Assembly (NCBI GenBank): GCA_965219665.1
Contig: CBDCOD010000019.1
Location: 30,070 to 94,069, forward strand
From: Gammaproteobacteria bacterium
GTDB lineage: Bacteria; Pseudomonadota; Gammaproteobacteria; CAKMZV01
Reading direction: 5' to 3'
DNA: 64,000 nt
In this document: piece by piece, positions 1-64,000 of the stretch
How positions within the stretch are numbered: position 1 is the first letter of the stretch
How the letters are laid out: every line of letters begins with the position of its first letter
Notes under the pieces: generated by a model
What the model was told of the DNA's origin: nothing
Database searches by the model: none
What the model saw: the letters and a program-made list of their open reading frames with translations, nothing else
Position numbers and translations under genes: made by a program

Positions 1-411
1 GGTCACAAGCTCTTCATAACGCGATAACATAAAAAATATACTGCCAAAAATATCCACATTCAAATGAACGTGCTCTTCATTTTTTACCATGCTTGGCTTG
101 CCATATAGAACGGGCACAGTCTGCTGAACCAGGTTAGCTACGATACCATCGTTGGCGGGGTTCCAATTGGTCAGGGGCATTACAGGCATAGACTCGGGCT
201 TTAGCCAATATTTTTCAGCTTTACAAAAAAAGCTGGCATCAAGTGTCAACACATCGATACTGCCGTCTGTACACGAAGGGGCCGTTATTTCAATGACGTA
301 ACCGTTATGGTACTCTACCTCGTACACTAAACCCAAAAAATCGCCTAGAATAATGTCCAATATATAGTGCTGCTCATTCAAGCATATGCTGGGTATTTTA
401 ACTATCAACAT
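1..411 (-). CDS. partial CDS: N-terminal 137 codons only; the gene continues beyond the window start. Hypothetical, possibly polysaccharide-modifying.
   Basis: Manual reverse-strand translation from the ATG at 411 reads MLIVKIPSICLNEQHYILD...NVDIFGSIFFMLSRYEELVT with no stop before position 1. Not in the ORF track because it is edge-truncated. Adjacent to a sugar-modification cluster. Confidence 0.4.
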   Translation of the reverse strand, partial: MLIVKIPSICLNEQHYILDIILGDFLGLVYEVEYHNGYVIEITAPSCTDGSIDVLTLDASFFCKAEKYWLKPESMPVMPLTNWNPANDGIVANLVQQTVPVLYGKPSMVKNEEHVHLNVDIFGSIFFMLSRYEELVT

Positions 412-457
412 AATCTGCCCATACGAACGACATTATTAAGACAGATTGACCTGCAAC

Positions 458-1183
458 CTAACTGGTCATACCACCATCAACAATAATTTGCTGCCCTGTA
501 ACCCAAAGATCAGAGGCATCATGGTAGGACTTTATAACACTGACCACTTGCTCAACCTCTCCAATACCTAAGGGATAAATTTCTTTAAAGTGCGCCACTA
601 ACTCTTCACTGTCAAAACTGCTTTTACTCAGGGGGGTGGGCACTGCCCCAGGAAGGATAGAATTAACGCTAACCTTAGGGGCCAGTTCCTTACTTAAAGC
701 ACGCATATAGCCATCTAAAGCCGCTTTAGAAGCAGAGTAAGCTCCTTTCCCTCTAAAACCTCTAATGGCACTAATACTAGAAATAAATAGAATATTAGAT
801 AGAGCGGAATGATTGACAGAGCGTTTCAGCAACGTACGAATTATTTCCACGACACAGTAAAAATTAACACGCATTAATTCATGTAAAGGTTCGGCATGAA
901 TAGATTTAGCAGGCAAGGTTTGATCCTGCCCTGCACAATGAACTAACTTACTGATCAGCGCATTATTAGATTTTAGAAAATAAGATAAAGTTTCTGCAAT
1001 GAACTGTGTATTGCTTAAATCACAGACAAAATATAGATGCTTTAGGCCTAACTCGCGCACTACCTCCTGTAATTTTGATTCGTTCCTACCGCTCAAAATC
1101 AACCAGTTATCATCTGCTAAGGCTCTTGCAGTTGCTAACCCTATACCAGAAGTGGCGCCCGTAATAAGCGTGTATGGTTGCAT
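458..1183 (-). CDS. short-chain dehydrogenase/reductase (SDR) family oxidoreductase
   Basis: N-terminal TGATSGIGLATA Rossmann motif and a YxxxK-type catalytic region (YSASKAAL). 241 aa. Confidence 0.8.
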   Translation of the reverse strand: MQPYTLITGATSGIGLATARALADDNWLILSGRNESKLQEVVRELGLKHLYFVCDLSNTQFIAETLSYFLKSNNALISKLVHCAGQDQTLPAKSIHAEPLHELMRVNFYCVVEIIRTLLKRSVNHSALSNILFISSISAIRGFRGKGAYSASKAALDGYMRALSKELAPKVSVNSILPGAVPTPLSKSSFDSEELVAHFKEIYPLGIGEVEQVVSVIKSYHDASDLWVTGQQIIVDGGMTS

Positions 1184-1398
1184 TATTTTTTTGATTGAAT
1201 CAACTGTTTAATGTCTGCAAGTGTTCGCATATTTTCCAAATCGCTGTTAAATAGTTGAACATCATAGTCTCTATCTATACAGTCTAGTAAAGATAATATA
1301 GCCAGCGAGTCCCAAGAATCAAATCCAGCCAACTGATCGGTATCGGCAACACTGTCTACTTCTAAAATATCTGCCATTTCAATATTTAATTTTTCCAT
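1183..1398 (-). CDS. acyl carrier protein
   Basis: 71 aa and acidic. DSWDSLAILSLL matches the DSL phosphopantetheine-attachment motif. Confidence 0.7.
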   Translation of the reverse strand: MEKLNIEMADILEVDSVADTDQLAGFDSWDSLAILSLLDCIDRDYDVQLFNSDLENMRTLADIKQLIQSKK

Positions 1399-2477
1399 GA
1401 TTTTTCTCCTGAGTATTCTATTACTTCACATGTTTGAAGATTCCCTAAGTCCCAAATCATCCCTCCCCAAGTTAACCCAACTCCAAAGCCTGCAAGCATT
1501 AACCTAATATTCTTTTTACCTTGCAACTCCTCCGGCAAGTTATGTGACAAATTAATTGGAATCGTCACAGAATTGGAATTGCCAAACCTTTCTACAATAT
1601 TATTAGGCACTTTACTCCTTGATACGCCTATTTTGTCTGCTAATTTTTCCAGCATAAATCTATTGGGCTGATGGAAAATATAAAAATCCACATCATCCTT
1701 AACTAGAGATGCAGTTTCTAAAATATCATTCACCATCTTAGGGACCTCTGATTGAACAAAAGCAAAAACTGATGCCCCTTCCATACTTAAATTGTCAAGA
1801 CTTCTGAAATTACCATCGCCTGTATCTTGTGCAATAGCCGTATTTTTCGTTGAGGGCATCCTAAAACCACCTGCCGGTATTTTTAGCGCCAAAGCGTCTT
1901 TCCCACGATTTTTGGTAAAAACTTGTATGGTATTAGCATCAGGATCATTCTCTATAATGGTCACCGCTCCTGCATCCCCAATAATAGGGTAACTATTGCG
2001 ATCTTGCTTATTGACCTTACGGCTCAAAGTATCTCCATTCAGTAAGGCGACACAATTAATACCCTCACTTTCTAATAACATAAATGCTTGCTGTAACCCC
2101 ACGATATATCCAGCACAACCATGGTTAATATCAAAGCATAAACAATCTTCTTTTAATCCGAGTTTCCCGTGCAAGATAGAACTGGTTGGAGGAAGAAAAT
2201 GGTCTGGTGTATGCGAGATAAAAATTAAAGCATCTACTCGTGACGCATCTAATTCACTATCTGATACAAGTTTATTAAATCCAAACTCACATAAATCTGA
2301 TGCTGTGATGCTGTCAGGGGCAATGCGATGTTCATCAAAACCCATAATTTCCTTGAGCTTTAATGATTTTTCTCTTGAAAAAGTATATTGATCCAATTCA
2401 TCTATGAATCTTGATACCTGGCTTGGAACCACCGCAACCAAATGCGTTATTTTTTTTCCACTGAATGACAGATACAT
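1386..2477 (-). CDS. 3-oxoacyl-ACP synthase III (KAS III/FabH-like)
   Basis: 363 aa. Thiolase-fold motifs: active Cys in HGCAGYIVGLQ, and C-terminal AGFGVGLTWGGMIW typical of FabH. Confidence 0.8.
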   Translation of the reverse strand: MYLSFSGKKITHLVAVVPSQVSRFIDELDQYTFSREKSLKLKEIMGFDEHRIAPDSITASDLCEFGFNKLVSDSELDASRVDALIFISHTPDHFLPPTSSILHGKLGLKEDCLCFDINHGCAGYIVGLQQAFMLLESEGINCVALLNGDTLSRKVNKQDRNSYPIIGDAGAVTIIENDPDANTIQVFTKNRGKDALALKIPAGGFRMPSTKNTAIAQDTGDGNFRSLDNLSMEGASVFAFVQSEVPKMVNDILETASLVKDDVDFYIFHQPNRFMLEKLADKIGVSRSKVPNNIVERFGNSNSVTIPINLSHNLPEELQGKKNIRLMLAGFGVGLTWGGMIWDLGNLQTCEVIEYSGEKSWKN

Positions 2478-2478
2478 T

Positions 2479-2709
2479 CTATTCCTTTATATATTTTTGT
2501 AGCATTGACTCAATGGCATCTATATTCATAAAATTCTCTGGAACAATATCCACGCCATCTATTGAGATATTAAATTCTTTATCTAAGCACGAAACTAATG
2601 AAATTAAATCAAATGAGTCCAACAATCCCTCCTCAATAAAGTTGTCATTTTTGCCAAAATCAAACTCAGGCCTAAGAGACTCTAAAATGCCTAATATCTT
2701 ATTTTTCAT
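2479..2709 (-). CDS. acyl carrier protein (second copy)
   Basis: 76 aa. GLLDSFDLISLV contains the DSxxL phosphopantetheinylation site. Confidence 0.7.
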   Translation of the reverse strand: MKNKILGILESLRPEFDFGKNDNFIEEGLLDSFDLISLVSCLDKEFNISIDGVDIVPENFMNIDAIESMLQKYIKE

Positions 2710-2747
2710 ACTATAATTTTTTTCTTAATTAATGACACACTCTAAAA

Positions 2748-3470
2748 CTACCTATCAGTCAAAACACGGTTTAATGTTTTGAAGAACGCCGTGTATACCC
2801 CTAAGGAATCTATGTTTTTTTTAAGACGTTCACGAAAAAAACCTTCCTTTAATGAGTGATAAGTATATACCACACTAGAAAACATTATATCCATTTTTTT
2901 TAATTCTCCAAAATGGCTAATTTGCACTAAATTCTCCTCGAATAATTGCTGACAATTCACAATAGATTGTGTCATGAGCCAACTAAAATTTCTCTGCTTA
3001 ATTATGAATTTTTTCTGAAAAAATACATTGCCTGTATCAACTGCTTGACCAGGTAAAATCTGGTGCAATGTAGCGCCATATTCTCGTTGATTATCACATA
3101 AGGCTGCAGCCACACATATTTCTGCAACTCCTCTATAGTCTTGCACCAGACCATTATGTATATTTATGAGCGGAGCCTTAATAGACGATAAGCACTGATC
3201 ACCAATAATGAATCGGTTATTGATAGAGAATAGAATATCTGCTTGCTTCTCACTCTGATAACGAACTAATACTTCGTCTACATCACGCCCAACAACCTCT
3301 AAAACATCTACTTCTAATTTTTTAAGAATAGGCAACGCACTATCTGCTAGTGGCACCAATACAAAACCAATCTTATAGCCACTGTTCTTTGAAAATTGTA
3401 CAGCCTTTGCCAGTAGGGAACCCGAACCAATAAATCCTAGTAAATTCCCCGTATCATGTACAGAACGCAT
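2748..3470 (-). CDS. formyltransferase-fold protein (putative N-acyl/formyl transferase for an amino sugar)
   Basis: INIHNGLVQDYRG matches the N-x-H-x-S/G-LLP-x-YRG formyl_trans_N signature. Sits between an ACP and an adenylating enzyme. Confidence 0.55.
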   Translation of the reverse strand: MRSVHDTGNLLGFIGSGSLLAKAVQFSKNSGYKIGFVLVPLADSALPILKKLEVDVLEVVGRDVDEVLVRYQSEKQADILFSINNRFIIGDQCLSSIKAPLINIHNGLVQDYRGVAEICVAAALCDNQREYGATLHQILPGQAVDTGNVFFQKKFIIKQRNFSWLMTQSIVNCQQLFEENLVQISHFGELKKMDIMFSSVVYTYHSLKEGFFRERLKKNIDSLGVYTAFFKTLNRVLTDR

Positions 3471-4972
3471 TAAATATAAAGCTCTTTTAAAGCCACTCTA
3501 TCAATTTTCCCATTATGATTAAGCGGCATTGTTTCAACCCGCTCAGATCTACTCGGGAGCATATATTTTGGCAATTGATTATGCAGTCCCAGCACAATAT
3601 CTTTGAATGCCTTATGCGCATTAGATTCATAAATCAGCACAATGTTTTTCTTTTCCGAATCATATAGAATGCACGCTTTATCAATGCCTTCCAGTGCTAA
3701 AACAGCTGCTTCAATTTCCCCAAGCTCAATACGGTAACCCATATGCTTGATTTGAAAATCCTTGCGCCCTTGGTACATCAGTTCACCCAACTCGTTATAG
3801 CACACCACATCACCTGTGCGATAAATTTGCTCAGGATAATGTGAGTTTAATGGATTTTGCGTAAAAGCCTGCTGAGTTTTCTCGGGATTGTTGTAATACC
3901 CCAGTGCCAACGAACTGCCCCTAACACAAAGCTCTCCTAAAACACCTGGCTTGGTTACTAACTGATCCTGCTCATCTAAAACAAGAATATCTGTGTTTCT
4001 ACAAGGATATCCAATTGGGAGTGCCTCCGAATGTAGATAATCGCGCTCTAAAATTATATAAGTACAATCAACAGTAATTTCTGTAGGACCATACAAATTT
4101 GAAAAAAGGGAATCCCTTAAATGTTTTTTCCAATACATATAAACTTTACTGGGCATCACCTCACCAGCAAATAAAACATGTGATAGCTTAGTAGGCTTTT
4201 TTTCAGAAAAAATATCCAATTTACAAATATTCGACATTATTGATGGAACCCAGAAAATGAATGTAACCTGCTTTTCTATAACGTATTCGATCAACTTAAC
4301 CGGAAACATGAATAATTTATCTGGTATCAAACAGAGTTTAGCTCCAGTAGCAAGCATTAAATAAATGTCTAGAACAGAATTATCGAATACAAATGGGGCC
4401 TGATTGCCTAGCACAAATTTTTCATGTACATGATAAGTTTCTGTTGCCCAATTTATGTAATCTATTACTGACCTATGTGCAACAACTACTCCCTTAGGAG
4501 AACCAGTGGACCCTGATGTGTTAATCAAATATGCTGGATCGGTGTCAATATTTCTATCAAAGTCAATCTCATCACTGCTAGAAGCATCAATATGCTCAAT
4601 ACATATCATTTTTTGACTGCTCGCATCATCCAACAAATATTGATATTTTTTTTCAGAAAAAATAAATACTGGATTAATATTATTCAGTATAGATATGATC
4701 CGAGCTTGAGGGTTAAAAGTATCTAAGGGAACATAAAATCCCCCTGCATATAACACGCCTAAAAATGCCTCTATCGCCTGTATAGATTTGGGCAAAAGCA
4801 CGGCAACAGGTTTGTTCCTTGTAAGCCCTTGTGATTTTAGGTAGCAACCGATTTGCTGCGCTTTTTGCCGTAAGGTCTTAAAGGTAACAGTACCATTTGG
4901 GTCTTCAACAGCAACTTTATCAGGAAAACGATGCGCTGTATCTTCTAAATATTCCAGTACATTTCTTTGCAT
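3470..4972 (-). CDS. AMP-dependent synthetase/ligase (adenylation enzyme, probably loads the adjacent ACP)
   Basis: 500 aa. NTSGSTGSPKGVVVAH AMP-binding P-loop and C-terminal YRTGD...GRKDFQIK motifs. Confidence 0.85.
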   Translation of the reverse strand: MQRNVLEYLEDTAHRFPDKVAVEDPNGTVTFKTLRQKAQQIGCYLKSQGLTRNKPVAVLLPKSIQAIEAFLGVLYAGGFYVPLDTFNPQARIISILNNINPVFIFSEKKYQYLLDDASSQKMICIEHIDASSSDEIDFDRNIDTDPAYLINTSGSTGSPKGVVVAHRSVIDYINWATETYHVHEKFVLGNQAPFVFDNSVLDIYLMLATGAKLCLIPDKLFMFPVKLIEYVIEKQVTFIFWVPSIMSNICKLDIFSEKKPTKLSHVLFAGEVMPSKVYMYWKKHLRDSLFSNLYGPTEITVDCTYIILERDYLHSEALPIGYPCRNTDILVLDEQDQLVTKPGVLGELCVRGSSLALGYYNNPEKTQQAFTQNPLNSHYPEQIYRTGDVVCYNELGELMYQGRKDFQIKHMGYRIELGEIEAAVLALEGIDKACILYDSEKKNIVLIYESNAHKAFKDIVLGLHNQLPKYMLPSRSERVETMPLNHNGKIDRVALKELYI

Positions 4973-4976
4973 TACT

Positions 4977-5807
4977 TTATATTTTTTTAACTATTTTTCG
5001 CAAAATAAAAAACGGCAACCACCATATTTTTTTCCACCTAAACACACGACATGCAGCGCAGTCAAGACTATCGCAAATCAGTATTTTAGGATTCTGAGAA
5101 ACTACCTGGTAGTCAATTTCATATGCTTTCCTCGCGTCTATCGATAACGTGTACGCTCCTCTCACCCAACCTATATTAAGCACTTCTTGCTTTATATATT
5201 CAGGATATAGGCGCCCGAATGTACTACTGCAACCTCCTGGATCCATCCGCGTAAACACCTTGTCTTTAACCTGAACCTTCAGAAAAAATCTATGCCAATA
5301 TTGGCGATATAACTTTAGATCTTGCTCTACCAGATGGGTTACAAAACCTGGATAGTCGGACATTCCCATCAGCAGGATTTTCCCCTTCATCGCAATCACA
5401 CGCCGTGCAAACTCATACGCTCCAGCGTTTTCATCAAGACCACTGACAATATGTTTCGCATTTGGGCCAATAGCAACAACTGAATTGGTGGGGTGTTGTG
5501 ATCGATAGGATTTTTTATCCTTTAGCATGGCATTAGCAAATGCCCCTGTATAAGCAGGTTGGGTGCCATCAAAAAACGGTAATTTACGATTTAAGACAGA
5601 AAATTTGGGCCGCGTAAAAGCCAACGCAACAAATGTTCCTCCTCCCTGAGCAAAATATTGCTTAAAAATATTCACATAGTCAGCACGTTTAAAGCCACTA
5701 ACTAAGCCAAATTTTTCTAGACTAAGATTGATTAACACCGTATCGTGAGGCTTGACATCAAGTGCAGCCAATTCAGAAAAAAAAGCATCTATATTAAAAG
5801 TATTCAA
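4977..5807 (-). CDS. AAC(3)-family N-acetyltransferase-like protein
   Basis: RSQHPTNSVVAIGP closely resembles the conserved RSxHPxxSxVAxGP block of aminoglycoside 3-N-acetyltransferases. 276 aa. Confidence 0.5.
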   Translation of the reverse strand: MNTFNIDAFFSELAALDVKPHDTVLINLSLEKFGLVSGFKRADYVNIFKQYFAQGGGTFVALAFTRPKFSVLNRKLPFFDGTQPAYTGAFANAMLKDKKSYRSQHPTNSVVAIGPNAKHIVSGLDENAGAYEFARRVIAMKGKILLMGMSDYPGFVTHLVEQDLKLYRQYWHRFFLKVQVKDKVFTRMDPGGCSSTFGRLYPEYIKQEVLNIGWVRGAYTLSIDARKAYEIDYQVVSQNPKILICDSLDCAACRVFRWKKIWWLPFFILRKIVKKI

Positions 5808-5903
5808 TGGTTGCTCCTCAAGCGGCTCACCTCACCTATCCTATTATTAATAATCAGCTATCTCTATACTAGCTAGTCTGGTATACACGCTTTATTGCTT
5901 AGT

Positions 5904-6971
5904 TTAATAGCCTAACGGTAATGAGATGGTTTTTTCATCACGCGCAGCGCGATAGGCGGCAATTAAGAGTTCAAGCGATTTTAATCCCTCTCTACCATCG
6001 GTTTCAGGCTCACATTCACCGCGTAATACTTCAATAACATTTTTGTAATATAGCGGATGGCCGAATCCGTAAACAGACGTGGTTTCATAGTTTGCCTGTA
6101 ATACCTCTTTGTCATAAGGCTGCTCATCTGCAAACTCCCAATGCTGAATATCATTAACAGCGACCCCACCTACACGCACAGTGCCTTTTTCACCCAGAAT
6201 GGTAATAGATCCCTCATAGTTTTTAGGATACGTTAGCATAGTAACATTCATTGAGCCTAAAGCACCGCTGCACCACTTAATATTAAGGACACAAGAATCC
6301 TCAGCCTCAATATCACGATCTAAGGTTGCTGCCATAGCCTGAATTTTTTCTACTGGTCCTATTAACCAATCAATTAAATCAATATAGTGACTTGCCTGAT
6401 TCATCAACGCGCCACCATCCAACTCCCAGGTTCCGCGCCAGTCAGCAGCATCGTAGTAGGCTTGAGGGCGTGTCCAAAATACATTTAAGTTCACCATAAA
6501 AATGCGCCCAAAACGCTCTTCTTCTATGGCGCGCTTTAATAACTGAAGTGTTGTATTCCTTCTGTTCTGCTTGACAACAAACAGGCGCACATTGTTCTGC
6601 TCACACGCTTTTACCATATCTACTCCATCTTGCCAGCGGGTAGCCATAGGCTTTTCACTAATGACATGCACACCTGCTGCTGCAATTTCAATCGCTTGTT
6701 CTGGATGCATCCCAGACGGAGTACAAATAGATACTACATCAAGATTTTCTGATTTAAGCATATCAGTTATAGTGGCATATCCTGTGATTTGCAGTTGTTC
6801 TGTAACAGACTGTAATGCTGCGGCATCACTGTCACAGACAGCCACCAAATCAAAATCCTTTGAGTGCGCTTCAATGGCATCAAAGTGATTCTTGGCAATA
6901 CGACCACACCCAACAATAGCAATACGAATTTTTCGATCTTTAATTATGGGATAGCGCATTAAAGCCTCCAA
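5904..6971 (-). CDS. Gfo/Idh/MocA-family NAD-dependent oxidoreductase (WbpB-like sugar dehydrogenase)
   Basis: RIAIVGCGRIAKNHF Rossmann motif at the N-terminus. 355 aa. Neighbours a nucleotide-sugar dehydrogenase. Confidence 0.8.
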   Translation of the reverse strand: MEALMRYPIIKDRKIRIAIVGCGRIAKNHFDAIEAHSKDFDLVAVCDSDAAALQSVTEQLQITGYATITDMLKSENLDVVSICTPSGMHPEQAIEIAAAGVHVISEKPMATRWQDGVDMVKACEQNNVRLFVVKQNRRNTTLQLLKRAIEEERFGRIFMVNLNVFWTRPQAYYDAADWRGTWELDGGALMNQASHYIDLIDWLIGPVEKIQAMAATLDRDIEAEDSCVLNIKWCSGALGSMNVTMLTYPKNYEGSITILGEKGTVRVGGVAVNDIQHWEFADEQPYDKEVLQANYETTSVYGFGHPLYYKNVIEVLRGECEPETDGREGLKSLELLIAAYRAARDEKTISLPLGY

Positions 6972-8227
6972 GTTGGGTTCTCAACAATATTTTTAACATC
7001 CATAATAATAGGGGCACCATGTGATATCTTTTCATAATCTGCCATCGTATATGCCTTAAACTGCCTATGCGCCACGGCAACAATAATAGCATCATATTTC
7101 TTATCTGATTGCATAGGGTCATCAATAATGCCATGCTTATACCACTTACTTTCTTCAGTCGTCTGCACCCAAGGATCATACACATCAACCTGCATACCAA
7201 ATTCTTTTAACTCTTCTATCACATCAACGACTTTCGTATTACGCATATCTGGGCAGTCTTCTTTGAAAGTAACCCCCAAAATTAAGATACTCGTAGCACT
7301 TTCGACCGCTTTTCCGGCCTTAGTCATACATTTAATTGTCTCACGGACAATATGCCTACTCATATCATTATTGATTTGCCGAGATGCCAAAATCAAGTTA
7401 GGCTTATAACCCAATTCTACTGCCTTAAATGTCAAATAATATGGATCAACCCCTATACAGTGCCCACCAACCAGACCTGGTAGCAGTTTAATAAAATTCC
7501 ATTTCGTACCTGCTGCCTCTAATACTTCATTCGTATCAATACCCATTTTCCCAAAAATGAGTGCTAGCTCATTTACTAAGGCAATATTGACATCGCGTTG
7601 AGTATTTTCAATCACTTTGGATGCCTCAGCCACTTTGATACTAGAAACCAAATGCGTCCCAGCCGTAATGATTTTTTTATACAGACTATCAACCTTTTGT
7701 GCTATTGCAGGAGTAGATCCAGAGGTTACCTTAACAATATTTTCAACCGTATATTTTTTATCACCAGGATTAACACGTTCTGGGGAATATCCACAGTGAA
7801 AATCTTGATTAAACTGCAAGCCTGATGCCTTCTCCAATTCAGGCACACATACCTCCTCTGTCACGCCAGGATAAACAGTAGATTCGTAAATCACTATATC
7901 CCCTGATTGCAACACTGAACCAACCGTTTGAGAGGACTGAATGAGCGGTGTTAAATTAGGCTTGTTCGAAGCATCTATAGGTGTAGGCACTGTTATAATA
8001 TAAATATTGCATACCTGTGCCTCTTCAATATCCGTACAATAATGTATATTGCTCTTTACCTCAGCCAGAACCGCATTCTCAATCTCCAAAGTGCGATCAT
8101 GACCATTCACTAATTCATCTACACGCTTCTGGTTTATATCAAAGCCTACTACTGGCATTTTTCGAGCGAAAGCCACTGCCAGTGGCAACCCTACATAACC
8201 TAAGCCGATCACACAAACCTTATCCAT
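6959..8227 (-). CDS. nucleotide-sugar dehydrogenase (UDP-GlcNAc/UDP-ManNAc 6-dehydrogenase, WbpA/WecC-like)
   Basis: VIGLGYVGLPLAVAF N-terminal NAD motif, the catalytic Cys region GGHCIGVDP, 422 aa. Confidence 0.8.
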   Translation of the reverse strand: MDKVCVIGLGYVGLPLAVAFARKMPVVGFDINQKRVDELVNGHDRTLEIENAVLAEVKSNIHYCTDIEEAQVCNIYIITVPTPIDASNKPNLTPLIQSSQTVGSVLQSGDIVIYESTVYPGVTEEVCVPELEKASGLQFNQDFHCGYSPERVNPGDKKYTVENIVKVTSGSTPAIAQKVDSLYKKIITAGTHLVSSIKVAEASKVIENTQRDVNIALVNELALIFGKMGIDTNEVLEAAGTKWNFIKLLPGLVGGHCIGVDPYYLTFKAVELGYKPNLILASRQINNDMSRHIVRETIKCMTKAGKAVESATSILILGVTFKEDCPDMRNTKVVDVIEELKEFGMQVDVYDPWVQTTEESKWYKHGIIDDPMQSDKKYDAIIVAVAHRQFKAYTMADYEKISHGAPIIMDVKNIVENPTWRL

Positions 8228-8294
8228 CCTGCCTCTCTATTTTATAGAGTATTGTCCTCACATTACCCAATATACTATGTATCATAGCCGCATT

Positions 8295-9140
8295 CTATAG
8301 CCCTGCAGCTATAACCGTATTCTCCATTAACTGAGCAATTGTCATGGGTCCCACTCCACCAGGGACCGGAGTAATCCATGCAGCACGCTGACATGCACTC
8401 TCAAAATCCACATCGCCATAAAATGTACCATCATCACTACGATGGATACCAACATCTACCACCACGGCGCCTTCACGAATCCAAGCGCCTTGAACCAAAT
8501 GACGTGCACCCGCTGCAACCACCAGCACCTCAGCACGTTCAACATGGGAACGCAAATCTTGCACTGTTTGTGTACAAACAGTAACCGTTGCCCCAGCATT
8601 AAGCATCTCTAATACCATTGGTCGCCCAACAATACGAGAAGCACCGATAATCAACACATCTTTGCCTTGCAAATTAATATCATAATAAGCCAACAAGTGC
8701 ATCACACCACGAGGAGTACAAGGAGACAACACAGCTTTATTTAATGCCAAACTCCCCATACTGTGTGGAACAAAGCCATCTACATCTTTGCTCACTTTAA
8801 TGCGCTCAATCACCCGATCAGAATTCATATGCGGCGGCAATGGCAATTGCACCAAAATGCCATGAACTTGCTCAGTCTCATTGAGCAAATCAATCAATTC
8901 TAACAGTTCACCTTCTGTCGTTTTTGCATTCAAATGATAGGCATGCGACTGGATGCCTATTTTTTCACAAGTGCGTTCTTTATTATTAACATAAACCCTA
9001 GAAGCGGCATCACCTCCAACTAGAATCACTGCCAGACCAGGTCTGCGCTTACCTTGATCTACCGCACGACTGATTTTTTCTTCTAAAATTTTTAATTTTT
9101 CATCACGCACCACAACGCCATCTAAAATTTTTGCACTCAT
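8295..9140 (-). CDS. folD: bifunctional methylenetetrahydrofolate dehydrogenase/cyclohydrolase
   Basis: 281 aa. ILVQLPLP and GKDVLIIGASRIVGRPM motifs are typical of FolD. Confidence 0.9.
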   Translation of the reverse strand: MSAKILDGVVVRDEKLKILEEKISRAVDQGKRRPGLAVILVGGDAASRVYVNNKERTCEKIGIQSHAYHLNAKTTEGELLELIDLLNETEQVHGILVQLPLPPHMNSDRVIERIKVSKDVDGFVPHSMGSLALNKAVLSPCTPRGVMHLLAYYDINLQGKDVLIIGASRIVGRPMVLEMLNAGATVTVCTQTVQDLRSHVERAEVLVVAAGARHLVQGAWIREGAVVVDVGIHRSDDGTFYGDVDFESACQRAAWITPVPGGVGPMTIAQLMENTVIAAGL

Positions 9141-9149
9141 ATTCCTTAG

Positions 9150-12023
9150 TTACACTCCTAATTTTTCAAGTTTGTACCCCTGAGCACTACACCGTTCTGC
9201 GCTCGCCATATTACTAATCACTGCTCTAGAACAATCTGCTGTCAAATACAGCTCCCCAGTACGCCTTAAATCATTAATAGAAACATCCAGAATGCGCTCC
9301 CTATAAAGCGAACGCCACTCCAAGTCATGGCCATGCAATGCACCAAAAAACGTACGGCTTGCTTCTGCAGCAGGCGTTAGAGGCGCATCCATTTTGGCAA
9401 TCGCACCCAAAATTGCCGCATCTAATTGTTTAGTGTCATGAGTTTGACTGACCAACCAGTCAATTGAATTATCAAAGTCCTGGAGTGTATCTTCCAAACG
9501 AGGATCGCGATAGGAGAAGAAACGGAAGCTAGCAGTGTCAGCACTATACTGCGCTCCCCCTCCATAAGCCCCTCCCTGCTCGCGGATAGCAGTGTGCAAG
9601 AACCCATTGCGTAAGAAATGCGATAAAACAACAAGTGCCGCTGCATCTGGGTGAGAAGCTGGAACTGCTGCGTGTGCCTGTCCGCAATAATGAACTTGTG
9701 TAGACATTGTCCAGACTACATTCTGTTGCTTGGGAGAAGACTGCTTAAATAGAGGATGCCCTGAGATAGATTGAGATTGAGGAACCACATGCTGTTGCAT
9801 AATATTGACGCCTTCCTCATCCCCTATTAGCAACCACAATGGCTTATCACATGCAAACTTACGGTATAGATTTTCTAATTGCTGCGCCAAAATTTCTGTT
9901 CCACTATTTTGCAAGCTATTATGCAGTTTAATTATCCGTTGGACTGCCTTCAGACCCGACCACTGATAATTAAATTGGGCATGAGCATTGAGCCCACTTG
10001 CTGCAGCATCCATAGCTAATAGATGCCCCTTCTGCGCTACACCTTGCTCACTTTGGTAGCGCAGCTGAGCAAACAACTCTCCTAACCGCTCATGCTCATC
10101 AAAATGTACTGTGGAACGCAAATCGCTAATATACTCAACCAATTTAGGCACATAACGATTAAGCGCCTTCCCTGAAAAGACTAAATAAGCATTATGTTTT
10201 TCCACATCCTCAGGGCGCATACCAATATGTGCATTCATGCTAATGCCACCCGTATAGCGCGCCAATGCAATTTGTGTCTGCTTGTAATCGCGCCCAGCAG
10301 AACCCAACTGAGCCGCCACATTGATAAGCCACGGCAATGTTTCTATTTCTTGAGCATTTAAGGATGGCATAGGCTGAATAGCGCGAATATATGACAACCC
10401 ATTCGTACGCACTGAAAAAACCTGAGCACTGTTAGCAATTGGCTGTACTTCCGTAATCGTGCGCTCAACATCTTTTACGTGGATTTTAGGCAATACTGAT
10501 ACATCTTCTTCTGCTTCTTGACGCATCTGCAGTTGCTGATTAAATTGCACTATATCCTGTTTCTGTTGCTTTTCCATCTGCTGCGAAACTTGTTGTAAGC
10601 GCTGCTGCTCCTTCGCGAGCATTTGTTTAGATTTTTTAAGGCTAGGCACTAACTGTAGTGATACCCTGTGCAAATTATTGAGTAGCCAACTTTGTACTAA
10701 TTTCGGAATAAAACGTGGATCTGTACACTCTTTGCGTAGCCTCTCTAGTGCCGCATCGATATCTACACGATCAACCACTGAACCACCATGAATTGCTGCA
10801 GTTAAGCCCGACAAAATAAGCCCTAAACCATAAGGGTACCCCCCTCCAGCTATTTCACGCTGCCCTAGCTCTAACTGGTGCATGACCCCTTCTACTAATG
10901 CTACATCTATACCACCCTCTACCACCTTCTCCAATTCTGATAGAACCAAGGCCTCCAAAGACTCTATATGTCCCGCTTCACAGCCTTCTAAGCCAACTGT
11001 AAACTGCATTTGTCTATGCTCATCTTCTAGCCCGCACAATGGTGACGGTGTCTGCCCTAAGTCACTGTTCTCTAAAGCCACACGTAACGGTGAGCCACCA
11101 TTATCTAATAGCACCCCACTTAACAGGTGGGCACGCAATACCTCATTAATATCCGCGCTCTCTCCCCACAACCAAGATATAACCAAATGTGTCCTCTGGG
11201 CGCTATCCTCCTCATCGAAGGCATACTCTCCTTGTGCAGATATTGGGGTAGTAATAGGTTTTTCTAAAGGCACTAACGGAACCGCCTCAGCCGGTTCAAA
11301 AGCCTTTAGAACCCGCTTTTCAAAAACTGCTTGTAGATTTGTAGGGGTTTCCGAACCAAAAGTTAGAAATATCGCATTAGACGGATGATAATGCTTTTTA
11401 TGGAAATCGACCAACTGTTGATAGGATAAATCTGGAATGGCTTCAGGCTCTCCTCCACTATTGTAATGATACGTCACAGTCGGGTATAAATAACTACACA
11501 ATTCGTGCCACAACACCCGTGCAGGAGTGCTCATCGCCCCTTTCATTTCATTAAATACGACTCCCTTATATACCAATTCTGATGCCGTATCGCCACTGGT
11601 AGCAAAGTCATAACGCCAACCTTCTTGCCTAAAATCTTGCTCAGATAATATAGGAAAGAATGCCGCATCCAAATACACATCTAATAAATTGTAAAAATCA
11701 GTACGATTACAACTGGCAAAAGGATATGCTGTCCAGTCACTGGCGGTGAAGGCATTCATAAAGGTATTCAGAGAACGCCGTGTCATCAGAAAGAATGGGT
11801 CACGCACTGGATAACGCTTGCTGCCACATAACACCGTGTGCTCTAAAATATGCGCAACACCGGTAGAATCAGTCGGTACCGTACGAAACGCTACCATAAA
11901 GACCTGCTCCTTACTATCGCAGGCAAAATGGTAATGCGAACAGCCTAACCGCTGATGCTTATAGTGCTGTAACTCAACACCGATTGCCTCAATTTCTTTC
12001 TTATCAACTAATGAAAAACTCAT
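9150..12023 (-). CDS. M16-family zinc metallopeptidase (PreP/pitrilysin-like, M16C)
   Basis: 957 aa. Inverted zinc motif HILEHTVLCGS (HxxEH) near the N-terminus. Confidence 0.8.
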   Translation of the reverse strand: MSFSLVDKKEIEAIGVELQHYKHQRLGCSHYHFACDSKEQVFMVAFRTVPTDSTGVAHILEHTVLCGSKRYPVRDPFFLMTRRSLNTFMNAFTASDWTAYPFASCNRTDFYNLLDVYLDAAFFPILSEQDFRQEGWRYDFATSGDTASELVYKGVVFNEMKGAMSTPARVLWHELCSYLYPTVTYHYNSGGEPEAIPDLSYQQLVDFHKKHYHPSNAIFLTFGSETPTNLQAVFEKRVLKAFEPAEAVPLVPLEKPITTPISAQGEYAFDEEDSAQRTHLVISWLWGESADINEVLRAHLLSGVLLDNGGSPLRVALENSDLGQTPSPLCGLEDEHRQMQFTVGLEGCEAGHIESLEALVLSELEKVVEGGIDVALVEGVMHQLELGQREIAGGGYPYGLGLILSGLTAAIHGGSVVDRVDIDAALERLRKECTDPRFIPKLVQSWLLNNLHRVSLQLVPSLKKSKQMLAKEQQRLQQVSQQMEKQQKQDIVQFNQQLQMRQEAEEDVSVLPKIHVKDVERTITEVQPIANSAQVFSVRTNGLSYIRAIQPMPSLNAQEIETLPWLINVAAQLGSAGRDYKQTQIALARYTGGISMNAHIGMRPEDVEKHNAYLVFSGKALNRYVPKLVEYISDLRSTVHFDEHERLGELFAQLRYQSEQGVAQKGHLLAMDAAASGLNAHAQFNYQWSGLKAVQRIIKLHNSLQNSGTEILAQQLENLYRKFACDKPLWLLIGDEEGVNIMQQHVVPQSQSISGHPLFKQSSPKQQNVVWTMSTQVHYCGQAHAAVPASHPDAAALVVLSHFLRNGFLHTAIREQGGAYGGGAQYSADTASFRFFSYRDPRLEDTLQDFDNSIDWLVSQTHDTKQLDAAILGAIAKMDAPLTPAAEASRTFFGALHGHDLEWRSLYRERILDVSINDLRRTGELYLTADCSRAVISNMASAERCSAQGYKLEKLGV

Positions 12024-12113
12024 TACAACCCTTACAATTTTTGACGATAAATCACAAAATTATCATTTTGTAGATTGTTACTTCTAATTTTAATTTTAGG
12101 AGGGCGAGCCTTC

Positions 12114-12797
12114 TTAAAACTGCCAGCCTTGATTTCTGAGTAGGCCCGCCAGTTTAGGCCAACGCGTGCGTTTTTCAGGAAAATGCGATAACTGAAAGAT
12201 TCTGGCACCGCTAAATTTCTTAATGGCTTCCATGTTATCCATCAACAGCTTAGACTCTCCTGCCGCATCGTTGACTATAACACTATGCAGTGCAATACCT
12301 TCCTGCTGCAAGACATTGAGTGCTAACAAAGCATGATTGATACACCCTAGCCTGTTACGCACAACCAAAACTGCAGGCAATTTTAAGCGCTTTGCCAAGT
12401 CGGCACATAATCCATCTTCTGCCATTGGTGAGTACACACCACCTGCCCCCTCAACCAGCAAGAAATCGTCCGCTGTAACACCTCGCAAAACCGCATCCTG
12501 TAACTGTGTAATCGTTATGGGAGTCCCTGCTCTACGAGCTGCCAAGTCAGGCGCAACTGCATCCTCAAAAGCAAAGGGAGTTACCATATCTGGATTATTG
12601 TCAGTACCACTTGCCTCTATGAGAGCCTGCGTATCTTCGCACATGAGCGTCTTATCTGCCTGAGAGAGGCAGCCTGATGCAACTGGCTTGCGTGGCACCA
12701 CCCTATATTTCTGCCCACGCAATAAGTGTGCTATAGCAGCAGCAACTTCCGTTTTTCCTACTTCAGTATCGGTCCCTGTAACAAACAAACCCTGCAT
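12114..12797 (-). CDS. bioD: dethiobiotin synthetase
   Basis: LFVTGTDTEVGKTEV P-loop and a BioD-like fold, 227 aa. Confidence 0.85.
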   Translation of the reverse strand: MQGLFVTGTDTEVGKTEVAAAIAHLLRGQKYRVVPRKPVASGCLSQADKTLMCEDTQALIEASGTDNNPDMVTPFAFEDAVAPDLAARRAGTPITITQLQDAVLRGVTADDFLLVEGAGGVYSPMAEDGLCADLAKRLKLPAVLVVRNRLGCINHALLALNVLQQEGIALHSVIVNDAAGESKLLMDNMEAIKKFSGARIFQLSHFPEKRTRWPKLAGLLRNQGWQF

Positions 12798-12818
12798 CAG
12801 GCAATAGAAAGTATAGCG

Positions 12819-13694
12819 TTAACCCAACAAAATACGCTGAATGTCAAAATAGCGACCTTGTATGCGCTGCACGATTTCACTAGGCAAAATGGGGCCTGGT
12901 GGCGTTTTATCCCAATCAAGTGTCTCTAAGTAGTCTCGTAGAATTTGCTTATCAAAACTTTCAGGCGACGTGCCCACCTGATAATGCTGCACATCCCAAA
13001 AGCGCGAAGAATCGGGTGTTAGTGCCTCATCCATAAGCACCAAATTATCATCCTCATCTAATCCAAATTCAAACTTAGTGTCTGCCATAATAATTCCACG
13101 CTCTAAAGCATACGCTGCCGCCCAGTCATATAACTGCACACTAATATCCCGTATTTGCTTAGCACGCCCCTCACCTAATATATCAACAGTCTGCTCAAAT
13201 GAAATATTTTCGTCATGATCACCCACTGCTGCTTTAGTGGATGGTGTATATAGGGTGTGGGGCAGTTGTTGCGCCTGCTGTAATCCTTGCGGCAATTCAA
13301 GCCCACAAACCGCGCCTGTTTTTTGATAATCCTTCCAACCCGATCCAATTAAATAACCACGAACAATTGCTTCTACAGGTAGTGGCTTTAAGCGCTGTAC
13401 GACCATTGCATGACGTCCTACACGTTCTACCTCACCAGCTGTCAGCACAGAACTTAAATCAAAGTCCGTTAATAGATGGTTAGGGACAATATGGCTTGAT
13501 TTAGCAAACCAAAATTTAGAAATATCGGTCAACACTATCCCTTTATCTGGGATAAGGTCGGGCAGCACTACATCAAAAGCTGAAACTCGGTCCGTGGACA
13601 CCATTAGCAATTTATCATCACCAACAGCATATATATCACGAACTTTCCCTTGGTTAATTAACGGAAGTGAGTCAATTTGGAATGGATTAGACAT
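12819..13694 (-). CDS. purC: phosphoribosylaminoimidazole-succinocarboxamide synthase (SAICAR synthetase)
   Basis: 291 aa. GKVRDIY...DRVSAFD motifs of PurC. Confidence 0.9.
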   Translation of the reverse strand: MSNPFQIDSLPLINQGKVRDIYAVGDDKLLMVSTDRVSAFDVVLPDLIPDKGIVLTDISKFWFAKSSHIVPNHLLTDFDLSSVLTAGEVERVGRHAMVVQRLKPLPVEAIVRGYLIGSGWKDYQKTGAVCGLELPQGLQQAQQLPHTLYTPSTKAAVGDHDENISFEQTVDILGEGRAKQIRDISVQLYDWAAAYALERGIIMADTKFEFGLDEDDNLVLMDEALTPDSSRFWDVQHYQVGTSPESFDKQILRDYLETLDWDKTPPGPILPSEIVQRIQGRYFDIQRILLG

Positions 13695-13945
13695 AGAAAT
13701 AATATAAAGATTAATAAGGCCAACACAAAGCTGCCATTATACTTCTTGGACCGCTCCTCTGCCAGTACGCTTCATCATGTAGTTAAGAACAACAGGAAGC
13801 CACCATCAACACGTCATACTCTGAAACGCACCTTTTCACTGATTGCCTCGAATGCGACATCTAGTGTCGCATTCGAACACTTGACCGCTTGATAATAACG
13901 AATAATTGTGCTAAAAATAGCATCCTTTTCAACTAACCGAACAAA

Positions 13946-14314
13946 ATGATTATGAGTAAGCACGACAACTACGAATTTTTATTGCGCCTTCAACAAGCCA
14001 TAAAAGCACATGAACCGATTAACCGTAAACAGTTAGCATACAAAATTGGCGTCTCTGAACGAACATTAAGTAGATGGTTAAAAGGGAATAACTGCCCCAA
14101 GCAGGATAATATTAAAGCGCTCGCATATGAATTGAACGTTTCTATGCAATGGCTGATATCTGGTGAAGCGCACGCACAGAACACTACGACTTATGCCGGC
14201 ATTAAAAATAATCCGTATAGCCAAGAATTAGTCAAGCTCCTGAATAATGTTTCTATAAAACATCGTGCCTTTTTGGTACAAGAGTTAGGTGCACTCTTAA
14301 AACAAACCATTTAA
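13946..14314 (+). CDS. XRE-family helix-turn-helix protein
   Basis: HTH segment LAYKIGVSERTLSRWLKGNN followed by the conserved ...VSMQWLISGEA tail. 122 aa. Confidence 0.6.
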   Translation: MIMSKHDNYEFLLRLQQAIKAHEPINRKQLAYKIGVSERTLSRWLKGNNCPKQDNIKALAYELNVSMQWLISGEAHAQNTTTYAGIKNNPYSQELVKLLNNVSIKHRAFLVQELGALLKQTI

Positions 14315-14346
14315 AAATCAACAACATCTCACTAAAGGTATTTAAT

Positions 14347-14739
14347 ATGAATAACTCTTATATCCGCTTCCTTCATTTCAGGCATACCCTATCACAACGA
14401 CTGCGACAACTGTGTTATGGGCACAATAACTCACTCATAAATGTGCCCTATCTTGCTAATCAGCTCAATGTTTCTGCATGCACGCTACACAGATGGCTAA
14501 ATGGAACATCTGTTCCCAGCAAAGATAACTTAGTGAGCATTTCCAAATATTTCAATGTCTCACTAGAATGGCTTATCAGCGGCAGTTTGAGCACTGAAGA
14601 AAACACACCCATTGTTTATGATGCAGAACTAGAGTTGCATAAATTATTTGCTAAGTTAAGTAGCAAAAAACAACGCGCCTTTTTGGACATATGTCGCAGC
14701 TTAGTTTGTTGGCTTAACATGCAAATTCACCAAAAATAA
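14347..14739 (+). CDS. XRE-family helix-turn-helix protein, paralog of the preceding gene
   Basis: LANQLNVSACTLHRWLNGTS and ...VSLEWLISGS parallel the upstream gene. 130 aa. Confidence 0.6.
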   Translation: MNNSYIRFLHFRHTLSQRLRQLCYGHNNSLINVPYLANQLNVSACTLHRWLNGTSVPSKDNLVSISKYFNVSLEWLISGSLSTEENTPIVYDAELELHKLFAKLSSKKQRAFLDICRSLVCWLNMQIHQK

Positions 14740-14765
14740 AACCATTTTTTGCGCTTAAAAAGCAT

Positions 14766-14800
14766 TATAAAAAAGAGGGCAGTGTAAAACACTGCCCTCT
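14766..14800 (-). terminator. rho-independent terminator downstream of aceA
   Basis: Perfect 10-bp inverted repeat GAGGGCAGTG-taaaa-CACTGCCCTC (14775-14799). It is followed on the minus strand by a T-run (plus-strand aaaaaa at 14768-14774). Confidence 0.7.
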
Positions 14801-14824
14801 ATCTACCTCAACTACTTTGACAAG

Positions 14825-16147
14825 CTAGCCTGCAAACTGTTGCTCCTCCGTTGAGCCAGTCAGAGCTGTTACCGATGATTGACCGCCCTGGATAACCGTT
14901 GTCATATCATCAAAATAGCCCGTTCCAACTTCTTGCTGGTGCGCTACAAAGGTGTATCCTTTATCTGCATCAGCAAATTCAGCTTCTTGAACCATCTCTA
15001 CATAGTGCTTCATGCCCTCACCTCGGCTATAGCTATAAGCCAATTTGAACATGTTATGCCACATATTATGGATACCTGCCAATGTAATGAATTGGAATCT
15101 ATAGCCCATATCACATAACTCATCTTGGAACTTCGCAATAGTCGCGTCAGAAAGGTTTTTCTTCCAATTAAAAGATGGTGAACAATTGTAAGCCAATAGT
15201 TTTTCAGGGAACTGAGCATGAATTGCCTCAGCAAACTGACGTGCTTCATCCAAATCAGGCTTGGCTGTCTCACACCATAGCACATCAGCATATGGCGCAT
15301 AGGCAAGACCACGTGCAATAGCTTGATCTATACCTGCACGTGTACGATAAAAGCCCTCTGCAGTGCGTTCACCCTCAACAAATGGAGCATCATAAGGATC
15401 ACAGTCAGACGTAATTAAGTCAGCGGCATTTGCGTCTGTGCGTGCTAGCAGTATGGTTGGCGTTCCTGCAACATCAGCTGCCAAGCGTGCTGCAATTAAC
15501 TTTTGAACCGCTTCCTGCGTCGGCACTAGCACTTTTCCACCCATATGACCGCACTTCTTAACAGAGGCCAGTTGATCCTCAAAGTGTACCCCTGCAGCAC
15601 CTGCTTTAATCATAGAGCGCATCAACTCGTAAGCATTCAGTACGCCACCGAAGCCAGCCTCAGCATCAGCAACAATAGGCAAAAAGTAGTCTATATAGCC
15701 ATCATTGCCGGGACCAATCCCTCGCTGACATTGAATTTGATCTGCTCGCTCAAAAGCATTATTAATACGCTCAATAACCGTAGGAACTGAATCTACAGGA
15801 TACAGTGACTGATCCGGATACATAGACATGCCCGAATTATTATCTGCAGCAACCTGCCATCCTGATAAGTAAATCGCTTCCATGCCTGCCTTAGCCTGCT
15901 GAACAGCCTGACCACCAGTTAGCGTACCTAATGCGTTGATATAGCCTTTTTTAGAATCGCCATTAATAGCATCCCATAGCCGTTCTGCACCTCGGCGGGC
16001 CAAACTATGTTCTACCTGAACAGTTCCGCGCAAGCGCACAACATCTTCTGCACTATAACCACGCTTAATGCCTTCCCACCGAGATTTTTCTGCCCATTCT
16101 TGCTCTAACTGAGCAATACTAATTTGACGGTTGTAACTTTTTTTCAT
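14825..16147 (-). CDS. aceA: isocitrate lyase
   Basis: 440 aa. KKCGHMGGK isocitrate lyase signature (K-K-C-G-H). Confidence 0.9.
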
Positions 16148-16189
16148 AAATCATAACTCCATAATTGAGATAAATATGCCTATCATTTT

Positions 16190-16410
16190 TAACGAATAAT
16201 GTTGCGGTGCAGCAAATGTAGTGCGCACCAAATATATTCCATTAGAAAATCCAAAAAACTGTAGTTAGTTTTTAGACCTTAATGAGACATCACTTAGAGT
16301 TTGTGACGAAAGTAACTTAGATGAGTAACCTAAGTAATGTATGAGGAATAACCTCATAAAATATGTATGTTGGTAGAACTCATTATATTGTTGCGGTGCA
16401 GCACCAGTCA
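16190..16410. promoter_or_regulatory. repeated 16-bp motif TTGTTGCGGTGCAGCA in the aceA upstream region (candidate operator or promoter elements)
   Basis: The motif occurs at about 16198-16215 and 16389-16404, about 190 bp apart, both upstream of aceA on the minus strand. The first copy is embedded in a GGTGC...GCACC inverted repeat. Confidence 0.3.
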
Positions 16411-16453
16411 AGTTTTTTTATAAAAATTATTCTACTCTCACTATCAGTAGAAT

Positions 16454-16942
16454 CTAAATCCCACGAAATAGACCGCAAGCATAGTGTTTCTCTACTTCAT
16501 CTGCACACCAATACATGCCTCCCATCGTTATATAGCAACCATAAGAAAGCGTTTGTACAATGCCTAATGCCATACCCAAATTAAACTCAGCATCACTTTT
16601 CCCCAATGCCCAGGGGCGCATTGCGCCGGTAAATACAACAGTTTTATCAGTTATTGTCAATGCTTTTGCGCTTTCTACCATCGTATCTGTACCGTGTATT
16701 ACAACAATTCTTTTTGCAGAATTATTCTCCACAGTTGTCCTGAGCAGTTGCCTATCCGCATCACTAAAATCCAGAGAATCTTTTAAGAACAATTTTTCAA
16801 TACAGATTGCATTTTGTATTCGGCAATTACGTGCTATTCGTGCAAAATGAGTGTCTCTAAATGCTAACGTACCTCGCAATGGATCATAGTCCTTATCAAA
16901 GGTTCCACCTGTTAGAATAATTGCTATTTCCCCCATATCCAA
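16454..16942 (-). CDS. asparaginase/glutaminase-family protein (N-terminal catalytic domain only)
   Basis: IILTGGT, VVIHGTDTM and VVFTGAMRP blocks match the asparaginase N-terminal-domain motifs. Only 162 aa, with no C-terminal domain. Confidence 0.5.
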   Translation of the reverse strand: MDMGEIAIILTGGTFDKDYDPLRGTLAFRDTHFARIARNCRIQNAICIEKLFLKDSLDFSDADRQLLRTTVENNSAKRIVVIHGTDTMVESAKALTITDKTVVFTGAMRPWALGKSDAEFNLGMALGIVQTLSYGCYITMGGMYWCADEVEKHYACGLFRGI

Positions 16943-16976
16943 AAACTCCTTTCAAAAAAACGCCTACGAGCACGTA

Positions 16977-18017
16977 TCAGGCAAACCCTTTAGGGTTTTG
17001 GCTTTGCCAACGCCATGCATCTTCACACATAGCCTGCAAACCTCGTTTTGCTGTCCAGCCTAATAGCTGGGTAGCACGCGTGGTATCAGCAAAACAGATG
17101 GCGGTATCGCCACTGCGTCTACCTACTACTTCAAAAGGAATTATCTTACCACTTGCCTGCTCAAAGGCACGCAGTACCTGTAAAACACTGTAGCCATGCC
17201 CGACACCAAGATTGCAAACAAGCGGCTGACCCGAAAAATCCTTTAGAGCATCCAATGCTGCACTATGCCCTTCAACCAAATCCATAACATGGATGTAATC
17301 GCGCACACCAGTGCCATCTAAAGTTTGATAATCATCGCCGTATATAGATAATTTACTACGCTGACCCATTGCCACTTGAGCGATAAACGGCATCAGGTTA
17401 TTGGGCGTTCCCTGCGGCATTTCACCTATTACGCCACTGGCATGTGCCCCAACTGGATTAAAGTATCGTAGCAGCGCTATTTGTAAGCTGTGGTCACTAC
17501 TTGACATATCCATCAAAATATCCTCAACCATCTTTTTAGACTGTCCATAAGGATTGATAGCTGAAGTAGGACAATCTTCGTGTAAAGGAGGTTCAACTGT
17601 CCCATACACGGTTGCTGATGAGCTAAATACTAAGCGCTTAATACCACATGCCTGCATAGCACGCAGCAGACTGATACTCCCTGCAACATTGTTGTCGTAA
17701 TACAATTCTGGCTTCTCTACCGACTCACCAACTGCTTTAAGCCCAGCAAAATGTACAACAGCCTCTGGCTTATGTATATGCATAATATCAATCAAACGCT
17801 GATAATCACGCACATCTGCATGATAAAAACTAATAGACTTCTGGGTTAAACTGCAAACACGCTTGAGTGAATCGCGGTAGCTATTGCACAAATTATCAAC
17901 TACAACTATGCGGTACCCTAATTCTAAAAAATGCAGTACAGCATGCGAACCAATATAGCCAGCGCCGCCAGTAATAAGTAGAGTAGATGAAGTAGTCATA
18001 ATACTAAGATTGTCCAA
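16977..18017 (-). CDS. galE: UDP-glucose 4-epimerase
   Basis: LLITGGAGYIGSH Rossmann motif, YGQSK catalytic YxxxK, 346 aa. Confidence 0.85.
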   Translation of the reverse strand: MDNLSIMTTSSTLLITGGAGYIGSHAVLHFLELGYRIVVVDNLCNSYRDSLKRVCSLTQKSISFYHADVRDYQRLIDIMHIHKPEAVVHFAGLKAVGESVEKPELYYDNNVAGSISLLRAMQACGIKRLVFSSSATVYGTVEPPLHEDCPTSAINPYGQSKKMVEDILMDMSSSDHSLQIALLRYFNPVGAHASGVIGEMPQGTPNNLMPFIAQVAMGQRSKLSIYGDDYQTLDGTGVRDYIHVMDLVEGHSAALDALKDFSGQPLVCNLGVGHGYSVLQVLRAFEQASGKIIPFEVVGRRSGDTAICFADTTRATQLLGWTAKRGLQAMCEDAWRWQSQNPKGFA

Positions 18018-19074
18018 TAGGGCGCAGCCATTGCGCCAAATTAAGTTGTCTCCCCTTCTTTATCAACATAAAAATCAAGCCGTTGTTTTGCGCTAGCTCC
18101 ACATTGTGTCCACTCACTGCAATCGTTTGGTTTTCGCTAATGCTCTCACCTTCTTTAACATATGATGCATCTACTCTTGCATAAAAGGCGATAAAGCCAT
18201 TACCATGGTTGGCCGCAATAGTTAGCCCCAAATTCGGTATCCACTGAATAGCTGTAACAATCCCTGAGGCGATGGCTCGCACCTCTGTAGGTTTATTCTG
18301 CTGAACGAGCCAAGCATTATCAAAGTATGCAATTTTAGTAGGAATACCCATGGCAGGCCAGTTAATCAGCCGCTTCCGGCTTTGCAGAGATTGATGAGTC
18401 AGTGGAGTACGCTGTTGATAGGCTTGTTTACTTGCCCTACGGACGCTTTTGCGCGCTTTGCTGCGCGAATAAGCTGCTATTTTTTGATTTTGAGCAATAG
18501 CTCGTTCTAACTGCTTAACTAAAGCAATTGCAGCTTTACGCTCCTTGCTAAGGGTTTTTTGACGTTCACTCAATGCACGCTGATGCGCTGCTAAATTTTC
18601 ACTTTCTTGACGCGCCTCTAAACTAATTGATTGGTATTGGCTACTTATTAGTTCAATAGCCTGAATATTCGCAATTTGCAAGCCACTGATGCTTTCAAAA
18701 TAATGACGATAACGCCTTCTACTATTAATTTCTGCTGCATAGCGCTCAGAACTTGCCAAGCTGGGAATCTGTTCATGAAAACTTTGACGATGAATGAAGC
18801 GTAATTGCTTAGCTAACTGATTTTTGTGCTGCATGAGATCTGCAGCCAACATCCGCTGTTTCTCTAAGGAATGTCTATGCTTCTTACGCAATTCTCTACG
18901 CTGTTCCTGCAATTCCTTAATCTCAACACGTAACTGAGCACTTTGTAGATCATTTGCCTTTAAACGCTCCTGCTGCACATCAAATTTTTTCTGTAGTGCA
19001 TCAATATTCTTGCTCTCCTCAGCATGGACTGCAGTGACCATACAAATCATCAACAAGACAGCAAATCGACTCAT
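18004..19074 (-). CDS. M23/LytM-domain peptidase with N-terminal coiled coil (EnvC-like murein hydrolase activator)
   Basis: Signal peptide, a long Q/E/R-rich coiled coil, and a C-terminal LytM-like block (GLTIAANHGNGF...). Confidence 0.7.
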   Translation of the reverse strand: MSRFAVLLMICMVTAVHAEESKNIDALQKKFDVQQERLKANDLQSAQLRVEIKELQEQRRELRKKHRHSLEKQRMLAADLMQHKNQLAKQLRFIHRQSFHEQIPSLASSERYAAEINSRRRYRHYFESISGLQIANIQAIELISSQYQSISLEARQESENLAAHQRALSERQKTLSKERKAAIALVKQLERAIAQNQKIAAYSRSKARKSVRRASKQAYQQRTPLTHQSLQSRKRLINWPAMGIPTKIAYFDNAWLVQQNKPTEVRAIASGIVTAIQWIPNLGLTIAANHGNGFIAFYARVDASYVKEGESISENQTIAVSGHNVELAQNNGLIFMLIKKGRQLNLAQWLRPIGQS

Positions 19075-20585
19075 GAGTACTCCAGCAAACTGCTGCCTGT
19101 CATTTCAGTAGGCTTAGAAATATTACATAACGCTAATAGTGTAGGCGCAACATCAATCAGGCTTCCACCATCTCGAAGGGTCACAGAATTTTCCCCAACA
19201 TAAACAAGTGGAACTAAGCTGGTTGTATGAGCAGTGTGCGCATCACCTGTTTGTGCATCAAACATCTGCTCAGCATTGCCATGGTCAGCGCAAATGAGCA
19301 AATCATCGGTTTGCTTCAGTGCCCCTAAAACCCTTCCAAGCGCTGCATCACAAGCCTCAATCGCTGCAATAGTTGCTGTTAAATCACCACTGTGTCCAAC
19401 CATATCAGGATTGGCAAAGTTAGCAATAAAAACCCCATACTGCCGACTTTTAATACAAGCTATCAAACAATCTGTCACTTCAGGCAAACTCATCTGAGGT
19501 TGTAAATCATACGTAGCCACTTTTGGAGAAGGAATGAGCTGACGCTCCTCTCCTTCAAAAGGCTGCTCTACCCCGCCATTTAAAAAGAATGTAACATGTG
19601 GGTATTTTTCAGTTTCTGCAATGCGTAGTTGCTTCATACCCGCCTTAGAGATACAGTGCCCCAGTGTATTAGTAATACGCTGAGGTGGGAATATAACCGG
19701 ATAAGGATACAGTTCATGATATTGTGTGAGAGTCACTGCGTAAATGGGCACTTGCTGGTGTCGTTCAAAACCCTTGAAATCGGGGGCAGCCAATGCGCTT
19801 ACTATCTCACGCATCCGATCAGAACGATAATTCATAAACAGCACCACATCACCCTCTTGCATCACTGCACCATCTCCAATAGCAGTCGCTTCAATAAATT
19901 CATCGCTTTCATCACGTGCATAGGCAGCGGCAACAGCTGCTTCAAAACTTCCAGTTTTATGGGCTGCCTGCGCATGCATAAACAAATTGTATGCCTGCTC
20001 AACACGCTCCCAGCGATTATCCCGATCCATCGCATAGTAACGCCCGATCACTGATGCCAGCTGTGCACCACTCTCCTGTAGCGCTTGCTCAAGTGCATCG
20101 GCACTATCCATGCTACTGCGTGGTGGGCAATCCCTTCCATCGGTTATAGCGTGTACGTAACAACGTGCAATCCCCATTTGGTGAACCGCTTTCAACGCCG
20201 CAAATATATGATTTTGATGGCTGTGCACGCCCCCAGTAGATAAGAGACCAATAATATGTACGGCGCGATTGTGCTGCAATGCCTGCTGCAATGCTTGTTG
20301 TAAAACAGCAGTTTTATTAAAATCACCTGTATCAATAGCACTGTTAATGCGGCTAAAATTTTGTCTGATGACACGCCCTGCACCAAGGTGCATATGCCCC
20401 ACCTCAGAATTACCCATCTGTCCTTCTGGCAATCCAACTGCCTCACCATGTGTTTTGATAAGCGTATGTGGATGCTGGGATAATAGTGAATCCCAATGAG
20501 GTGTCCGAGCTAACGCAATAGCGTTATGTGCTGTCACTGTACTGCAACCCCAACCATCTAAAATAACCAATCCACAAGTACGCAT
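19071..20585 (-). CDS. gpmI: 2,3-bisphosphoglycerate-independent phosphoglycerate mutase
   Basis: 504 aa. iPGM motifs (MGNSEVGH, GHSGD). Confidence 0.9.
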   Translation of the reverse strand: MRTCGLVILDGWGCSTVTAHNAIALARTPHWDSLLSQHPHTLIKTHGEAVGLPEGQMGNSEVGHMHLGAGRVIRQNFSRINSAIDTGDFNKTAVLQQALQQALQHNRAVHIIGLLSTGGVHSHQNHIFAALKAVHQMGIARCYVHAITDGRDCPPRSSMDSADALEQALQESGAQLASVIGRYYAMDRDNRWERVEQAYNLFMHAQAAHKTGSFEAAVAAAYARDESDEFIEATAIGDGAVMQEGDVVLFMNYRSDRMREIVSALAAPDFKGFERHQQVPIYAVTLTQYHELYPYPVIFPPQRITNTLGHCISKAGMKQLRIAETEKYPHVTFFLNGGVEQPFEGEERQLIPSPKVATYDLQPQMSLPEVTDCLIACIKSRQYGVFIANFANPDMVGHSGDLTATIAAIEACDAALGRVLGALKQTDDLLICADHGNAEQMFDAQTGDAHTAHTTSLVPLVYVGENSVTLRDGGSLIDVAPTLLALCNISKPTEMTGSSLLEYS

Positions 20586-21551
20586 TTATCCCTCGAATTC
20601 AAAACCCACATGACGGCTTAATAAGCCATTCAAAGCTTCCTTAAGTGTAACCCGCTCTGAGACAACGTTATACACAGCAGATAAAATTGGCAAATCCAGC
20701 TGGTGCTTTTGCTGAATCTGATAAGCAATACGAGCGGCACCTATTCCCTCTACAAGCACATTGGTCCCATCTTGATTATGCGCCAAACTCAAACCATACT
20801 GCCTATTGCGCGACAGGTTATCTGATGCAGTTAATACCAAGTCACCTAATCCTGCTAAACCAGTAAACGTTTGCTCCTTCGCACCTAAAGATTGTCCTAA
20901 CTGTCGAATTTCATGCAAACCTCGTGTAATCAAAGCAGTACGTGCATTCGCACCTAAACTGAGTCCGTCACTAGCTCCTGCTGCAATCGCTACGATGTTT
21001 TTACAGGCACCACACACTTCCACTCCAATAGTATCACGACTCATATAACATCTGAAGGAGTCATGGTGAAACAGTTGTTTCCAGTAGGCTAACTGTTCAG
21101 ACTGCCCAGCAATCACCAAAGCTGTTGGTTTCCCACTCATGACCTCTTGTGCAAAGGTTGGACCTGATAGAACATGTGGTGCAAATCCTGCTGCCTTAGC
21201 AAGACTACTAAGCAAATATCCACCCTCAGCAAAGCCCTTACACGCCCAAATAATATTCGTACAGTCACTGCTGTGCTTAATTTTTTCTAATATACGTTTA
21301 AAAAAAGAACTCGGTGTGGCTATGACCGCCCCACCTACCCCATCTAAAGCCTGTGCTAAATTCGTGGTAGCACTAACGCATATCGGCAGAGTATACTGTG
21401 GGAAAACATCCGTAGTACGTTGCTCATTAATACGATTGATTAAAGACTGATTTCTACCCCAAATCCTGACTTGATGCCCATTAACAGCAAGTTGCATTGC
21501 TAAAGCAGTGCCCCATGCTCCAGCACCCAATACAGCAATAGGCATGCTCAT
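20586..21551 (-). CDS. gpsA: NAD(P)H-dependent glycerol-3-phosphate dehydrogenase
   Basis: IAVLGAGAWGTALA Rossmann motif, 321 aa. Confidence 0.9.
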   Translation of the reverse strand: MSMPIAVLGAGAWGTALAMQLAVNGHQVRIWGRNQSLINRINEQRTTDVFPQYTLPICVSATTNLAQALDGVGGAVIATPSSFFKRILEKIKHSSDCTNIIWACKGFAEGGYLLSSLAKAAGFAPHVLSGPTFAQEVMSGKPTALVIAGQSEQLAYWKQLFHHDSFRCYMSRDTIGVEVCGACKNIVAIAAGASDGLSLGANARTALITRGLHEIRQLGQSLGAKEQTFTGLAGLGDLVLTASDNLSRNRQYGLSLAHNQDGTNVLVEGIGAARIAYQIQQKHQLDLPILSAVYNVVSERVTLKEALNGLLSRHVGFEFEG

Positions 21552-21554
21552 AAT

Positions 21555-22004
21555 TTATTGACGCTGTAAGTACAGTGCCTCAAAATTGATAGGATCAATC
21601 AATAAAGGAGGAAATCCTCCTTTAACTGCCATATCTGAAACACTTTGACGTAGATAAGGAAATAGTTGTGCAGGACAAAATATGCCTAAAACCCGATCTT
21701 GCTCTGCCTCATCAAAACCTTTCAGAGAAAAAAGTCCTGCTTGCTCTGCCTCAATAAGCATCAAAATATCATCGCTATCTGACTCGACTGAAACGGTTAG
21801 TGAAAGCACCACCTCATGCAAGTGCCCAACAGCGCTTGCCTCAACATTCAAATCATATCGTGTTTTTGGGTGAATCGTTGTTCCAAAAACATGAGGACTT
21901 TGCGGGGACGAGTGCGTAAAACTTTTAAGATAAATTTTCTGTATATTGATTGTTTTCTCTGCTTGGGAAGCATTAGTTGCGCGCTCTATAGAAGAATTCT
22001 TCAT
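21555..22004 (-). CDS. secB: protein-export chaperone SecB
   Basis: 149 aa. INIQKIYLKS...CPAQLFPYLRQ are SecB-like blocks. Sits beside gpsA and grxC as in many gammaproteobacteria. Confidence 0.85.
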   Translation of the reverse strand: MKNSSIERATNASQAEKTINIQKIYLKSFTHSSPQSPHVFGTTIHPKTRYDLNVEASAVGHLHEVVLSLTVSVESDSDDILMLIEAEQAGLFSLKGFDEAEQDRVLGIFCPAQLFPYLRQSVSDMAVKGGFPPLLIDPINFEALYLQRQ

Positions 22005-22020
22005 AGGTTCTGACTCTAAA

Positions 22021-22281
22021 TTATGCCTGTATTAGTGCATCCAAGCGCCCTGCTTCTTCCAGTGCACGCAACTCGCTAAAACCACCTACTAAGTGATCTC
22101 CTATGATAATTTGTGGCACAGTGGTTGCCCCATTAGTGCGCTGCTGCATTTGTGCCCAACCGACGTCATCACCATCAATTTGACGCTCCTCAAACGCAAC
22201 ATTTTTTTCCACCAATAACTGTTTTGCAGCAATACAAAAGGGACAAGTTGCCCATGTATATAATAGAATTTTTTTATGCAT
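22021..22281 (-). CDS. grxC: glutaredoxin 3
   Basis: CPFC active site in MHKKILLYTWATCPFC. The true start is probably the ATG at 22281, which has an AGGGAGAA Shine-Dalgarno (SD) ribosome-binding site; the ORF track extends it to 22359. Confidence 0.85.
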   Translation of the reverse strand: MHKKILLYTWATCPFCIAAKQLLVEKNVAFEERQIDGDDVGWAQMQQRTNGATTVPQIIIGDHLVGGFSELRALEEAGRLDALIQA

Positions 22282-22364
22282 AATTAATTCTCCCTGACCC
22301 CTGCCACCAAAGATAGATCTCAAAAGGAGTGCAGGTAGAGCATTGCGCAAAAAAAGCATGATAC

Positions 22365-22877
22365 TTAGTGTTTCTGCGCAGCATCCTTACTGCCCTTAGC
22401 AGACTTGGTTGCTTGTCGCGAATGTTTTTTTGTTGATTTGGTTGGTTTAACTTTGCTGACACCCTGCACTAGGGGAAAATTCTCTGCACGCCAAGAACCT
22501 AACCCCATCTGCAAATTATGGATATTTGTAAAGCCTGCCTTTTTCATAGCGGCACAAGCAGTCGAAGCACTATTACCACTATTACAGTACAGTAGATAGG
22601 ACGCATCTTTGTCCATAGTATCAAAACGTGATTTTAAAGCATCTAAGGCGTAATTTTTCGCTCCTGCAATGTGCCCCTGATCATAGGCACTATCTGCACG
22701 CACATCAATAATCTTCGCACCGTCATTAATCAGACGTACCGCTGCGGTAACATCAATGGTTTTATAGCCTTTAATCAGCGATGAAAAACCATATACAGTC
22801 ATAATTCCTGAGAACACAGTTGCAGCAGCAATAGGCCAATTTTCAACAAAAAATAACTGTAAATCTTGTGGTGTCAT
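22365..22877 (-). CDS. rhodanese-domain sulfurtransferase with Lys-rich C-terminal tail
   Basis: Rhodanese fold with catalytic Cys loop (YCNSGNSAS). 170 aa. Confidence 0.65.
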   Translation of the reverse strand: MTPQDLQLFFVENWPIAAATVFSGIMTVYGFSSLIKGYKTIDVTAAVRLINDGAKIIDVRADSAYDQGHIAGAKNYALDALKSRFDTMDKDASYLLYCNSGNSASTACAAMKKAGFTNIHNLQMGLGSWRAENFPLVQGVSKVKPTKSTKKHSRQATKSAKGSKDAAQKH

Positions 22878-23265
22878 AGTAAATCAAGGCATCCTATCCT
22901 AACTGTAAATACAAATTATTTAGTCGCAATGCACCTTAAAAAAAGCAAGCAACTTAATTTAACGTTCATATTTTACAGTCTTTTGCAGTTTGTTTTTCGT
23001 TTCTTCCTGCCTGATTCTTTTTACAGTCACCACCTAAATATATTAAAAATGAACGGGGCGCTATCGCTATGCGTGCAACTTAAGAACACGAGACAGCTGG
23101 TTTCCCGCCGAACATTGAAGCATGCTAATTTACTTCAAGTTAAAGTAGCAAAAAAGCGCGTGATAGGATAAAATGCGCCTCCCTTTCGGCAGCCCAACTC
23201 TTAACGGACTGTAGTTAATGCAGTTTTATCGTTACAAAGTTGTAGATTTTTTCGGAGATGTAGTT

Positions 23266-23574
23266 ATGTATGCAGTTATTAAAAGCGGCGGTAAGCAGTA
23301 TCGTGTTCAAGAGGGCGATGCGTTAAATGTTGAATTATTGGATGTAGAAATCGGTTCAACAGTGCAGTTTAATGAAGTCTTGGCTGTAGGTGGTGAAAAG
23401 ACCCAAATCGGCACACCCTCAGTAAAAGGAGCAGTGGTAGCTGCTGAAGTGCTCGCGCACAAGCGTGATAAAAAAATTACGGTACTCAAGTTTCGTCGTC
23501 GTAAGGACTCCATGACTAAACAAGGGCATCGCCAAGATTACACGCGCATTAAAATTCAATCGATTACTGCTTAA
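23266..23574 (+). CDS. rplU: 50S ribosomal protein L21
   Basis: MYAVIKSGGKQY start, with a GGAG SD 8 nt upstream of the ATG at 23266. The ORF track starts earlier at 23218. Confidence 0.9.
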   Translation: MYAVIKSGGKQYRVQEGDALNVELLDVEIGSTVQFNEVLAVGGEKTQIGTPSVKGAVVAAEVLAHKRDKKITVLKFRRRKDSMTKQGHRQDYTRIKIQSITA

Positions 23575-23592
23575 TCTTTAAGAGGTAAAATT

Positions 23593-23850
23593 ATGGCACA
23601 TAAAAAAGCAGCTGGTAGTACACGGAATGGACGCGACTCTAATGCTCAGCGTTTAGGCGTTAAACGTTTTGGCGGACAAAAAGTTAAAGCAGGTAACATA
23701 CTAGTACGCCAACGCGGCACTAAAATGCACCCAAGTGATAATGTTATGCGTGGTAAGGATGATACATTATTTGCCACAGCAGATGGTATCGTATCCTTTG
23801 CAAAAAAAGGGCCTCATATGCGCACCTTTGTAAGCGTTATCCCTGCTTAA
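23593..23850 (+). CDS. rpmA: 50S ribosomal protein L27
   Basis: [16 protein letters not shown]... is the canonical L27 N-terminus. 85 aa. Confidence 0.95.
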
Positions 23851-24043
23851 TCGCAGCTCTCCAATCAAACACATAATAACTCAGTCACGAGTTTTGTTCT
23901 CGGCTGTGTTTTTGCTCATTTTTAGGTTTTTTGCTCCTTGAAAGCCGCTATTCAAAAATGCTACAATACCTTGTCTTTACGATCGTTAATAGCATAAAGC
24001 CCGTAGCACAACAATTTTACATACTAATGAGGTTAACTACATT

Positions 24044-24667
24044 ATGAACATGCCGACAAACACCCTGCTGACTCTGTACTCAAATCCAACTTGCGTTGAT
24101 AGTCACCGTGTGCGCTTTTTGTCTGCCGAAAAAGAAAATTTAGTAGAAATCGTAGATGCTTTTCCTCACGATCCACCAGAAAACTTATTAAAAATCAACC
24201 CCTACGGCAATCTACCTACTCTAACTGACCGTGATGTGACCTTACGTAGTGCAGTCGTCATGCTGGAGTATTTGGACGAGCGTTTCCCCAGCCCTACTCT
24301 AATGCCTATTGACCCTATTGGGCGTGCCAAAGTACGCATGATGCTCGGAACTATCCAAGAAGAGTGGCATCCCTCGTTTAATATCCTCAATGATCTCAAC
24401 AGTACGGATGAAGAAAAGGATGCAGCGCGCACTGCTATTCGTGCACTATTGCTGCAGCTAAAGCCTTCTTTCGAAATGTACAAATACTGCATGACTGACC
24501 ACTTCACTATGATTGATATTTCTTTGACTCCGTTACTATGGCGCCTCAAGCATTGTGGCATTAAAGAAGATGATCTGGGGGGGGCATTCAACAACTACTG
24601 TAACAGACTGTTTAAGCGAAAAGCTTTCCTGGCAAGTTTATCCCTCTTTGAGAGGAAAATGCGCTAA
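24044..24667 (+). CDS. sspA: stringent starvation protein A (GST-like)
   Basis: 207 aa GST-fold protein directly upstream of sspB. Confidence 0.8.
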   Translation: MNMPTNTLLTLYSNPTCVDSHRVRFLSAEKENLVEIVDAFPHDPPENLLKINPYGNLPTLTDRDVTLRSAVVMLEYLDERFPSPTLMPIDPIGRAKVRMMLGTIQEEWHPSFNILNDLNSTDEEKDAARTAIRALLLQLKPSFEMYKYCMTDHFTMIDISLTPLLWRLKHCGIKEDDLGGAFNNYCNRLFKRKAFLASLSLFERKMR

Positions 24668-24866
24668 TCCCATGGCACTTTATTAGTAGGGCTGTGGATA
24701 TTATTTTGGAATAATCCAGCTTATTTTCTTTAATATAGCACTTTCATTTTACGAAAAAAATTGTTTTTTTCCACACCTTTACAAAAAAAAGATTGTTAGA
24801 ATAACAGCTCACAATGCAGGATGTACTATGCACCTGCGATGATCTCTGTTCCCCACAAGGAAAAAT

Positions 24867-25364
24867 ATGGGACAACAAGACCTGAGTAATACCAGAGTTA
24901 ATCTGGAAACACAAAAGCCCTTCTTAATTCGTGCCATCTACGATTGGATGATAACTTACCAGTACACGCCTCAGATTCAAATTTGCCCGCTAATTTCTGG
25001 CTGCATTTTGCCTGATTATCTGCTAATTAGATCAGAAATTATCTTGTCTATCTCTCCCAAAGCAATCACGAATCTACTCGTTACTGACGATGCTATTTCC
25101 TTTAAGGCGATATTTAGAGGAATGCCCTTTGCTGTTAAGTTACCACTAACCTCTGTAGCAGCCATTGTTGCCTTAGAAGAAGAAGTAGGTTATCTATTTG
25201 ATATTGATCAACATCTGCCTTTGCAATGGGAAGACCCCGACTACAGTAAAGCACTCGGTCCGCAAAACGACATAGAATACCCCCCTGAAAAGACGCATGA
25301 GTCAGCGACTGAATCCTCTAAATTGCGCCGCCTCTGGCCTTTCAGTCTCAAACTAGAAAATTAG
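24867..25364 (+). CDS. sspB: stringent starvation protein B (ClpXP adaptor)
   Basis: FLIRAIYDWMI...TPQIQI matches the SspB N-terminus (PYLLRAFYEW-like). 165 aa with an acidic C-terminus. Confidence 0.8.
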   Translation: MGQQDLSNTRVNLETQKPFLIRAIYDWMITYQYTPQIQICPLISGCILPDYLLIRSEIILSISPKAITNLLVTDDAISFKAIFRGMPFAVKLPLTSVAAIVALEEEVGYLFDIDQHLPLQWEDPDYSKALGPQNDIEYPPEKTHESATESSKLRRLWPFSLKLEN

Positions 25365-25367
25365 AAC

Positions 25368-26513
25368 ATGCCCCTTAGCGTACTCATCGCAGGATGTGGT
25401 CGATTAGGTAGTTTACTTGCCTTAAAACTGAATAACCAATTCCACTGCATTGGTCTGCGCCGCCAAATAGCCTATTTACCTCATGGAGTAGAAGGCATTG
25501 GGGCTGATTTGTGCCACGCAGATTCACTCCCTAACATTCCCAGTGTTGACCATGTCATTTACTGCCCCGCAGACAGAAAATGTGCTCCCAAAGCACTCTA
25601 TGCTCAAGGGCTCAAAAACCTCTTAAATGCTTTTACTGAAAAGCCTAAAAAATTATGGCTTATATCGAGCACAAGTGTTTATGAGGAAAATGAGGGAGCA
25701 CCTATTGATGAATACAGTGCGACCAATCCTGCATCGCCTTTATTAGATATGGAAAAAATTGGCTTGGATAGTGGTATCAACACAACTATATTGCGCCCAA
25801 GTGGAATATATGGATGGCAATACAGTCACATTTATAGATGGCTCGCTAATGGTACTTACCCCCTACCGCCCCAACATTACTGTAACCGCATTCATATTGA
25901 GGATGTTGCCGCTGCCATCACACACCTTATGCAGTATCCTGAATGCAATACGCTCTATAACCTATCAGATAATAGCCCATGCACAATACAGGCACTCATG
26001 CAACATGCTGCCGCTACACTCCATATACCTAGTCCAGTTAGCTCATCTAATAGTGCAACACTTCACGGTAAGCGCGCCAATAGCACAAAGCTACTACAAA
26101 CAGGCTTTGCACTCTTGCACCCAGACTGCCTCACTGGCTATACACCTCTCTTAGAGGGCTGGCATAGCCTCAGTCAGGTGAGTACTTTCCGCAAAAGTAT
26201 TTATGATGCATGCTGCGCCATACCTGCTGGTAAGGTAGTATCTTATCAGCAATTGGCGCGCGCAGTTGGTAGGCCAAAGGCTGCTCGCGCAGTTGGTCAG
26301 GCGATGGCGAACAACCCGTGTCCTCCCCATGTTCCTTGCCATAGAGTAGTTAATGCGCGCTTTCAATTGTATGGCTTTTCGCAATCTACAGACAATACCG
26401 CGTTACGTACAAAATATAACCGGCTAACTGATGAAGGTGTAGTGATTAAATTTGAACAGCATTTAGCCAATGCAGTGGTTCCTCCTGAAAATCGATGGTC
26501 TTTTTTCACCTAA
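25368..26513 (+). CDS. fusion protein: NAD-dependent epimerase/dehydratase-like Rossmann domain plus a C-terminal MGMT-family (Ogt/ATL-like) DNA-binding domain with an active-site Cys
   Basis: N-terminus VLIAGCGRLGSLLA. C-terminus ...AIPAGKVVSYQQLARAVGRPKAARAVGQAMANNPCPPHVPCHRVVN, i.e. the PCHRV alkyltransferase motif. Confidence 0.6.
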   Translation: MPLSVLIAGCGRLGSLLALKLNNQFHCIGLRRQIAYLPHGVEGIGADLCHADSLPNIPSVDHVIYCPADRKCAPKALYAQGLKNLLNAFTEKPKKLWLISSTSVYEENEGAPIDEYSATNPASPLLDMEKIGLDSGINTTILRPSGIYGWQYSHIYRWLANGTYPLPPQHYCNRIHIEDVAAAITHLMQYPECNTLYNLSDNSPCTIQALMQHAAATLHIPSPVSSSNSATLHGKRANSTKLLQTGFALLHPDCLTGYTPLLEGWHSLSQVSTFRKSIYDACCAIPAGKVVSYQQLARAVGRPKAARAVGQAMANNPCPPHVPCHRVVNARFQLYGFSQSTDNTALRTKYNRLTDEGVVIKFEQHLANAVVPPENRWSFFT

Positions 26514-26663
26514 CTTCCTTTATAATTATTTAAGAATACCTAGGGCTAATAAGGCTAAAATACATGAATAACCTAAACTGTCATTTAGTAAGGTTATCTA
26601 AAAATCGGCATAAACGAACTATCCTGAACAGCGACACTATCACATTATTATGGAGGCAACAGT

Positions 26664-28628
26664 ATGAATAATGTCCAATCAACTTTAGTAGAACTTCGTC
26701 GCTTTGAACCCACGAATACCTTCAAAGCGCAGGCAAACATAACCGCAGAGAAACTGCAAGCTCTATATGATAAAGCAGAAGCAGATTATGAAGGCTTTTG
26801 GGGGGATTTGGCCTGTGAGGAACTCACATGGAACACCCCTTTCACTCAAACCTTAGATAGCAGCAACACACCCTATTTTAGCTGGTTTTCTGATGGCAAA
26901 ATCAATGTATCTGCTAACTGTATTGACCGCCATTTGGCAACACGGGGCGACCAAACTGCTATTATCTTTGAAAATGAAGCTGGTGAATCTACAACCTACA
27001 CATTCAAGGAGTTGCACCGCGCTGTTAGTCGATTTGCTAACGTGCTCAAAGCGCAAAATGTGCAGAAAGGAGATCGAGTTATTATTTATATGCCAATGAC
27101 AGCACATGCTGTTTTTGCTATGCAAGCTTGTGCACGTATCGGCGCAACGCATTCAGTTGTTTTCGGCGGATTCTCTTCAGAAGCATTAAAAGATCGTATC
27201 ATTGATGCAGAGGCAAAGGTGATTGTGACCGCCGATGGCAGTTTGAGAGGAGGGCGTCCTGTGCTATTAAAAAACACTGTAGATGCTGCTATTAGTGATG
27301 GAGCAGACTGTGTTGAAACTGTTATTGTCCTCAAAAATTACGGCAATGATGTTGATATGGTTGCATCACGTGATATTTGGTGGCATGAAGCAGAAAATGG
27401 TGTTTCTGATGACTGCGCTCCCGTTCCTGTTGCGGCAGACCACCCGCTTTTTGTACTATACACTTCTGGCTCTACTGGGAAACCTAAAGGCGTGCAACAC
27501 TCCAGTGCAGGCTATTTGCTCAATACAATCATAACTATGAAGTGGGTAATGGATATCAAGCCTGATAGTGATGTTTTTTGGTGTACGGCAGATGTTGGCT
27601 GGATTACTGGACATTCCTATGTATGTTACGGTCCATTAGCCTGCGGAGCAACCATTATGATTTATGAAGGCGGTCCTATGGCACCTGACGCTGGCCGCTT
27701 CTGGAAAATATGCCAAGAACGTAATGTCAGCATTTTCTATACTGCCCCTACCGCTATCCGTGCATTGATGAAAGCAGGCGATGCGTTCCCTCAAAAATAT
27801 GATTTGTCTAAAATCCGCTTATTAGGAACCGTTGGTGAGCCCATTAATCCTGAAGCCTGGATGTGGTATCACCGTGTTATTGGTAACGAACAATGCCCTA
27901 TTGTAGATACTTGGTGGCAAACTGAAACCGGTGCGAATATGATTGCACCAATACCTGGCGTAGTGGCAACCAAGCCTGGATCATGTACACGTCCCCTACC
28001 AGGCATTGCGATGGCTGTAGTAGATGAAACTGGCGAGCCCATACAGGAACCTAACAGCGGCGGTGCACTGGTCATCACCAAACCTTGGCCATCTATGCTA
28101 CGTACCGTATTTAACAATGATGAGCGCTACATAGACGCTTACTGGTCGCTATTTAATAACCGTTATTACGTAGCTGGAGACAACGCTCGTTTTGATGAAG
28201 ATGGCTACTTTTGGATTATGGGACGCATGGATGATGTACTCAACGTCTCAGGGCATCGTTTAGGAACTATGGAAATTGAGTCCGCCCTCGTAAGCCATGA
28301 TCGCATAGCTGAGGCTGCTGTTATTGGCCGCCCACACGATGTAAAAGGTGAATCAGTATTAGCATTTGTTATTCCTATCGGTGACCGCCCTCAAGGAGAC
28401 GGAGCAGAGCAGTTGGCAAAGGAGTTGCGTGACGTCATTACTAAGGAAATAGGCGCACTGGCAAAACCAGACGAAATCCGCTTTGTTGATAATTTACCTA
28501 AGACACGCTCTGGAAAAATCATGCGCCGCTTGCTCAAAGTCATTGGCAAAGGCGAAGAAGTGACGCAGGACACCTCTTCTCTTGAAAACCCCGATATTCT
28601 TAAACAAATGCAGGACTCTGGCTATTAG
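26664..28628 (+). CDS. acs: acetyl-CoA synthetase
   Basis: 654 aa. YTSGSTGKPKG AMP-binding motif and Acs-like architecture. Confidence 0.95.
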   Translation: MNNVQSTLVELRRFEPTNTFKAQANITAEKLQALYDKAEADYEGFWGDLACEELTWNTPFTQTLDSSNTPYFSWFSDGKINVSANCIDRHLATRGDQTAIIFENEAGESTTYTFKELHRAVSRFANVLKAQNVQKGDRVIIYMPMTAHAVFAMQACARIGATHSVVFGGFSSEALKDRIIDAEAKVIVTADGSLRGGRPVLLKNTVDAAISDGADCVETVIVLKNYGNDVDMVASRDIWWHEAENGVSDDCAPVPVAADHPLFVLYTSGSTGKPKGVQHSSAGYLLNTIITMKWVMDIKPDSDVFWCTADVGWITGHSYVCYGPLACGATIMIYEGGPMAPDAGRFWKICQERNVSIFYTAPTAIRALMKAGDAFPQKYDLSKIRLLGTVGEPINPEAWMWYHRVIGNEQCPIVDTWWQTETGANMIAPIPGVVATKPGSCTRPLPGIAMAVVDETGEPIQEPNSGGALVITKPWPSMLRTVFNNDERYIDAYWSLFNNRYYVAGDNARFDEDGYFWIMGRMDDVLNVSGHRLGTMEIESALVSHDRIAEAAVIGRPHDVKGESVLAFVIPIGDRPQGDGAEQLAKELRDVITKEIGALAKPDEIRFVDNLPKTRSGKIMRRLLKVIGKGEEVTQDTSSLENPDILKQMQDSGY

Positions 28629-28693
28629 CCGTGTACAGGAGAGGCATCCCCCCCGCCTCACTACTTAGACATTATTTAGAAGGACGTTCTGCA

Positions 28694-31288
28694 CTAAAAA
28701 AGTTTGCGGCGCAAACTCTGTGCCTCTTCCTCACTTTGCGGCACATCAATAGCGGGCTCTAACTGCCTAACTTCTTGCTGAGGCAAGTTTGTACTACGAA
28801 AGATTTCAAAGGTAACATCTTTTGAACGTATGCCTTGGCCCGCAAGCAAGCCATTCTTTTTATTGATTTGCGCCGATACAATATTACTGGGCTTAGCTGG
28901 AAGTATCTCTGCTTCATCTTGCAATGCACTACGCATATAATCAATCCAAATAGGCAACGCCACACGACTACCTGATTCCTTATTGCCCAATGGAGCAGGC
29001 AAATCCTTACCAACCCAAACTGTTGCGATAGTCTGACTGTTAAATCCAGCAAACCATGCATCTACCTGATCATTCGTCGTGCCTGTTTTACCTGCAAGAT
29101 CTTTACGCCGCAATACACGTGCTTTACGCCCTGTTCCAACCTGAATAACATCATGCATGATATCACGCATAATGTACATGACATCTTCATCTAATACTCG
29201 TTTTGCTGTACCTTGGGTCCCCTCCGCACAAAGGGTACAAACCTCTAACCCTTTGTATTCATAAACACTATTACCTTCAGAATCTTCTATTCTTGCCACT
29301 AAATAGGGCTCTATCTGATAGCCCCCATTTGCAAAAACAGCATAACCTAAAGTAATATCCAGCGGCGACATGGGAACAGTACCCAATGCAATAGATAAGT
29401 CATTATGCTCCCTGAAAGTGGATTTTTTGTATCCAAATTTCTCCAGAAAATCAATTGTATAGCGTACACCAACCTGGTTCATTAAGCGCACAGACACCAC
29501 ATTGCGCGACTTAATCAATCCCTCCCTCAAGCGCGTAGGACCATAGTGACGACCTGAATAATTTGACGGCTGCCATAAGCTACCTGTTACACTATTTTCA
29601 AAGGTGACTGGCGCATCATTAATGACATGGGCAGCACTGTAACCTCGCGACAACGCTGCGGTATAAACAAAAGGCTTGAATATGGAACCAGGCTGGCGGT
29701 TTGCCTGCACAGCACGATTATATTTATAGTCACGAAAGCTGTATCCACCAATTAAAGCATCAATTTTTCCATTTTGCACGCGCATACTCACCAAAGCAGC
29801 CTGTGCTATCGGCGCAGTGTTTAAGCGATATTGCCCCTCATTCTGCTCTAAATAGATGACTGATCCAATAGGCAAAACGTGCTCTATACTCACCTCATTA
29901 CTCTCTTTCTCTATCAGCTGCCTTTGGTATTCAACCACGTTAACTAAAGTGCTAACCAACTCAACATGTGTCCCATCCGTTGATACGACGGCGATGAGCG
30001 TAGAGGCCTGTCCAAGAACTACAGTAACTGTTGTGTACTGTGGCTCATCGACCACACCGGGTAATGCCTCTCCCTCTACTAAAGACTCTACCGCTGGATA
30101 CGTGCTTAAGTCAGCACTCAGTGCCCAGTCTACACTTTCTTTAGGCAATCTAAGCATCGCAATTTGATTGCCTTCTACAGCTAATGCTACACCATTCTCA
30201 CTGTTATCAACAATAACGGCTCGCTTCAAATGCTCCACTCTTTTCACTGTTTGAATAGCTTGCTTGAGTAATTGCTCATCCCAATCGCCCGTGTTACCGA
30301 ATGAAAAAATCTTGGCAGGTCCTGGATACGGCTGCCTTCGATTATAGTTGAGCAGCTGTTTCTGCACGACAGTAGCCGCCGCGCTCTGGCGTGTCGAGCT
30401 AATTGTAGTAAACAGTTTATAGCCGCCTATATAAGCATCTTCTCCCAATATCTCCCTAGCCTTGATACGTGCCATTTCTGCTGCATGCCCTGCATCCACC
30501 TCAATATCCGCACCATGCAGTGAGGCATGCACAGATGTAGTTAACGCCTTATCATGCTCCCGCTTATCAATTAGCCCTTCGTTAAGCAAGAGTTTAAGGA
30601 TATGATTTCGACGCTGTTTAGCGCGCGATGGGTTGATAATAGGATTATAGGCTGAAGGTGCTTTGGGCAACCCAGCCAACATAGCTGCTTCCGCAATAGT
30701 GAGCTCTTTCGCTGACTTACCATAATAGGTCTGTGCTGCTGTCTCAAAACCATACGATCGATAACCCAGAAAAATCTTATTCATATAAAGCGTCAGAATT
30801 TCTTCTTTAGTCAATAGCTGCTCTAATCGCAGTGCAATAGCAATTTCACGTACCTTACGTAAATAACTTTTTTCTCTAGATAGAAAGTAATTGCGCGCTA
30901 GCTGCATAGTCAAAGTACTTGCACCTTGTGATTTTTTCCCCGTACGCACCAAAGCTACAACTGCACGCGTTAAGCTTCGCAAATCCACACCAAAGTGTTC
31001 AAAAAATCTTTTGTCCTCTGCAACCAGCAAAGCATCTTTTAAGTGCTGTGGAATCTCTTCATACGAGAGCAAATAGCGCCTAGTTGCACCTACCTCGCTC
31101 ATTAGTTTTCCATCCGCAGTATATATGCGCAATGGCACGCTCAAATCAATTTTTTTAATACTAGCAACATCTGGCAAACTAGGTTTTATTTCCGCATAAT
31201 AGTACCAAGTCGCACTGCCAAGAACCAGCACAGCTCCTGCAATACCTATCTGCACAAATAGACGAAAATATTTAAAAAAATGAGACAT
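28694..31288 (-). CDS. mrcA: penicillin-binding protein 1A (bifunctional glycosyltransferase/transpeptidase)
   Basis: 864 aa. N-terminal TM segment, the glycosyltransferase motif EDKRFFEHFG, and transpeptidase SxxK/KTG motifs. Confidence 0.9.
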   Translation of the reverse strand: MSHFFKYFRLFVQIGIAGAVLVLGSATWYYYAEIKPSLPDVASIKKIDLSVPLRIYTADGKLMSEVGATRRYLLSYEEIPQHLKDALLVAEDKRFFEHFGVDLRSLTRAVVALVRTGKKSQGASTLTMQLARNYFLSREKSYLRKVREIAIALRLEQLLTKEEILTLYMNKIFLGYRSYGFETAAQTYYGKSAKELTIAEAAMLAGLPKAPSAYNPIINPSRAKQRRNHILKLLLNEGLIDKREHDKALTTSVHASLHGADIEVDAGHAAEMARIKAREILGEDAYIGGYKLFTTISSTRQSAAATVVQKQLLNYNRRQPYPGPAKIFSFGNTGDWDEQLLKQAIQTVKRVEHLKRAVIVDNSENGVALAVEGNQIAMLRLPKESVDWALSADLSTYPAVESLVEGEALPGVVDEPQYTTVTVVLGQASTLIAVVSTDGTHVELVSTLVNVVEYQRQLIEKESNEVSIEHVLPIGSVIYLEQNEGQYRLNTAPIAQAALVSMRVQNGKIDALIGGYSFRDYKYNRAVQANRQPGSIFKPFVYTAALSRGYSAAHVINDAPVTFENSVTGSLWQPSNYSGRHYGPTRLREGLIKSRNVVSVRLMNQVGVRYTIDFLEKFGYKKSTFREHNDLSIALGTVPMSPLDITLGYAVFANGGYQIEPYLVARIEDSEGNSVYEYKGLEVCTLCAEGTQGTAKRVLDEDVMYIMRDIMHDVIQVGTGRKARVLRRKDLAGKTGTTNDQVDAWFAGFNSQTIATVWVGKDLPAPLGNKESGSRVALPIWIDYMRSALQDEAEILPAKPSNIVSAQINKKNGLLAGQGIRSKDVTFEIFRSTNLPQQEVRQLEPAIDVPQSEEEAQSLRRKLF

Positions 31289-31641
31289 GATCTTTCAGTT
31301 ACAATCTGTAGTCATTGTACGGCATTGGCAACTATATTTTCTGACCCCTTTAACATGAACAGTCATATACGCTCATTCACCAATAAATATTAAGAATGCC
31401 ACTGGTAAAACCCTGCATTTGTATCTACACGGAAAACGAAAAATGAAACGCATAACCATCATAGGAACGTACTCCCAATTTATCAAAGCAGGTTCTCCTA
31501 AAGCAAAATTGCACGAGGCAACCACAGGGCAAATATTAGAAGAAACAGACCGCTCTGCTTATAATGCAGAAATACATAGTAATGGTCATGCCAGTCAGCG
31601 CATTGTAAAGACGCTACTACAGCAACCTTGCTAACCTATCA

Positions 31642-32808
31642 GTGAATAGTATCATGGCAAAAAAAATAGTTTTTATTACGCCACATTACGTAAATCAGAA
31701 GCGCCGCACAGGGTTTTACTGGCTTGCCGATGGCTATCATCAATTGGGCTGGGAGGTGCTTTTCTTTACAGCACCTTTTAGCTTTATATCTATACTCAAT
31801 CGCGATAACCGCTTACAGTACGGTTTGTGGGAAAATCGTAATAAATGGACCGAATATAAACCTTCATTTTTCTCTTACATCCACTTTTCTTGGCTGCATA
31901 AAGTAGACTTATCACAGTCTCCACTCAAAAAATTGGGGCAATGGATCAACCCTCTATTATCCTGGCTAGTCGACAGAACACCTCTCTCATTTGGCGCAAG
32001 TCATGCTTTCATTGCCTCAGCAGATATTATCGTATATGAAAGTGCCCCTCCTTTAGAATGGGCTAAACATATCCGAAAAATAAATCCAAACGCACAATTT
32101 GTCTATAGGGTATCAGATGATTTAGATATACTGCGTGTACATCAGGACACCAAAGCATTTGAGCGGCACAACCTCCATTTATTTAACTATATCAGTTGTC
32201 CCTGCCAGGCGATTTATGCCAAATTGCAGCGCTTTAATCAGCAGGCTTGCATCTACTTAGACTACCATGGGATTAACAAAATTTATTTTTCACAAAAAAC
32301 CGTCAATCCTTTCGCAAACTCACAGTATAAAAAACACGCTGTTTTTGTTGGTATTAGTCATATAGACTATCACTTTCTACGCCATGCCCCCTCTGTTTTT
32401 CCTGATTGGTCTTTTCACTATATTGGCCCCTTAGAGGAAAACATAAGCAGCGAGAATGTTACGCTGCATGGTGAAATCCCTTTTGAGGAGACCATTCCCT
32501 TCATTCAGCACGCACATATTGGACTACAGGCATGCCAATATGCACCAGGGGCTGAAACACTAACCGATAGCCTCAAAGTGCTGCAATATACCCACTGTGG
32601 TTTAGCGATTGTCGCCCCCGATTTTTTGCAAACCAGCCGCCCTAATACGTTCTATTACCAGCAAGGTTCTGAGGTCAGCATACAAAAGGCGTTACAACAA
32701 GCAGGAACTTATTCAAAAGAGCAAGACACGACAGACTACCAAATTCAATCTTGGGAAGAATTGGCTAAAAAAATAACAAAGTGCTTAGACGCTCAATATC
32801 AGCAATGA
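31642..32808 (+). CDS. hypothetical protein, possible GT-B glycosyltransferase
   Basis: N-terminus KIVFITPHYVNQKRRTGFYWLADGY...GWEV resembles GT4-type starts. Weak. Confidence 0.3.
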   Translation: MNSIMAKKIVFITPHYVNQKRRTGFYWLADGYHQLGWEVLFFTAPFSFISILNRDNRLQYGLWENRNKWTEYKPSFFSYIHFSWLHKVDLSQSPLKKLGQWINPLLSWLVDRTPLSFGASHAFIASADIIVYESAPPLEWAKHIRKINPNAQFVYRVSDDLDILRVHQDTKAFERHNLHLFNYISCPCQAIYAKLQRFNQQACIYLDYHGINKIYFSQKTVNPFANSQYKKHAVFVGISHIDYHFLRHAPSVFPDWSFHYIGPLEENISSENVTLHGEIPFEETIPFIQHAHIGLQACQYAPGAETLTDSLKVLQYTHCGLAIVAPDFLQTSRPNTFYYQQGSEVSIQKALQQAGTYSKEQDTTDYQIQSWEELAKKITKCLDAQYQQ

Positions 32809-32822
32809 GCACGGAAACACCT

Positions 32823-33758
32823 TTAAGAAGGCAGTGATTCCCAAGGGTTTATCTTACCTAGAATTTCATACAGCCTTACATAACTCCGGTAGCGATCAGG
32901 GTCAATATAACCGTCTGCAACCGCCTTTTGAATAGCACACTTAGGCTCGTTCTTATGCTTACAATCACGAAATTGACAGTGCCCCAAATACGGCTCAAAC
33001 TCATCCCAGTACCCATCTAAATGCTCAGGCACATCAATATCCACCTCACGCACACCTGGGGCATCAACTACACTACCCGATGAGCTAGGGAACGGATGTA
33101 GAATGGTATGCGTTGTTGTATGCACTCCGTAGCCAGAATAGTCTGAAAGCTGCTTAGTCTTCAGGTGCAATCCTGGAATGAGCGCGTTACTTAAACTAGA
33201 TTTTCCAACACCTGATAACCCAACCAACAAAACGGTACTATTCTTTAGCATAACACGTAAGGCATCAACGCTGGCAGCACAATGGATACTACCTACCCAG
33301 CAATCCACAGCAGTTCCAGAAAAACGCTGTTTGATAGCTTGGCTCCACTCCTCAAAGCAAGCCAAGTCTGATTTATTTAGTAGCAGCACCGGGGTTATAT
33401 TTTGCAATTTCGCCGCTAATATCCATGTATCAATAAAATCCATAGAGGCTTTAGGAGCACAAGTAATGACAATACCGAGAATATCTATATTCGCAGCCAC
33501 CACCCTATTTTCACGCTTATGACGCAATCTGGCCACAACATTCTGACGCGCCATAATGTGGCGAATAACACCTGATTCTGCACGAACGAAATCCCCTGCA
33601 ATAGGACGTAATGATGCAGGATGTTTCAAAATTACTGCTTTAGGGACATCTAATGCCTGAACCGCCTCCAAAGGTTGGCACAAGGCATCTAAGCCAAAAT
33701 GAGCAAGCACCTTATGGGTTGCTCCATCTGTTAAATAACTATTATGCGATTTGGTCAA
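32823..33758 (-). CDS. rsgA: ribosome small-subunit-dependent GTPase A
   Basis: GLSGVGKSSLSNAL P-loop and C-terminal zinc finger CQFRDCKHKNEPKC. Confidence 0.9.
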   Translation of the reverse strand: MTKSHNSYLTDGATHKVLAHFGLDALCQPLEAVQALDVPKAVILKHPASLRPIAGDFVRAESGVIRHIMARQNVVARLRHKRENRVVAANIDILGIVITCAPKASMDFIDTWILAAKLQNITPVLLLNKSDLACFEEWSQAIKQRFSGTAVDCWVGSIHCAASVDALRVMLKNSTVLLVGLSGVGKSSLSNALIPGLHLKTKQLSDYSGYGVHTTTHTILHPFPSSSGSVVDAPGVREVDIDVPEHLDGYWDEFEPYLGHCQFRDCKHKNEPKCAIQKAVADGYIDPDRYRSYVRLYEILGKINPWESLPS

Positions 33759-34098
33759 TTTTTGCAGCTAAGATAAGATCATTTATGCTGAGACTTTGGA
33801 TGCTATGTGTTGTGTATTCAACACGCAAGCAACTATACTCCAAAGTCATTTTGGGATGGTGGTTATACTGTTCTGCTAGCAATACGACACGTTGAAGCAA
33901 AGCACACAGCTCAATATATGGCTGATAAAATGTACGCTCTATAGAGCGATACGTTAATGATACCTGCCAGTTCGGAATCTGCTGCATGAGCCCATCTATT
34001 AATGGAATATTGAGTACACTATCCCCCTTACATACAGGACGCACCTGCTGCGCCAACAACGGCATATTAATTAAGTCAATTTTATTGATACCTCTCAT
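33742..34098 (-). CDS. phhB: pterin-4-alpha-carbinolamine dehydratase
   Basis: 118 aa. EQYNHHPKMTLEY matches the PCD [E]-x-H-H-P signature. Confidence 0.7.
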   Translation of the reverse strand: MRGINKIDLINMPLLAQQVRPVCKGDSVLNIPLIDGLMQQIPNWQVSLTYRSIERTFYQPYIELCALLQRVVLLAEQYNHHPKMTLEYSCLRVEYTTHSIQSLSINDLILAAKIDQIA

Positions 34099-34116
34099 TA
34101 TTTTTATTGTAGCGTA

Positions 34117-36309
34117 CTATTGACTAAATCCTTGAGAGCGATCAAACAAAATTTGTCCCGCCTCTTTATGCCCCACTGATATTAAGCCCTTGAAAACCAA
34201 CTCAATACGAAATTCGCTGGGTCTCTCATCCAAACTGGTCTCTTCTAAACTGCCTAAACGACTATCCACAAAAAAATTCAATTGCCAGCAACAGTCATCA
34301 TAACTAAAACCAAGCAGTAAATCATTTAAGCGACTTCCGTCAATACTATAATTTACTAAATGAGAGAAACGCCAGTTAGCATCAAGTGCCACGCTGCTAC
34401 CAAAAGCAAGAAAGCGGAACAAATTATTAGACTCCACATTACCCTCACGCAAGAAATTTAGACGTGCCGCACTGTTACGTTTTTCCACTAAAATATTTGC
34501 ACTGAAAAAATTGACTGTCTGCAAATCATCACTCCATTGTGCAGCGGTATCTATATTCCAAATATTTTGTCTATATACAATCTCAGTAAATATATCTTCA
34601 AAAGGCTGGTTATTAGAACGGGTAACCGTTGGGGTTGTTATATCGAAATTTCTACCAATACTGGCACGAATGTAGCTTTGGGAGGGCAGGTGAATGGCTT
34701 CTTGATTAAGCGCAAGCACAAAACGATTAGCATCACCCATCCGATCTTCACCATTAAAAACTAAAGGGTCATATAGTTGCTGTAATACAGTAATCGTTCT
34801 GTTACTAGCATCAAAACTAGGCAAGTGATCTTGGCGAACAAAAGGCACATAAATATAGTGGACTGTTGGAATCAGTGTGGTCTGAAAATCTCCACGCAGC
34901 CAGCTAGGAGTATTCTCAATATAGAAATCAACTCCCGTATGCATGTAAGCATTAGCAAAACTAAATGTTGTGTCCCCATCACTATTTTCTCTCAGCAGCT
35001 GATAGTGATTATAGCGACCACCTGCTTCGGTTTCTATGCGGTAACTACTTTTAGTATAATGCCAGCGCCAATAAGGATTCAGCACAAAACGCTGCCCTTC
35101 AGCGCGCTCTGTCTGCACTGTATCAGGATTGACAAACTGTGCGTATTGACCCCTGAATGTAAAAGTAGAACGGCCTTCTCTATCAATATATTGTGTATGA
35201 TCAACTTGAGGCAAACGTTGAAATGAGTCTAATTGTGGATTACTAAGAGACAAATTATCTCTAACCGATAACCGTGTACGAAATGCAGGTTGAGTGAATG
35301 TTAAGTATGCAAAACGCTCAAATGAACCTGATGGTCTATCTTCAAAAACATTAGGGGCGTTGTCATGAAAATTTCTCGGCGTATAGCGTGCAAAACGCGT
35401 ATTAAATGTGAGTGCTTTCGTAAAATTAGTTTGATGCCTAATAAAAAAACGACTGAAATCTCTTGATTGGTTATTGGTGCTATTTAATATCGGATCATCT
35501 TGCAAAACAGAAGCCCGAATAACACCTTTTGAAGAAGCAGTAAGATAACGTCCTTCTCCAGACAACAACGTACCACGATTATCTAACCATGTTGCATATA
35601 GCGTCGCATCATAATTAGGAGCCAAGTTAAAGTAAGCACCTTGATGATAGAAGGCAGCCTGCTCATTGTTACTATTTGCAGGCGTATAAGTACCAAAGGT
35701 AGGCAATAACAACCCTGAAGTCCGCTTGAGGCTAAAATGCAGGTATGGGGTGTAGAAAAATGGTACCTGCTGGAACCACAATGTAGCATCCCACGCAGTA
35801 ACACGCTCCTCTTCACGGTTATAACGCAACTTAGAAGCAGCCGCATGCCAAGCAACTGTCTCGCGCCTCCCAGGACATACGGTAATATAGGATGGTTCAA
35901 CAACTGCATGAGTGTCCTCATAACTGGCCTCATCCGACCAAATACGGTAGCGTCCCTGCTGCAAAAAAACATTATTTAAGGCATGAAAGCGACCTGTTCG
36001 AGGGGTAAATTGGAGACTATCCGATGCTATATCCATTTCAGGGTGATTCACTGATACACTACCTTGTGCTGTATAGCCTACCTTTTGACCACCCAAAAGC
36101 ACTTGACTCTGTATGCTAATATTTTCAGGCCTGGAAGTTAGCGGAGGACATAGCGCAAATAAACCCTCCTTAAGATCCACCTTTGACTCAGCTAAAGCAG
36201 TCAAAGTTAGGCTACAAAGCATATATGATATTAAAATGAAGCGAATTTTTTTACACACCAAAATAGTACACGAATAGTTTGACCGGAGATAGACTGTAGT
36301 AGTTGACAT
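34117..36309 (-). CDS. lptD: LPS-assembly outer-membrane protein LptD
   Basis: 730 aa beta-barrel-type protein with a signal peptide. Conserved synteny with the amgK/murU pair. Confidence 0.8.
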   Translation of the reverse strand: MSTTTVYLRSNYSCTILVCKKIRFILISYMLCSLTLTALAESKVDLKEGLFALCPPLTSRPENISIQSQVLLGGQKVGYTAQGSVSVNHPEMDIASDSLQFTPRTGRFHALNNVFLQQGRYRIWSDEASYEDTHAVVEPSYITVCPGRRETVAWHAAASKLRYNREEERVTAWDATLWFQQVPFFYTPYLHFSLKRTSGLLLPTFGTYTPANSNNEQAAFYHQGAYFNLAPNYDATLYATWLDNRGTLLSGEGRYLTASSKGVIRASVLQDDPILNSTNNQSRDFSRFFIRHQTNFTKALTFNTRFARYTPRNFHDNAPNVFEDRPSGSFERFAYLTFTQPAFRTRLSVRDNLSLSNPQLDSFQRLPQVDHTQYIDREGRSTFTFRGQYAQFVNPDTVQTERAEGQRFVLNPYWRWHYTKSSYRIETEAGGRYNHYQLLRENSDGDTTFSFANAYMHTGVDFYIENTPSWLRGDFQTTLIPTVHYIYVPFVRQDHLPSFDASNRTITVLQQLYDPLVFNGEDRMGDANRFVLALNQEAIHLPSQSYIRASIGRNFDITTPTVTRSNNQPFEDIFTEIVYRQNIWNIDTAAQWSDDLQTVNFFSANILVEKRNSAARLNFLREGNVESNNLFRFLAFGSSVALDANWRFSHLVNYSIDGSRLNDLLLGFSYDDCCWQLNFFVDSRLGSLEETSLDERPSEFRIELVFKGLISVGHKEAGQILFDRSQGFSQ

Positions 36310-36314
36310 AGTGC

Positions 36315-37298
36315 ATGAATAAGCAAGACGACATTTTACGAGATAAGCTGCTAAGAGATAGGCAATTACACAACTGGCTATTATCTATTGGTGTACCCGA
36401 ACACATGCAACCAATAGCCGGTGATGCAAGTAATCGCCGCTTTTTTCGTGTTAAATGGGGCAACAGCACTGCTATTGCTGTTGATGCCCCGCCACCATTA
36501 GAAAATATTCAAGCCTTCATTGACCGCAGCACTCTATTTGCAAAAGGACAACTTCTGCGCTCCCCCGCATGTTACCAAGCTCATACTGAAAAAGGATTTG
36601 CGCTGATTGAAGACTTTGGAAACATCATGCTTTTAGAGAAGCTGCAACAAGATGAAAAATTCCTATATCATTGCATTGATGCACTGATTGAATTACAGTC
36701 TTTTACAGCAGATACAGCCACCCCCCTTTATACACCAGCACTCCTCCAAGAAGAAATGCAGCTATTTAACATGTGGCTTATTGATACGCATCTGGGCATG
36801 AATATTCCTGAGAACTTAGATTTTTCAGCACTACAAAATCGTATACTACAGGAAATTAGTACACAAAATACATGCTTAGTACATCGGGATTTTCATTCTC
36901 GCAATCTTATGCACTGTCAAAACTTCTTTGGAGTGATAGACTTTCAGGATGCTTGTATAGGAAGCCATTTTTACGATTTAGCGTCGCTATTACGCGATGC
37001 TTATGCTCAAGTAAGCGCTATAGAGCCCTATTTGCAGTATTACCATGAACACAGCACTTTAACACACAACAATCTATCCACAAGCATAGAACAATTTAAC
37101 TGGATAAATATACAGCGACAGCTCAAAGTTGCTGGTATCTTTGCACGCCTGCACTGGCGTGACGGCAAAGCAAACTACTTACCCTATCTACCGCGTGTAT
37201 TGACTTACCTATCAGATTCTTTACACATGGTTGGCGAGCATACATGGCAACACTGGATAACGCAAATCAAGCACGCCCTTATAGCACAAGAGAACTAA
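36315..37298 (+). CDS. amgK: aminoglycoside-phosphotransferase-fold kinase (AmgK-like MurNAc/GlcNAc anomeric kinase)
   Basis: VHRDFHSRNLM Brenner motif. Divergent from lptD and followed by a nucleotidyltransferase, as in the Pseudomonas amgK-murU locus. Confidence 0.65.
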   Translation: MNKQDDILRDKLLRDRQLHNWLLSIGVPEHMQPIAGDASNRRFFRVKWGNSTAIAVDAPPPLENIQAFIDRSTLFAKGQLLRSPACYQAHTEKGFALIEDFGNIMLLEKLQQDEKFLYHCIDALIELQSFTADTATPLYTPALLQEEMQLFNMWLIDTHLGMNIPENLDFSALQNRILQEISTQNTCLVHRDFHSRNLMHCQNFFGVIDFQDACIGSHFYDLASLLRDAYAQVSAIEPYLQYYHEHSTLTHNNLSTSIEQFNWINIQRQLKVAGIFARLHWRDGKANYLPYLPRVLTYLSDSLHMVGEHTWQHWITQIKHALIAQEN

Positions 37299-37997
37299 AT
37301 GCACGCAATCATTTTATCAGCAGGACGTGGTGAACGTCTCAGGCCACTAACGGACGACACACCCAAACCTCTTATGTCTGTAGGTAATACGACGTTGATT
37401 GAAAGACATATAACTGCTTTAGCTAAGGCAGGATTCAGACAAATAGTCATCAACGTACATTGGTTGGCGCACAAAATCATGAACTACCTTGGTGATGGCT
37501 CATCCTATGGCATTGACATTATATACTCGCGTGAAAGTGAAATGTTAGGTAGCGGTGGTGGCATTAAACAAGCATTACCTTACCTGACTACAACGCCTTT
37601 TTTTGTTGTCAACGCTGATATTTGGATACAAGAAGATTTCGGCTTTGTAGCACATCATCTACAAAACTGTCAGGAAAATTCTCAACAATTAGGGCATCTT
37701 TTTTTGGTAGATAATCCACCACATAACCCATCAGGAGATTTTTTGCTGCATGACGGTTTAGTGCATGATGGCAAACAAAATGGACTGCGTCATACCTTTA
37801 GCGGCATGAGCATCTTATCACCCCAACTATTTGCCCTAAGCGCTGCCGATAACACACAATTTTCATTAGCGTCCCTATTACGTCAAGCAATGACTACTCA
37901 GCAAATCAGTGGGCAACTGCTTCGTATGCGTTGGTTGGATGTCGGTACAAAGGAGCGTTTAGATCTTTGTAGGAGCTGGATGCAATCAGATAGTTAA
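37299..37997 (+). CDS. murU: N-acetylmuramate alpha-1-phosphate uridylyltransferase (MurU-like nucleotidyltransferase)
   Basis: MHAIILSAGRGERLRPLTDDTPKPL sugar-nucleotidyltransferase N-terminal motif, 232 aa. Confidence 0.7.
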   Translation: MHAIILSAGRGERLRPLTDDTPKPLMSVGNTTLIERHITALAKAGFRQIVINVHWLAHKIMNYLGDGSSYGIDIIYSRESEMLGSGGGIKQALPYLTTTPFFVVNADIWIQEDFGFVAHHLQNCQENSQQLGHLFLVDNPPHNPSGDFLLHDGLVHDGKQNGLRHTFSGMSILSPQLFALSAADNTQFSLASLLRQAMTTQQISGQLLRMRWLDVGTKERLDLCRSWMQSDS

Positions 37998-38012
37998 TGT
38001 TTCGTATCTGTC

Positions 38013-38492
38013 CTACCCGTTTAGTGCCGTTGCGCTAACTAAAATCCCATCCTCATCAGCAGCAATCCAGTGGTTCGGGTGTATATGTGCCCCTAAAAAA
38101 TGTAGCGGTATATTAATCTGACCCTCTGAGCGCTTTACACTCTTGGTCGGGTTCGTATTAAGCGCCATCACACCGATAGGCATTGTGCCAATCACCGCAC
38201 TATCTCTAATACAACCAAAAATAACAACACCCTCCCAGCCATTATCAACCGCCAACTGTGCAATGTTATCGCCCAATAAAGCGCAGCGCAGGGAGCCACC
38301 CCCATCAACAACTAAAACACGTCCGTCCCCATTTTGTCCCAGAGTATCCCGAACCAGCGTATTGTCCTCAAAAAGTTTTAGCGTCACGATATAACCAGAA
38401 AATTGACGATTTTGACCAAAATGGCACAAGGCTGGCGTTAAAACCTGTACTTGGTCACTATGGGCATCATATAAATCAGCTGTTGTATGCAT
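38013..38492 (-). CDS. rraA: RraA-family protein (ribonuclease E inhibitor / 4-hydroxy-4-methyl-2-oxoglutarate aldolase family)
   Basis: RraA/MenG-like fold. The start is probably at MHTTADLYDAH (38492); the ORF track extends it to 38543. Confidence 0.7.
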   Translation of the reverse strand: MHTTADLYDAHSDQVQVLTPALCHFGQNRQFSGYIVTLKLFEDNTLVRDTLGQNGDGRVLVVDGGGSLRCALLGDNIAQLAVDNGWEGVVIFGCIRDSAVIGTMPIGVMALNTNPTKSVKRSEGQINIPLHFLGAHIHPNHWIAADEDGILVSATALNG

Positions 38493-38493
38493 A

Positions 38494-40401
38494 TTAATTA
38501 GATTGGGTTGGCTGTAAATCGGTGCTTGTTTGTGACTCTGCATTAACCCGTGGATTACTGAGTATATACTCTATATAATCCTGGAAATTAGTGTAAGGTA
38601 AGTCATAATTTTGTAGCGTATAATCAGGCACCTTAGGCTTCAAATCCTCTTCAGCAATCACTCTAAACCCACCACTTAAAAACAGTGGCTTGCCTACAAA
38701 AATCCGACCAGAAAAAGGCACGGTTATATGTGATATGCGAACACGACTATTACTGGTAAAGCCAAAATGGGCGGTAGCAACAAGATTTTGTCGATTTAAC
38801 TGCTCATAGAAATTAAAAGCAACAGATCCTTCTGGCACACTAATAGAGAAGTCTTCTTGATAGTACGCACGCCCAAATGATACCCGCACTATCATCACTT
38901 GCTTTTCAGCATCATAACGCGGGCGCCCATCCAATTCCAACGGCAGAATAAGCGTATTCCCCAATATCTCTTGTACAACATCCTTCACCAATACGTAACG
39001 CCCTTGAATAGCCACATCATTAAATGATTTGGCTCCGTCCCTCAAGGCCGCGATGCGGCGATTCCGTTCATCAACTTGCTCTCGATACTGCCGCAGCACT
39101 TGATCAACAGCATCTAAATATTGACCAGACATACGCCTAATGAATGTAGACTTACTTTCAAAAGGACTTTTCTGAAAAATTTTCGCTGGAGGTAGCAATG
39201 GTTTGGAAACAAAGGGGATGTCATTGCGCTGATTAAGTTTGGCGATACCCTCAGATACTTTGGCTTGGATATCGTCCCAGGGCATATAGCTGTATCCTGT
39301 AGCAGACCAAACCTGCACAGCACTATTATTCCCAGCTATAGCAAATAACCAGTTTCTATTATTAGCAAAAGCTAGTGTATTAGGACGTAGTAAACTGGCA
39401 GTTAAAACCCGAAGTAATTTGCCCTCCGTGCTCCAAACACGAAGAGTATTGTCTAAACCACCAGAAAATAACCACCTACCGTTTGACGACACAGTCAGTC
39501 CAGTAACGTTATCAGTATGCCCTTTAAAACGATGGATAACCGATCCCGTATTAACACTCCAAGCAAATATCAAATTATCATTTCCTGCAGAGAATATTTT
39601 TTGAGAATCTGCGCTGAACTCTAAGGCATTAATAGGTGCACTTTGGCCAATCAAACTGGCTTGCAAAGTATATAAGCGCGTATCCCATACTTGAATGGTA
39701 TTCTTTTGCTCACCTGTGATGCCAGCTGAAGCAAGCATGCGTCCATTGGGCGAAAATGCAAGCGCTTTAACATCCGAAACATCATCAACATTAAATAGCA
39801 GGCTACCTGTACGCGCATCCCAAATAAATAATGTTTTATTCGTATCCGCCACAGCAAGTCTTGTTCCCTTAGGAGAAAAACGCATGGTGCTAACGCCACC
39901 ATGTCCACGTAGAGTATACAGCAGTGCTTTCGCCCCCAAGTCAAATAAATCAACGGTACCATCAGTATAAGCAACAGCAGCAGATTGTCCTTCTGCTGTG
40001 ATTGCAACCGCACTCACTTGCCGATCCAAAGGTACAGAATGAATTACCTCAAAACTGTCCAAACTCCATAAAATTAGACTAGTGCCAGCCCCCACCATCC
40101 ATTTTCCATCTTGAGAAACCGCTATGCGCACAACAGACTCCCCAGAAGCAGAGAGCTCAATTTGGGGATTAGTAGTGCGCCGCCACGCCTGACTAAAACG
40201 TTCAACTGTCCATTGCTTCGCTGAGATACCTTCTACTTCAAAACGATGCAAATATGCTTGTTCATCATTAATTTCTACAGAAGCATCTACTGCTATATGT
40301 TCATCAGGAGACGAAGAACAGCCTATAAGTACTGCAAACAGCGATAGGCCCAAAACGCGTAAAGTTTTTCTGTAATGTAAAGCAACGGATATGTAACGCA
40401 T
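38494..40401 (-). CDS. WD40-repeat lipoprotein with a C-terminal domain of unknown function
   Basis: Lipobox LIGCSS, then multiple WD-like repeats. 635 aa. Confidence 0.55.
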   Translation of the reverse strand: MRYISVALHYRKTLRVLGLSLFAVLIGCSSSPDEHIAVDASVEINDEQAYLHRFEVEGISAKQWTVERFSQAWRRTTNPQIELSASGESVVRIAVSQDGKWMVGAGTSLILWSLDSFEVIHSVPLDRQVSAVAITAEGQSAAVAYTDGTVDLFDLGAKALLYTLRGHGGVSTMRFSPKGTRLAVADTNKTLFIWDARTGSLLFNVDDVSDVKALAFSPNGRMLASAGITGEQKNTIQVWDTRLYTLQASLIGQSAPINALEFSADSQKIFSAGNDNLIFAWSVNTGSVIHRFKGHTDNVTGLTVSSNGRWLFSGGLDNTLRVWSTEGKLLRVLTASLLRPNTLAFANNRNWLFAIAGNNSAVQVWSATGYSYMPWDDIQAKVSEGIAKLNQRNDIPFVSKPLLPPAKIFQKSPFESKSTFIRRMSGQYLDAVDQVLRQYREQVDERNRRIAALRDGAKSFNDVAIQGRYVLVKDVVQEILGNTLILPLELDGRPRYDAEKQVMIVRVSFGRAYYQEDFSISVPEGSVAFNFYEQLNRQNLVATAHFGFTSNSRVRISHITVPFSGRIFVGKPLFLSGGFRVIAEEDLKPKVPDYTLQNYDLPYTNFQDYIEYILSNPRVNAESQTSTDLQPTQSN

Positions 40402-40624
40402 GGTTTGCTCTTATTGATTTTGATATGAAATCCACATACTAAGGCGTAGTTAATTGCTAAATTATATGGTTTTGAGTCAAAAAATACTATTCTATTTATT
40501 AGAGAATATTACAACAGTGTCTTTTTTCTTTAATAAAAAACACAAACAACGCATGCAAATAGGTATAATCAATTGTTGGACAACCATTCAAAAAGAGTTG
40601 TCCTAAACATTAAACTAAGAGGCT

Positions 40625-41107
40625 TTGAGCATGCTAAAAAAAATTTATTTAATCATATTAGGGGCATTATTTGTAGTCGGCTTCCAAACCCAAGTTTGGG
40701 CTGAAGGCTACGGAAAACAGAAGGTAGTCTATCACATCAACTACGATAACCCTAAAAAACAACGGGGCGCGTTGCGAAATATCCAAAACCATATTAATGC
40801 AGTCGGTGCTGACAACTTAGATTTGAAAGTTGTCTTACATGGCAATGGCTTATCATTACTACTGAAACCGGAAGCACTTGCACGAGTCAAAAAAGCTAAA
40901 CACGCCAACGCAGGCACTCTAGAATCTGCTATTGATACCCTAAGGCACCAAGGAGTATCATTTAGTGTGTGCAACAACACACTTCGTGGTCGTAAAATCG
41001 ACTTAGAACGTGATTTGTATGAAGTAACGGAAGCGGACAGAGTACCCAGTGGGGTAGCAGAATTGGCAAAACTACAAGCCCAAGGATACGTATACATCAA
41101 GCCCTAA
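40625..41107 (+). CDS. secreted DsrE/DsrF-like (YchN-fold) protein
   Basis: Signal peptide, then KVVYHINYDNP...KVVLHGNGL...FSVCNN pattern reminiscent of the DsrE family. Confidence 0.4.
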   Translation: MSMLKKIYLIILGALFVVGFQTQVWAEGYGKQKVVYHINYDNPKKQRGALRNIQNHINAVGADNLDLKVVLHGNGLSLLLKPEALARVKKAKHANAGTLESAIDTLRHQGVSFSVCNNTLRGRKIDLERDLYEVTEADRVPSGVAELAKLQAQGYVYIKP

Positions 41108-41185
41108 GCAAGCGCCATCAAAGTTGCCGCTGCTAACCAATTGGCTGCTATTTACGACTGAATATCCTGCCATCAAAGCAATTGG

Positions 41186-42367
41186 ATGATTATTGCAGAT
41201 GATGCCATAATCGGCTTAGACGATTTTTTTTTCAATGAAAAAATCACTTACTACCCATTCAGTGCAATTGATAACGCCCTACTTCGAGCCTCACAGGCTG
41301 ATACACTACTGGTGCGCTCACGCACAAAAATAGATGCTAAGCTACTAAAAGGCACCTCAATCAACTTTATTGGGAGCACCGTTGCAGGACTAGATCACAT
41401 TGATCAGACATGCTTGCAAGACATTCAACTGGCTTGTGCAGCAGGTTGTAACGCACAAAGCGTTGCCGAATACGTCATCACTAACATACTAGACTACGCT
41501 GTACAGCATGGCAAATGCTTGCGCACGCTCACATTGGGTATAGTTGGTGTAGGTGCTGTGGGCAGTCACGTTGCTCAGGCTGCCAATACACTGGGCATAC
41601 AAACACTACTCTGTGACCCCCCACGGGCAGAAACAGAGACCTTCAATCAGTTCTGTGACTTATCAACCTGTCTGCAAGCAGACATTGTGAGTCTGCACAC
41701 CCCTCTGAACAGTGCAGGCAAACACGCAACATACCACCTATTAAATCAGGATAATCTAAAAACGAGCTCTGCCAAAATGCTGATTCAGGCTGCACGAGGC
41801 AACGTGGTAGACGAAGCCGCATTACTGCAAAAATCCTGGCAGTATCTGGCAATAGACTGCTGGGAAAGTGAACCACATGTCTATGCACAACTGGCAATGA
41901 AATCTACTATTGCAACCCCACATATTGCTGGACACTCTTTTGAAGGAAAGTGGCAAGGAACTGCACATGTAGCAAAACACTGGCACGCCTATAAAAACAT
42001 CCCCTATACGCCCCCTCAAATACCGCTAAACCAATCCACGCTATCTATAGATATTAGCACCTTTGACAGCATAGAAGCTGCTCTATTGGCTGTTATGCAA
42101 CAGGTGTATAATCCTAAGAACGATGATTTCCGCTCAAATACAGCAGACCTTGCTACAAGTTTTGAGCACAAGCGCGCCACCTACCCTCAGCGCCTACAAT
42201 GGTGTAATGCATTTATTCAGTTGCACAACATCAATCAGGTGCCATGGGGAACCACCCTACAAAAACACTTAAATAAATTAGGATTTAAAAGTCAGGTGCA
42301 GTCTTCATTTTCGCAACAACTTAACCGAACAACTGGCAGCAAAATCACTATGAAAGGAGGCTGCTAA
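41186..42367 (+). CDS. pdxB: erythronate-4-phosphate dehydrogenase
   Basis: LLVRSRTKIDAKLL...FIGSTVAGLDHID and GIVGVGAVGS are D-2-hydroxyacid dehydrogenase blocks matching PdxB. 393 aa. Confidence 0.75.
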   Translation: MIIADDAIIGLDDFFFNEKITYYPFSAIDNALLRASQADTLLVRSRTKIDAKLLKGTSINFIGSTVAGLDHIDQTCLQDIQLACAAGCNAQSVAEYVITNILDYAVQHGKCLRTLTLGIVGVGAVGSHVAQAANTLGIQTLLCDPPRAETETFNQFCDLSTCLQADIVSLHTPLNSAGKHATYHLLNQDNLKTSSAKMLIQAARGNVVDEAALLQKSWQYLAIDCWESEPHVYAQLAMKSTIATPHIAGHSFEGKWQGTAHVAKHWHAYKNIPYTPPQIPLNQSTLSIDISTFDSIEAALLAVMQQVYNPKNDDFRSNTADLATSFEHKRATYPQRLQWCNAFIQLHNINQVPWGTTLQKHLNKLGFKSQVQSSFSQQLNRTTGSKITMKGGC

Positions 42368-42600
42368 AGCAACGCACACCAAGCACGCTGTATATAAAAA
42401 AACACCCAATGCGCAACACCGGCTGCGCGTAACCGCAGCGCTCAGATTTGCCAAAAAATTATTTTTAACATTGCTCCGATAAAACAACATGCTTGACAGC
42501 CAAATTAAAAACAGAGAAAATGAACTGCCTCATTTTTTAGCAAACAAAATTAAGGTTTTATGCGCACTAAATATTACGTAGCAAGATGGAATAAAAATTC

Positions 42601-43692
42601 ATGAGTACTTTACAAAAAACACCACTGCACCATTTGCATGTACAAGCAGGTGCCAAAATGGGCGCTTTCGCTGGTTTTGACATGCCCCTCTTCTATCCTG
42701 AGGGCGTTGTAAAAGAACACCTACATTGCAGAGCTGAAGTTGGACTCTTTGACATTTCGCATATGTGCCATATTGACATAACCGGCAAGCAAGCCGCAGC
42801 ACTCATCGAGCGCTGCTGTCCAATACCTGCAAGCACACAAGAAATAGGGCGTTCTCGCTATACCTTCCTGTTAAATGAACAAGGGGGGCTGCATGATGAT
42901 TTAATCGTAACCCGCTTAGGTGAAGAACACTTTTTAATTGTAGCAAACGCCGCCTGCGCTCAAGCGGACTTGGCACATATTCAGCAGCAACAAAAAAGCT
43001 TTACAGACGCTACCATCACCGTCAAGCCCTGTGGATTTATAGCCGTCCAAGGTCCTAAAGCAGAAACCGTATTAGAACGATTAGGCATTTCGGTTTCCGA
43101 TATGGACTTTATGTCTATGAAGCCTATGGAAAACGCTGGATGGTATATTGCACGCTCAGGCTACACAGGCGAAGATGGCTTTGAAGTCGCAGCCCCTTCT
43201 GATGAAATAGCCGCTTTTGCAGAAAAATTATTACAAGAGCCTGAAGTGAAGTGGATAGGCTTAGGCGCTCGCGATACACTGCGCTTAGAGGCCGCCTTAC
43301 CCTTATACGGACAAGACTTAGGGCAAGATATAACCGCACATGAGGCGGGCTTACTCTGGGCTATTCCTAAAGAACTGCGCACTGCAGATGCTAACTATAT
43401 CGGCGCAGCCGCTATTAGCCAAAGCATTGCAGAGGGACGCAAGCGCAAACGAGCAGGCTTCGTGGTAGATGGCCGCGTTCCGGTTCGTTCAGGTGATTTA
43501 ATCGATGCCTCAGGCACTATAATTGGTAAGGTTACCTCAGGTAGCGTTGGCAGCACCTTAGGTAAGCCAATGGTTTTGGCTCAGGTATCAGCAGATTTTG
43601 AGGGGGAAGAGGCATGGGTAGAAGTACGCTCTAAAAAAGTGCGCTTACAAGCCCATGCACTGCCTTTTGTAAAACATAACTATAAACGTTAG
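42601..43692 (+). CDS. gcvT: glycine cleavage system aminomethyltransferase T
   Basis: 363 aa, GcvT-like. First gene of a gcvT-H-P cluster. Confidence 0.9.
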   Translation: MSTLQKTPLHHLHVQAGAKMGAFAGFDMPLFYPEGVVKEHLHCRAEVGLFDISHMCHIDITGKQAAALIERCCPIPASTQEIGRSRYTFLLNEQGGLHDDLIVTRLGEEHFLIVANAACAQADLAHIQQQQKSFTDATITVKPCGFIAVQGPKAETVLERLGISVSDMDFMSMKPMENAGWYIARSGYTGEDGFEVAAPSDEIAAFAEKLLQEPEVKWIGLGARDTLRLEAALPLYGQDLGQDITAHEAGLLWAIPKELRTADANYIGAAAISQSIAEGRKRKRAGFVVDGRVPVRSGDLIDASGTIIGKVTSGSVGSTLGKPMVLAQVSADFEGEEAWVEVRSKKVRLQAHALPFVKHNYKR

Positions 43693-43697
43693 GAGTT

Positions 43698-44066
43698 GTG
43701 ATGACAATGTACTATACCGAAACACACGAGTGGGTTGAAAAAAATGGAGACGAGCTAACCGTTGGTTTAGCACGTTTTGCCTTGGAGCAATTAGGGGACT
43801 TAGTCTATATTGAACTGCCCGAAGAAGGCACCGAATTTGAAACAGGCGATGAATGCGCAACCGTAGAGTCGGTTAAGGCTGCATCAGAAGTTTACGCACC
43901 TGTTTGTGGTGTGATAACAGCCGTCAATACCGCTTTAGCAGATGAGCCTGCCAGTGGTTCTTCTGAGGATGAGAAAAGCGCTTGGTTGTTTAAAATGACC
44001 CTTGCTGATGCAAGCGAGTTGGACAATCTACTCAGTGCGGAAGCTTACCAAGCGCAATTAGATTGA
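43698..44066 (+). CDS. gcvH: glycine cleavage system H protein
   Basis: Lipoyl-lysine motif ESVKAAS, 122 aa. Confidence 0.9.
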   Translation: MMTMYYTETHEWVEKNGDELTVGLARFALEQLGDLVYIELPEEGTEFETGDECATVESVKAASEVYAPVCGVITAVNTALADEPASGSSEDEKSAWLFKMTLADASELDNLLSAEAYQAQLD

Positions 44067-44191
44067 TTGACACGGCTCCTATCCGCAGCAAGCCCTGCTT
44101 GCACCACCTAAAATCAGGAATTTTTACCCTTTAATGCTGGCTCGGCACCCTTCAAAAGCTGCCGAGTCTATGCCCATTTTTATTAAAAAAC

Positions 44192-46993
44192 TTGTTTGAT
44201 ATGAATACATTGCCCTCTTTTACACATCGTCATATTGGTCCAAACCAAAAAGAACAACAGCACATGCTGAACGCTCTTGGACTTGATAATATAAAGCAAT
44301 TAATTGATCAAACCATACCTGCGTCTATTCGCCTCAATCGAGACCTTAATCTACCGGAAGGCATTTCAGAAGCGGAAGCATTGGCAGAGCTACGCGCTAT
44401 AATGACACAGAACAATCCCAGCAACTGCTTGATTGGGCAAGGTTACCACCCCTGTGAAACCCCCTCTGTGCTTTTACGCAATCTATTCGAAAACGCAGGC
44501 TGGTACACCGCTTATACGCCGTATCAACCTGAAATTTCACAAGGTCGTCTGGAGCTGCTATTCCACTTTCAAACCCTTATCACTGAACTGACTGGACTGC
44601 CCATCAGCAATGCCTCACTCTTAGATGAAGGAACCGCCATTGCAGAGGCTGTTGGCATGGCATATCGCCAAGCGCGCAGCAAAAAAAGCAAAGTAGTCAT
44701 CGCCAATAGCCTACACCCCCAGTCGTTAGATGTGCTACAAACCCGCGCCAGCACCATTGGCTTTAATCTAAGTACAGACCCAATAGATGACAACACCTGC
44801 GCTTGTGTTATCCAATACCCTGATACCTCAGGCATATTTGGCGATCATACGCAACTCATTGCGCAAGCAAAGGCAGCAGGCGCAACAGTCATCATGGTAA
44901 CAGACCCACTTGCGCTTGTACTCACACAAGCACCCGCTGCTTTAGGAGCAGATATTGCAGTCGGCTCTATACAGCGCTTTGGCGTACCCATGGGCAATGG
45001 GGGGCCGCATGCTGCCTACATCGCCACAACAGAAGATTTTGTACGCATCATGCCCGGTCGCGTGATTGGTGAAAGCATTGATAAACAAGGGAATAAAGCC
45101 TATCGCTTAGCCCTGCAAACGCGTGAACAACACATTCGCCGTGAAAAAGCCACCTCTAATATCTGTACCGCACAAGCGCTATTAGCGAATATGGCAACCG
45201 CCTACGCTATATGGCACGGTAGCGAAGGTCTGCATGAAATAGCACACCGCATCCATACCCAAGCGCTACGCTTTAGAGCAGCCCTACAAGAAAAAGGCTT
45301 TACGGTCTCCACCGGTATGCTGTTTGACACCGTTTCCGTTACAGTACCCAATCAAGCAATCCAATGGCAACAACGCTGCCAAGGTGAAGGATTCCTTATA
45401 CGCCTTATTGATAATAACACCATAGCCCTATCCTTTAATGAGTCCATTACCGAAGAGGACTTAGCAAAAATAGCACAAGTATTTGATGTAACCTGCGCTA
45501 CAGAAGCAACAGCCGAACTCCCTAGCACACGTGATATAAAACGCTTTCTCACCCAACCAGTTTTCCAAGACTATCATTCTGAAACAGAAATGATGCGCTA
45601 CTTGAAACTATTAGAAAACAGAGATTTGGCGTTAAATCGGGCGATGATCCCATTAGGCTCTTGCACCATGAAACTCAATGCAGCAGCTGAAATGCGCCCT
45701 GTATCATGGAGGCATGTGGCAGCCTGTCATCCCTTTGCCCCCCTTTCGCACAACTTAGGCTATCAAAAAATGATAGAAGACCTCGATACTTGGCTCAGCG
45801 AAATCACGGGATTTGCAACCGTCAACATCCAGCCCAATGCAGGGTCTCAAGGCGAATACTCTGGTCTCTTAGCAATTAAGCGCTACCAAGAATCTATCGG
45901 AGAAGGGCATCGTAACATCTGTCTCATCCCCACTTCAGCACACGGCACCAACCCAGCTTCCGCACAAATGGCCGGCTATAAAGTTGTTGCGGTTAAATGC
46001 ATAGACCCCAGTGGTGACATAGACCTTGACCACCTAAAAGCACAATTAGACAAGCACGCAAGCAACGTTGCCGCCATCATGATAACTTACCCCTCCACAC
46101 ATGGTGTTTTTGAGGAAAGCATTGCTGATATATGTGATCTCGTCCATGAAGCGGGCGGACAAGTCTATTTAGATGGTGCGAATATGAACGCCTTAGTAGG
46201 CTTATGCCGCCTGCAAGACTTTGGTGCAGACTGCTGCCACTTAAACCTACACAAAACGTTCTGCATTCCACACGGTGGCGGCGGTCCAGGCATCGGTCCT
46301 GTTGGCTTAGCCGCCCACTTAGCACCCTTTGGACCAGGCCACAAAGAATTAGGTAGTGAGCACCCCGTTGCTTCAGCACCTCATGGCTCTGCATCCATAC
46401 TACCTATACCGTGGATGTACATTCGCTTGCTCGGCTCTGCAGGGCTGCGCCACAGCAGTGAAGTGGCTATCCTCAGCGCTAACTACATCGCCAAACGCCT
46501 GCACGATCACTTCCCTGTTTTATTCACAGGCACAAAAGGACGTGTTGCGCACGAATGTATTTTAGACCCTCGCCGATACAAAGCCGTTGGTGTAAGCGGT
46601 GAAGATATCGCCAAGCGTCTCATGGACTACGGATTCCATGCACCGACCATGTCATGGCCCGTCATTGGCACACTCATGGTAGAGCCAACCGAATCCGAGC
46701 CCTTCTCTGAAGTGGAACGCTTTATTGATGCCATGATTGGCATCCGCGCAGAAATCGCACGCATTGAACAAGGTGAATGGAGCCAAGAAGATAATCCCAT
46801 TGTGAATGCGCCACACACTATGTCTATGGTCTTTGACGACACATGGGAGCACCCATACTCGCGCAAAACAGCTGCATTCCCCTTACCAGATCAAGATCAA
46901 AACAAATACTGGCCAACCGTTGCGCGTGTGGATAATACGCATGGCGACTTGAACTTAGTATGCTCCTGCCCTCCTATGATAGAAGCAGAGTAG
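44192..46993 (+). CDS. gcvP: glycine dehydrogenase (decarboxylating), P protein
   Basis: 933 aa, single-chain GcvP. Confidence 0.95.
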
Positions 46994-47009
46994 GCATACC
47001 TATATCCCC

Positions 47010-47045
47010 CTGCTGCACTGTATTCCCATAAATCCAGTGCAGCAG
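47010..47045 (+). terminator. stem-loop downstream of gcvP, at the core/island junction
   Basis: Perfect 11-bp inverted repeat CTGCTGCACTG ... CAGTGCAGCAG with a 14-nt loop. It lacks a clear T-tract, so it may be a terminator or processing hairpin. Confidence 0.4.
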
Positions 47046-47076
47046 ACACCATGCTGAATACTATTTAAGGAACACC

Positions 47077-47484
47077 ATGCAGGCACGAGGCAGCTGTTTT
47101 TGCGGTAAAGTCCAGTACCAAATAACCGAACATATCGGCATATTTCAATACTGCCACTGCTCACGTTGCCGCAAATTCACGGGCAGCGCACACTCAGCCA
47201 ATCTCATGGTCAACCCACAGCAGTTTGCTTGGCTTAAGGGTGAGCAATACGTAAAACGCCATATACCAACAGAAACCAAACACTTCACTACCTGCTTCTG
47301 TACCGAATGTGGCAGCTCTCTTCCTTGGCTAGCGAAAACAGAAAAAGTCATCGTTATCCCTATGGGCACATTAGACGATAGCATAGACATAATCCCCACT
47401 CAGAATATTTTTTGGGCATCTAAAGCCTGCTGGTACACTGGAACGAATCAACTCCCTAAGCACGACACCCTCCCCACCAAATAA
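47077..47484 (+). CDS. GFA-family (glutathione-dependent formaldehyde-activating / CENP-V-like) Cys-rich protein
   Basis: CFCGKV...CHCSRC...CFCTECG zinc-binding Cys pattern. 135 aa. Confidence 0.55.
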   Translation: MQARGSCFCGKVQYQITEHIGIFQYCHCSRCRKFTGSAHSANLMVNPQQFAWLKGEQYVKRHIPTETKHFTTCFCTECGSSLPWLAKTEKVIVIPMGTLDDSIDIIPTQNIFWASKACWYTGTNQLPKHDTLPTK

Positions 47485-47525
47485 CAGCCTAAACCAAACT
47501 AACTGCCTATAGTCCCCTCATGCAC

Positions 47526-48662
47526 TTAACCTGAGCAGGTCAACTGCACACTACTCTGTATGCTGTAACCCATATCTATCTTACAAATACGGTAATAACG
47601 CGCTATAGACTCCCCTAATATATCCGTTAAGCGCTTATTGATTTTTGACACCACTTCAGATATACGGGGGGATAATTCGTGCTGATCACCTTCACCTACC
47701 CCCCATGTCTTCTTTACATCCTGAAAACGCCCTGCACTAGTAAGTGGCCTTAATAATTTAAGGAACAACGCTGTATCAAAAGCAGTCCAACTGACCCGCT
47801 CATTCACCTCAGTCTTACATAACAACAACTGATAAAAAGCAGCCTGTAGTGGCGGTAACTCCAGTGTTGTACCACCATGCAACATAAAGGACGCTTTCCC
47901 CCTCTCCCAATGAATGCTGGGGGGGTGCTGCATTTGTCTTATATAGCTTTTAATTTCCCCAAAACGCGTAATACGCTGTAAAAACGCTTGCGATAAATTA
48001 TCACGCGCTGACAAAATCGGCAAACTAATCAGTGAAACACGCGCCTCTTTAGCATCTAACGCTTCACCGCTGGCTGTCACAACGGTCTCTTCTCTTGGAT
48101 AATAAAAATCAGAGCACTCATACTGCTTATCAACCAAAACATGCGACAACACATCCTGTGGACGCGCATAAATAGACATTAAATAGCCCAGATAAAAGCT
48201 CATCGTTTTGCGCCCCCCTGCAAGTGAGGCATGCAAAATGCTATCGGTATCAGCCGTAAATTTTTGCACTAAACTGGCAAGCAAATCAGCACATAACACA
48301 CTGTTCTCCACACTATTAACATCCTCAATAATACCATCTGTTGACATAATAGAATGAATCTTAAGCCAATCTTTAGGCATATCCTTTAGCCCAAAATCGG
48401 CACAAAATCGGCGCAAAACACCCCCTTGATCCAGCACACCCAATCGCTGCACACCCACCAGTGTGGTTACCACATGGATCTCAGTTGGTATAAAAGCAGG
48501 CTCTTGCTTAACTAAAGCATACAGTGTCTCCGTAATAACAGATGGACTAACACCTGCCACACACAATAAAATTTTCCGTTCAGTATTCATTTTTAGTACT
48601 GGTTTGCATTCGTATTTACAGCTGGTATTACAGCCCTTTTTATTATCCTGCATTATCGTCAT
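47526..48662 (-). CDS. CARF-domain protein (Csx1/Cas_NE0113-like), C-terminal domain unassigned
   Basis: ILLCVAGVSPSVITETLYAL is the hallmark CARF N-terminal motif, and ASLAGGRKTMSF is the second CARF motif. No obvious R-x4-6-H HEPN motif in the C-terminal ~150 aa. The true start may be the internal Met at 48590. Confidence 0.7.
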   Translation of the reverse strand: MTIMQDNKKGCNTSCKYECKPVLKMNTERKILLCVAGVSPSVITETLYALVKQEPAFIPTEIHVVTTLVGVQRLGVLDQGGVLRRFCADFGLKDMPKDWLKIHSIMSTDGIIEDVNSVENSVLCADLLASLVQKFTADTDSILHASLAGGRKTMSFYLGYLMSIYARPQDVLSHVLVDKQYECSDFYYPREETVVTASGEALDAKEARVSLISLPILSARDNLSQAFLQRITRFGEIKSYIRQMQHPPSIHWERGKASFMLHGGTTLELPPLQAAFYQLLLCKTEVNERVSWTAFDTALFLKLLRPLTSAGRFQDVKKTWGVGEGDQHELSPRISEVVSKINKRLTDILGESIARYYRICKIDMGYSIQSSVQLTCSG

Positions 48663-48896
48663 TCATTACGACAGCAGCAACGTAATTGCAATAACACGTA
48701 TTATCTAAACTATTGCCCCTTCACACCAGCTTTTCAAATAACCACAACATTTCCATCTATTTTGACAACATTGTCCTTTTTTTACAGCAAACTTGCGCTT
48801 ATTGAACTTGCTTCGATGCTCAAGTATAGTGCCGCCCAAGTTTGAGCAGAATACAACTTGCTTCATTTATAAAAAGCCACAACGGAGAAACTCATA

Positions 48897-49682
48897 ATGT
48901 CACAGAAAACCATGTTGCAAAAATTTATACAAAAAAACCTTCACCTAAAAAGATATGCGGCACTCACTATGCTCGCTGGAGCTTTCTTGCTTTCTGGCTG
49001 TGCTGCCATAAAAACCGCAATTGAACACAGTGACTTGGAGGTGCAAACCAAAATGTCTAGCACCATCTTTTTAGAGATAAGTGATACGCTAGAAAAAACC
49101 ATATACGTTGACATCCGCAACACCAGTGACAAGCCCATCAATGTATCTCCAGCCATCCAAACGGCGCTTCAGAAAAAAGGCTACACAATCGTTACTAAAC
49201 CCAAAGATGCCTTTTACTTCTTACAGGGCAACATCTTATATGTCGGCGAAAAAAGCCCCTCTGCACTACAAGACCAAATGGCAGCAGGCTATGGTGCTAA
49301 TGGTGCAGGCGTTGCAACGGGAGCTGCAGTCGGAATTCTGGCGTCTAGATCTGGAAACCGTGGAGAAGCTGCTGTAGCAGGCGCGGTCGTTGGCGGCGCT
49401 ATTGAAGTCATCTCTGGCTCGCTGGTAGAAAACGTAACCTACTCCATGCTAACCGATATTCAAATATCAGAGCGCTCATCCGAAATAGTTGCTCAGACTC
49501 AAGAAAGCAATTTAAAGCAAGGCGAATCCTCCAGCGTGAAGCAAAGCAGTAGTAGGCAAACCAATCGCAAAAAGTACCAAACGCGCATTCTATCCAGTGC
49601 TAACCAAGTCAACTTAGACTGGGAGGCAGCAAGACCCGCTTTAGAAGAAGGCTTAGCAAAATCCATATCAGGTATTTTCTAA
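48897..49682 (+). CDS. traT: TraT complement-resistance / surface-exclusion outer-membrane lipoprotein homolog
   Basis: Lipobox LLSGC, then AIKTAIEHSDLEVQTKMSSTIFLE... and ...KYQTRILSSANQVNLDWEAARPALEEGLAKSISGIF. These parallel F-plasmid TraT nearly block for block ([24 protein letters not shown]... [37 protein letters not shown]). GGAG SD 7 nt upstream. Confidence 0.85.
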   Translation: MSQKTMLQKFIQKNLHLKRYAALTMLAGAFLLSGCAAIKTAIEHSDLEVQTKMSSTIFLEISDTLEKTIYVDIRNTSDKPINVSPAIQTALQKKGYTIVTKPKDAFYFLQGNILYVGEKSPSALQDQMAAGYGANGAGVATGAAVGILASRSGNRGEAAVAGAVVGGAIEVISGSLVENVTYSMLTDIQISERSSEIVAQTQESNLKQGESSSVKQSSSRQTNRKKYQTRILSSANQVNLDWEAARPALEEGLAKSISGIF

Positions 49683-49850
49683 GCCCTATTACGCGATAGC
49701 TTCCAGCGTGTGGTGCTGCTTAAACCTCAAGTTGCACCACACTTTATAAAAGAATACCAACCAAGAGCCATAAGAGGACGATATGACCACACAAAAGTTA
49801 CCACAGCCGCAGGCGATCGGTAACCAACAGCATACAAAAGGAGATATATT

Positions 49851-50621
49851 ATGTCAGAAACACTATTTTTCATTATTTTTATTACACTCTGCATTGTCCT
49901 TGCAATAAAAACCAAAAGCCTGCCCTCAGCAGAGGAGCGGCACAAAATGCGCTTGCAGAAAAACCAGCAAAGACGATTAAGCCATGCTGGCAAAATCAGA
50001 AAAGCAAGAAGAAGCGGCTCAAGCCGTGGAGGAGGGTTAAACCATGTCGGGCTTGGCATGGCAGCGGGTGCAGCAGGATTGGCAGCATACAGCACCCTAT
50101 CCAACAGCGATGATGCTATCGCTTCATCAAACACCTCTACAGCCTTTGATGATAGTTCCTCAAACATCACCAGTTTTGACATAAACCCTGCAAATGGACT
50201 GCCCATGGTGGATGGAATAGGTAGCATAGATATTGGAGGCAATACCTATGGCACCGACTCCGATACCTTTGATGATAGTTCCTCAAACACCACCAGTTTT
50301 GACATAAACCCTGCAAGTGGACTGCCCATGGTGGATGGAATAGGTAGCATAGATATTGGAGGCAATACCTATGGCACCGACTCCGATACCTTTGATGATA
50401 GTTCCTCAAACACCACCAGTTTTGACATAAACCCTGCAAGTGGACTGCCCATGGTGGATGGAATAGGTAGCATAGATATTGGAGGCAATACCTATGGCAC
50501 CGACTCCGATACCTTTGATCATAGTTTCTCATCCTTTGATGACAGCTTTTCATCCTTCGATGACAGCTTTTCATCCTTCGATGACAGCTTTTCATCGTCC
50601 TCTTTTGACGATGATTGGTAA
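49851..50621 (+). CDS. membrane-anchored acidic repeat protein (3 x 41-aa repeats plus SFDDSFSS mini-repeats)
   Basis: N-terminal TM helix, then three near-identical 41-aa units (DDSSSNTTSFDINPASGLPMVDGIGSIDIGGNTYGTDSDTF) and a C-terminal (SFDDSFSS)x3. Confidence 0.55.
   Translation: MSETLFFIIFITLCIVLAIKTKSLPSAEERHKMRLQKNQQRRLSHAGKIRKARRSGSSRGGGLNHVGLGMAAGAAGLAAYSTLSNSDDAIASSNTSTAFDDSSSNITSFDINPANGLPMVDGIGSIDIGGNTYGTDSDTFDDSSSNTTSFDINPASGLPMVDGIGSIDIGGNTYGTDSDTFDDSSSNTTSFDINPASGLPMVDGIGSIDIGGNTYGTDSDTFDHSFSSFDDSFSSFDDSFSSFDDSFSSSSFDDDW
50145..50513 (+). repeat. 3 x 123-bp near-perfect tandem direct repeat (coding), followed by 3 x 24-bp mini-repeats
   Basis: TTTGATGATAGTTCC... recurs at 50145, 50268, 50391 and 50514, a period of 123 bp with 1-2 mismatches per unit. 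Confidence 0.9.
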
Positions 50622-50688
50622 GTTACTTCAAAAAAACCACACTTTTAACCTTAATTTAACGCAAACATCAACCACTATAGGACAAATT

Positions 50689-50997
50689 ATGAATAATCAA
50701 ACTAAAACATCAACAGCGAACTCTACAACACAAGAAACAATAACCGTTCCCCCAAGCAACAATGCATTACCTGCAATTGGAGTAACCGGATTATGTACAG
50801 GGTTGACGCTCGGCATAATGATTATGATCATAGGGCTACAGAATTTCCAAGTCAGTTTACTTGCAGGCTTACCGAGCCTTTTATACGGCGCATTAATTTG
50901 TATCATAGCCATTGCATGGAATGCGCTCTTAAGTGGCTTTGCCACTATGGTTCAAGCGCAAGTGGACATCCGAAACGCCACTGTTTCAAAAAAATAA
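50689..50997 (+). CDS. small membrane protein (about 103 aa, two predicted TM helices)
   Basis: MNNQTKTS... then hydrophobic GVTGLCTGLTLGIMIMIIGL and LPSLLYGALICIIAIAW. The ORF track's longer frame (50479..) overlaps the upstream gene, so an internal start was chosen. Confidence 0.35.
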   Translation: MNNQTKTSTANSTTQETITVPPSNNALPAIGVTGLCTGLTLGIMIMIIGLQNFQVSLLAGLPSLLYGALICIIAIAWNALLSGFATMVQAQVDIRNATVSKK

Positions 50998-51074
50998 ATA
51001 GCACAAGCAAAAAAATTCCAAGTAGAAAAAAAAATAGGCTATCATATAAAAAAATAAATAAAATGTGCTCTACT

Positions 51075-51368
51075 ATGAAAACAATACTCACCACCAGACA
51101 CCCTGCCACTGTGCAATGGCTTGCCCGTCAAGGCATTGCAGCAGAACAGGTCGATCATGTATCGTCTGACAGCATTACCCACCCGGTAAAACTCATTGGC
51201 AATGTCCCTCCAGCCATTGCCGCACAAGTATGCCAGCAAGGTGGCGAGTATTGGCACATTGACCTTGATTTACCTCAAACCATACGCGGCAAAGAACTCA
51301 GCGTTTCAGACTTAGAACAATATAAGGCTAAAATAATCCGCTATCACATTGAACAAATCACCTCTTAA
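51075..51368 (+). CDS. small hypothetical protein immediately upstream of cmr1 (candidate CRISPR accessory, Csx16-like?)
   Basis: About 97 aa starting MKTILTTRHPATVQWLARQG. Positioned as the first gene of the cmr cluster after an A-rich promoter-like region (51000-51060). Family assignment not verifiable from sequence alone. Confidence 0.35.
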   Translation: MKTILTTRHPATVQWLARQGIAAEQVDHVSSDSITHPVKLIGNVPPAIAAQVCQQGGEYWHIDLDLPQTIRGKELSVSDLEQYKAKIIRYHIEQITS

Positions 51369-51382
51369 ACGGCACCAAAACT

Positions 51383-52510
51383 ATGGAATTTATCAATCCT
51401 TTTGCAAACAACACGCTAACGGCAACCTATCAAATCAACACCCCCATGTTTTTAGGCGGTGCCGATGGCTGTGCAGATACCATAACCCCCCAATCTTTTA
51501 AGGGGCTCATGCGCTTTTGGTGGCGCGCATGGCAGTGGCAACATGCCAAGGGCAGCGACGATTCAGAAAAACTGGCTGACCTACACCACAAAGAAGCCCT
51601 ACTCTTTGGCTCCAGCGCACCAAAACCAAACACAAAAGACAAAAAGGAACTCTACGGTCAAGGTGCCTTTACTCCATAATCATTCGCCACGAGGAGCTCG
51701 AAAAACTGACCAACTGAGAACACGCAGAGTAAATTCAAATACCTTGCCTACGGCAATGCAATCGTTCAAAAAAGCAAATCCCGAAAAGGATACATCAAGA
51801 ACGCACAAAAGAACATACGAATCAAAAAAATGCACTTTTAAGCAGTTCAAGCTTACTTTAATAGACACAAGTACAGTTGACAGCTGAAGCATCAAGGCTA
51901 TGATGACGTAACCATAGACGCAACAACTTGACAACGACTTACTTAGACCTAATTGGAACTGGTAGGTAGTCTGGGCAGTCGCAAATCACGCAAAGGTTTC
52001 GGCAGTTCTATTCAGAAATAAGATGATTTTCTCTCACCCGCAGGTAATATCAAGAAAAAGTACTAAATGCACTTCTCAATGCCTACAACCAGATATGACA
52101 TGCGCGCTCCGTATCACTGCATTTTCCAAACTAATAAAATACGTAGCTGGCAGGCAGTGACAAAAAAAAACGACTCAACTGCATTGCTCCGCTTCCTGAC
52201 AAGGTCATTACCTGAAAGAGCTAGAACAAATGAGTGGTGCCTTTCCTCAGGCAACCGCCAAAAAGAAGGCATGAAAAATAAACGTCAACTGCTTGGTCTT
52301 AACGATTAAAGACATTAACGATAAACGATCGTCATAGCGCGCCCGTCTTTTTCCACATTCCATCAACAACAGTTCAAGACCCAAATATACGTTACTTCTT
52401 ATGCCATCAAACATGTACTTCACCCAGCACCTGCGCTCTTTGAGAAAACAACCATAGATGAAAAGAAGGGGCTGGCTGCCGTCAAGAACTATGTAAACAA
52501 TATAGCTCAA
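51383..52510 (+). pseudogene. cmr1: cmr1 remnant (type III-B RAMP Cmr1), disrupted by multiple stops and frameshifts
   Basis: The first 98 codons (51383-51679) carry the Cmr1 RAMP motif ITPQSFKGLMRFWWRAWQ, then terminate. The remaining ~830 bp before cmr2 carries only short ORFs in several frames (51543-51887, 52067-52309). Stops at 51677, 51707 and 51843 lie in the original frame. Confidence 0.6.
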
Positions 52511-52528
52511 ACCACGCAAAATTAAAAC

Positions 52529-54493
52529 ATGACAAAAAAATACTTTCACCTCACCATCGGCCCCGTGCAAGGGTTTATAGCCAGCGCGCGCCGTACCCGC
52601 GATTTATGGGCAGGATCCTTCATCCTCTCCACGCTATCTGCCGTTGCCATGCGCTCCGCTATCGCTCAAGAGAGCACAACAATCATTTTCCCCGCTGCTG
52701 ATAAGGGCTCTCTGCAATGGTTGGAACCCTCTAATACCCAACCTGAACGATTCCCTAACTACCCCAACCGCTTTATGGCAGAAGTGCCAGCAGACTTTAA
52801 CCCCCAAGCCGTAGTTACAGACATCAACGCAGCGTGGCAATCAATCGCCAATGCAGTCTGGACAGCAGACTTTCAAAACGCCAACGCAGAAACCAAAGCA
52901 ATCTGGGATAGACAAGTTGCACATTACTGGGAAATAAGTTGGGTGCTGACAGATGACCGAAAAGACACCAGTGCCTTAGATCGGCGCAAAAACTGGCGCA
53001 GCCACATCCCCCCTGCAGAACCCGGTAATAAATGTATGCTCATGGACAGCTTACAAGAGCTCTCCGGCAGCCTACAGGCAAGCACTATAGAACGACAAAC
53101 ATTCTGGAAAAAACAAGCACAAGTAAGCAAGAGATTAGATATAAGCGCCAAAGAACATTTAAGTGCCATTGCCTACATCAAACGCCGCCTAATCATTGCT
53201 CTTAAAGAAGGTATCCAGGCAGAATTAACAGGATGGCAATTAAACCTCAAAATAAATCCAAGTGATGCCAACGAAGACGACATTCGCTCTCAAGCACCCT
53301 CCACCGCTCACATTGCCGCCGTCGATTGGCTAAAAGCCATTAAAAACAAAATGCAAGATGATCAAACAGCCGAAGAAAAAATCAAAACCAACATCCGTAG
53401 ATTGATCGAATCCATTGAAGGCATACCCCAAACCAATCATTTACTCAAAAGCGAAAGCAATTCGACTCTCATTAAAGACAACAGAAAAAATTCTAACTTT
53501 AATAATCTTAGTTACTGTGAAGCCAGTCTGTTTTATCCACACCTTATCAATTCCCGCTTAGACTTGGAACTCACACCCGACAACGAGCGAAAGCTGCTCG
53601 ACAACCTCAACGCACTATGCGAGCGCGTAGACAAAAAGCCCACTGCCTTTTATGCAATACTGTGCATGGATGGCGACAGCTTTGGGCAATTCCTGAGCAA
53701 CTCACAAAACCACGCCAAAATCAGCAAAGGGCTAAATGCATTCACTAAAGAAGTGCCGAAAATAGTAAAACAACATACAGGCTTCACCCTCTATGCCGGC
53801 GGTGAAGATGTGCTTGCCATGCTCCCCATTAGCCAAGCCATTGCTTGCGCCCATAAGCTGCAACAAGAATTTACTGCAATTTTTCAAAGTAAGCTGAATA
53901 AGGGCGGAGAGAACGTACTGCCCACCATCAGCGCCGGCATCGTCTTTAGCCACCTCAAAATGCCGCTGATGCAAAGCATAAGCCGCGCCCATGAGGTCTT
54001 AGACGACATTGCCAAAGAACAAACCGGGCGTAATGCCATCGCCTGTGAAATCAACAAACCCTCTGGTCGTACCGCACAATGGGCAATGCCTTGGGACAAG
54101 GCAGCCGATGACGATGATAACAGCGCTATGATGATTAGCACTATTAGCGAGACATTAAAAGAGAAAAATCAAGCCGATGCCTCTTTTTCTACCAAATTCC
54201 TCTATCACTTTCGCAATAGTTATCACTTATTCAAAGATAAGAACAGCCATGAGGCAATAAGCAAAGATCTGCTCACTGCCTTAGTGATCAGCAACCTACA
54301 ACAAAGCAAAGGGCGCGCTGCTGAACTCAGCGCAGCAGAACAAAAACTTGCCAAACAAATCATCGATCAATCCTGGATTTATAAATCAGATAGCAAAGGG
54401 CAGCCCATACAAAGCGACCAAATAAGTGATGCCTTCGTAATGCTCGCCCGCTTCTTAGCCACTGATGGCATAGACGGAGGGAACCGCACATGA
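52529..54493 (+). CDS. cmr2: Cmr2/Cas10 lacking the HD nuclease domain, with a cyclase palm domain carrying GGED
   Basis: N-terminus LTIGPVQGFIASARRTRDLWAGSFILSTLS is the conserved Cmr2 D1 block. Palm motifs ILCMDGDSFGQF (about 53666-53690) and YAGGEDVLAML (GGED at 53801-53812). 654 aa, consistent with Cmr2 minus the ~215-aa HD domain. Confidence 0.85.
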   Translation: MTKKYFHLTIGPVQGFIASARRTRDLWAGSFILSTLSAVAMRSAIAQESTTIIFPAADKGSLQWLEPSNTQPERFPNYPNRFMAEVPADFNPQAVVTDINAAWQSIANAVWTADFQNANAETKAIWDRQVAHYWEISWVLTDDRKDTSALDRRKNWRSHIPPAEPGNKCMLMDSLQELSGSLQASTIERQTFWKKQAQVSKRLDISAKEHLSAIAYIKRRLIIALKEGIQAELTGWQLNLKINPSDANEDDIRSQAPSTAHIAAVDWLKAIKNKMQDDQTAEEKIKTNIRRLIESIEGIPQTNHLLKSESNSTLIKDNRKNSNFNNLSYCEASLFYPHLINSRLDLELTPDNERKLLDNLNALCERVDKKPTAFYAILCMDGDSFGQFLSNSQNHAKISKGLNAFTKEVPKIVKQHTGFTLYAGGEDVLAMLPISQAIACAHKLQQEFTAIFQSKLNKGGENVLPTISAGIVFSHLKMPLMQSISRAHEVLDDIAKEQTGRNAIACEINKPSGRTAQWAMPWDKAADDDDNSAMMISTISETLKEKNQADASFSTKFLYHFRNSYHLFKDKNSHEAISKDLLTALVISNLQQSKGRAAELSAAEQKLAKQIIDQSWIYKSDSKGQPIQSDQISDAFVMLARFLATDGIDGGNRT

Positions 54494-55572
54494 ACAACAC
54501 CATGCAAACCACCCACATCACCCTCACCCCCAACGACAGCCTGTTCTTTCGTGAATCCCGCCCTATGGAATCAGTCGGCGGCGCTATCCTAGAAAGCCAG
54601 TTTCCACCCAACCCCCAAACCCTTATTGGCGCCCTAAAAGGCTATGTTGGCGAGCAATATGGTGTGGACTTTAAAACCGTTCGCGAAAACACTAAAAAGG
54701 GCAAGCCCTATACAAAAGAGGGCTTCACCATGGACTTTGGTGACAGCAACGCAGACCTCTCCATAACCGATATGGCACTACGCCATCAAGACACGGGCAT
54801 AGGCACAGACTACTACCCTGCCCCTCTCTTTGTGGCTTACAGCGAAACCGATAAGCAATATGCTCTCATTCAACCCAGTGCGCAATCAACTGAATGCGAT
54901 TTAGGCAACGTACACTTACCCACCCTCCCTAAAGAGAAGACGGGCTATAAACCCTTAGAAAACGCTTGGCTGAGTAGTAAAGACTACACCAATGTCCTTC
55001 AAGGCAAACTGCCCACGAGCCACCTTAAAAAAAGCGCCATCCTTAAGGATGAGTTTCATCTTGGCATCAGCATTGACAAAGAGAGCAACACCGCAGAAGA
55101 CCACAAACTCTATCAAAGCATGCACACCCGCCTCAAGCAAGGCATGCAGCTGCATCTCACGCTCCGACACCGTAAAGACATACAAATCAACAACGGAACC
55201 ATCCGCTTAGGCGCAGAAGGAAGAAGTGCCCAACTCACAATCATCGAATCGCCCGAAAGCATCACCTCCACCCCTAAAAATAACAAAATAAGCCTAATCT
55301 TAACCACCCCCGCACTGTTCAAAAACACAGACGCACTGCATGAAGCAATAGCGCAATACGGCACCCTGATCAGCGCCTGCTTAGGCAAAACCACCCGAAT
55401 GGGCGGCTGGAATTTAGCCCAAAATCAACCACGAGAAGCCATCTCAGCCATTCCCGCTGGCAGCACGTGGTTCGTTGAGGCAAGCCCTAACGCATGCCCC
55501 CCTGCCGCCATTGGCGAGCAAACAACTAAAGGCTTTGGCATCGTCCGTTGCGGCACCTGGCAGCACCTATAA
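54490..55572 (+). CDS. cmr3: Cmr3
   Basis: N-terminus LTPNDSLFFRESRPM...SQFPPNPQTLIGALKG is typical of Cmr3. C-terminal G-rich loop TTKGFGIVRCG. ATGA overlap with cmr2. Confidence 0.8.
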   Translation: MNNTMQTTHITLTPNDSLFFRESRPMESVGGAILESQFPPNPQTLIGALKGYVGEQYGVDFKTVRENTKKGKPYTKEGFTMDFGDSNADLSITDMALRHQDTGIGTDYYPAPLFVAYSETDKQYALIQPSAQSTECDLGNVHLPTLPKEKTGYKPLENAWLSSKDYTNVLQGKLPTSHLKKSAILKDEFHLGISIDKESNTAEDHKLYQSMHTRLKQGMQLHLTLRHRKDIQINNGTIRLGAEGRSAQLTIIESPESITSTPKNNKISLILTTPALFKNTDALHEAIAQYGTLISACLGKTTRMGGWNLAQNQPREAISAIPAGSTWFVEASPNACPPAAIGEQTTKGFGIVRCGTWQHL

Positions 55573-55597
55573 ACACCCCAAAATTGAGGAATATAAT

Positions 55598-56443
55598 ATG
55601 AAAAACACCATACTTGGACTACACGCACAAACCGCCATCCACGCAGGATCAGGGCAATCATTGGATGTCATCGACCTCCCCATTCAGCGCGAAGCCCACT
55701 CAGGCTACCCCGTTATCTTTGGTTCATCGCTCAAAGGCGCCCTGCGCGCCCATGCTGACCACAACAACGCTGAACACCTCAGCACCATCTACGGTTCAGA
55801 AAATGCGGAACACGCCAGCGCCATCCGCATCAGCGATGCCAAGCTCATCGCCCTGCCGGTGCGCTCACTCACCACCCACTTTCGCCTTGTAACCTGCCCA
55901 CACCTCTTAGAACGCCTCAACCGCGACCTCGCCCAAATTGGCAAGAATACATTAGAAATACCCAGCGTTAAAAATGAAACTGAGATTCGCACCGCTGATC
56001 AAAAAGATCAAACAAACCTATTCTTAGAGGAGTACCGCTACACCGTACGCACCTGTGGGAAACTACCGCACTGGCAACAACAAATAGCGGAACTCACCGG
56101 ACAAAACAGCGAACAGTTAGCAAACCTATCCGTCATCTCCAATGACCAGTTTGCTCACATCTGCCAAACCGCCACTGCCATTGCCCCACACATTGCCATT
56201 GACAATAAAAACAAAACCGTCAAAGGCGGCGCACTCTGGTTTGAAGAAACCCTACCCCCCGAAACGCTCCTCTACAGCCTCATCAGCGCGGTTGATGCTC
56301 GACATAAAGACACAACATTAAAAGCGACTGAAGTGCTTAACGCATTCAAGCAGCCTCTAACAGAAAGCTATCTCCAAGTCGGCGGCAACGAAACCGTGGG
56401 CATGGGTTGGTGCAAGGCGACGGTAACTGGAGGTGCACAATGA
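55598..56443 (+). CDS. cmr4: Cmr4 (backbone RAMP, target-RNA cleaving subunit)
   Basis: MKNTILGLHAQTAIHAGSGQSLDVIDLPIQRE...IFGSSLKGALRAHA are the RAMP G-rich and catalytic-loop motifs. The start was chosen at the ATG at 55598, which has a GAGGA SD; the ORF track begins at 55475. Confidence 0.9.
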   Translation: MKNTILGLHAQTAIHAGSGQSLDVIDLPIQREAHSGYPVIFGSSLKGALRAHADHNNAEHLSTIYGSENAEHASAIRISDAKLIALPVRSLTTHFRLVTCPHLLERLNRDLAQIGKNTLEIPSVKNETEIRTADQKDQTNLFLEEYRYTVRTCGKLPHWQQQIAELTGQNSEQLANLSVISNDQFAHICQTATAIAPHIAIDNKNKTVKGGALWFEETLPPETLLYSLISAVDARHKDTTLKATEVLNAFKQPLTESYLQVGGNETVGMGWCKATVTGGAQ

Positions 56444-56838
56444 GTAATACGATTACACCCCAAACCATTGAGCAACAGCGCGCAGCGTTTGCATACCAAT
56501 TAGTCACAGCTCATAAAAAGAACGATCGACTCAAAGCCTACGCCCGTAACCTACCAGGCATGATACTCACCAACGGCTTTGGGCAAGCCATGGCGTTTTG
56601 CCTATCTAAAAGCGGCAAGAATAACAGCAATGAAGAACAAGCCTATACAGCCCTGCAACAAGGCATCTTTGAATGGCTTGGGGCTGAACCGCAAAAACTG
56701 CTTAATGGTGGCTCAGACATCGTTGCCGCCATTACTGAACTTGACCAACACCGATATCAACTCGCCACTGCCGAAGCCCTTGCTCTATGCAAATGGATCA
56801 AGCAACTCGCCACCGCTCTCATTGAAGATACAGACTAA
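56440..56838 (+). CDS. cmr5: Cmr5 (small alpha-helical subunit)
   Basis: About 132-aa helical protein between cmr4 and cmr6. ATGA overlap with the cmr4 stop. Confidence 0.7.
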   Translation: MSNTITPQTIEQQRAAFAYQLVTAHKKNDRLKAYARNLPGMILTNGFGQAMAFCLSKSGKNNSNEEQAYTALQQGIFEWLGAEPQKLLNGGSDIVAAITELDQHRYQLATAEALALCKWIKQLATALIEDTD

Positions 56839-56867
56839 AAACACCGACTAACCCAACTTCTAAGAAA

Positions 56868-58126
56868 ATGCCCATGTCAAACCCATCAATGTTGCCACTA
56901 CACAAATCTTGTAAAGACGCAGCCAAGCAATTAGATTCACACCTTGGTCTCTCAGGTTCACACCTTGGTCTCTACTTTGATAAATACTTCTCCTACTCCC
57001 GCTCTCCAAATAATAACATTGAAGCCGCACCTGAAAACAAAAAAGAATTTCTAAAAAAATTCAACAAAGCTAACATCCCACCATCGCTTGAAAATGCCAA
57101 CATCAATCAAGTACGACTCATCCAAAAATTAAACGGCACATTCAAAGCCTTCAAAACCACCTCCTCCTTTGTAACCGGCATGGGGCAAGATCACCCCTTA
57201 GAAAATGGCTTTGCTTTTCACCCCACCTACGGCACCCCCTACCTCCCCGGCAGCAGTGTCAAAGGCATGCTGCGCCACTTCTTTACCCACCACTACCAAT
57301 GGGGAAATGAAGATAAAGCAACATTCCTCAACCAAGTATTCGGCAGCGATAATCCCAAGCAACCCGCCATAGGAAACTACCTGTTTTTTGATGCCCTCCC
57401 TACCGAGACCGTCACAATGCACACCGAAATCATGACCCCGCACTACGGCGATTGGTACGCAAAAGGAGGCGACAAAACAGAAAATACAAAAAACGACACA
57501 TCATCCCAGGCGATTGGCACGAACCAATCCCTATCCAATTCCTTGCTGTCAAAAACGCCACCTTCCTCTTTGCCATCGCCCCGCGCAATGGCACAACCGA
57601 GCAGCCTGACTACCTCTCCTTTCTCTTTAAAGGACTCGACTGCATCCTCATGCACCTTGGCGCTGGTGCCAAAACTGCCACCGGCTTCGGTTATATGGCT
57701 TTTAATGAAGAACAAACTGAAAAATCAGAAGAAAATGCGCTAACCCCCGAAGAAAAGAAAGAGCGCGAGCGAAAAATTGAAGAGCAGAAGCAAAAAGAGA
57801 TTAAAGAGAATGCATGGAAAGAAACTAAAGCAAAAGAACAGGCAGAAGCAGCAAAGCGAGCAGCATTTGACAGCACCCTATCTACAACAGATAAATGGTT
57901 TTTAGAGAAAAACTATGCAGAATGCTCTCCAGATGGCGATGCCCTGGTTTTCAAAATAACCAAGCCCAACAAGGCACTCAAAGACCCTGACTTATCCTCA
58001 AATTTTGAGTTAAAGAAGGCGGTCATTGAAGTCATACAGGTGCATAAAGAAAAACCCTATTCCCACACCTTCTGGGACAAAACAATACGCAAAAAGGTCA
58101 ACGATTCACTCAAAAAAATGAAATAA
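56868..58126 (+). pseudogene. cmr6: cmr6 with an internal frameshift (two overlapping reading frames, 56868-57743 and 57452-58126); it carries an unusual ~170-aa charged C-terminal extension
   Basis: Frame A has the RAMP block YGTPYLPGSSVKGMLRHFF. Frame B has the C-terminal G-rich loop HLGAGAKTATGFGYMAF. The frames switch between 57447 and 57517, where a 9-bp direct repeat GGCGATTGG flanks a 62-bp segment. Confidence 0.75.
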
Positions 58127-58191
58127 TCCTGAACACATAAAAGCAATACGCCATAATGCTTATGCTCAATGCACACAGCTATTAACCAACT

Positions 58192-59127
58192 ATGAACTTA
58201 GAACTTATGCAACTAATAGAACAATTCGGCTTTAGCCTCTTCGTCTTCGCTTTAATCACCCTTCTGCTCATCTACCTCCTGATGGGCATAAAAATCGTAC
58301 CGCAAGCACAGCAATGGGTTATTGAGCGATTAGGCTCCTACAATCGCACCTTAGACGGTGGGCTCAACTACATCATACCCATCGTTGACTCTACACGCGC
58401 CAAATACCAAACACAAGAACAAGTCATTGACATTCCCTCGCAGCGCGTTATCACCCGTGATAACGTTTCCATCTCTATTGATGGACTCGTATTCATCCGC
58501 ATCACCAACGCCAAACAAGCCATCTATGGCGTATTAGACATGCGACACGCCATCTCACAATTGGCACAAACCACGCTCCGCTCCGAAATTGGCAAAATGG
58601 ACTTAGACGACTCCCTCTCCTCACGCGACCACCTTAACGCCGCACTCCTCACCGCATTAGATAATGCTGCAGGTGGCTGGGGTGTCAAAGTAACGCGTGT
58701 AGAAATATCTGACATTGACGTACCCAGCGAAGTCAAAACAGCCATGGAACTGCAACTGCGCGCCGAGCGCGAACGCCGCGCCACTGTTACCAAAGCCGAA
58801 GGCGATAAAAACGCCGCCATTGCTCAAGCCGAAGGCGAGCGGCAACGTGCCTTTAAAGAAGCTGAAGCTATTGAGCGCACGGCAGACGCTAAACAATATG
58901 AGCAAATTCAACTTGCCGAAGGACAAAAGCAAGCGATGGAACTCATCAACCTGGCAATGGAAAACAACCCCCAAGCTGCCGATTTTTTACTTGCAAAAGA
59001 CCGCATCAAAGCCTTCAATGACCTTGCCAAAAACACCAGTCAAGACAAAGTTATCGTACCGTACGAAGCCAGTGCCCTCGTTGGCGCACTCTCAATTATC
59101 ACTGAGAACCTTACTAATAAAAAATGA
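58192..59127 (+). CDS. SPFH/band-7 (stomatin/paraslipin-like) membrane protein
   Basis: N-terminal TM helix, then KIVPQAQQWVIERLGSYNRTLDGGLNYIIP, the canonical SPFH start. C-terminal Ala/Glu-rich coiled coil. 311 aa. Confidence 0.85.
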   Translation: MNLELMQLIEQFGFSLFVFALITLLLIYLLMGIKIVPQAQQWVIERLGSYNRTLDGGLNYIIPIVDSTRAKYQTQEQVIDIPSQRVITRDNVSISIDGLVFIRITNAKQAIYGVLDMRHAISQLAQTTLRSEIGKMDLDDSLSSRDHLNAALLTALDNAAGGWGVKVTRVEISDIDVPSEVKTAMELQLRAERERRATVTKAEGDKNAAIAQAEGERQRAFKEAEAIERTADAKQYEQIQLAEGQKQAMELINLAMENNPQAADFLLAKDRIKAFNDLAKNTSQDKVIVPYEASALVGALSIITENLTNKK

Positions 59128-59555
59128 CCACTCTACTCATCCCAGCTATACCCGCGTGGTATCTCATCATCATCGGCATAGCCATTGTTGGTGTTGAACT
59201 GTTTTTCATGAACCTATTCGTCATACTCTGGTTTGGACTGGCAGCCATATTCATTGGTGCCCTCAACTTATTTTTACCCTTTTCTCACGGCGAATATCAA
59301 CTACTACTCATTGCACTAATCGGCAGCACTGCCCTGTTCATGTATCATAAAAAATACAAACCATCACGCACCAAAAATAAACACTTAGACTCCTATACTA
59401 CAGGTGGAACAGGTAGCGTAATCACCACTAATCAAGGCATTAAAATCAATTATCAGGGAACGCTCTGGAGCATTGCCCCACCAGCCCCCACCAACCTAAA
59501 AGACGGCGACAACGTCATCATCAAAGAAATCAAGTCCAATCAAGTCGTTTTATGA
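59124..59555 (+). CDS. NfeD-like short-form membrane protein (partner of SPFH proteins)
   Basis: Three hydrophobic helices, then a C-terminal OB-fold-like region (GTGSVITTNQGIKINYQGTLWSIAP...GDNVIIKEI), as in YuaF/YbbJ. ATGA overlap with the SPFH gene. Confidence 0.7.
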   Translation: MTTLLIPAIPAWYLIIIGIAIVGVELFFMNLFVILWFGLAAIFIGALNLFLPFSHGEYQLLLIALIGSTALFMYHKKYKPSRTKNKHLDSYTTGGTGSVITTNQGIKINYQGTLWSIAPPAPTNLKDGDNVIIKEIKSNQVVL

Positions 59556-60589
59556 TTCTCATATCACTGATTGGACCACAAATTCTCCCCAATATTTTTG
59601 CGCTCCGACACTACGGCAATGAAATCAGCAAGCACTTCATACTCTGCGATAAAAACCCTAAAAATCTGGCAGCTGCCCAATTGCTTAAAGATTTTTGTGA
59701 ACCAAGCGGCATGCCAACCATCGTCATAACAGCCAACCTCAAACAAGCCCACAGTTGCTACAACGTTTGCTGCCAAATCATTGAAGACAACCGTGCCGTG
59801 CAAACCATTCTCAATGCCACCTGTTCGCTCAAAACTGCCGCTCTTGGTGCTTTCATGGCAATGCAACAGCACAATCAGCGCACCATCTATGTTGACGGGC
59901 AAAGAATCCAACGCGTCCACCACTCAGAGGATCACAACACCATCGCCCCTATTAAAGCCCGCATCAGTATTGCAGACTACCTACAAGCATACGGCTTTAG
60001 CATCACACCCTCTACCCAAGACCACACCATAGGGGAAAAATTTGGCAACTACCTCTTCGACGACAACTTGCTCAGAATATGGATGAGGGATAGTAAATAC
60101 ACCCCCCACGAACGGATTGCAAAATGGCTCAGAAGCAACAACATACTCGCAGGCAACCGCACGATAAAACCTGAAAAACGGGCATGGTATTCTGGCACCT
60201 GGTTTGAGCAATGGGTCTATGTCACACTGAAAAAACACTTTGCAAAAAATCCTGCTGTATCCGACATTTGTAGCAGCTTTAAGGTGAAAAAACATGCAGA
60301 AAATGAAATAGACGTTGCCTTTGTTCATAATAACATCCTGCACCTGATTGAATGCAAAGCAGGAAAGCCCGAAAAACAAAGCCAAGAAGGCCTGCGCTTC
60401 TCCAGCGTTGCTGAAACCATTGGTGGCACCTACACCAAATGCGCCGTACTATTTTTGCGCCCAACAAAAGACACCATAAAAGAACGCGCCAGCGACACCA
60501 CCAACTTACACTACATTGACAACATTGAAAACACAACCGACTTATGCACCAAAGTAGATCAATGGCTTGAAAAATCAAATTTCTCATGA
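59552..60589 (+). CDS. CARF + PD-(D/E)xK nuclease (Can2/Card1-like cOA-activated nuclease)
   Basis: N-terminus MILISLIGPQILPNIFAL is the CARF strand-1 motif. The C-terminus has E...IDVAFVHNNILHLIECKAGK at 60311-60360, i.e. D...E-C-K. 345 aa. ATGA overlaps on both sides. Confidence 0.7.
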   Translation: MILISLIGPQILPNIFALRHYGNEISKHFILCDKNPKNLAAAQLLKDFCEPSGMPTIVITANLKQAHSCYNVCCQIIEDNRAVQTILNATCSLKTAALGAFMAMQQHNQRTIYVDGQRIQRVHHSEDHNTIAPIKARISIADYLQAYGFSITPSTQDHTIGEKFGNYLFDDNLLRIWMRDSKYTPHERIAKWLRSNNILAGNRTIKPEKRAWYSGTWFEQWVYVTLKKHFAKNPAVSDICSSFKVKKHAENEIDVAFVHNNILHLIECKAGKPEKQSQEGLRFSSVAETIGGTYTKCAVLFLRPTKDTIKERASDTTNLHYIDNIENTTDLCTKVDQWLEKSNFS

Positions 60590-61452
60590 ACCCCAAAAAC
60601 AACCCGGCACAAAACTTTAAGCTAAAAAATGCACTCACTAGCACCTTTGGCAGTCTGGACCTAACAACCATAGGAATCGCCATACTCCTATTAGCACTTA
60701 TTGGCTGGAGCGCAGACAGCCTACTCAACACCCTCACCTTTAGCATAGCTTCCCCCTTAACGCACCTTAGCATAGCAGCACTATCACTCGCTGCCTTATC
60801 CCTTCTTATAAAAATACTGCATAAAAAAGCACAAGGCATAGGCAACAACCTCCTCATTGAAGCCACCCAAAACAAACCCAAACGCTTAGATGCCCAAAAC
60901 CTTATTTTTATCGTATCGCCTGCAAGGCACTTTGCCGATATAGATAAAAAACTACAATGCCCAGATACACAAAAAAACCTACAAGAATTGATAGAAGAAG
61001 AATCCACAGAAACGAAACCGACTACACAACCCAAAAAAAAATACCAATGGTATATGCCCTATAGCACCATCAAAGAACATCAGCCCAAAAACATCTATCC
61101 CATCTTTACTTCAGGCGAATATGGCAGCAGTAAACAAAAAGAGACTTTCTTAAATCTCTTTAGAGGCATATTCCCCGACAAAACCATTCATGATGCAGAT
61201 TATCAAACCCTACAATCCACCGATTTGACTGAGCTATCCAAAGCCTACGACAAGATAGAACAAAAAGTTCTCAACGACGACAAATACCGCCCCAACCAAA
61301 TTCTCGTTGATGTAACAGGCGGTCAAGCCTCCATGAGCGCCATGCTCGCTGTCAACTCCACCATTGATGATGCCATCATCAGCTACGTGGACACCAATGA
61401 CTATAAAATTCACTACTTTGACTTTCGCAGCCACAACCCATCAGAAGAATGA
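60586..61452 (+). CDS. two-TM membrane protein with a C-terminal CARF domain (Cam1-like membrane effector)
   Basis: Hydrophobic helices at about aa 27-48 and 58-80. The C-terminal ~180 aa has the CARF-like motifs LIFIVSPA and ILVDVTGGQASMSAM at 61301-61340 (D-x-T-G-G-x-x-x-M). 288 aa. Confidence 0.55.
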   Translation: MNPKNNPAQNFKLKNALTSTFGSLDLTTIGIAILLLALIGWSADSLLNTLTFSIASPLTHLSIAALSLAALSLLIKILHKKAQGIGNNLLIEATQNKPKRLDAQNLIFIVSPARHFADIDKKLQCPDTQKNLQELIEEESTETKPTTQPKKKYQWYMPYSTIKEHQPKNIYPIFTSGEYGSSKQKETFLNLFRGIFPDKTIHDADYQTLQSTDLTELSKAYDKIEQKVLNDDKYRPNQILVDVTGGQASMSAMLAVNSTIDDAIISYVDTNDYKIHYFDFRSHNPSEE

Positions 61453-62297
61453 ATGCCTTCCTCCCGCTATTCAAAATCCAAATAACCCTTACAGCCCTAT
61501 CCTCTATTACATTTCGCACTCCCCATCACAACATCATTTTAGATGCCTTCCTACGCTCACTCCTCAGCCAAGAGCAAAAAAAACAATACGCCACCACGCT
61601 TATCATCAGCCCCCAAACACCAATCCAAGCCATCACATACGGCAACGCCTACACCTTTAACATCACAGCCATTAACAATGCCCTTCTGCTTAGCCGGCTA
61701 CTATTCCAACTCAAATCCTTACCATTCTCTGCCCGTATTCGAGACACAACAGCCCCGCTACGCCACAACCTCAAATTCCACCAAGCCACCTGTATGCACA
61801 CAGGTCATAAAGCCAACAGCATTAAAGACCTCACCCCAATCCAAGCCATAGACCTTGAAAACAGAGCATTAGAACTCGCCTCGCATAGCCAGCTCCCCAT
61901 AACCCTAAACTTAGCACGCCTCAAAAAAAGCCACCTTAAAAAAACCAGCAACACCGAACAAAACTTCGCCCAAAACAGCACCGAACTAACCGCTGAACTC
62001 CTATTAGAGCGCATCAACACCACCATAAGCCACCTACACCGTGCGCTCAACATAAATGCCACACCGCAGCCCCCTCTTCCTACAGCCACCACAACAACGC
62101 AATACTGCAAATGGATAAACCTACCCTACTTTGACAAAAACAAGCAGGAAAAAACATGCGGCGGACTCAACGCACAACTCACGCTAAGACCGCAAAACTG
62201 GTCATTGGACCACTACCGCCAACTGGCACTGATTGAACACGTAGGCATTGGACAACGCCGCACATCTGGTTTTGGCACGCTCACCATCAACGCATGA
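61449..62297 (+). CDS. cas6: Cas6-like RAMP endoribonuclease (standalone)
   Basis: C-terminal glycine-rich loop HVGIGQRRTSGFGTL (G-h-G-x5-G-h-G) typical of Cas6. 282 aa. ATGA overlaps with its neighbours. Confidence 0.55.
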   Translation: MNAFLPLFKIQITLTALSSITFRTPHHNIILDAFLRSLLSQEQKKQYATTLIISPQTPIQAITYGNAYTFNITAINNALLLSRLLFQLKSLPFSARIRDTTAPLRHNLKFHQATCMHTGHKANSIKDLTPIQAIDLENRALELASHSQLPITLNLARLKKSHLKKTSNTEQNFAQNSTELTAELLLERINTTISHLHRALNINATPQPPLPTATTTTQYCKWINLPYFDKNKQEKTCGGLNAQLTLRPQNWSLDHYRQLALIEHVGIGQRRTSGFGTLTINA

Positions 62298-64000
62298 AAA
62301 TTCCCCTACCGAAACTACCTTCCCAGCAAGCCCTCAGCGTTGACCTCCAGTTTATACAGCCCCAAAATCTTCCACTCTACCATGAACCTGTTATTCAAAA
62401 TGCACTCAAGGCACTCACCCGCCAACTGCTCCCCTCAAACACCTCCACCCCTTTTACCCTCATCTGCCCCGAAAGCGCCCGCACCCACTATCCTGCAAAC
62501 ACCTCCTACTACTTTTGCATAATCAGCCTCAGCATAGACTCCATACAACCCCTCTGGCAGCAACTCATCATCAAACTGCGCCAACTCCCGATAGAATCAA
62601 CGCCCTTTATCAAAAACTGCACCCTCATATCGCTACGAAACCTCTTAGACGGCACGCCCGTATCCAATGCCCAATCCTTAACCCAATACACCTTTGACTT
62701 AGCACTATCGCAAGCAACAGACTGGCGCAACACACAAACCACAACCCTTAATTGGCGCTGGATTAGCCCTGCCCATACCCCTATCGGCAACACCTTATGC
62801 CGCGATAAAACCGAGCTATCTGCCAAACACCTCTGTGAACAAATCGCACACAGCCTATACGATCTCATCCAGCACAATAACAGCACCGAAACAAACCACT
62901 TATTTCATCTATGGACTCAATCCCAGTACAAGCATATAGCAATACATAAAGCCGATCTATATTGGATAGACACCCCTTATCACCCAAATCAAACCAATTT
63001 CTCTGGCATATCAGGTAACTTTACATTTAGCCTGTCTGAAGAGGCCCCCACCAAATTATTAGCCCTCATCATCTACGCTCAGAATATTGGCATTGGCCTT
63101 AATTACCAAAAAGGATTTGGCAAATACCGCCTCTCAAGCCCAAACGATACGTACTTCTCCACACTATCCAACCACTGCATGCCCATCACGCGCTGTGAAT
63201 CATTGCTCAAGCACTTTACGCACCCCCAAATGATTGAACGCGCCATTGCAGAATTAGAGCAAAAACCCAACATCGACAAGCTCAGCGACAAAACCCATGC
63301 CCAAATACAATCTGCCATTGGTCAAGTTCGCAAACAAGATTACACCCCTCCTAATTTATTTGGGTTCACCACGCCTAAAAAAGACGGCACCGACCGCCTA
63401 CTCGCTGTCGCTCCCCTATATGATCGCATCCTACAAAAAGCCTGTGCCATCGCACTCACACCCACCTTAGAAGCTATCATGAGCCAAGCCTCCTTCGGCT
63501 ACCGCAAAGGACTATCACGCCAGCAAGTCCGCTATGCTATTCAGCAATACTACAGGCAAGGCTACAAGTGGGTCTTGGAATCCGACATTGATGATTTCTT
63601 TGACTCCATTAACCGCACGCTACTCATCAATCGCCTTGCCAGTTTTTTTGGCCCTGACCCACTATGGAACCTCATGGAACAATGGCTCAACAGACCCATA
63701 ATCTATCAAGGGCACACTATCCAACGTCCCGATGGCATACCACAAGGCTCACCTCTCAGCCCACTACTAGCAAACTTTATTCTGGACGACTTTGACTCTG
63801 ACCTTGAAGCCTATGGTTTCAAACTCATTCGCTTTGCTGACGACTTTGTTATTCTCTGCCGCTCTAAATCTGAAGCCATAGAAGCACGCAGTGCCGTAAC
63901 GAAACATCTCAAAGAAATCAATCTCAAACTCAATCCAGAAAAAACCCACATTAGCGAAATAGACCACGGGTTCCGCTTTTTAGGTTACCTTTTCCACGAA
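62294..64000 (+). CDS. Cas6-reverse transcriptase fusion (N-terminal part of a Cas6-RT-Cas1 protein), truncated by the window end
   Basis: Manual translation finds no stop from the ATG at 62294 to 64000. The N-terminal ~330 aa end in a second Cas6 G-rich loop, NIGIGLNYQKGFGKYRL. After that come RT motifs: RLLAVAPLYDRILQ, QGSPLSPLLANFIL and the catalytic box FADDFVIL. Absent from the ORF track because it is edge-truncated. Confidence 0.8.
   Translation, partial: MKIPLPKLPSQQALSVDLQFIQPQNLPLYHEPVIQNALKALTRQLLPSNTSTPFTLICPESARTHYPANTSYYFCIISLSIDSIQPLWQQLIIKLRQLPIESTPFIKNCTLISLRNLLDGTPVSNAQSLTQYTFDLALSQATDWRNTQTTTLNWRWISPAHTPIGNTLCRDKTELSAKHLCEQIAHSLYDLIQHNNSTETNHLFHLWTQSQYKHIAIHKADLYWIDTPYHPNQTNFSGISGNFTFSLSEEAPTKLLALIIYAQNIGIGLNYQKGFGKYRLSSPNDTYFSTLSNHCMPITRCESLLKHFTHPQMIERAIAELEQKPNIDKLSDKTHAQIQSAIGQVRKQDYTPPNLFGFTTPKKDGTDRLLAVAPLYDRILQKACAIALTPTLEAIMSQASFGYRKGLSRQQVRYAIQQYYRQGYKWVLESDIDDFFDSINRTLLINRLASFFGPDPLWNLMEQWLNRPIIYQGHTIQRPDGIPQGSPLSPLLANFILDDFDSDLEAYGFKLIRFADDFVILCRSKSEAIEARSAVTKHLKEINLKLNPEKTHISEIDHGFRFLGYLFHE

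Follow-up and report, generated by a model that had tools for sequence, protein, structure and literature searches.

The window, as we call the whole stretch of 64,000 nucleotides analysed here, carries a type III-B CRISPR island in which six co-oriented genes lie directly 3′ of cmr1-6 and run from 58192 to the window end, linked by five start/stop overlaps (Table 1). Their order is SPFH, NfeD-like, Card1/Can2-like CARF nuclease, two-TM CARF protein (TM-CARF), weak Cas6-like gene and Cas6-RT fusion. The type of the locus was established through Pfam families on the strain copies, which identify cmr1 to cmr6, including cas10/cmr2; in the window cmr1 and cmr6 are frame-broken, and both are intact in the strain contigs L004 and L005, which encode a RAMP protein of 351-354 residues at the cmr1 position and a Cmr6 of 411-417 residues. 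The palm motif of cmr2/cas10 (TLYAGGEDVLAM) reads GGED instead of GGDD, the form present in 43 of the 45 motif matches among the Cmr2 relatives fetched. No CRISPR array lies within the window. The island also holds a gene for a TraT lipoprotein.

Table 1. Genes of the cas island in the window, with the basis of each assignment.
Feature	Position	Strand	Length	Basis
csx1-like CARF gene (Cas_NE0113), left edge of cas island	47526..48662	-		PF09623, E 2.1e-30
Cas_VVA1548 family gene, upstream of cmr1	50793..51368	+		PF09652, E 2.4e-23
cmr1 (RAMP), broken into short ORFs	51383..52529	+	fragments ≤114 aa	
cmr2/cas10	52529..54493	+		Pfam Cmr2_N and Cas10-Cmr2_palm2 in the L005 orthologue
cmr3	54490..55572	+		Cas_Cmr3 in strain copies, 99-100% identical
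cmr4 (RAMP)	55595..56443	+		RAMPs Pfam match in strain copies
cmr5	56440..56838	+		Cas_Cmr5 in strain copies
cmr6 (RAMP), split over two frames (56868-57743, 57452-58126)	56868..58126	+		ORFs, strain copies
SPFH/Band-7, QmcA/paraslipin type, predicted N-terminal membrane anchor	58192..59127	+	311 aa	Band_7 and QmcA matches
Short NfeD-like protein, YbbJ type	59124..59555	+	143 aa	Orthologue profile, adjacency to SPFH
Card1/Can2-like CARF + PD-(D/E)xK nuclease	59552..60589	+	345 aa	Pfam, PADLOC, Can2
CARF membrane protein with two TM segments, not closely related to Cam1	60586..61452	+	288 aa	PADLOC, family profile
Cas6-like, weak assignment	61449..62297	+	282 aa	PADLOC Cas6 E 8.5e-4, TIGR01877 E 0.005
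Cas6-RT(-Cas1?) fusion ORF, open at window end	62294..64000	+		RVT_1, PADLOC

ATGA is read at every one of the junctions (59124, 59552, 60586, 61449 and 62294), as a preliminary description of this DNA had claimed, and its reading frames from 58192 onward were confirmed, as was its placement of SPFH and NfeD between cmr6 and the CARF genes in a compact, operon-like chain. The pair sits within the cas operon and not next to it; the NfeD-like gene overlaps the SPFH gene by 4 bp in the same orientation and ends, at its stop codon, in an overlap with the first codon of the Card1-like gene. A gap of 65 bp separates cmr6 from the SPFH gene and contains a weak promoter-like site (58130-58157, score 9/12). 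The compact spacing, together with the lack of a predicted terminator, suggests that the pair is probably co-transcribed with the cas genes. The overlaps themselves are not specific to the cas context, since cas-free orthologous loci also have short start/stop overlaps at the junctions of SPFH, NfeD and the next gene.

The SPFH protein matches the full Band_7 profile (PF01145, E 8.9e-38, residues 34-206), and its best relative of solved structure is E. coli QmcA (8z5g_A, E 2.5e-63), to residues 3-294 of which its residues 16-306 align, a full-length collinearity that includes the C-terminal helical region. With a hydrophobic segment at residues 5-39 it has the predicted QmcA-like architecture of one N-terminal anchor, SPFH domain and C-terminal helical region. 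Also among its solved-structure matches is 7vhp (HflK/C-FtsH). The NfeD-like protein, searched alone, gives a sub-threshold match to NfeD_membrane (E 0.052) and no match to PF01957 at E ≤ 1, whereas 10 of the 11 members of its alignment do match the latter (best E 5.8e-6). A profile that combines the window protein with 10 orthologues aligns end to end with E. coli YbbJ (8z5g_B, E 2e-5), including the C-terminal domain that in the window protein itself falls below Pfam significance. N-terminal TM helices are predicted: residues 1-55 are hydrophobic, and the AF2 model has two helices there (11-50 and 55-78; block-mean pLDDT ~70-95). The C-terminal domain is of low confidence in this single-sequence model, and the architecture appears YbbJ-like, with several TM segments in a small protein and a putative OB-like beta domain at the C-terminus. 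The SPFH identity first proposed is thus borne out by the Band_7 match, and that of NfeD holds through orthologues and their joint profile instead of a direct Pfam match to the window protein. Neither protein contains a CARF, SAVED or other sensor domain by Pfam, NCBIfam and PADLOC, and neither matches any defence-protein model of PADLOC.

Downstream of the pair, the Card1-like protein matches Card1_endonuc (PF09002, E 1.3e-12) and CARF_Card1 (PF23400, E 3.2e-8), both above the curated cut-offs, the PADLOC model CARF4--CARF_PDDEXK (E 3.9e-45) and Can2 (7bdv, E 2.8e-15). It shares its two Pfam domains with the cA4-activated CARF nucleases Card1 and Can2 but is very divergent from them, and a word-indexed search of 5.8 billion proteins returned no relative at E ≤ 1e-10 besides the strain copies. 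TM-CARF matches the PADLOC model TM+CARF (E 5.2e-20) and has two hydrophobic stretches (residues 19-49 and 57-79) and a linker of ~80 residues; these matches uphold the identities originally given to both CARF proteins. As a single sequence TM-CARF finds no PDB match. A DVTGG motif is conserved in its family alignment, and the family profile reaches 6e-5 with the CARF domain of Crn1/Sso2081 versus only 0.008 with Cam1. The latter is a cA4-activated membrane CARF effector of 206 residues with a single N-terminal TM helix, and its pore aspartate is conserved (PMC10808066). The window protein resembles it in having N-terminal TM segments ahead of a C-terminal CARF domain and in belonging to a type III-B locus, but its 288 residues, two hydrophobic segments and profile scores led us to reject its assignment as Cam1. 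TM-CARF may not be a pore former, because the CARF domain of its family is closest to that of the ring nuclease Crn1, not to that of Cam1. The naming of the last two genes as Cas6 and Cas6-RT also holds; the final ORF has an RVT_1 domain (E 3e-39) preceded by an N-terminal extension of ~320 residues and matches the PADLOC Cas1_IIIb model (E 3.1e-59), whereas the Cas6-like gene gives weak matches only (E ~1e-3).

The matches listed for the SPFH protein include at least 120 close homologues (59-100% identity), many of them from Thiomicrospira, Thiomicrorhabdus and Hydrogenovibrio; they include orthologues of 60-83% identity, and some are named paraslipin. Orthologues at 63-84% identity, each with the same NfeD-like gene after it, sit in housekeeping neighbourhoods that are cas-free by Pfam annotation: an ABC transporter, OsmC, an NTP-transferase and ribosomal proteins in L002 (SPFH 84%), thiolase, ABC and LysR genes in L001 (78%), and, in L003 and L166 of the Thiomicrospira microaerophila clade (67-70%), an HbpS-like gene on one side of the pair and ChaN/PDZ on the other. 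The NfeD-like gene is immediately 3′ of the SPFH gene in every Thiomicrospira-clade locus fetched, and 85 SPFH loci yielded 42 adjacent same-strand pairs. In a tblastn search of these 85 loci, the Cas proteins of the window matched L004 and L005, the two strain contigs, and none of the other 83; likewise, not one of the 80 genome loci that hold an SPFH relative contained relatives of the window cas genes. The paraslipin/NfeD operon of Thiomicrospira (e.g. T. microaerophila CP070959, L003) has the same order and overlapping junctions as the window pair, and in the fetched loci its products are 67-84% (SPFH) and 35-57% (NfeD) identical to those of the window; it differs in that cas genes are lacking and in that its composition tracks its own genomes, whereas the window copy tracks the cas island. 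E. coli QmcA-YbbJ is an SPFH-NfeD complex (PDB 8z5g; Tan et al. 2024, Structure 32:1603, as cited in PMC13086221), and its two chains, encoded by adjacent genes, are the best solved relatives of the two window proteins. The window differs from it in its neighbourhood, a type III-B cas operon, and in having SPFH before NfeD, an order found in 15 of the 42 adjacent pairs. Judged by profile and orthology, the window pair represents the Thiomicrospira-lineage paraslipin operon, of QmcA/YbbJ type. The preliminary description held that a conserved housekeeping locus at this position in cas-free relatives would speak against its proposal; as far as the gene pair is concerned, this is largely what the relatives show, but the chromosomal position of the pair is not conserved among them.

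The order cmr6-SPFH-NfeD-Card1-TM-CARF-Cas6 recurs at strain level in L004 (ERZ25072152) and L005 (ERZ25072490), which derive from different samples. L005 keeps the block from SPFH to Cas6 although its right flank diverges from 62338 on, and L004 stops ~140 bp beyond that point; in L005 this variable flank carries an integrase. Among the loci surveyed, the association of SPFH-NfeD with cas genes is confined to this one species-level lineage, and no recurrence across independent lineages was seen, only L004 and L005 sharing the context. Of 236 tblastn-confirmed Cmr4 relatives in metagenomes, 80 were kept (42-50% identical), and neither the SPFH nor the NfeD HMM matched at any of these loci, 40 of which extend at least 3 kb downstream. 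In two of the loci a CARF gene follows cmr6 as the next large ORF, that of TM-CARF in L087 and the Card1-like one in L162. Neither SPFH nor NfeD adjoins the TM-CARF gene in the two relatives with context, L087 and L169; in L169, the nearest of the TM-CARF relatives, a Cas6-like gene comes next, as in the window. The view that SPFH and NfeD are not established type III components agrees with the missing PADLOC matches and with the accessible text of the accessory-gene surveys of Shah 2018, the Shmakov preprint and Hoikkala 2024 (with two supplements), where neither is mentioned. The further proposal of an undescribed accessory module is opposed by the comparison of gene neighbourhoods, as relatives carry the pair without cas genes and the 80 Cmr4 loci carry neither gene.

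Third-position composition sets the window copy apart from its orthologues. The SPFH (C3 0.41, T3 0.19) and NfeD (C3 0.40, T3 0.22) genes match the flanking cas genes (C3 0.37-0.46), against a mean C3 of 0.16 and T3 of 0.37 for the host genes of the window overall (plus-strand host genes, C3 0.19-0.32) and against C3 of 0.18-0.25 (SPFH) and 0.21-0.29 (NfeD) in the orthologues. At codons identical in amino acid, the comparison with L002 gives 44 T>C against 15 C>T changes. This island-like composition and the excess of T>C suggest that the linkage is old or that the block moved as a unit. Comparison with cas-free orthologues gave no signal of accelerated evolution or neofunctionalisation: identity to the T. 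microaerophila clade is 67-70% for the window SPFH protein and 65-66% for those of the cas-free P0004 and P0005, and 35-40% versus 31-37% for NfeD.

The pair is probably an ordinary housekeeping scaffold pair embedded in the type III-B island, a passenger and not a dedicated CRISPR component. We favour this reading because the pair occurs free of CRISPR genes in relatives and is missing from related CRISPR loci, and the functional independence that it implies is drawn from comparative genomics. Counting against it are the location of the pair inside the cas operon, its island-like composition and the survival of the block in L005 despite a different right flank; moreover, the membrane-bound CARF protein encoded in the same chain would be a plausible client of the scaffold.

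A lineage-specific recruitment, in which the SPFH-NfeD cage was co-opted as a membrane platform for TM-CARF, appears unlikely. Known SPFH cages enclose membrane clients, HflK/C-FtsH being an example, and by analogy the cage might corral or gate TM-CARF, silencing a pore-forming or membrane-active effector until cyclic oligoadenylate is made, or might promote its oligomerisation. The tight integration into the operon, with ATGA overlaps running to the CARF genes, would fit such a role, as would the persistence of the block across strain contigs of different samples, the predicted membrane location of all three proteins and the island-like codon composition, which implies long co-residence. Against these points stand the restriction to one species, the 80 Cmr4 loci and two TM-CARF relatives that do without the pair, a rate unchanged relative to cas-free orthologues, the lack of a sensor domain in either protein and the Crn1-like CARF family of an effector that may form no pore.

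Less probable still is that the pair came from a related donor as cargo of the cas island and confers a generic benefit with no specific Cas or CARF interaction, extra membrane quality control buffering envelope stress during infection or effector activation. SPFH/NfeD systems have been linked to stress tolerance (PMC13086221), the GC3 and C3 of the pair equal those of the island and differ from the rest of the window, and both the TraT gene and the integrase of L005 are compatible with such an origin; however, no second example was found, nor were close SPFH relatives found on viral contigs. An assembly artefact, with cas fragments and a housekeeping fragment fused into one chimeric contig, is hardly credible, even though the related contigs were assembled from long reads at low coverage and are rich in indels (window and L005 differ by ~48 gaps in 9.8 kb) and the window itself has broken frames in cmr1 and cmr6, as the gene order is identical in the independent contigs L004 and L005, TM-CARF variants occur on further contigs of 51,959, 95,730 and 1,560,137 bp (cluster look-up), and the junctions are precise gene overlaps.

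As an ordinary scaffold pair, SPFH and NfeD would belong to the QmcA/YbbJ-type operon that Thiomicrospira-like gammaproteobacteria appear normally to possess, with a housekeeping role as a membrane scaffold. If E. coli QmcA-YbbJ is taken as the model, one N-terminal helix would anchor the SPFH protein, which, by homology to 8z5g, would assemble with the small NfeD membrane protein into a large cage. Seated on the cytoplasmic side of the inner membrane, this cage would enclose a patch of membrane, serving the general organisation of membrane proteins and their quality control. In one species this pair would have come to lie between cmr6 and the CARF genes, inside a type III-B island, where it is probably transcribed along with the cas genes and would act as a passenger.

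Six co-oriented open reading frames form a chain in which every junction is an ATGA, with the ATG of the next gene overlapping the TGA of the previous one, as seen by inspection of the sequence. From the ORF map, these junctions and the cmr2, cmr3, cmr4, cmr5 and cmr6 genes that lie upstream (Cmr assignments confirmed by Pfam on strain copies), we conclude that the anatomy given in the preliminary description, an SPFH-NfeD pair running into CARF and Cas6 genes behind cmr6, is real. The gap between cmr6 and the SPFH gene is 65 bp and contains a weak promoter-like match, and no terminator-like site was predicted on the plus strand from 55.1 to 64 kb; judged from the sequence, co-transcription along the chain is plausible.

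Features of the type III-B region and its surroundings
Feature	Coordinates	Strand	Basis
WD40 beta-propeller protein gene (635 aa), chromosomal part of the window	38494-40401	-	
TraT surface-exclusion lipoprotein gene and 256-aa ORF	48897-50621		TraT, Pfam E 8e-73
cmr1, in short ORFs	51383-52529		
cmr2/cas10	52529-54493		
cmr6, split over two frames	56868-58126		
Weak promoter-like match	58130-58157		9/12
Gene 1, SPFH/Band-7	58192-59127	+	ORF map, PF01145
Gene 2, NfeD-like	59124-59555	+	ORF map, orthologue profile
Gene 3, divergent Card1/Can2-like CARF nuclease	59552-60589	+	ORF map, domain matches
Gene 4, two hydrophobic segments and C-terminal CARF (TM-CARF)	60586-61452	+	PADLOC TM+CARF, E 5.2e-20
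Gene 5, weakly Cas6-like	61449-62297	+	ORF map, weak matches
Gene 6, Cas6-RT-type fusion	62294 to past window end	+	open frame, domain matches

HMM searches upheld the SPFH assignment directly and the NfeD assignment through an orthologue profile. The SPFH protein, which has one N-terminal hydrophobic anchor, matches PF01145 with an E-value of 8.9e-38, and among proteins of solved structure E. coli QmcA matches it best (8z5g_A, E 2.5e-63, residues 16-306); chain B of this entry is YbbJ, the partner of QmcA, according to a 2024 study as cited in PMC13086221. The NfeD-like protein alone gives a sub-threshold NfeD_membrane match (E 0.052), and a single-sequence AF2 model of it (pLDDT 66, soluble domain below 50) was too poor for fold search. 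An alignment of this protein with 10 orthologues matches E. coli YbbJ over its full length (E 2e-5), and PF01957 NfeD is matched by 10 of the 11 alignment members. The QmcA match and the YbbJ profile match together identify the pair as a QmcA/YbbJ-type SPFH-NfeD operon.

At least 120 close homologues of the SPFH protein were listed at 59-100% identity, some of them under the name paraslipin; they occur in Thiomicrospira, Thiomicrorhabdus, Hydrogenovibrio, Galenea and Sulfurivirga. Its nearest non-identical relatives are likewise encoded ahead of an NfeD-like gene, in ordinary neighbourhoods: in L002 (84%) the neighbours are an ABC transporter, OsmC, an NTP-transferase, ribosomal proteins S6/S18/L9 and DnaB, and in an uncultured Thiomicrospira chromosome (L001, identical to L006; 78%) they are thiolase, acyl-CoA dehydrogenase, ABC and LysR genes. 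The L003 locus of T. microaerophila and the L166 contig from Mono Lake have SPFH-NfeD-ChaN/PDZ, with overlapping junctions, beside an HbpS-like gene. The ChaN-like haem-binding/PDZ gene after SPFH-NfeD holds a conserved position by the HbpS-like gene in the T. microaerophila clade (L003 10001-12496; L166 10001-12563), where SPFH-NfeD-ChaN/PDZ may be a conserved three-gene unit.

Among 85 SPFH loci, 42 adjacent same-strand SPFH/NfeD pairs were counted with the NfeD-like profile, and tblastn with all of the window's Cas proteins gave matches only in the strain-level contigs L004 and L005. A synteny search of window ORFs found no flanking genes common to the window and the relatives' SPFH loci, alignment revealed no conserved promoter region upstream of SPFH between window and relatives, and a scan with the window SPFH protein found no SPFH relatives on viral contigs. 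As no flanking genes are held in common, the pair has moved around in the lineage. The preliminary description had held that its proposal would fall if a conserved housekeeping pair were found at this position without cas genes in related genomes; the cas-free neighbourhoods are borne out, and the same position cannot be claimed.

The survey of other Cmr loci for SPFH-NfeD co-occurrence covered 80 loci from metagenomes that carry a Cmr4 relative (42-50% identity); past cmr4, 40 of them reach 3 kb or more and 23 reach 5 kb or more. An SPFH or NfeD match was found in 0/80, whether by phmmer with the window SPFH, by an SPFH HMM trained on 95 diverse sequences or by an NfeD HMM. Card1-like genes were present in 7 of these loci and a TM-CARF relative in 1 (L087); there the first large ORF beyond cmr6 encodes the TM-CARF protein, and a Cas6-RT gene comes next. 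The Card1-like gene is the next large ORF after cmr6 in another Cmr4-relative locus (L162), and at the locus of the nearest TM-CARF relative (L169) a Cas6-like gene comes after it, as in the window. These gene orders indicate that the CARF and Cas6 genes belong to this type III-B locus type, with the SPFH-NfeD pair as the element out of place. Neither the SPFH nor the NfeD-like protein is matched by a PADLOC model; SPFH, Band 7, stomatin and NfeD are unmentioned in the type III accessory-gene surveys of Shah et al. 2018, the Shmakov et al. preprint and Hoikkala et al. 2024 (with two supplements); and a search of the literature on SPFH/NfeD with CRISPR, CBASS or phage defence found nothing relevant. 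That the pair is not an established type III component, as first proposed, thus holds, and is explained by the cas-free relatives and the SPFH/NfeD-free Cmr4 loci.

Comparison with the cas-free relatives P0004 and P0005 gave no indication that selection on the pair has been relaxed or redirected: identity to the T. microaerophila clade is 67-70% for the window SPFH against 65-66% for P0004/P0005, and 35-40% against 31-37% for NfeD. Codon usage, by contrast, ties the pair to the island: its third-position composition (SPFH C3 0.41, T3 0.19; NfeD C3 0.40, T3 0.22) resembles that of the flanking cas genes (cmr C3 0.32-0.46; downstream CARF/Cas6/RT genes C3 0.39-0.46), as against the 28 host genes in the window (mean C3 0.16, T3 0.37; plus-strand host genes C3 0.19-0.32) and the orthologues (SPFH C3 0.18-0.25, NfeD C3 0.21-0.29). 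Relative to L002, 96/248 amino-acid-identical codons are unchanged, with 44 T>C differences versus 15 C>T. The pair has therefore either long been under the compositional regime of the island or arrived with it from a related donor; as far as codon usage can tell, this shows an old physical linkage of pair and island, not a functional one.

We consider it probable that the pair is an ordinary QmcA/YbbJ-type membrane-scaffold operon embedded in the type III-B island of one Thiomicrospira-like species, where it would be co-expressed with the cas island as a passenger. The proposal of an undescribed accessory module finds no support in the cas-free loci of the relatives, the Cmr4 survey or the comparison for altered selection. 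A lineage-specific functional link of the pair to the membrane CARF protein, with which the overlapping genes and island-like codon usage agree, is unlikely in the face of the same comparisons. Recruitment of a QmcA/YbbJ-type cage into type III-B signalling, as a compartment that would hold, gate or turn over the two-TM CARF protein, appears quite improbable, and we regard as highly doubtful that the pair is cargo with a generic stress-buffering role.

A chimeric assembly is effectively excluded, since the independent contigs L004 and L005 have the same arrangement. The cmr-to-Cas6 block recurs in both, each from another sample, and cluster records list additional contigs carrying TM-CARF variants. 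Homology of the window to both ends at 62338, 41 bp into the Cas6-RT ORF; L004 stops about 140 bp beyond this point, and L005 carries an integrase, a NucS-like (NucS_C) gene and others (14147-20936) in place of the RT fusion, so that strains appear to differ in their adaptation module. Both Cmr1 (351-354 aa) and Cmr6 (411-417 aa) are intact in L004 and L005, and the broken frames of cmr1 and cmr6 in the window could reflect either long-read indel errors or genuine pseudogenes; with about 48 gaps in 9.8 kb, indel noise in the long-read assemblies is likely. The cyclase palm motif of Cmr2/Cas10 is GGED (TLYAGGEDVLAM), against GGDD in 43/45 motif matches of Cmr2 relatives. No CRISPR array was detected within the whole window, although its type III-B effector module is complete and an RT fusion gene is present.

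To the left of the cmr genes lie a Cas_VVA1548 gene and a csx1-like gene (Cas_NE0113). The 256-aa ORF that accompanies the TraT gene between csx1 and the cmr genes encodes a serine/aspartate-rich repeat protein, with 3.2 copies of a 123-bp tandem repeat and 21-bp repeats. Chromosomal genes left of the island include gcvT/H/P, a pdxB-like gene and DsrE. The island (47500-64000) departs markedly from these left chromosomal genes in third-position composition, with a GC3 of about 0.5 and a C3 of about 0.4, and its AT and GC skews are stronger than theirs; this composition and skew suggest a horizontal origin.

An exhaustive HMMER search gave 62 distant TM-CARF relatives of similar length, with best full-length matches at 24-31% identity and a common DVTGG motif. 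Against the family profile, the Crn1/Sso2081 ring nuclease scores better with its CARF domain (6e-5) than Cam1 does (0.008), which indicates that TM-CARF is not a Cam1 orthologue; a pore, a sensor or a membrane-tethered ring nuclease are candidate outputs. A single-sequence AF2 model (pLDDT 41) was too poor for fold search. In a word-indexed search of 5.8 billion proteins, with an over-strict E-value limit for the Card1-like protein, the only homologues of either CARF protein were the strain copies. By these matches the two CARF proteins have diverged strongly, the putative Card1/Can2-like nuclease being without close relatives, and each may deserve separate study.

The bacterial functions of SPFH membrane cages are still poorly defined. 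If recruitment were true, the cage would be the first accessory of cyclic-oligoadenylate immunity to serve as a scaffold, being neither sensor nor enzyme, and SPFH cages would be tied to a concrete client, the membrane CARF protein, and to a trigger, cyclic oligoadenylate, giving both fields a tractable system. Should the pair be a passenger, which is the reading favoured by the evidence, its value is cautionary: it sits mid-operon, with overlapping start and stop codons and ameliorated codon usage, yet it failed every comparative test of CRISPR linkage, so that operon embedding alone weakly predicts function.

Follow-up and report, generated by a model that had tools for sequence, protein, structure and literature searches.

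A Can2/Card1-family nuclease and a divergent 2TM-CARF membrane protein as a probable type III-B CRISPR output module

Background

Nucleases of the Can2/Card1 family are generally activated by cA4. Membrane CARF effectors are known to co-occur with Can1-2 nucleases (PMC11229360), and the described membrane proteins closest to the present case differ in their architecture. Cam1 of Nitrosococcus halophilus (PDB 8t64-66) consists of 206 aa with one TM helix, and its tested homologues are 42-47 % identical to NhCam1 (PMC10808066). Cap1 of Parafilimonas terrae comprises two TM helices together with a CARF-like domain plus DUF4579, the last being confined to a Cap1 subclade, such that most Cap1 relatives are without it (10.1101/2025.11.13.688252). 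Chp1 is a tetrameric pore gated by cA4 (10.64898/2026.08.05.743128). All three bind cA4 (PMC10808066; bioRxiv 10.1101/2025.11.13.688252; 10.64898/2026.08.05.743128), and each showed a different pore-gating mechanism; the Panoptes CARF-TM protein is restrained by cA3 (PMC13577387).

Proteins with two TM helices and a CARF domain have already been described in type III-A/B/D loci (Shmakov et al. 2018, bioRxiv 10.1101/270033), and a TM+CARF cluster was reported by Shah et al. 2018 (PMC6546367). This canonical-CARF 2TM family is widespread, and no experimental test of any of its members was found in the literature searched. In the present study we describe a member of this family, encoded next to a Can2/Card1-type nuclease in a 64,000-nucleotide stretch of gammaproteobacterial DNA, referred to as the window.

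The type III-B locus and its probable signal

The genes and domains considered here, with the nuclease termed gene A and the membrane protein gene B, are as follows.

47526..48662, minus strand: third CARF-type protein, Cas_NE0113 family, 378 aa (Pfam Cas_NE0113, 2.1e-30)
51075..51368, plus strand: Csx16 (Cas_VVA1548; Pfam Cas_VVA1548, 2.4e-23)
51383..52500, plus strand: cmr1 pseudogene, ~98 readable codons followed by many stops (three-frame translation)
52529..54493, plus strand: Cas10/Cmr2, presumed cOA synthase (TIGR02577, 5.9e-45; Cas10-Cmr2_palm2, 5.7e-36)
54490..58126, plus strand: open reading frames of cmr3, cmr4, cmr5 and cmr6 (TIGR01898 on both cmr6 halves)
58192..59127, plus strand: SPFH/Band 7 protein, paraslipin-type, 311 aa, between cmr6 and gene A (Pfam Band_7, 8.9e-38)
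59124..59555, plus strand: NfeD-like SPFH partner, 143 aa, N-terminal TM helices and C-terminal beta-rich domain
59552..60589, plus strand: gene A, 345 aa, Can2/Card1-family predicted cOA-activated nuclease
60586..61452, plus strand: gene B, 288 aa, predicted 2TM-CARF membrane protein, with a 4-nt overlap between its start and the stop of gene A
60655..60819, plus strand: TM hairpin of gene B (hydropathy; AF2 helices)
60850..61434, plus strand: CARF domain of gene B (residues ~89-283)
61449..62297, plus strand: gene C, 282 aa, weakly Cas6-like (Cas6 profiles at only E ~1e-3)
62294..64000, plus strand: fusion of a Cas6-like region and a reverse transcriptase, running off the window end (Pfam RVT_1, 3e-39, residues 361-565)

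The initial annotation had proposed that two distinct cOA-effector architectures stand side by side here; both open reading frames lie exactly where it placed them, and the domains of each could be verified. Gene B shares an operon with cas10 and cmr3-6 of type III-B (Cmr). From SPFH through NfeD, gene A and gene B to gene C, each gene is linked to the next by a 4-nt ATGA overlap, and no terminator-like site was seen on the plus strand within 57800-62500. No CRISPR array was detected at 40000-64000. Considering the Pfam and PADLOC scores detailed below, the 61 relatives of gene B and the intact copies in sister contigs, gene A and gene B are real genes and not chance open reading frames.

On motif check, Cas10 was found to have the cyclase motif GGED at residue 424, and the HD domain was absent. 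The window Csx16 is 100 % identical to a 97-aa gene in locus L001. The Csx16 family is a cA4-specific ring nuclease, and such ring nucleases have not been found alongside effectors using other signals (PMC12409355). Csx16, together with an HD-less Cas10 carrying GGED, points to cA4 signalling at this locus, and the Can2 structures matched by gene A (7bdv and 8q41) are cA4 complexes.

A Can2/Card1-type nuclease

Gene A opens with MILISLIGPQILP (residues 1-13, nt 59552-59590), has its CARF domain at residues 1-143 and its PD-(D/E)xK domain at residues ~209-339. It matches Pfam CARF_Card1 (3.2e-8, 34.1 bits, gathering cut-off 24.6; residues 2-143), Pfam Card1_endonuc (1.3e-12, 47.8 bits, gathering cut-off 26.4) and PADLOC CARF4 CARF_PDDEXK (3.9e-45), and its PDB matches are Can2 7bdv (2.8e-15), VC1899 (1.8e-12) and Card1 (7.5e-7). 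In the alignment with Can2 7bdv, the CARF domain corresponds to residues 17-155, and E252/D254/E267/K269 of gene A, located in ENEIDVAF (residues 250-257) and LIECK (residues 265-269), align with E276/D278/E291/K293. The stretch from the D254 codon, which begins at nt 60311, to the K269 codon, which ends at nt 60358, is contained in the 60311-60360 span where the initial annotation had located a C-terminal E...D...ECK motif. Its reading of gene A as a CARF domain followed by this motif, the Can2/Card1 architecture, agrees with the Pfam, PADLOC and PDB matches, and the Card1_endonuc score, above its cut-off, assigns a PD-(D/E)xK fold to the protein.

Profile and structure-database matches thus confirm the assignment of gene A to the Can2/Card1 family, with CARF preceding a predicted PD-(D/E)xK domain. 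The domain order is the same as in Can2/Card1 (PDB 7bdv, 6wxw; VC1899 1xmx), with an aligned E-D-E-K motif, and 345 aa is similar to the 366-385 residues of the Can2/Card1 chains. The CARF signature loop T-C-S-L-K is like that of VC1899, whereas Can2 7bdv has T-G-G-T-K. Gene A would act as a cA4-dependent nuclease in the form of a homodimer, for which the presence of Csx16 provides indirect support.

A divergent member of the 2TM-CARF family

Kyte-Doolittle windows reveal two hydrophobic segments in gene B, at about residues 19-50 and 56-80, with TM1 at ~24-46 and TM2, which is rich in Ser, Ala and Leu, at ~58-78. The AF2 model, which is alignment-based (single-sequence AF2 pLDDT being only 41), has helices at residues 26-52 and 57-86 with pLDDT 86-93, and hence the two N-terminal TM helices noted initially are borne out. 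Lysines flank the hairpin on both sides (K4, K12, K14 and K76, K80, K81), indicating an N-in/C-in topology with a cytoplasmic CARF domain. At its end TM1 carries W41-S-A-D44-S, the version that gene B has of the family motif W-x-P-D-G; the conserved acidic D44 is located at the outer end of this helix.

The C-terminal domain is modelled as a canonical helix-decorated CARF fold with a D-x-T-G-G motif. On a Foldseek search with the model, the best match was the CARF domain of Cam1 (TM-score 0.66-0.71, normalised to target), and so the search returned a CARF and not a non-CARF fold for this region. The CARF-like C-terminus proposed from the sequence therefore stands, and DVTGGQASM (residues 242-250, nt 61309-61335) falls within the 61301-61340 quoted for it. 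CARF residues of gene B include the beta1 Ser S111, W155-x-M157-P, H165, S175, F188, D242-V-T244-G-G246 and Y267, and a variable, low-confidence insertion is seen at residues 113-153 in both the alignment and the AF2 model. No Pfam match of any kind was obtained for gene B.

Three PADLOC profiles recognise gene B, namely PDLC01053 'TM+CARF' (5.2e-20, residues 27-281), PDLC01947 'CARF8--CARF_TM' (2.5e-13, residues 29-279) and PDLC01168 'CARF, 2 TMs' (1.4e-12), and the same three match 53 out of 53 aligned relatives; the name CARF8 is taken here from the PADLOC model names. A HMMER search of 1.84 billion cluster representatives, which stand for ~15 billion proteins, detected 61 remote relatives, about half of them aligned over nearly the whole protein, at 24-31 % identity, 31 % being the maximum among the representatives searched. 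Family members are mostly 250-300 aa long (median 280), consist of two N-terminal TM helices and a C-terminal canonical CARF domain, and occur in type III loci, and gene B is alike in all these respects. It differs from them as a very divergent branch with altered motifs and at most 31 % identity. Judged by its profile matches, gene B belongs, as a divergent member, to a family catalogued before, 2TM-CARF (CARF8 CARF_TM), and does not represent a new architecture. The initial suggestion of a distinct effector family has accordingly to be given up, as the family was published in 2018, PADLOC profiles for it exist and a length of 250-300 aa is usual.

Within the family, the motif W-x-x-[DEN]-[GSAT] is present in 56 of 78 members and the Ser after beta1 (S111 in gene B) is nearly invariant. 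Gene B keeps every invariant residue of the family, with variants such as W-S-A-D-S for W-x-P-D-G, I-V-S, and GGQA (A248) for GGQK; a divergent sequence of this kind helps to tell which family residues matter. As a separate observation, the closest PDB match of the family by sequence profile is a ring nuclease, Crn1, and not an effector (Sso2081, 6.8e-6; Sis0455, 2.7e-4), the two sharing the motif D-I-T-G-G-x-K-x-x-S.

Members of the family occur in Desulfuromonadales, Geobacter, Chlorobiaceae, Brocadia, Thermovibrio/Desulfurobacteriaceae, Chromatiaceae, Thiomargarita and Mariprofundaceae. In the genome collection, a search with gene B alone gave no relatives, and the related loci were collected with a tighter sub-alignment of the family. 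A k-mer homologue search with gene B returned its own lineage only, the family profile in a k-mer search gave only 5 matches, on short contigs, and the plasmid collection contained no member. In the non-redundant set of 51 loci encoding a family member, cas10 is present within reach in 32, an RT(-Cas1) in 19 and a CARF-PD-(D/E)xK protein in 13; a nuclease CARF effector next to this family is therefore a recurrent arrangement.

Comparison with characterised CARF membrane proteins

The initial annotation had set gene B apart from canonical Cam1, and this distinction is upheld: gene B has two helices against one and 288 aa against 206, and no direct PDB match. A phmmer search of gene B against the PDB gave no match at E up to 10, and the family profile matched Cam1 only marginally (E 1.7e-3 over 60 residues). 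Gene B is longer than Cam1 by a cytoplasmic N-terminus of 25 aa, by its second helix and by the insertion at 113-153. The pore-lining D17 of Cam1 lies within its TM helix; the conserved acidic residue of gene B, D44, lies at the outer end of the first helix of a hairpin. Based on the helix number, length and lack of sequence match, Cam1 in the strict sense was rejected as an identity for gene B.

Cap1 resembles gene B in having a short N-terminal segment and a TM1/TM2 hairpin followed by a cytoplasmic cOA sensor. However, Cap1 senses cA4, one per tetramer, through a reduced fold termed 'CARF-like', whereas the sensor of gene B models as a canonical CARF; the Cap1 motif R(X3)QQ(X10)L occurs in 0 of 78 family members and gene B has no DUF4579, so Cap1 was also rejected. 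No Cap1 chain came up in the searches of the PDB copies used. In Chp1, a HAD domain is followed by four TM helices and a CARF domain, with the final TM hairpin preceding the C-terminal CARF as the hairpin of gene B does, but gene B is without the HAD domain and has two helices only. The Panoptes type II CARF-TM protein likewise couples CARF to a TM effector; it was rejected since its TM region is C-terminal and its partner is mCpol, not a Cas10 complex (PMC13577387).

Proposed mode of action and competing explanations

We consider, with a probability of roughly 75 %, that gene A and gene B form the signalling-output module of a cA4-using type III-B (Cmr) locus, in which gene B is a catalogued 2TM-CARF protein and SPFH/NfeD is a housekeeping pair. 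On this reading the locus would be an ordinary cA4 output module of nuclease, membrane effector and ring nuclease. Binding of target RNA by the Cmr complex would activate the cyclase of Cas10, which is without the HD nuclease domain, and cA4 bound by the CARF dimer of gene A would switch on the PD-(D/E)xK nuclease for non-specific cutting of DNA and/or RNA. In parallel, gene B would bind cA4 through its cytoplasmic CARF domains, and its helical hairpin would sit N-in/C-in in the inner membrane as part of a pre-assembled oligomer, probably a tetramer. Its helices may then open a pore, leading to depolarisation of the membrane and growth arrest, and Csx16 would break down cA4 and reset the system. 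Pore formation is proposed purely by analogy with Cam1, Cap1 and Chp1, given that the literature searched holds no experimental test of the 2TM-CARF family; the ligand, oligomeric state and toxicity are likewise what we infer for the module, whereas the identities of the domains, the motifs of the catalytic and ligand sites, the topology in the membrane, the structure of the operon and the family membership are shown by the analysis.

In the window the cmr6 sequence lies in two different frames (56868-57743 and 57452-58126), and a tblastn search with the Cmr1 of L001 (354 aa) recovered residues 1-208 only, at 58 %, so the upstream sensor may not work in this genome unless these are assembly errors. 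That the locus is decaying, with gene A and gene B as relics no longer triggered, would fit the stops in cmr1, the frameshift in cmr6 and the pN/pS of 0.6-0.7 for the Can2-type gene A, obtained on 13-15 differences between sister contigs. We regard such decay as unlikely, as gene A, gene B, Cas10, Cmr3-5 and the RT fusion are all intact in the window, cmr1 and cmr6 are intact in sister contigs 97.5 % identical to it, and cOA effectors can also be driven by a second type III system of the same genome. The cmr6 indels cluster at ~57480-57500, where the sequence, assembled from a metagenome, is A-rich and they could be errors, and cmr6 is uninterrupted in L001 (411 aa) and L027 (417 aa). Gene A and gene B are themselves kept intact in 2-3 near-identical sister contigs, the 2-3 differences in gene B being too few to demonstrate purifying selection. 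A still less probable explanation, in our estimate, denies gene B the role of a toxic effector and makes it a cA4 sink or a ring nuclease tethered to the membrane, limiting or localising the signal and tuning Can2. The Crn1 proteins Sso2081 and Sis0455 as top PDB sequence matches of the family profile, the motif shared with them and the near-invariant S111 would be in keeping with such a role; yet gene B is without the Lys of GGQK, Csx16 is already present as a ring nuclease dedicated to the locus, and a motif is conserved in the TM hairpin for which a mere anchor would have no need. Moreover, toxicity is due to the TM part in Cam1 and Cap1 (PMC10808066; 10.1101/2025.11.13.688252), and 81 % of Cam1-class loci have extrinsic ring nucleases, which has been read as no intrinsic activity (PMC12409355).

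The embedded SPFH/NfeD pair

The unusual feature of this operon is an embedded SPFH/NfeD membrane-scaffold pair. As recorded initially, the pair adjoins the two effectors, lying directly upstream of gene A. The SPFH protein is 60-70 % identical to SPFH proteins of Thiomicrospira and Thiomicrorhabdus, 79-83 % identical to copies in cas-free housekeeping contexts (L028, L029) and 69-71 % identical to those of L067 and L069. The NfeD-like gene gives weak Pfam matches only (NfeD_membrane, 0.052), and its product is 55-57 % identical to those of the genes directly after SPFH in L028 and L029; its position after SPFH is the same in L067 and L069, and PF01957 NfeD matches are faint or weak in the partner genes of L028 and L069 as well. 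Beyond the SPFH-NfeD pair, the window shows no synteny with the loci of the housekeeping SPFH genes, and hence cas modules may have been inserted around these two genes or the two genes may have been captured. From these similarities, SPFH/NfeD is most simply read as a host housekeeping pair with cas modules sitting around it.

The pair could instead be functional in the module, its cage scaffolding, gating or restraining the 2TM-CARF pore or repairing the membrane after opening, and the five overlapping genes would then be one membrane-directed unit. We consider this proposal improbable, and equally so its broader form, in which SPFH/NfeD are recurrent accessories of type III systems with membrane CARF effectors that corral, gate or buffer the pore. 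A minor element of that broader form is that gene B would be the founder of a new subfamily. The uninterrupted chain of 4-nt overlaps from SPFH to gene C without a terminator-like site, and the SPFH-NfeD-effector arrangement retained in three sister contigs, are what such a unit would lead one to expect. However, an overlap of NfeD with an unrelated downstream gene is also seen in L067 and L069, and close homologues of the SPFH protein (79-83 %) reside in loci without cas genes. Similar pairs in or beside two other, unrelated 2TM-CARF loci are weak evidence of a link: in L034, SPFH/NfeD has the same orientation as cas10 and a CARF gene of the NE0113 type and directly precedes them, and in L018 it lies 93 nt past a CRISPR array. 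The order, SPFH-NfeD or NfeD-SPFH, differs among loci, suggesting independent events. Three of 56 loci (635 kb) have the pair against ~0.6 expected at an assumed background of ~1 SPFH gene per Mb, which is our own estimate, and these statistics are post hoc and weak, whereas 53 of 56 family loci are without SPFH. The pair has no PADLOC match, SPFH and NfeD are unmentioned in the surveys of CRISPR-linked genes searched, and a link of stomatin-like microdomains to cyclic-oligoadenylate immunity is not described in the literature searched. If the association held up in a wider count of loci, bacterial SPFH cages would gain a testable role in the control of a defence pore.

Downstream genes

Gene C carries a Gly-rich loop, GFGTLTI, at its C-terminus, and no relatives of it were found in 56 related loci. 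The Cas6-like/reverse transcriptase fusion that follows is 30 % identical over 579 aa to a 957-aa fusion protein of L018, which reaches well past the RT domain, and the window gene presumably represents an RT-Cas1.

Gene organization

The pairing of two effector genes in the window, gene A (a CARF-PD-(D/E)xK protein) and gene B (a membrane protein with a CARF domain), is an ordinary finding, and the SPFH/NfeD pair embedded in the same gene series is the one unexplained curiosity. The plus-strand series is unbroken from cas10/cmr2 through a Cas6-like/reverse-transcriptase (RT) fusion, and the features discussed here are as follows.

47526-48662, minus strand: third CARF-type gene, Cas_NE0113 family, 378 aa
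51075-51368, plus strand: Csx16 (Cas_VVA1548), ring-nuclease family
52529-54493, plus strand: cas10/cmr2
54490-55572, plus strand: cmr3
about 55595-56443, plus strand: cmr4
about 56440-56838, plus strand: cmr5
56868-58126, plus strand: cmr6, spread over two frames
58192-59127, plus strand: SPFH/Band 7 gene
59124-59555, plus strand: NfeD-like gene
59552-60589, plus strand: gene A
60586-61452, plus strand: gene B
61449-62297, plus strand: gene C, 282 aa
62294 onward, past the window end, plus strand: Cas6-like/RT fusion

All five genes from SPFH through gene C are connected by 4-nt ATGA overlaps, and no terminator-like site was detected on the plus strand within 57800-62500. The sequence features quoted in the initial annotation were all located where it had placed them, and the SPFH/NfeD genes it reported beside the two effectors are indeed the overlapping genes immediately upstream.

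Assignment of the two effectors

Judged by its sequence, gene A is a Can2/Card1-family member, as had been proposed. Card1_endonuc and CARF_Card1 both exceed their Pfam gathering thresholds, the PADLOC profile CARF4 CARF_PDDEXK matches at 3.9e-45, and the solved structures matched are Can2 (7bdv, 2.8e-15), VC1899 (1xmx) and Card1 (6wxw). In agreement with this, E252, D254, E267 and K269 of gene A align with E276, D278, E291 and K293 of 7bdv.

Searches of gene B against Pfam and, using phmmer, against PDB gave zero matches; the PADLOC profiles 'TM+CARF', 'CARF8--CARF_TM' and 'CARF, 2 TMs' match it near full length (5e-20 to 1e-12). Hydropathy identifies two TM segments, and since lysines flank them on both cytoplasmic sides, the hairpin is predicted to be N-in/C-in, which places the C-terminal domain in the cytoplasm. 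When 1.84 billion cluster representatives were scanned in full with HMMER, 61 distant relatives emerged, at 24-33 % identity; almost all measure 250-300 aa, and about half align across nearly the whole protein. Their alignment with gene B describes a coherent family, in which W-x-P-D-G marks the outer end of TM1 and F-L-S lies in beta1; the other shared motifs are W-x-M-P-x-x-A-I-x-x-H, I-T-S, D-[IV]-T-G-G-Q-K-x-x-S and F-Q-Y-V-S-T. Gene B retains all of the invariant or near-invariant residues numbered on it, and its oddities (W-S-A-D-S, I-V-S, GGQA) fall at other motif sites.

The AF2 model built from this alignment is confident (pLDDT 83, pTM 0.73). It opens with a short helix, continues into a TM hairpin made of helices 26-52 and 57-86, and then has an alpha/beta domain (~90-283), with a low-confidence insertion at residues 113-153 that corresponds to a variable, gapped region of the alignment. 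In a Foldseek search against PDB, the model matched the CARF domain of Cam1 best, with Crn1, Can2 and Cad1 next. The model thus upholds the predicted C-terminal CARF domain and speaks against a non-CARF fold.

Gene B belongs, as a divergent member, to the known, computationally defined 2TM-CARF family. The suggestion that it might represent a distinct family fails in view of earlier descriptions, namely the 'TM+CARF' cluster listed by Shah et al. 2018 (PMC6546367) and the description by Shmakov et al. 2018 (bioRxiv 10.1101/270033) of CARF proteins with two TM helices from type III-A/B/D loci, and of the PADLOC TM/CARF profiles, which match 53/53 aligned family members. With a median family length of 280 aa, its 288 aa and two helices are normal. 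The literature searched contained no experimental work on the canonical-CARF 2TM family, and we infer its mechanism by analogy with Cam1, Cap1 and Chp1.

The contrast drawn earlier with canonical Cam1 is borne out: a strict Cam1 identity was rejected, as Cam1 has one TM helix, 206 aa and a pore-lining D17 (PMC10808066), whereas gene B has two helices and 288 aa. Cap1 was likewise rejected, the R(X3)QQ(X10)L motif of its CARF-like sensor (10.1101/2025.11.13.688252) being present in 0/78 family members checked. Chp1 is arranged as HAD-TM1-4-CARF (10.64898/2026.08.05.743128), unlike the two TM helices plus CARF of gene B, and Panoptes type II CARF-TM proteins carry the TM region at the C-terminal end (PMC13577387), whereas the hairpin of gene B is N-terminal.

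Probable activating signal

The activator of both effectors is most likely cA4, on several converging lines. The Csx16 family is a cA4-specific ring nuclease, and such nucleases have not been found alongside effectors using other signals (PMC12409355). Cas10/Cmr2 of the window is without an HD motif or domain and carries at residue 424 the cyclase motif GGED, a variant of GGDD also seen in Cas10 of two other related loci (L023 and L058). Furthermore, cA4 is bound by Cam1 (PMC10808066), Cap1 (10.1101/2025.11.13.688252) and Chp1 (10.64898/2026.08.05.743128), and the solved Can2 structures matched in structure searches are cA4 complexes. With the NE0113 gene and Csx16, the locus comprises three CARF-type proteins, not two, and a cA4-specific ring nuclease.

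Related loci

A sub-alignment, used to search genome and metagenome collections, retrieved 62 loci, which together with the window reduce to 56 non-redundant loci (635 kb) from Desulfuromonadales, Geobacter, Thermodesulfovibrionales, Chlorobiaceae, Brocadia, Thermovibrio, Chromatiaceae, Thiomargarita, Mariprofundaceae and others. Neighbours were counted in the 51 with a recognisable 2TM-CARF family ORF: cas10 occurs in 32, a Cas_NE0113 CARF protein in 6 and a CARF-PD-(D/E)xK protein in 13 (9 and 3 in two clusters, plus the window). The pairing of a nuclease effector with a neighbouring membrane CARF effector thus recurs, which fits the published finding that Cam1-class and Can1-2 effectors co-occur (PMC11229360).

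The 2TM-CARF gene very often adjoins an RT or Cas6-RT-Cas1 gene (for example L002 9995-11800, L018 11-3553 and L032 7671-9500); an RT(-Cas1) gene is present in 19/51 loci, at <=1.5 kb in 15. These frequent neighbours point to a link between 2TM-CARF effectors and RT-containing type III adaptation modules.

The SPFH/NfeD pair

Three type III loci contain or directly adjoin an SPFH/NfeD pair:
window 58192-59555: between cmr6 and can2, with ATGA overlaps
L034 7442-8817: NfeD-SPFH-NE0113 CARF-cas10-csm2-5 on one strand with short gaps, the TM-CARF gene being divergent
L018 4420-6157: SPFH-NfeD end 93 nt past the last CRISPR repeat

The two other loci are unrelated 2TM-CARF loci, and recurrence in three independent type III loci, 3/56 against a rough expectation of about 0.6, would favour a functional link of the pair to type III/2TM-CARF systems, although the comparison was made post hoc, against a background rate that we estimated ourselves. 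Such a link nevertheless appears unlikely. The window SPFH shares 79-83 % identity with housekeeping copies without cas neighbours. Its nearest non-identical relatives (83 %, 79 %, 71 % and 69 % identity) all have an NfeD partner and a housekeeping setting without cas genes; in 2/4 of these loci NfeD overlaps an unrelated downstream gene, as in the window, and synteny with the window does not extend past the SPFH-NfeD pair. The simplest reading is that the host's own pair has cas modules on either side. The 60-70 % identity to ordinary SPFH ('paraslipin') of Thiomicrospira, Thiomicrorhabdus and Hydrogenovibrio suggests a gammaproteobacterial host related to these genera.

State and surroundings of the locus

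In the window cmr1 (51383-52500) is a pseudogene with many stops beyond about 98 codons, and cmr6 is frameshifted by a small-indel cluster in an A-rich stretch (57450-57520). Both are intact in the sister contigs L001 and L027 (about 97.5 % identity); the damage reflects either real decay or assembly error. The order SPFH-NfeD-gene A-gene B-gene C is unchanged in both sisters, and differences in gene B are too few to measure selection. Homology of L001 ends at window position 62338, and a phage-type integrase (L001 11753-13476) replaces the Cas6-like/RT fusion (62294-64000), showing that the adaptation module varies among close relatives.

Gene C shows one weak Cas6-like trait, a C-terminal glycine-rich loop, and none of the 56 loci encodes a relative of it. 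As a similar loop ends the N-terminal part of the RT fusion, the two may represent two Cas6-like units.

Conjugation-type surface-exclusion genes (48897-50621) separate the NE0113 gene from the cmr operon: TraT, then an ORF weakly matching TraS, which holds three tandem copies of a 123-nt repeat (50143-50511) and 21-nt repeats (50512-50595). They hint that the locus is on or beside a mobile element. Across 52000-64000 strand composition is strongly biased (GC skew -0.18 to -0.38, AT skew +0.17 to +0.28), more so than in the window's first 40 kb. Unrelated to the effectors, a 635-aa WD40 beta-propeller protein (38494-40401, minus strand) lies upstream of the glycine-cleavage cluster (gcvT and gcvP, 42601-46993).

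Follow-up and report, generated by a model that had tools for sequence, protein, structure and literature searches.

Two characterised CRISPR systems are built around a protein in which Cas6, reverse transcriptase (RT) and Cas1 are fused. In that of Marinomonas mediterranea MMB-1 (Mohr et al. [quoted passage not shown] In both systems crRNA processing and RT support are entangled in one Cas6 domain, so it is hard to tell what Cas6 contributes to the capture of spacers from RNA beyond the cutting of repeats. For the second system, that of Thiomicrospira, the structure of Cas6-RT-Cas1 with Cas2 is available (7KFT/7KFU; Wang et al. 2021, PMC8102632), and the substitution R37A in its Cas6 domain reduces cleavage of the repeat from 97% to 12% and RT activity by 57% (PMC8102632).

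Here we analyse a stretch of 64,000 nucleotides (the window), in which a free-standing Cas6 gene lies directly upstream of a gene for such a fusion, whose own Cas6 domain is atypically diverged, in contrast to MMB-1, where one fused Cas6 does both jobs. Our main reading, to which we assign a probability of roughly 0.55, is that two CRISPR modules have been joined in one co-oriented, translationally coupled operon and that the labour of Cas6 has been divided between them. Such a locus would provide ready-made material for separation of function, as it combines a free Cas6 with a fusion that lacks both the catalytic Arg probed by mutation and the basic residues of the glycine-rich loop, and it would allow asking whether the fused Cas6 binds or cuts repeats and whether the RT needs merely its presence.

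The free-standing gene, ORF A (61449..62297, + strand, 282 aa), was assigned to the family of RT-Cas1-associated Cas6 proteins by phmmer searches of the PDB, AlphaFold2 (AF2) modelling and Foldseek. In the phmmer searches it matched the Cas6 domains of 7KFT (E=3.7e-17, aa 21-277) and of the MMB-1 protein (6DD5; E=5.6e-13, aa 2-277). The AF2 model (pLDDT 90, pTM 0.86), together with the Foldseek matches, reveals the double RRM/ferredoxin-like fold; the best match in the PDB is again the MMB-1 Cas6, a member of the same family (6DD5, E=1e-20, TM 0.78), followed by 7KFT and then by Cas6 proteins of Sulfolobus, Pyrococcus, Thermus and Streptococcus. ORF A has no match to the Pfam families PF10040 and PF01881, and with the NCBIfam model TIGR01877 it reaches 17.2 bits, below the cut-off of 58.65, with the glycine-rich loop alone covered; PF10040 likewise gives merely a "weak" match to many bona fide fused Cas6 members. 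The C-terminus of the protein reads EHVGIGQRRTSGFGTLTINA, followed by the stop codon, and includes the loop GIGQRRTSGFG (aa 266-276, 62244..62276, + strand), which corresponds to the family consensus G-h-G-Q-R-R-x-x-G-h-G. All four loop glycines, kept in 97-98 of the 98 family members, are present, as are the conserved His (H27), the further family-conserved R157 and R188, the QRR of the loop, and Arg36 in the motif DAFLR (61554..61556, + strand), which HMMER and family alignments place as the equivalent of Thiomicrospira R37. Thirteen of 38 family-conserved positions are lost, among them the E of PE and those of R-x-C-R-D, where ORF A has NFAQN; it is not obviously the better enzyme of the pair. 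Its reading frame is uninterrupted in four sequence variants (window/P0122, P0001, P0123), with 0-2 amino acid changes each; dN/dS between strains, which relies on merely 3-4 substitutions, is uninformative. Sequence comparison and the modelled fold agree, and they confirm the predicted free-standing Cas6: ORF A is a real one, and it shares its family with the Cas6 domain found in fusions with RT-Cas1.

The ATG of the following gene, ORF B (62294..64000, + strand), overlaps the stop codon of ORF A as ATGA, and its frame remains open for 569 codons up to base 64000. These 569 amino acids are 100% identical to the beginning of a 950-aa database protein, P0002, and it is through this identity that the Cas1 domain, which lies beyond the end of the window, is known (Pfam Cas_Cas1, aa 634-907, E=4.7e-69). 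Apart from P0002, no protein in a collection of 5.8 billion exceeds 48% identity to ORF B. The Thiomicrospira fusion 7KFT is colinear with ORF B over aa 5-569 (E=2.5e-149) and with P0002 over residues 5-943 (E=1.4e-284); the likeness extends to the order Cas6-RT-Cas1, to FADD, to the lysine of the RT helix, to the equivalents of Cas1 R832/R834/R835 and H873, to the association with a type III locus (for ORF B, cmr2-cmr6 upstream on the same strand) and to an origin in related gammaproteobacteria, while overall identity is ~46-48%.

In ORF B the Cas6 domain (~aa 1-285, 62294..63148, + strand) is colinear with 7KFT residues 6-307; its fold is apparently intact, as its AF2 model (pLDDT 89.4) has 7KFT as the best Foldseek match (E=6e-21, TM 0.78), and its sequence is unusually diverged. 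The original prediction had seen Cas6-type glycine-rich loops in both the 282-aa frame and the next one, and by sequence and predicted fold both are indeed Cas6; it had given the N-terminal Cas6 part of the second protein a length of ~330 aa, which is too long, since the Cas6 part takes up ~285 aa and a linker of ~55-75 aa separates it from the RT domain. As had also been foreseen, the frame runs on into an RT without a stop up to the window end. This domain, which resembles the RTs of group II introns (aa 361-565, 63374..63988, + strand; Pfam RVT_1, E=3e-39), contains QGSPLSPLLANF and RFADDFVIL, with FADD at aa 514-517 (nt 63833-63844) and with the lysine of an EKTH motif; the equivalents of 7KFT D540 and K574 are present in the alignment. 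FADD had been remarked upon as a departure from YADD and is there, but it is not atypical, being the majority state in this protein family (35 of 45 full-length relatives) and occurring also in the solved Thiomicrospira enzyme (PMC8102632). A group II intron or retron RT was considered as an alternative identity of ORF B and ruled out, as the full-length protein ends in Cas1 and not in a maturase domain; structures of group II RTs match solely aa 327-567, and the score with TIGR04416, 223.6 bits against a cut-off of 300, is what is expected of a non-maturase protein. P0002 keeps the motifs of the RT (FADD, K), of Cas1 (RTRR, H, E/D) and of the Cas6 glycine loop. The predicted RT-Cas1 architecture is thus borne out by the C-terminal Cas1 of P0002, and comparison of the sequences identifies ORF B as the predicted start of a complete Cas6-RT-Cas1 with intact RT and Cas1 motifs.

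The Cas6 gene had been described as duplicated, which is misleading because the two copies, both of which align as members of the family, are just 17% identical to each other (BLASTP E=0.01). They rank 98th of 99 for each other and came out as sisters in 0 of 60 bootstraps of neighbour-joining (NJ) trees, in which both form long branches within the family and ORF A groups weakly with the fused domains P0124, P0165 and P0191, and not with the stand-alone protein P0188 discussed below. A recent tandem duplication is rejected on these grounds, and the two copies are evidently, as judged from their sequences, old paralogues rather than tandem duplicates.

Where ORF A has R36, R157, R188 and the loop QRR, ORF B has K39, H161, Q183 and LNY. 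Lys39 (62408..62410, + strand) is put at the position of the active-site Arg by the HMMER alignment, whereas MAFFT places there Arg43, one helix turn further on. The loop of ORF B, GIGLNYQKGFG (aa 266-276, 63089..63121, + strand), which lies within NIGIGLNYQKGFG at aa 264-276, retains the glycines and one Lys; compared with Thiomicrospira, Lys stands in place of R37 and LNYQK in place of QRRTS. Both copies have the conserved His (as H27 in ORF A and as H30 in ORF B), the W-x-D/N-x-x-Y motif and the four loop glycines. Arg occupies the R37 position in 88 of the 98 family members and Lys in 4; since P0048 and P0191 carry Lys and are the sole family Cas6 in their loci, the change from R to K need not abolish cleavage, and the same two proteins led us to reject the rule that a fusion with Lys at this position is accompanied by a helper Cas6. 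It is conceivable, if unlikely in our judgement, that the two proteins are both active and act on one and the same repeat, the extra Cas6 being a by-product of the joining of an effector and an adaptation module each of which came with its own: the motifs that both copies keep, their complete and confident AF2 folds and the Lys of the sole-Cas6 fusions would all agree with such redundancy. It would leave unexplained, however, that the two copies have lost conserved positions in a largely complementary and not a random manner, and that the fused domain has diverged to an extent unexpected under the usual double constraint. This domain shares 32% identity with relatives that in their RT and Cas1 parts are 55-70% identical to ORF B, while the RT/Cas1 identity leads one to expect ~49% (the average of other pairs in that range, with a minimum of 34%); it lies ~2.8 sd below the family trend, further than in any other of the 45 proteins. 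Divergence of the fused Cas6 domain has far outpaced that of the RT and Cas1 parts of the same protein.

Upstream of the pair, and on the same strand, profile matches delineate the genes of a type III-B effector (52529..58126, + strand): cmr2/cas10 (52529-54493), cmr3 (54490-55572), cmr4 (55595-56443), cmr5 (56437-56838) and cmr6, which occupies two frames (56868-57743 and 57452-58126) owing to a net change of -4 nt. They are followed by accessory genes, recognised by profile matches and gene order (58192..61452, + strand), namely an SPFH/Band-7 gene (58192-59127), a gene for a 143-aa membrane protein called NfeD-like solely because it comes next after SPFH (59124-59555), the CARF-nuclease Card1 (59552-60589) and a gene for a membrane protein of 288 aa that matches CARF weakly (60586-61452). 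From the SPFH gene onwards neighbouring genes overlap by 4 nt, and ORF A, whose start overlaps the stop of the preceding gene by the 4 nt ATGA, is the final gene of this operon. Loci of the Thiomicrospira type are different, as there cas10 and fused or long RAMP genes abut the fusion gene and a separate cas6 is absent, whereas what precedes it in the window is a cmr1-6 operon of the classical kind, together with accessory genes and a free-standing Cas6.

Two metagenome contigs from sister strains, L001 and L002, are ~97.5% identical to the window from 52524 to 62338. They keep the cmr operon and ORF A (99% amino acid identity) but of ORF B just the initial 45 nt, and past this recombination breakpoint (62338..62339) they continue into unrelated DNA with a tyrosine integrase. 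As sister strains possess ORF A without ORF B, the effector and adaptation modules are separable, and the breakpoint inside ORF B is a clean natural case of the two modules being swapped as units; the modular origin it points to would hold equally if the two Cas6 proteins were redundant. We assign ORF A to the effector operon because of the 4-nt overlap, its retention in L001 and L002 and the equal position of P0188 in another locus.

In our main reading, the effector module would consist of the cmr genes, the accessory genes of cyclic-oligoadenylate signalling and its own Cas6, ORF A, which most likely cuts pre-crRNA at each repeat, a hairpin with an 8-nt tag after it, and would pass the crRNAs to the Cmr complex. 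The adaptation module would begin with the 950-aa Cas6-RT-Cas1, which together with Cas2 would carry out reverse transcription and integration of new spacers; its fused Cas6, freed from crRNA maturation, would mainly keep the support of the RT, a role known in MMB-1 and Thiomicrospira. We infer this division of labour, which the original prediction had already suggested, from residue conservation, rates of divergence and the sister contigs, which fit it and favour it indirectly. A more specific version, in which the free Cas6 is the crRNA maturase of Cmr, the fused Cas6 is a non-cleaving or weakly cleaving licenser of the RT or a tether for repeat RNA, and both copies degenerated in a complementary manner after the modules had been joined, is put forward only tentatively.

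The reading frame of cmr1 in the window is open for just 98 codons and then contains many stops and indels. As cmr1 is disrupted and cmr6 frameshifted, the effector served by ORF A may be defective in this strain, and it could be argued that the whole locus is eroding there, with one or both Cas6 proteins as functionless relics whose odd residues reflect relaxed selection. The long branches of both copies, their location where the GC skew is most extreme (-0.45 to -0.48) and the loss of ORF B from the sister strains could be read in the same way. Yet ORF A is undamaged in all four sequence variants, ORF B belongs to a full 950-aa frame with RT, Cas1 and Cas6 glycine-loop motifs intact, AF2 folds both proteins with confidence, and the lesions of cmr1 and cmr6 are dense clusters of 1-nt indels, which are possibly assembly errors; we consider such decay improbable. 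Were decay or redundancy nevertheless true, the locus would be an ordinary one of type III-B whose adaptation gene encodes an RT-Cas1.

The pairing of a free Cas6 with a Cas6-RT-Cas1 is unusual, as the original prediction had maintained: in ~13 other distinct Cas6-RT-Cas1 loci the fused Cas6 is the only one of this family, and 0 of them have a second. Many short matches of ORF A (294-390 aa) look at first like stand-alone Cas6 proteins; that interpretation was rejected, since most of them run into fusion linker sequence or end at contig ends (e.g. P0161/L016) and are truncated fusions, P0188 alone being verified as stand-alone. P0188 is found in L017/L018, in the order cmr2-3-4-5-6, DUF6602, cas6, array. 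It resembles ORF A in closing a III-B effector operon, in overlapping its upstream neighbour, in size (301 versus 282 aa) and in the architecture of the glycine-rich loop; it shares just 27% identity with ORF A and has no RT-Cas1 adjoining. The repeat of the array in its locus consists of a hairpin and GTTACGAC.

As a rule, Cas6 enzymes and the repeats they recognise co-vary, and two copies that are 17% identical and differ at RNA-facing conserved positions might each read a different repeat or array, for example a Cmr array located elsewhere and an array that follows cas2. There is no CRISPR array in the window (1-64000), where a search for the repeat motif conserved among related arrays found nothing either, even with 3 mismatches allowed, and none in L001 or L002; in these sister strains ORF A is kept with no array within 10 kb, which implies that it can serve an array located elsewhere and would agree with two substrates. 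In related loci with enough downstream DNA, cas2 adjoins the fusion gene, usually directly downstream, and an array is present in most. We nevertheless regard separate substrates as very unlikely, since the repeats in all related loci, including L017 with its stand-alone Cas6, share one design, a hairpin followed by GTTA[A/C]GAC. The nearest relatives found come from Thiomicrospira, Hydrogenovibrio, Thiomicrorhabdus and Piscirickettsiaceae MAGs.

The window holds a type III-B locus in which a Cas6 of the effector module and a complete Cas6-RT-Cas1 adaptation gene stand back to back. The free-standing Cas6 gene (ORF A, 61449-62297, + strand, 282 aa) starts with an ATG that overlaps the stop codon of an upstream 288-aa gene, while its own stop overlaps, as ATGA, the start codon (62294) of the adjoining fusion gene (ORF B), which has 569 open codons on the + strand before the window ends. 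The genes upstream of ORF A are co-oriented with it, overlap for the most part by 4 nt, and include cmr2/cas10 (52529-54493, + strand), followed by cmr3, cmr4, cmr5 and cmr6, and an accessory Card1 CARF-nuclease gene (59552-60589, + strand). Four accessory genes separate cmr6 from cas6 (58192-61452), namely SPFH/Band-7, NfeD-like, Card1 and the 288-aa membrane protein, which shows a weak TIGR02710 CARF match; the SPFH-NfeD pair sits inside the type III operon. Further upstream, the window encodes the CRISPR-associated proteins Cas_NE0113 (CARF family, 47526-48662, - strand) and Cas_VVA1548 (50793-51368), between which there are a TraT-like lipoprotein gene (48897-49682), 3.2 copies of a 123-nt tandem repeat (50143-50531) and a set of 21-nt repeats (50529-50596). 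Every motif quoted in the original prediction was found where it had been placed.

In a phmmer search of all PDB chains, ORF B was found to be colinear over aa 5-569 with the Thiomicrospira Cas6-RT-Cas1 structures 7KFT/7KFU (E=2.5e-149), and Pfam places an RVT_1 domain at aa 361-565. Only one protein in the collection, P0002 (950 aa), is 100% identical across the 569 aa of ORF B, and none of the others exceeds 48% identity. P0002 contains a Cas_Cas1 domain at aa 634-907 (E=4.7e-69) and can be aligned to 7KFT up to residue 943 (E=1.4e-284); it is encoded on a contig of 95,730 nt, while ORF A also occurs, as P0122, on one of 1.56 Mb. Residues D540, K574, R832/R834/R835 and H873 of the Thiomicrospira enzyme have been tested by mutagenesis (Wang et al., PMC8102632; native numbering, i.e. 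PDB chain minus 3, as the chain has three extra N-terminal residues). The equivalents of D540 of the RT (in FADD) and of K574 of the RT helix (in EKTH) are retained in ORF B and P0002, and those of the Cas1 residues R832/R834/R835 (in RTRRPP) and H873 (in GIYHQQ) in P0002. Since the full-length protein possesses a Cas1 domain with its catalytic residues kept, the interpretation of ORF B as an RT-Cas1 fusion stands. The FADD motif of the RT is indeed present, but it is not a peculiarity, as it also occurs in the solved enzyme and in 35 of 45 full-length relatives.

ORF A has no match in Pfam, and TIGR01877 matches its G-loop alone, with a score far under the cut-off. However, phmmer searches of the PDB align it with the Cas6 domain of 7KFT (aa 21-277, E=3.7e-17) and with the MMB-1 Cas6 domain 6DD5 (aa 2-277, E=5.6e-13). 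The fold predicted by AlphaFold2 from ORF A and family sequences (pLDDT 90, pTM 0.86) has 6DD5 as its best structural match (E=1e-20, TM 0.78), followed by 7KFT and then by classical Cas6 enzymes. When 1.84 billion representative proteins were searched exhaustively with HMMER, only 100 relatives emerged; outside its own cluster, the nearest by E-value rank is 30% identical, and the highest identity listed is 36%, to a truncated fusion. Because nearly all of these matches are the N-terminal ~280 aa of Cas6-RT-Cas1 fusions of ~950-1000 aa, ORF A is a free-standing member of a Cas6 family that is normally fused to RT-Cas1.

A recent duplication as the source of the two Cas6 copies can be ruled out. 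BLASTP aligns ORF A with the Cas6 domain of ORF B only in the C-terminal half (E=0.01), and in the alignment of the 100-sequence family the two are 17% identical, each being the other's neighbour of rank 98 out of 99. In neighbor-joining trees the ORF B domain groups within the Thiomicrospira-type clade (in 39 of 60 bootstraps its sister group consists wholly of Thiomicrospira/Piscirickettsiaceae members) and ORF A falls, with weak support, beside the fused domains of P0124, P0165 and P0191; the two were sisters in none of the 60 bootstraps.

The model of the ORF B Cas6 domain (pLDDT 89.4) has 7KFT as its top structural match (E=6e-21); both Cas6 domains are predicted to fold confidently. They also retain similar numbers of the 38 alignment columns that are at least 80% conserved in the 98 fused family members (25 in ORF A, 26 in ORF B), but these sets are largely different. 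ORF A keeps R36, R157, R188 and the consensus loop GIGQRRTSGFG, whereas ORF B has K39, H161 and Q183 at the three positions and the loop GIGLNYQKGFG. R36 corresponds to R37 of the Thiomicrospira enzyme, whose replacement by alanine reduces repeat cleavage from 97% to 12% (PMC8102632); MAFFT can instead align R43 of ORF B, one helix turn off, with this arginine column. ORF A, in turn, lacks the P-E glutamate, the R-x-C-R-D motif (replaced by NFAQN) and the post-loop G-K-Y, which lies where the domain ends and, in the fusions, the linker to the RT begins. Deviations of this kind also occur elsewhere in the family: the R37 column holds lysine in 4 of the 98 members, and the loop is devoid of basic residues in 5 of the 98. 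Two of the lysine-bearing fusions, P0048 (in L028) and P0191 (in L029), have no second family Cas6 beside them in their loci. We consider it rather unlikely that the copies are simply redundant.

The ORF B domain also stands out by its rate of change. When Cas6-domain identity was compared with RT-plus-Cas1 identity for all pairs among 45 full-length fusions, pairs with 55-70% RT/Cas1 identity normally showed 49% Cas6 identity (minimum 34%, n=117), while those involving ORF B in this range (n=26) averaged 32%, with a maximum of 37%. Its mean residual of -0.114 (~2.8 sd) is the most extreme of the 45 proteins, the next being -0.059, which indicates that this domain has evolved far more quickly than the RT and Cas1 parts to which it is fused. 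Such divergence would be expected if a second Cas6 had relieved part of the constraint. The GC skew of the region is most extreme (-0.45 to -0.48, with far more C than G in the coding strand) at 61200-63200, a stretch that takes in exactly ORF A and the Cas6 part of ORF B; across the cmr genes it is about -0.2, and for the RT part -0.30. This peak is compatible with fast, mutation-biased evolution. Between strains, ORF A differs by 3-4 substitutions, too few to measure selection.

A counterpart of ORF A (P0001, 99% identical) was found on two ENA metagenome contigs from sister strains, L001 and L002, whose nucleotide sequence is ~97.5% identical to that of the window over cmr2 to ORF A, including the set of four accessory genes. 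The match ends at base 62338 of the window, 45 nt (15 codons) into ORF B, and no tRNA was found at the junction. The retained 5' stub of ORF B speaks for loss or replacement of cas6-RT-cas1 in these strains, with ORF A staying with the effector operon; ORF A therefore behaves as a Cas6 belonging to the Cmr module. This is supported by the verified stand-alone relative P0188, which is encoded by the last gene of a cmr2-3-4-5-6/DUF6602 operon, with an array directly after it. Beyond the breakpoint (62338/62339), the sister contigs continue into an island, of which L001 (10890-20849) shows genes for a tyrosine integrase (11627-12613), a NucS_C-like protein, an 872-aa AAA_13/SMC-like ATPase and others. 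In L002, ~26 tandem copies of the 9-nt unit AGAACGACA within cas10/cmr2 (1544-1868) lengthen the product to 736 aa, versus 652-654 aa, and an 87-nt direct duplication occurs at 2743-2916.

The original observation is thus confirmed and its interpretation supported. In the most likely working model that we infer, ORF A would mature the crRNAs for Cmr, while the fused, atypically diverged Cas6 domain of ORF B would mainly serve the RT-integrase; we put its probability at roughly 0.35-0.55, the value varying with the strictness of the wording. The locus is not a new class of system, but the pair provides useful natural separation-of-function material.

Decay of the locus would be another explanation, and the state of the effector genes bears on it. 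In the window, cmr1 is open for 98 codons (51383..51679) and then accumulates many stops and 1-nt indels up to 52520 (82% identity and 56 gap openings relative to the intact 354-aa gene of L001), and in cmr6 (56868-58126) a net change of -4 nt around 57475-57499 divides the gene between two frames. L001 and L002 carry intact versions of both genes, with cmr6 encoding 411 and 417 aa, respectively. Should the lesions be genuine, decay of the system in the window's strain is possible; however, because they are clusters of 1-nt indels, they could also be a local assembly error, and we regard decay as somewhat less probable than redundancy.

To assess how rare the pair is, a Cas6-domain profile (family plus ORF A) was run against all open reading frames of loci from GTDB genomes (L003-L012), JGI metagenomes (L019-L027) and contig look-ups (L013-L015, L028, L029). 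Each Cas6-RT-Cas1 locus gave one match, the fused domain, with no second family Cas6 even at E<0.1. With about 13 distinct loci among them that extend several kb upstream, calling the combination unusual is justified at this sample size; no description of it was found in the literature searched. In Thiomicrospira-type loci the fusion gene directly follows the last RAMP gene and precedes cas2 and the array. In L028 (Logan SRR31628394 contig), the divergent P0048 adjoins a divergently oriented cas2 and a gene for a 1103-aa protein with a patatin domain, and no type III effector genes could be recognised within 8 kb upstream.

No CRISPR array is present in the whole window or in L001/L002, the window also lacks the 3' repeat motif that is conserved in related arrays (hairpin AGCC-GAAA-GGCT plus GTTAAGAC), and the Cas2 of the window's genome was not among the listed matches of a Cas2 profile search. 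The 5' halves of repeats do vary between loci with a family Cas6, but the arrays of L003, L004, L006, L008, L009, L011, L013-L015 and L017/L018 share a 3' end (GGCC/AGCC hairpin plus GTTA[A/C]GAC), whether the adjoining Cas6 is fused or stand-alone. A last possibility, that the two Cas6 copies act on two different substrate repeats, seems improbable. In the L017 array (7388-7565), one repeat is enlarged internally by an expansion of the 9-nt unit GGCCGTTCA.
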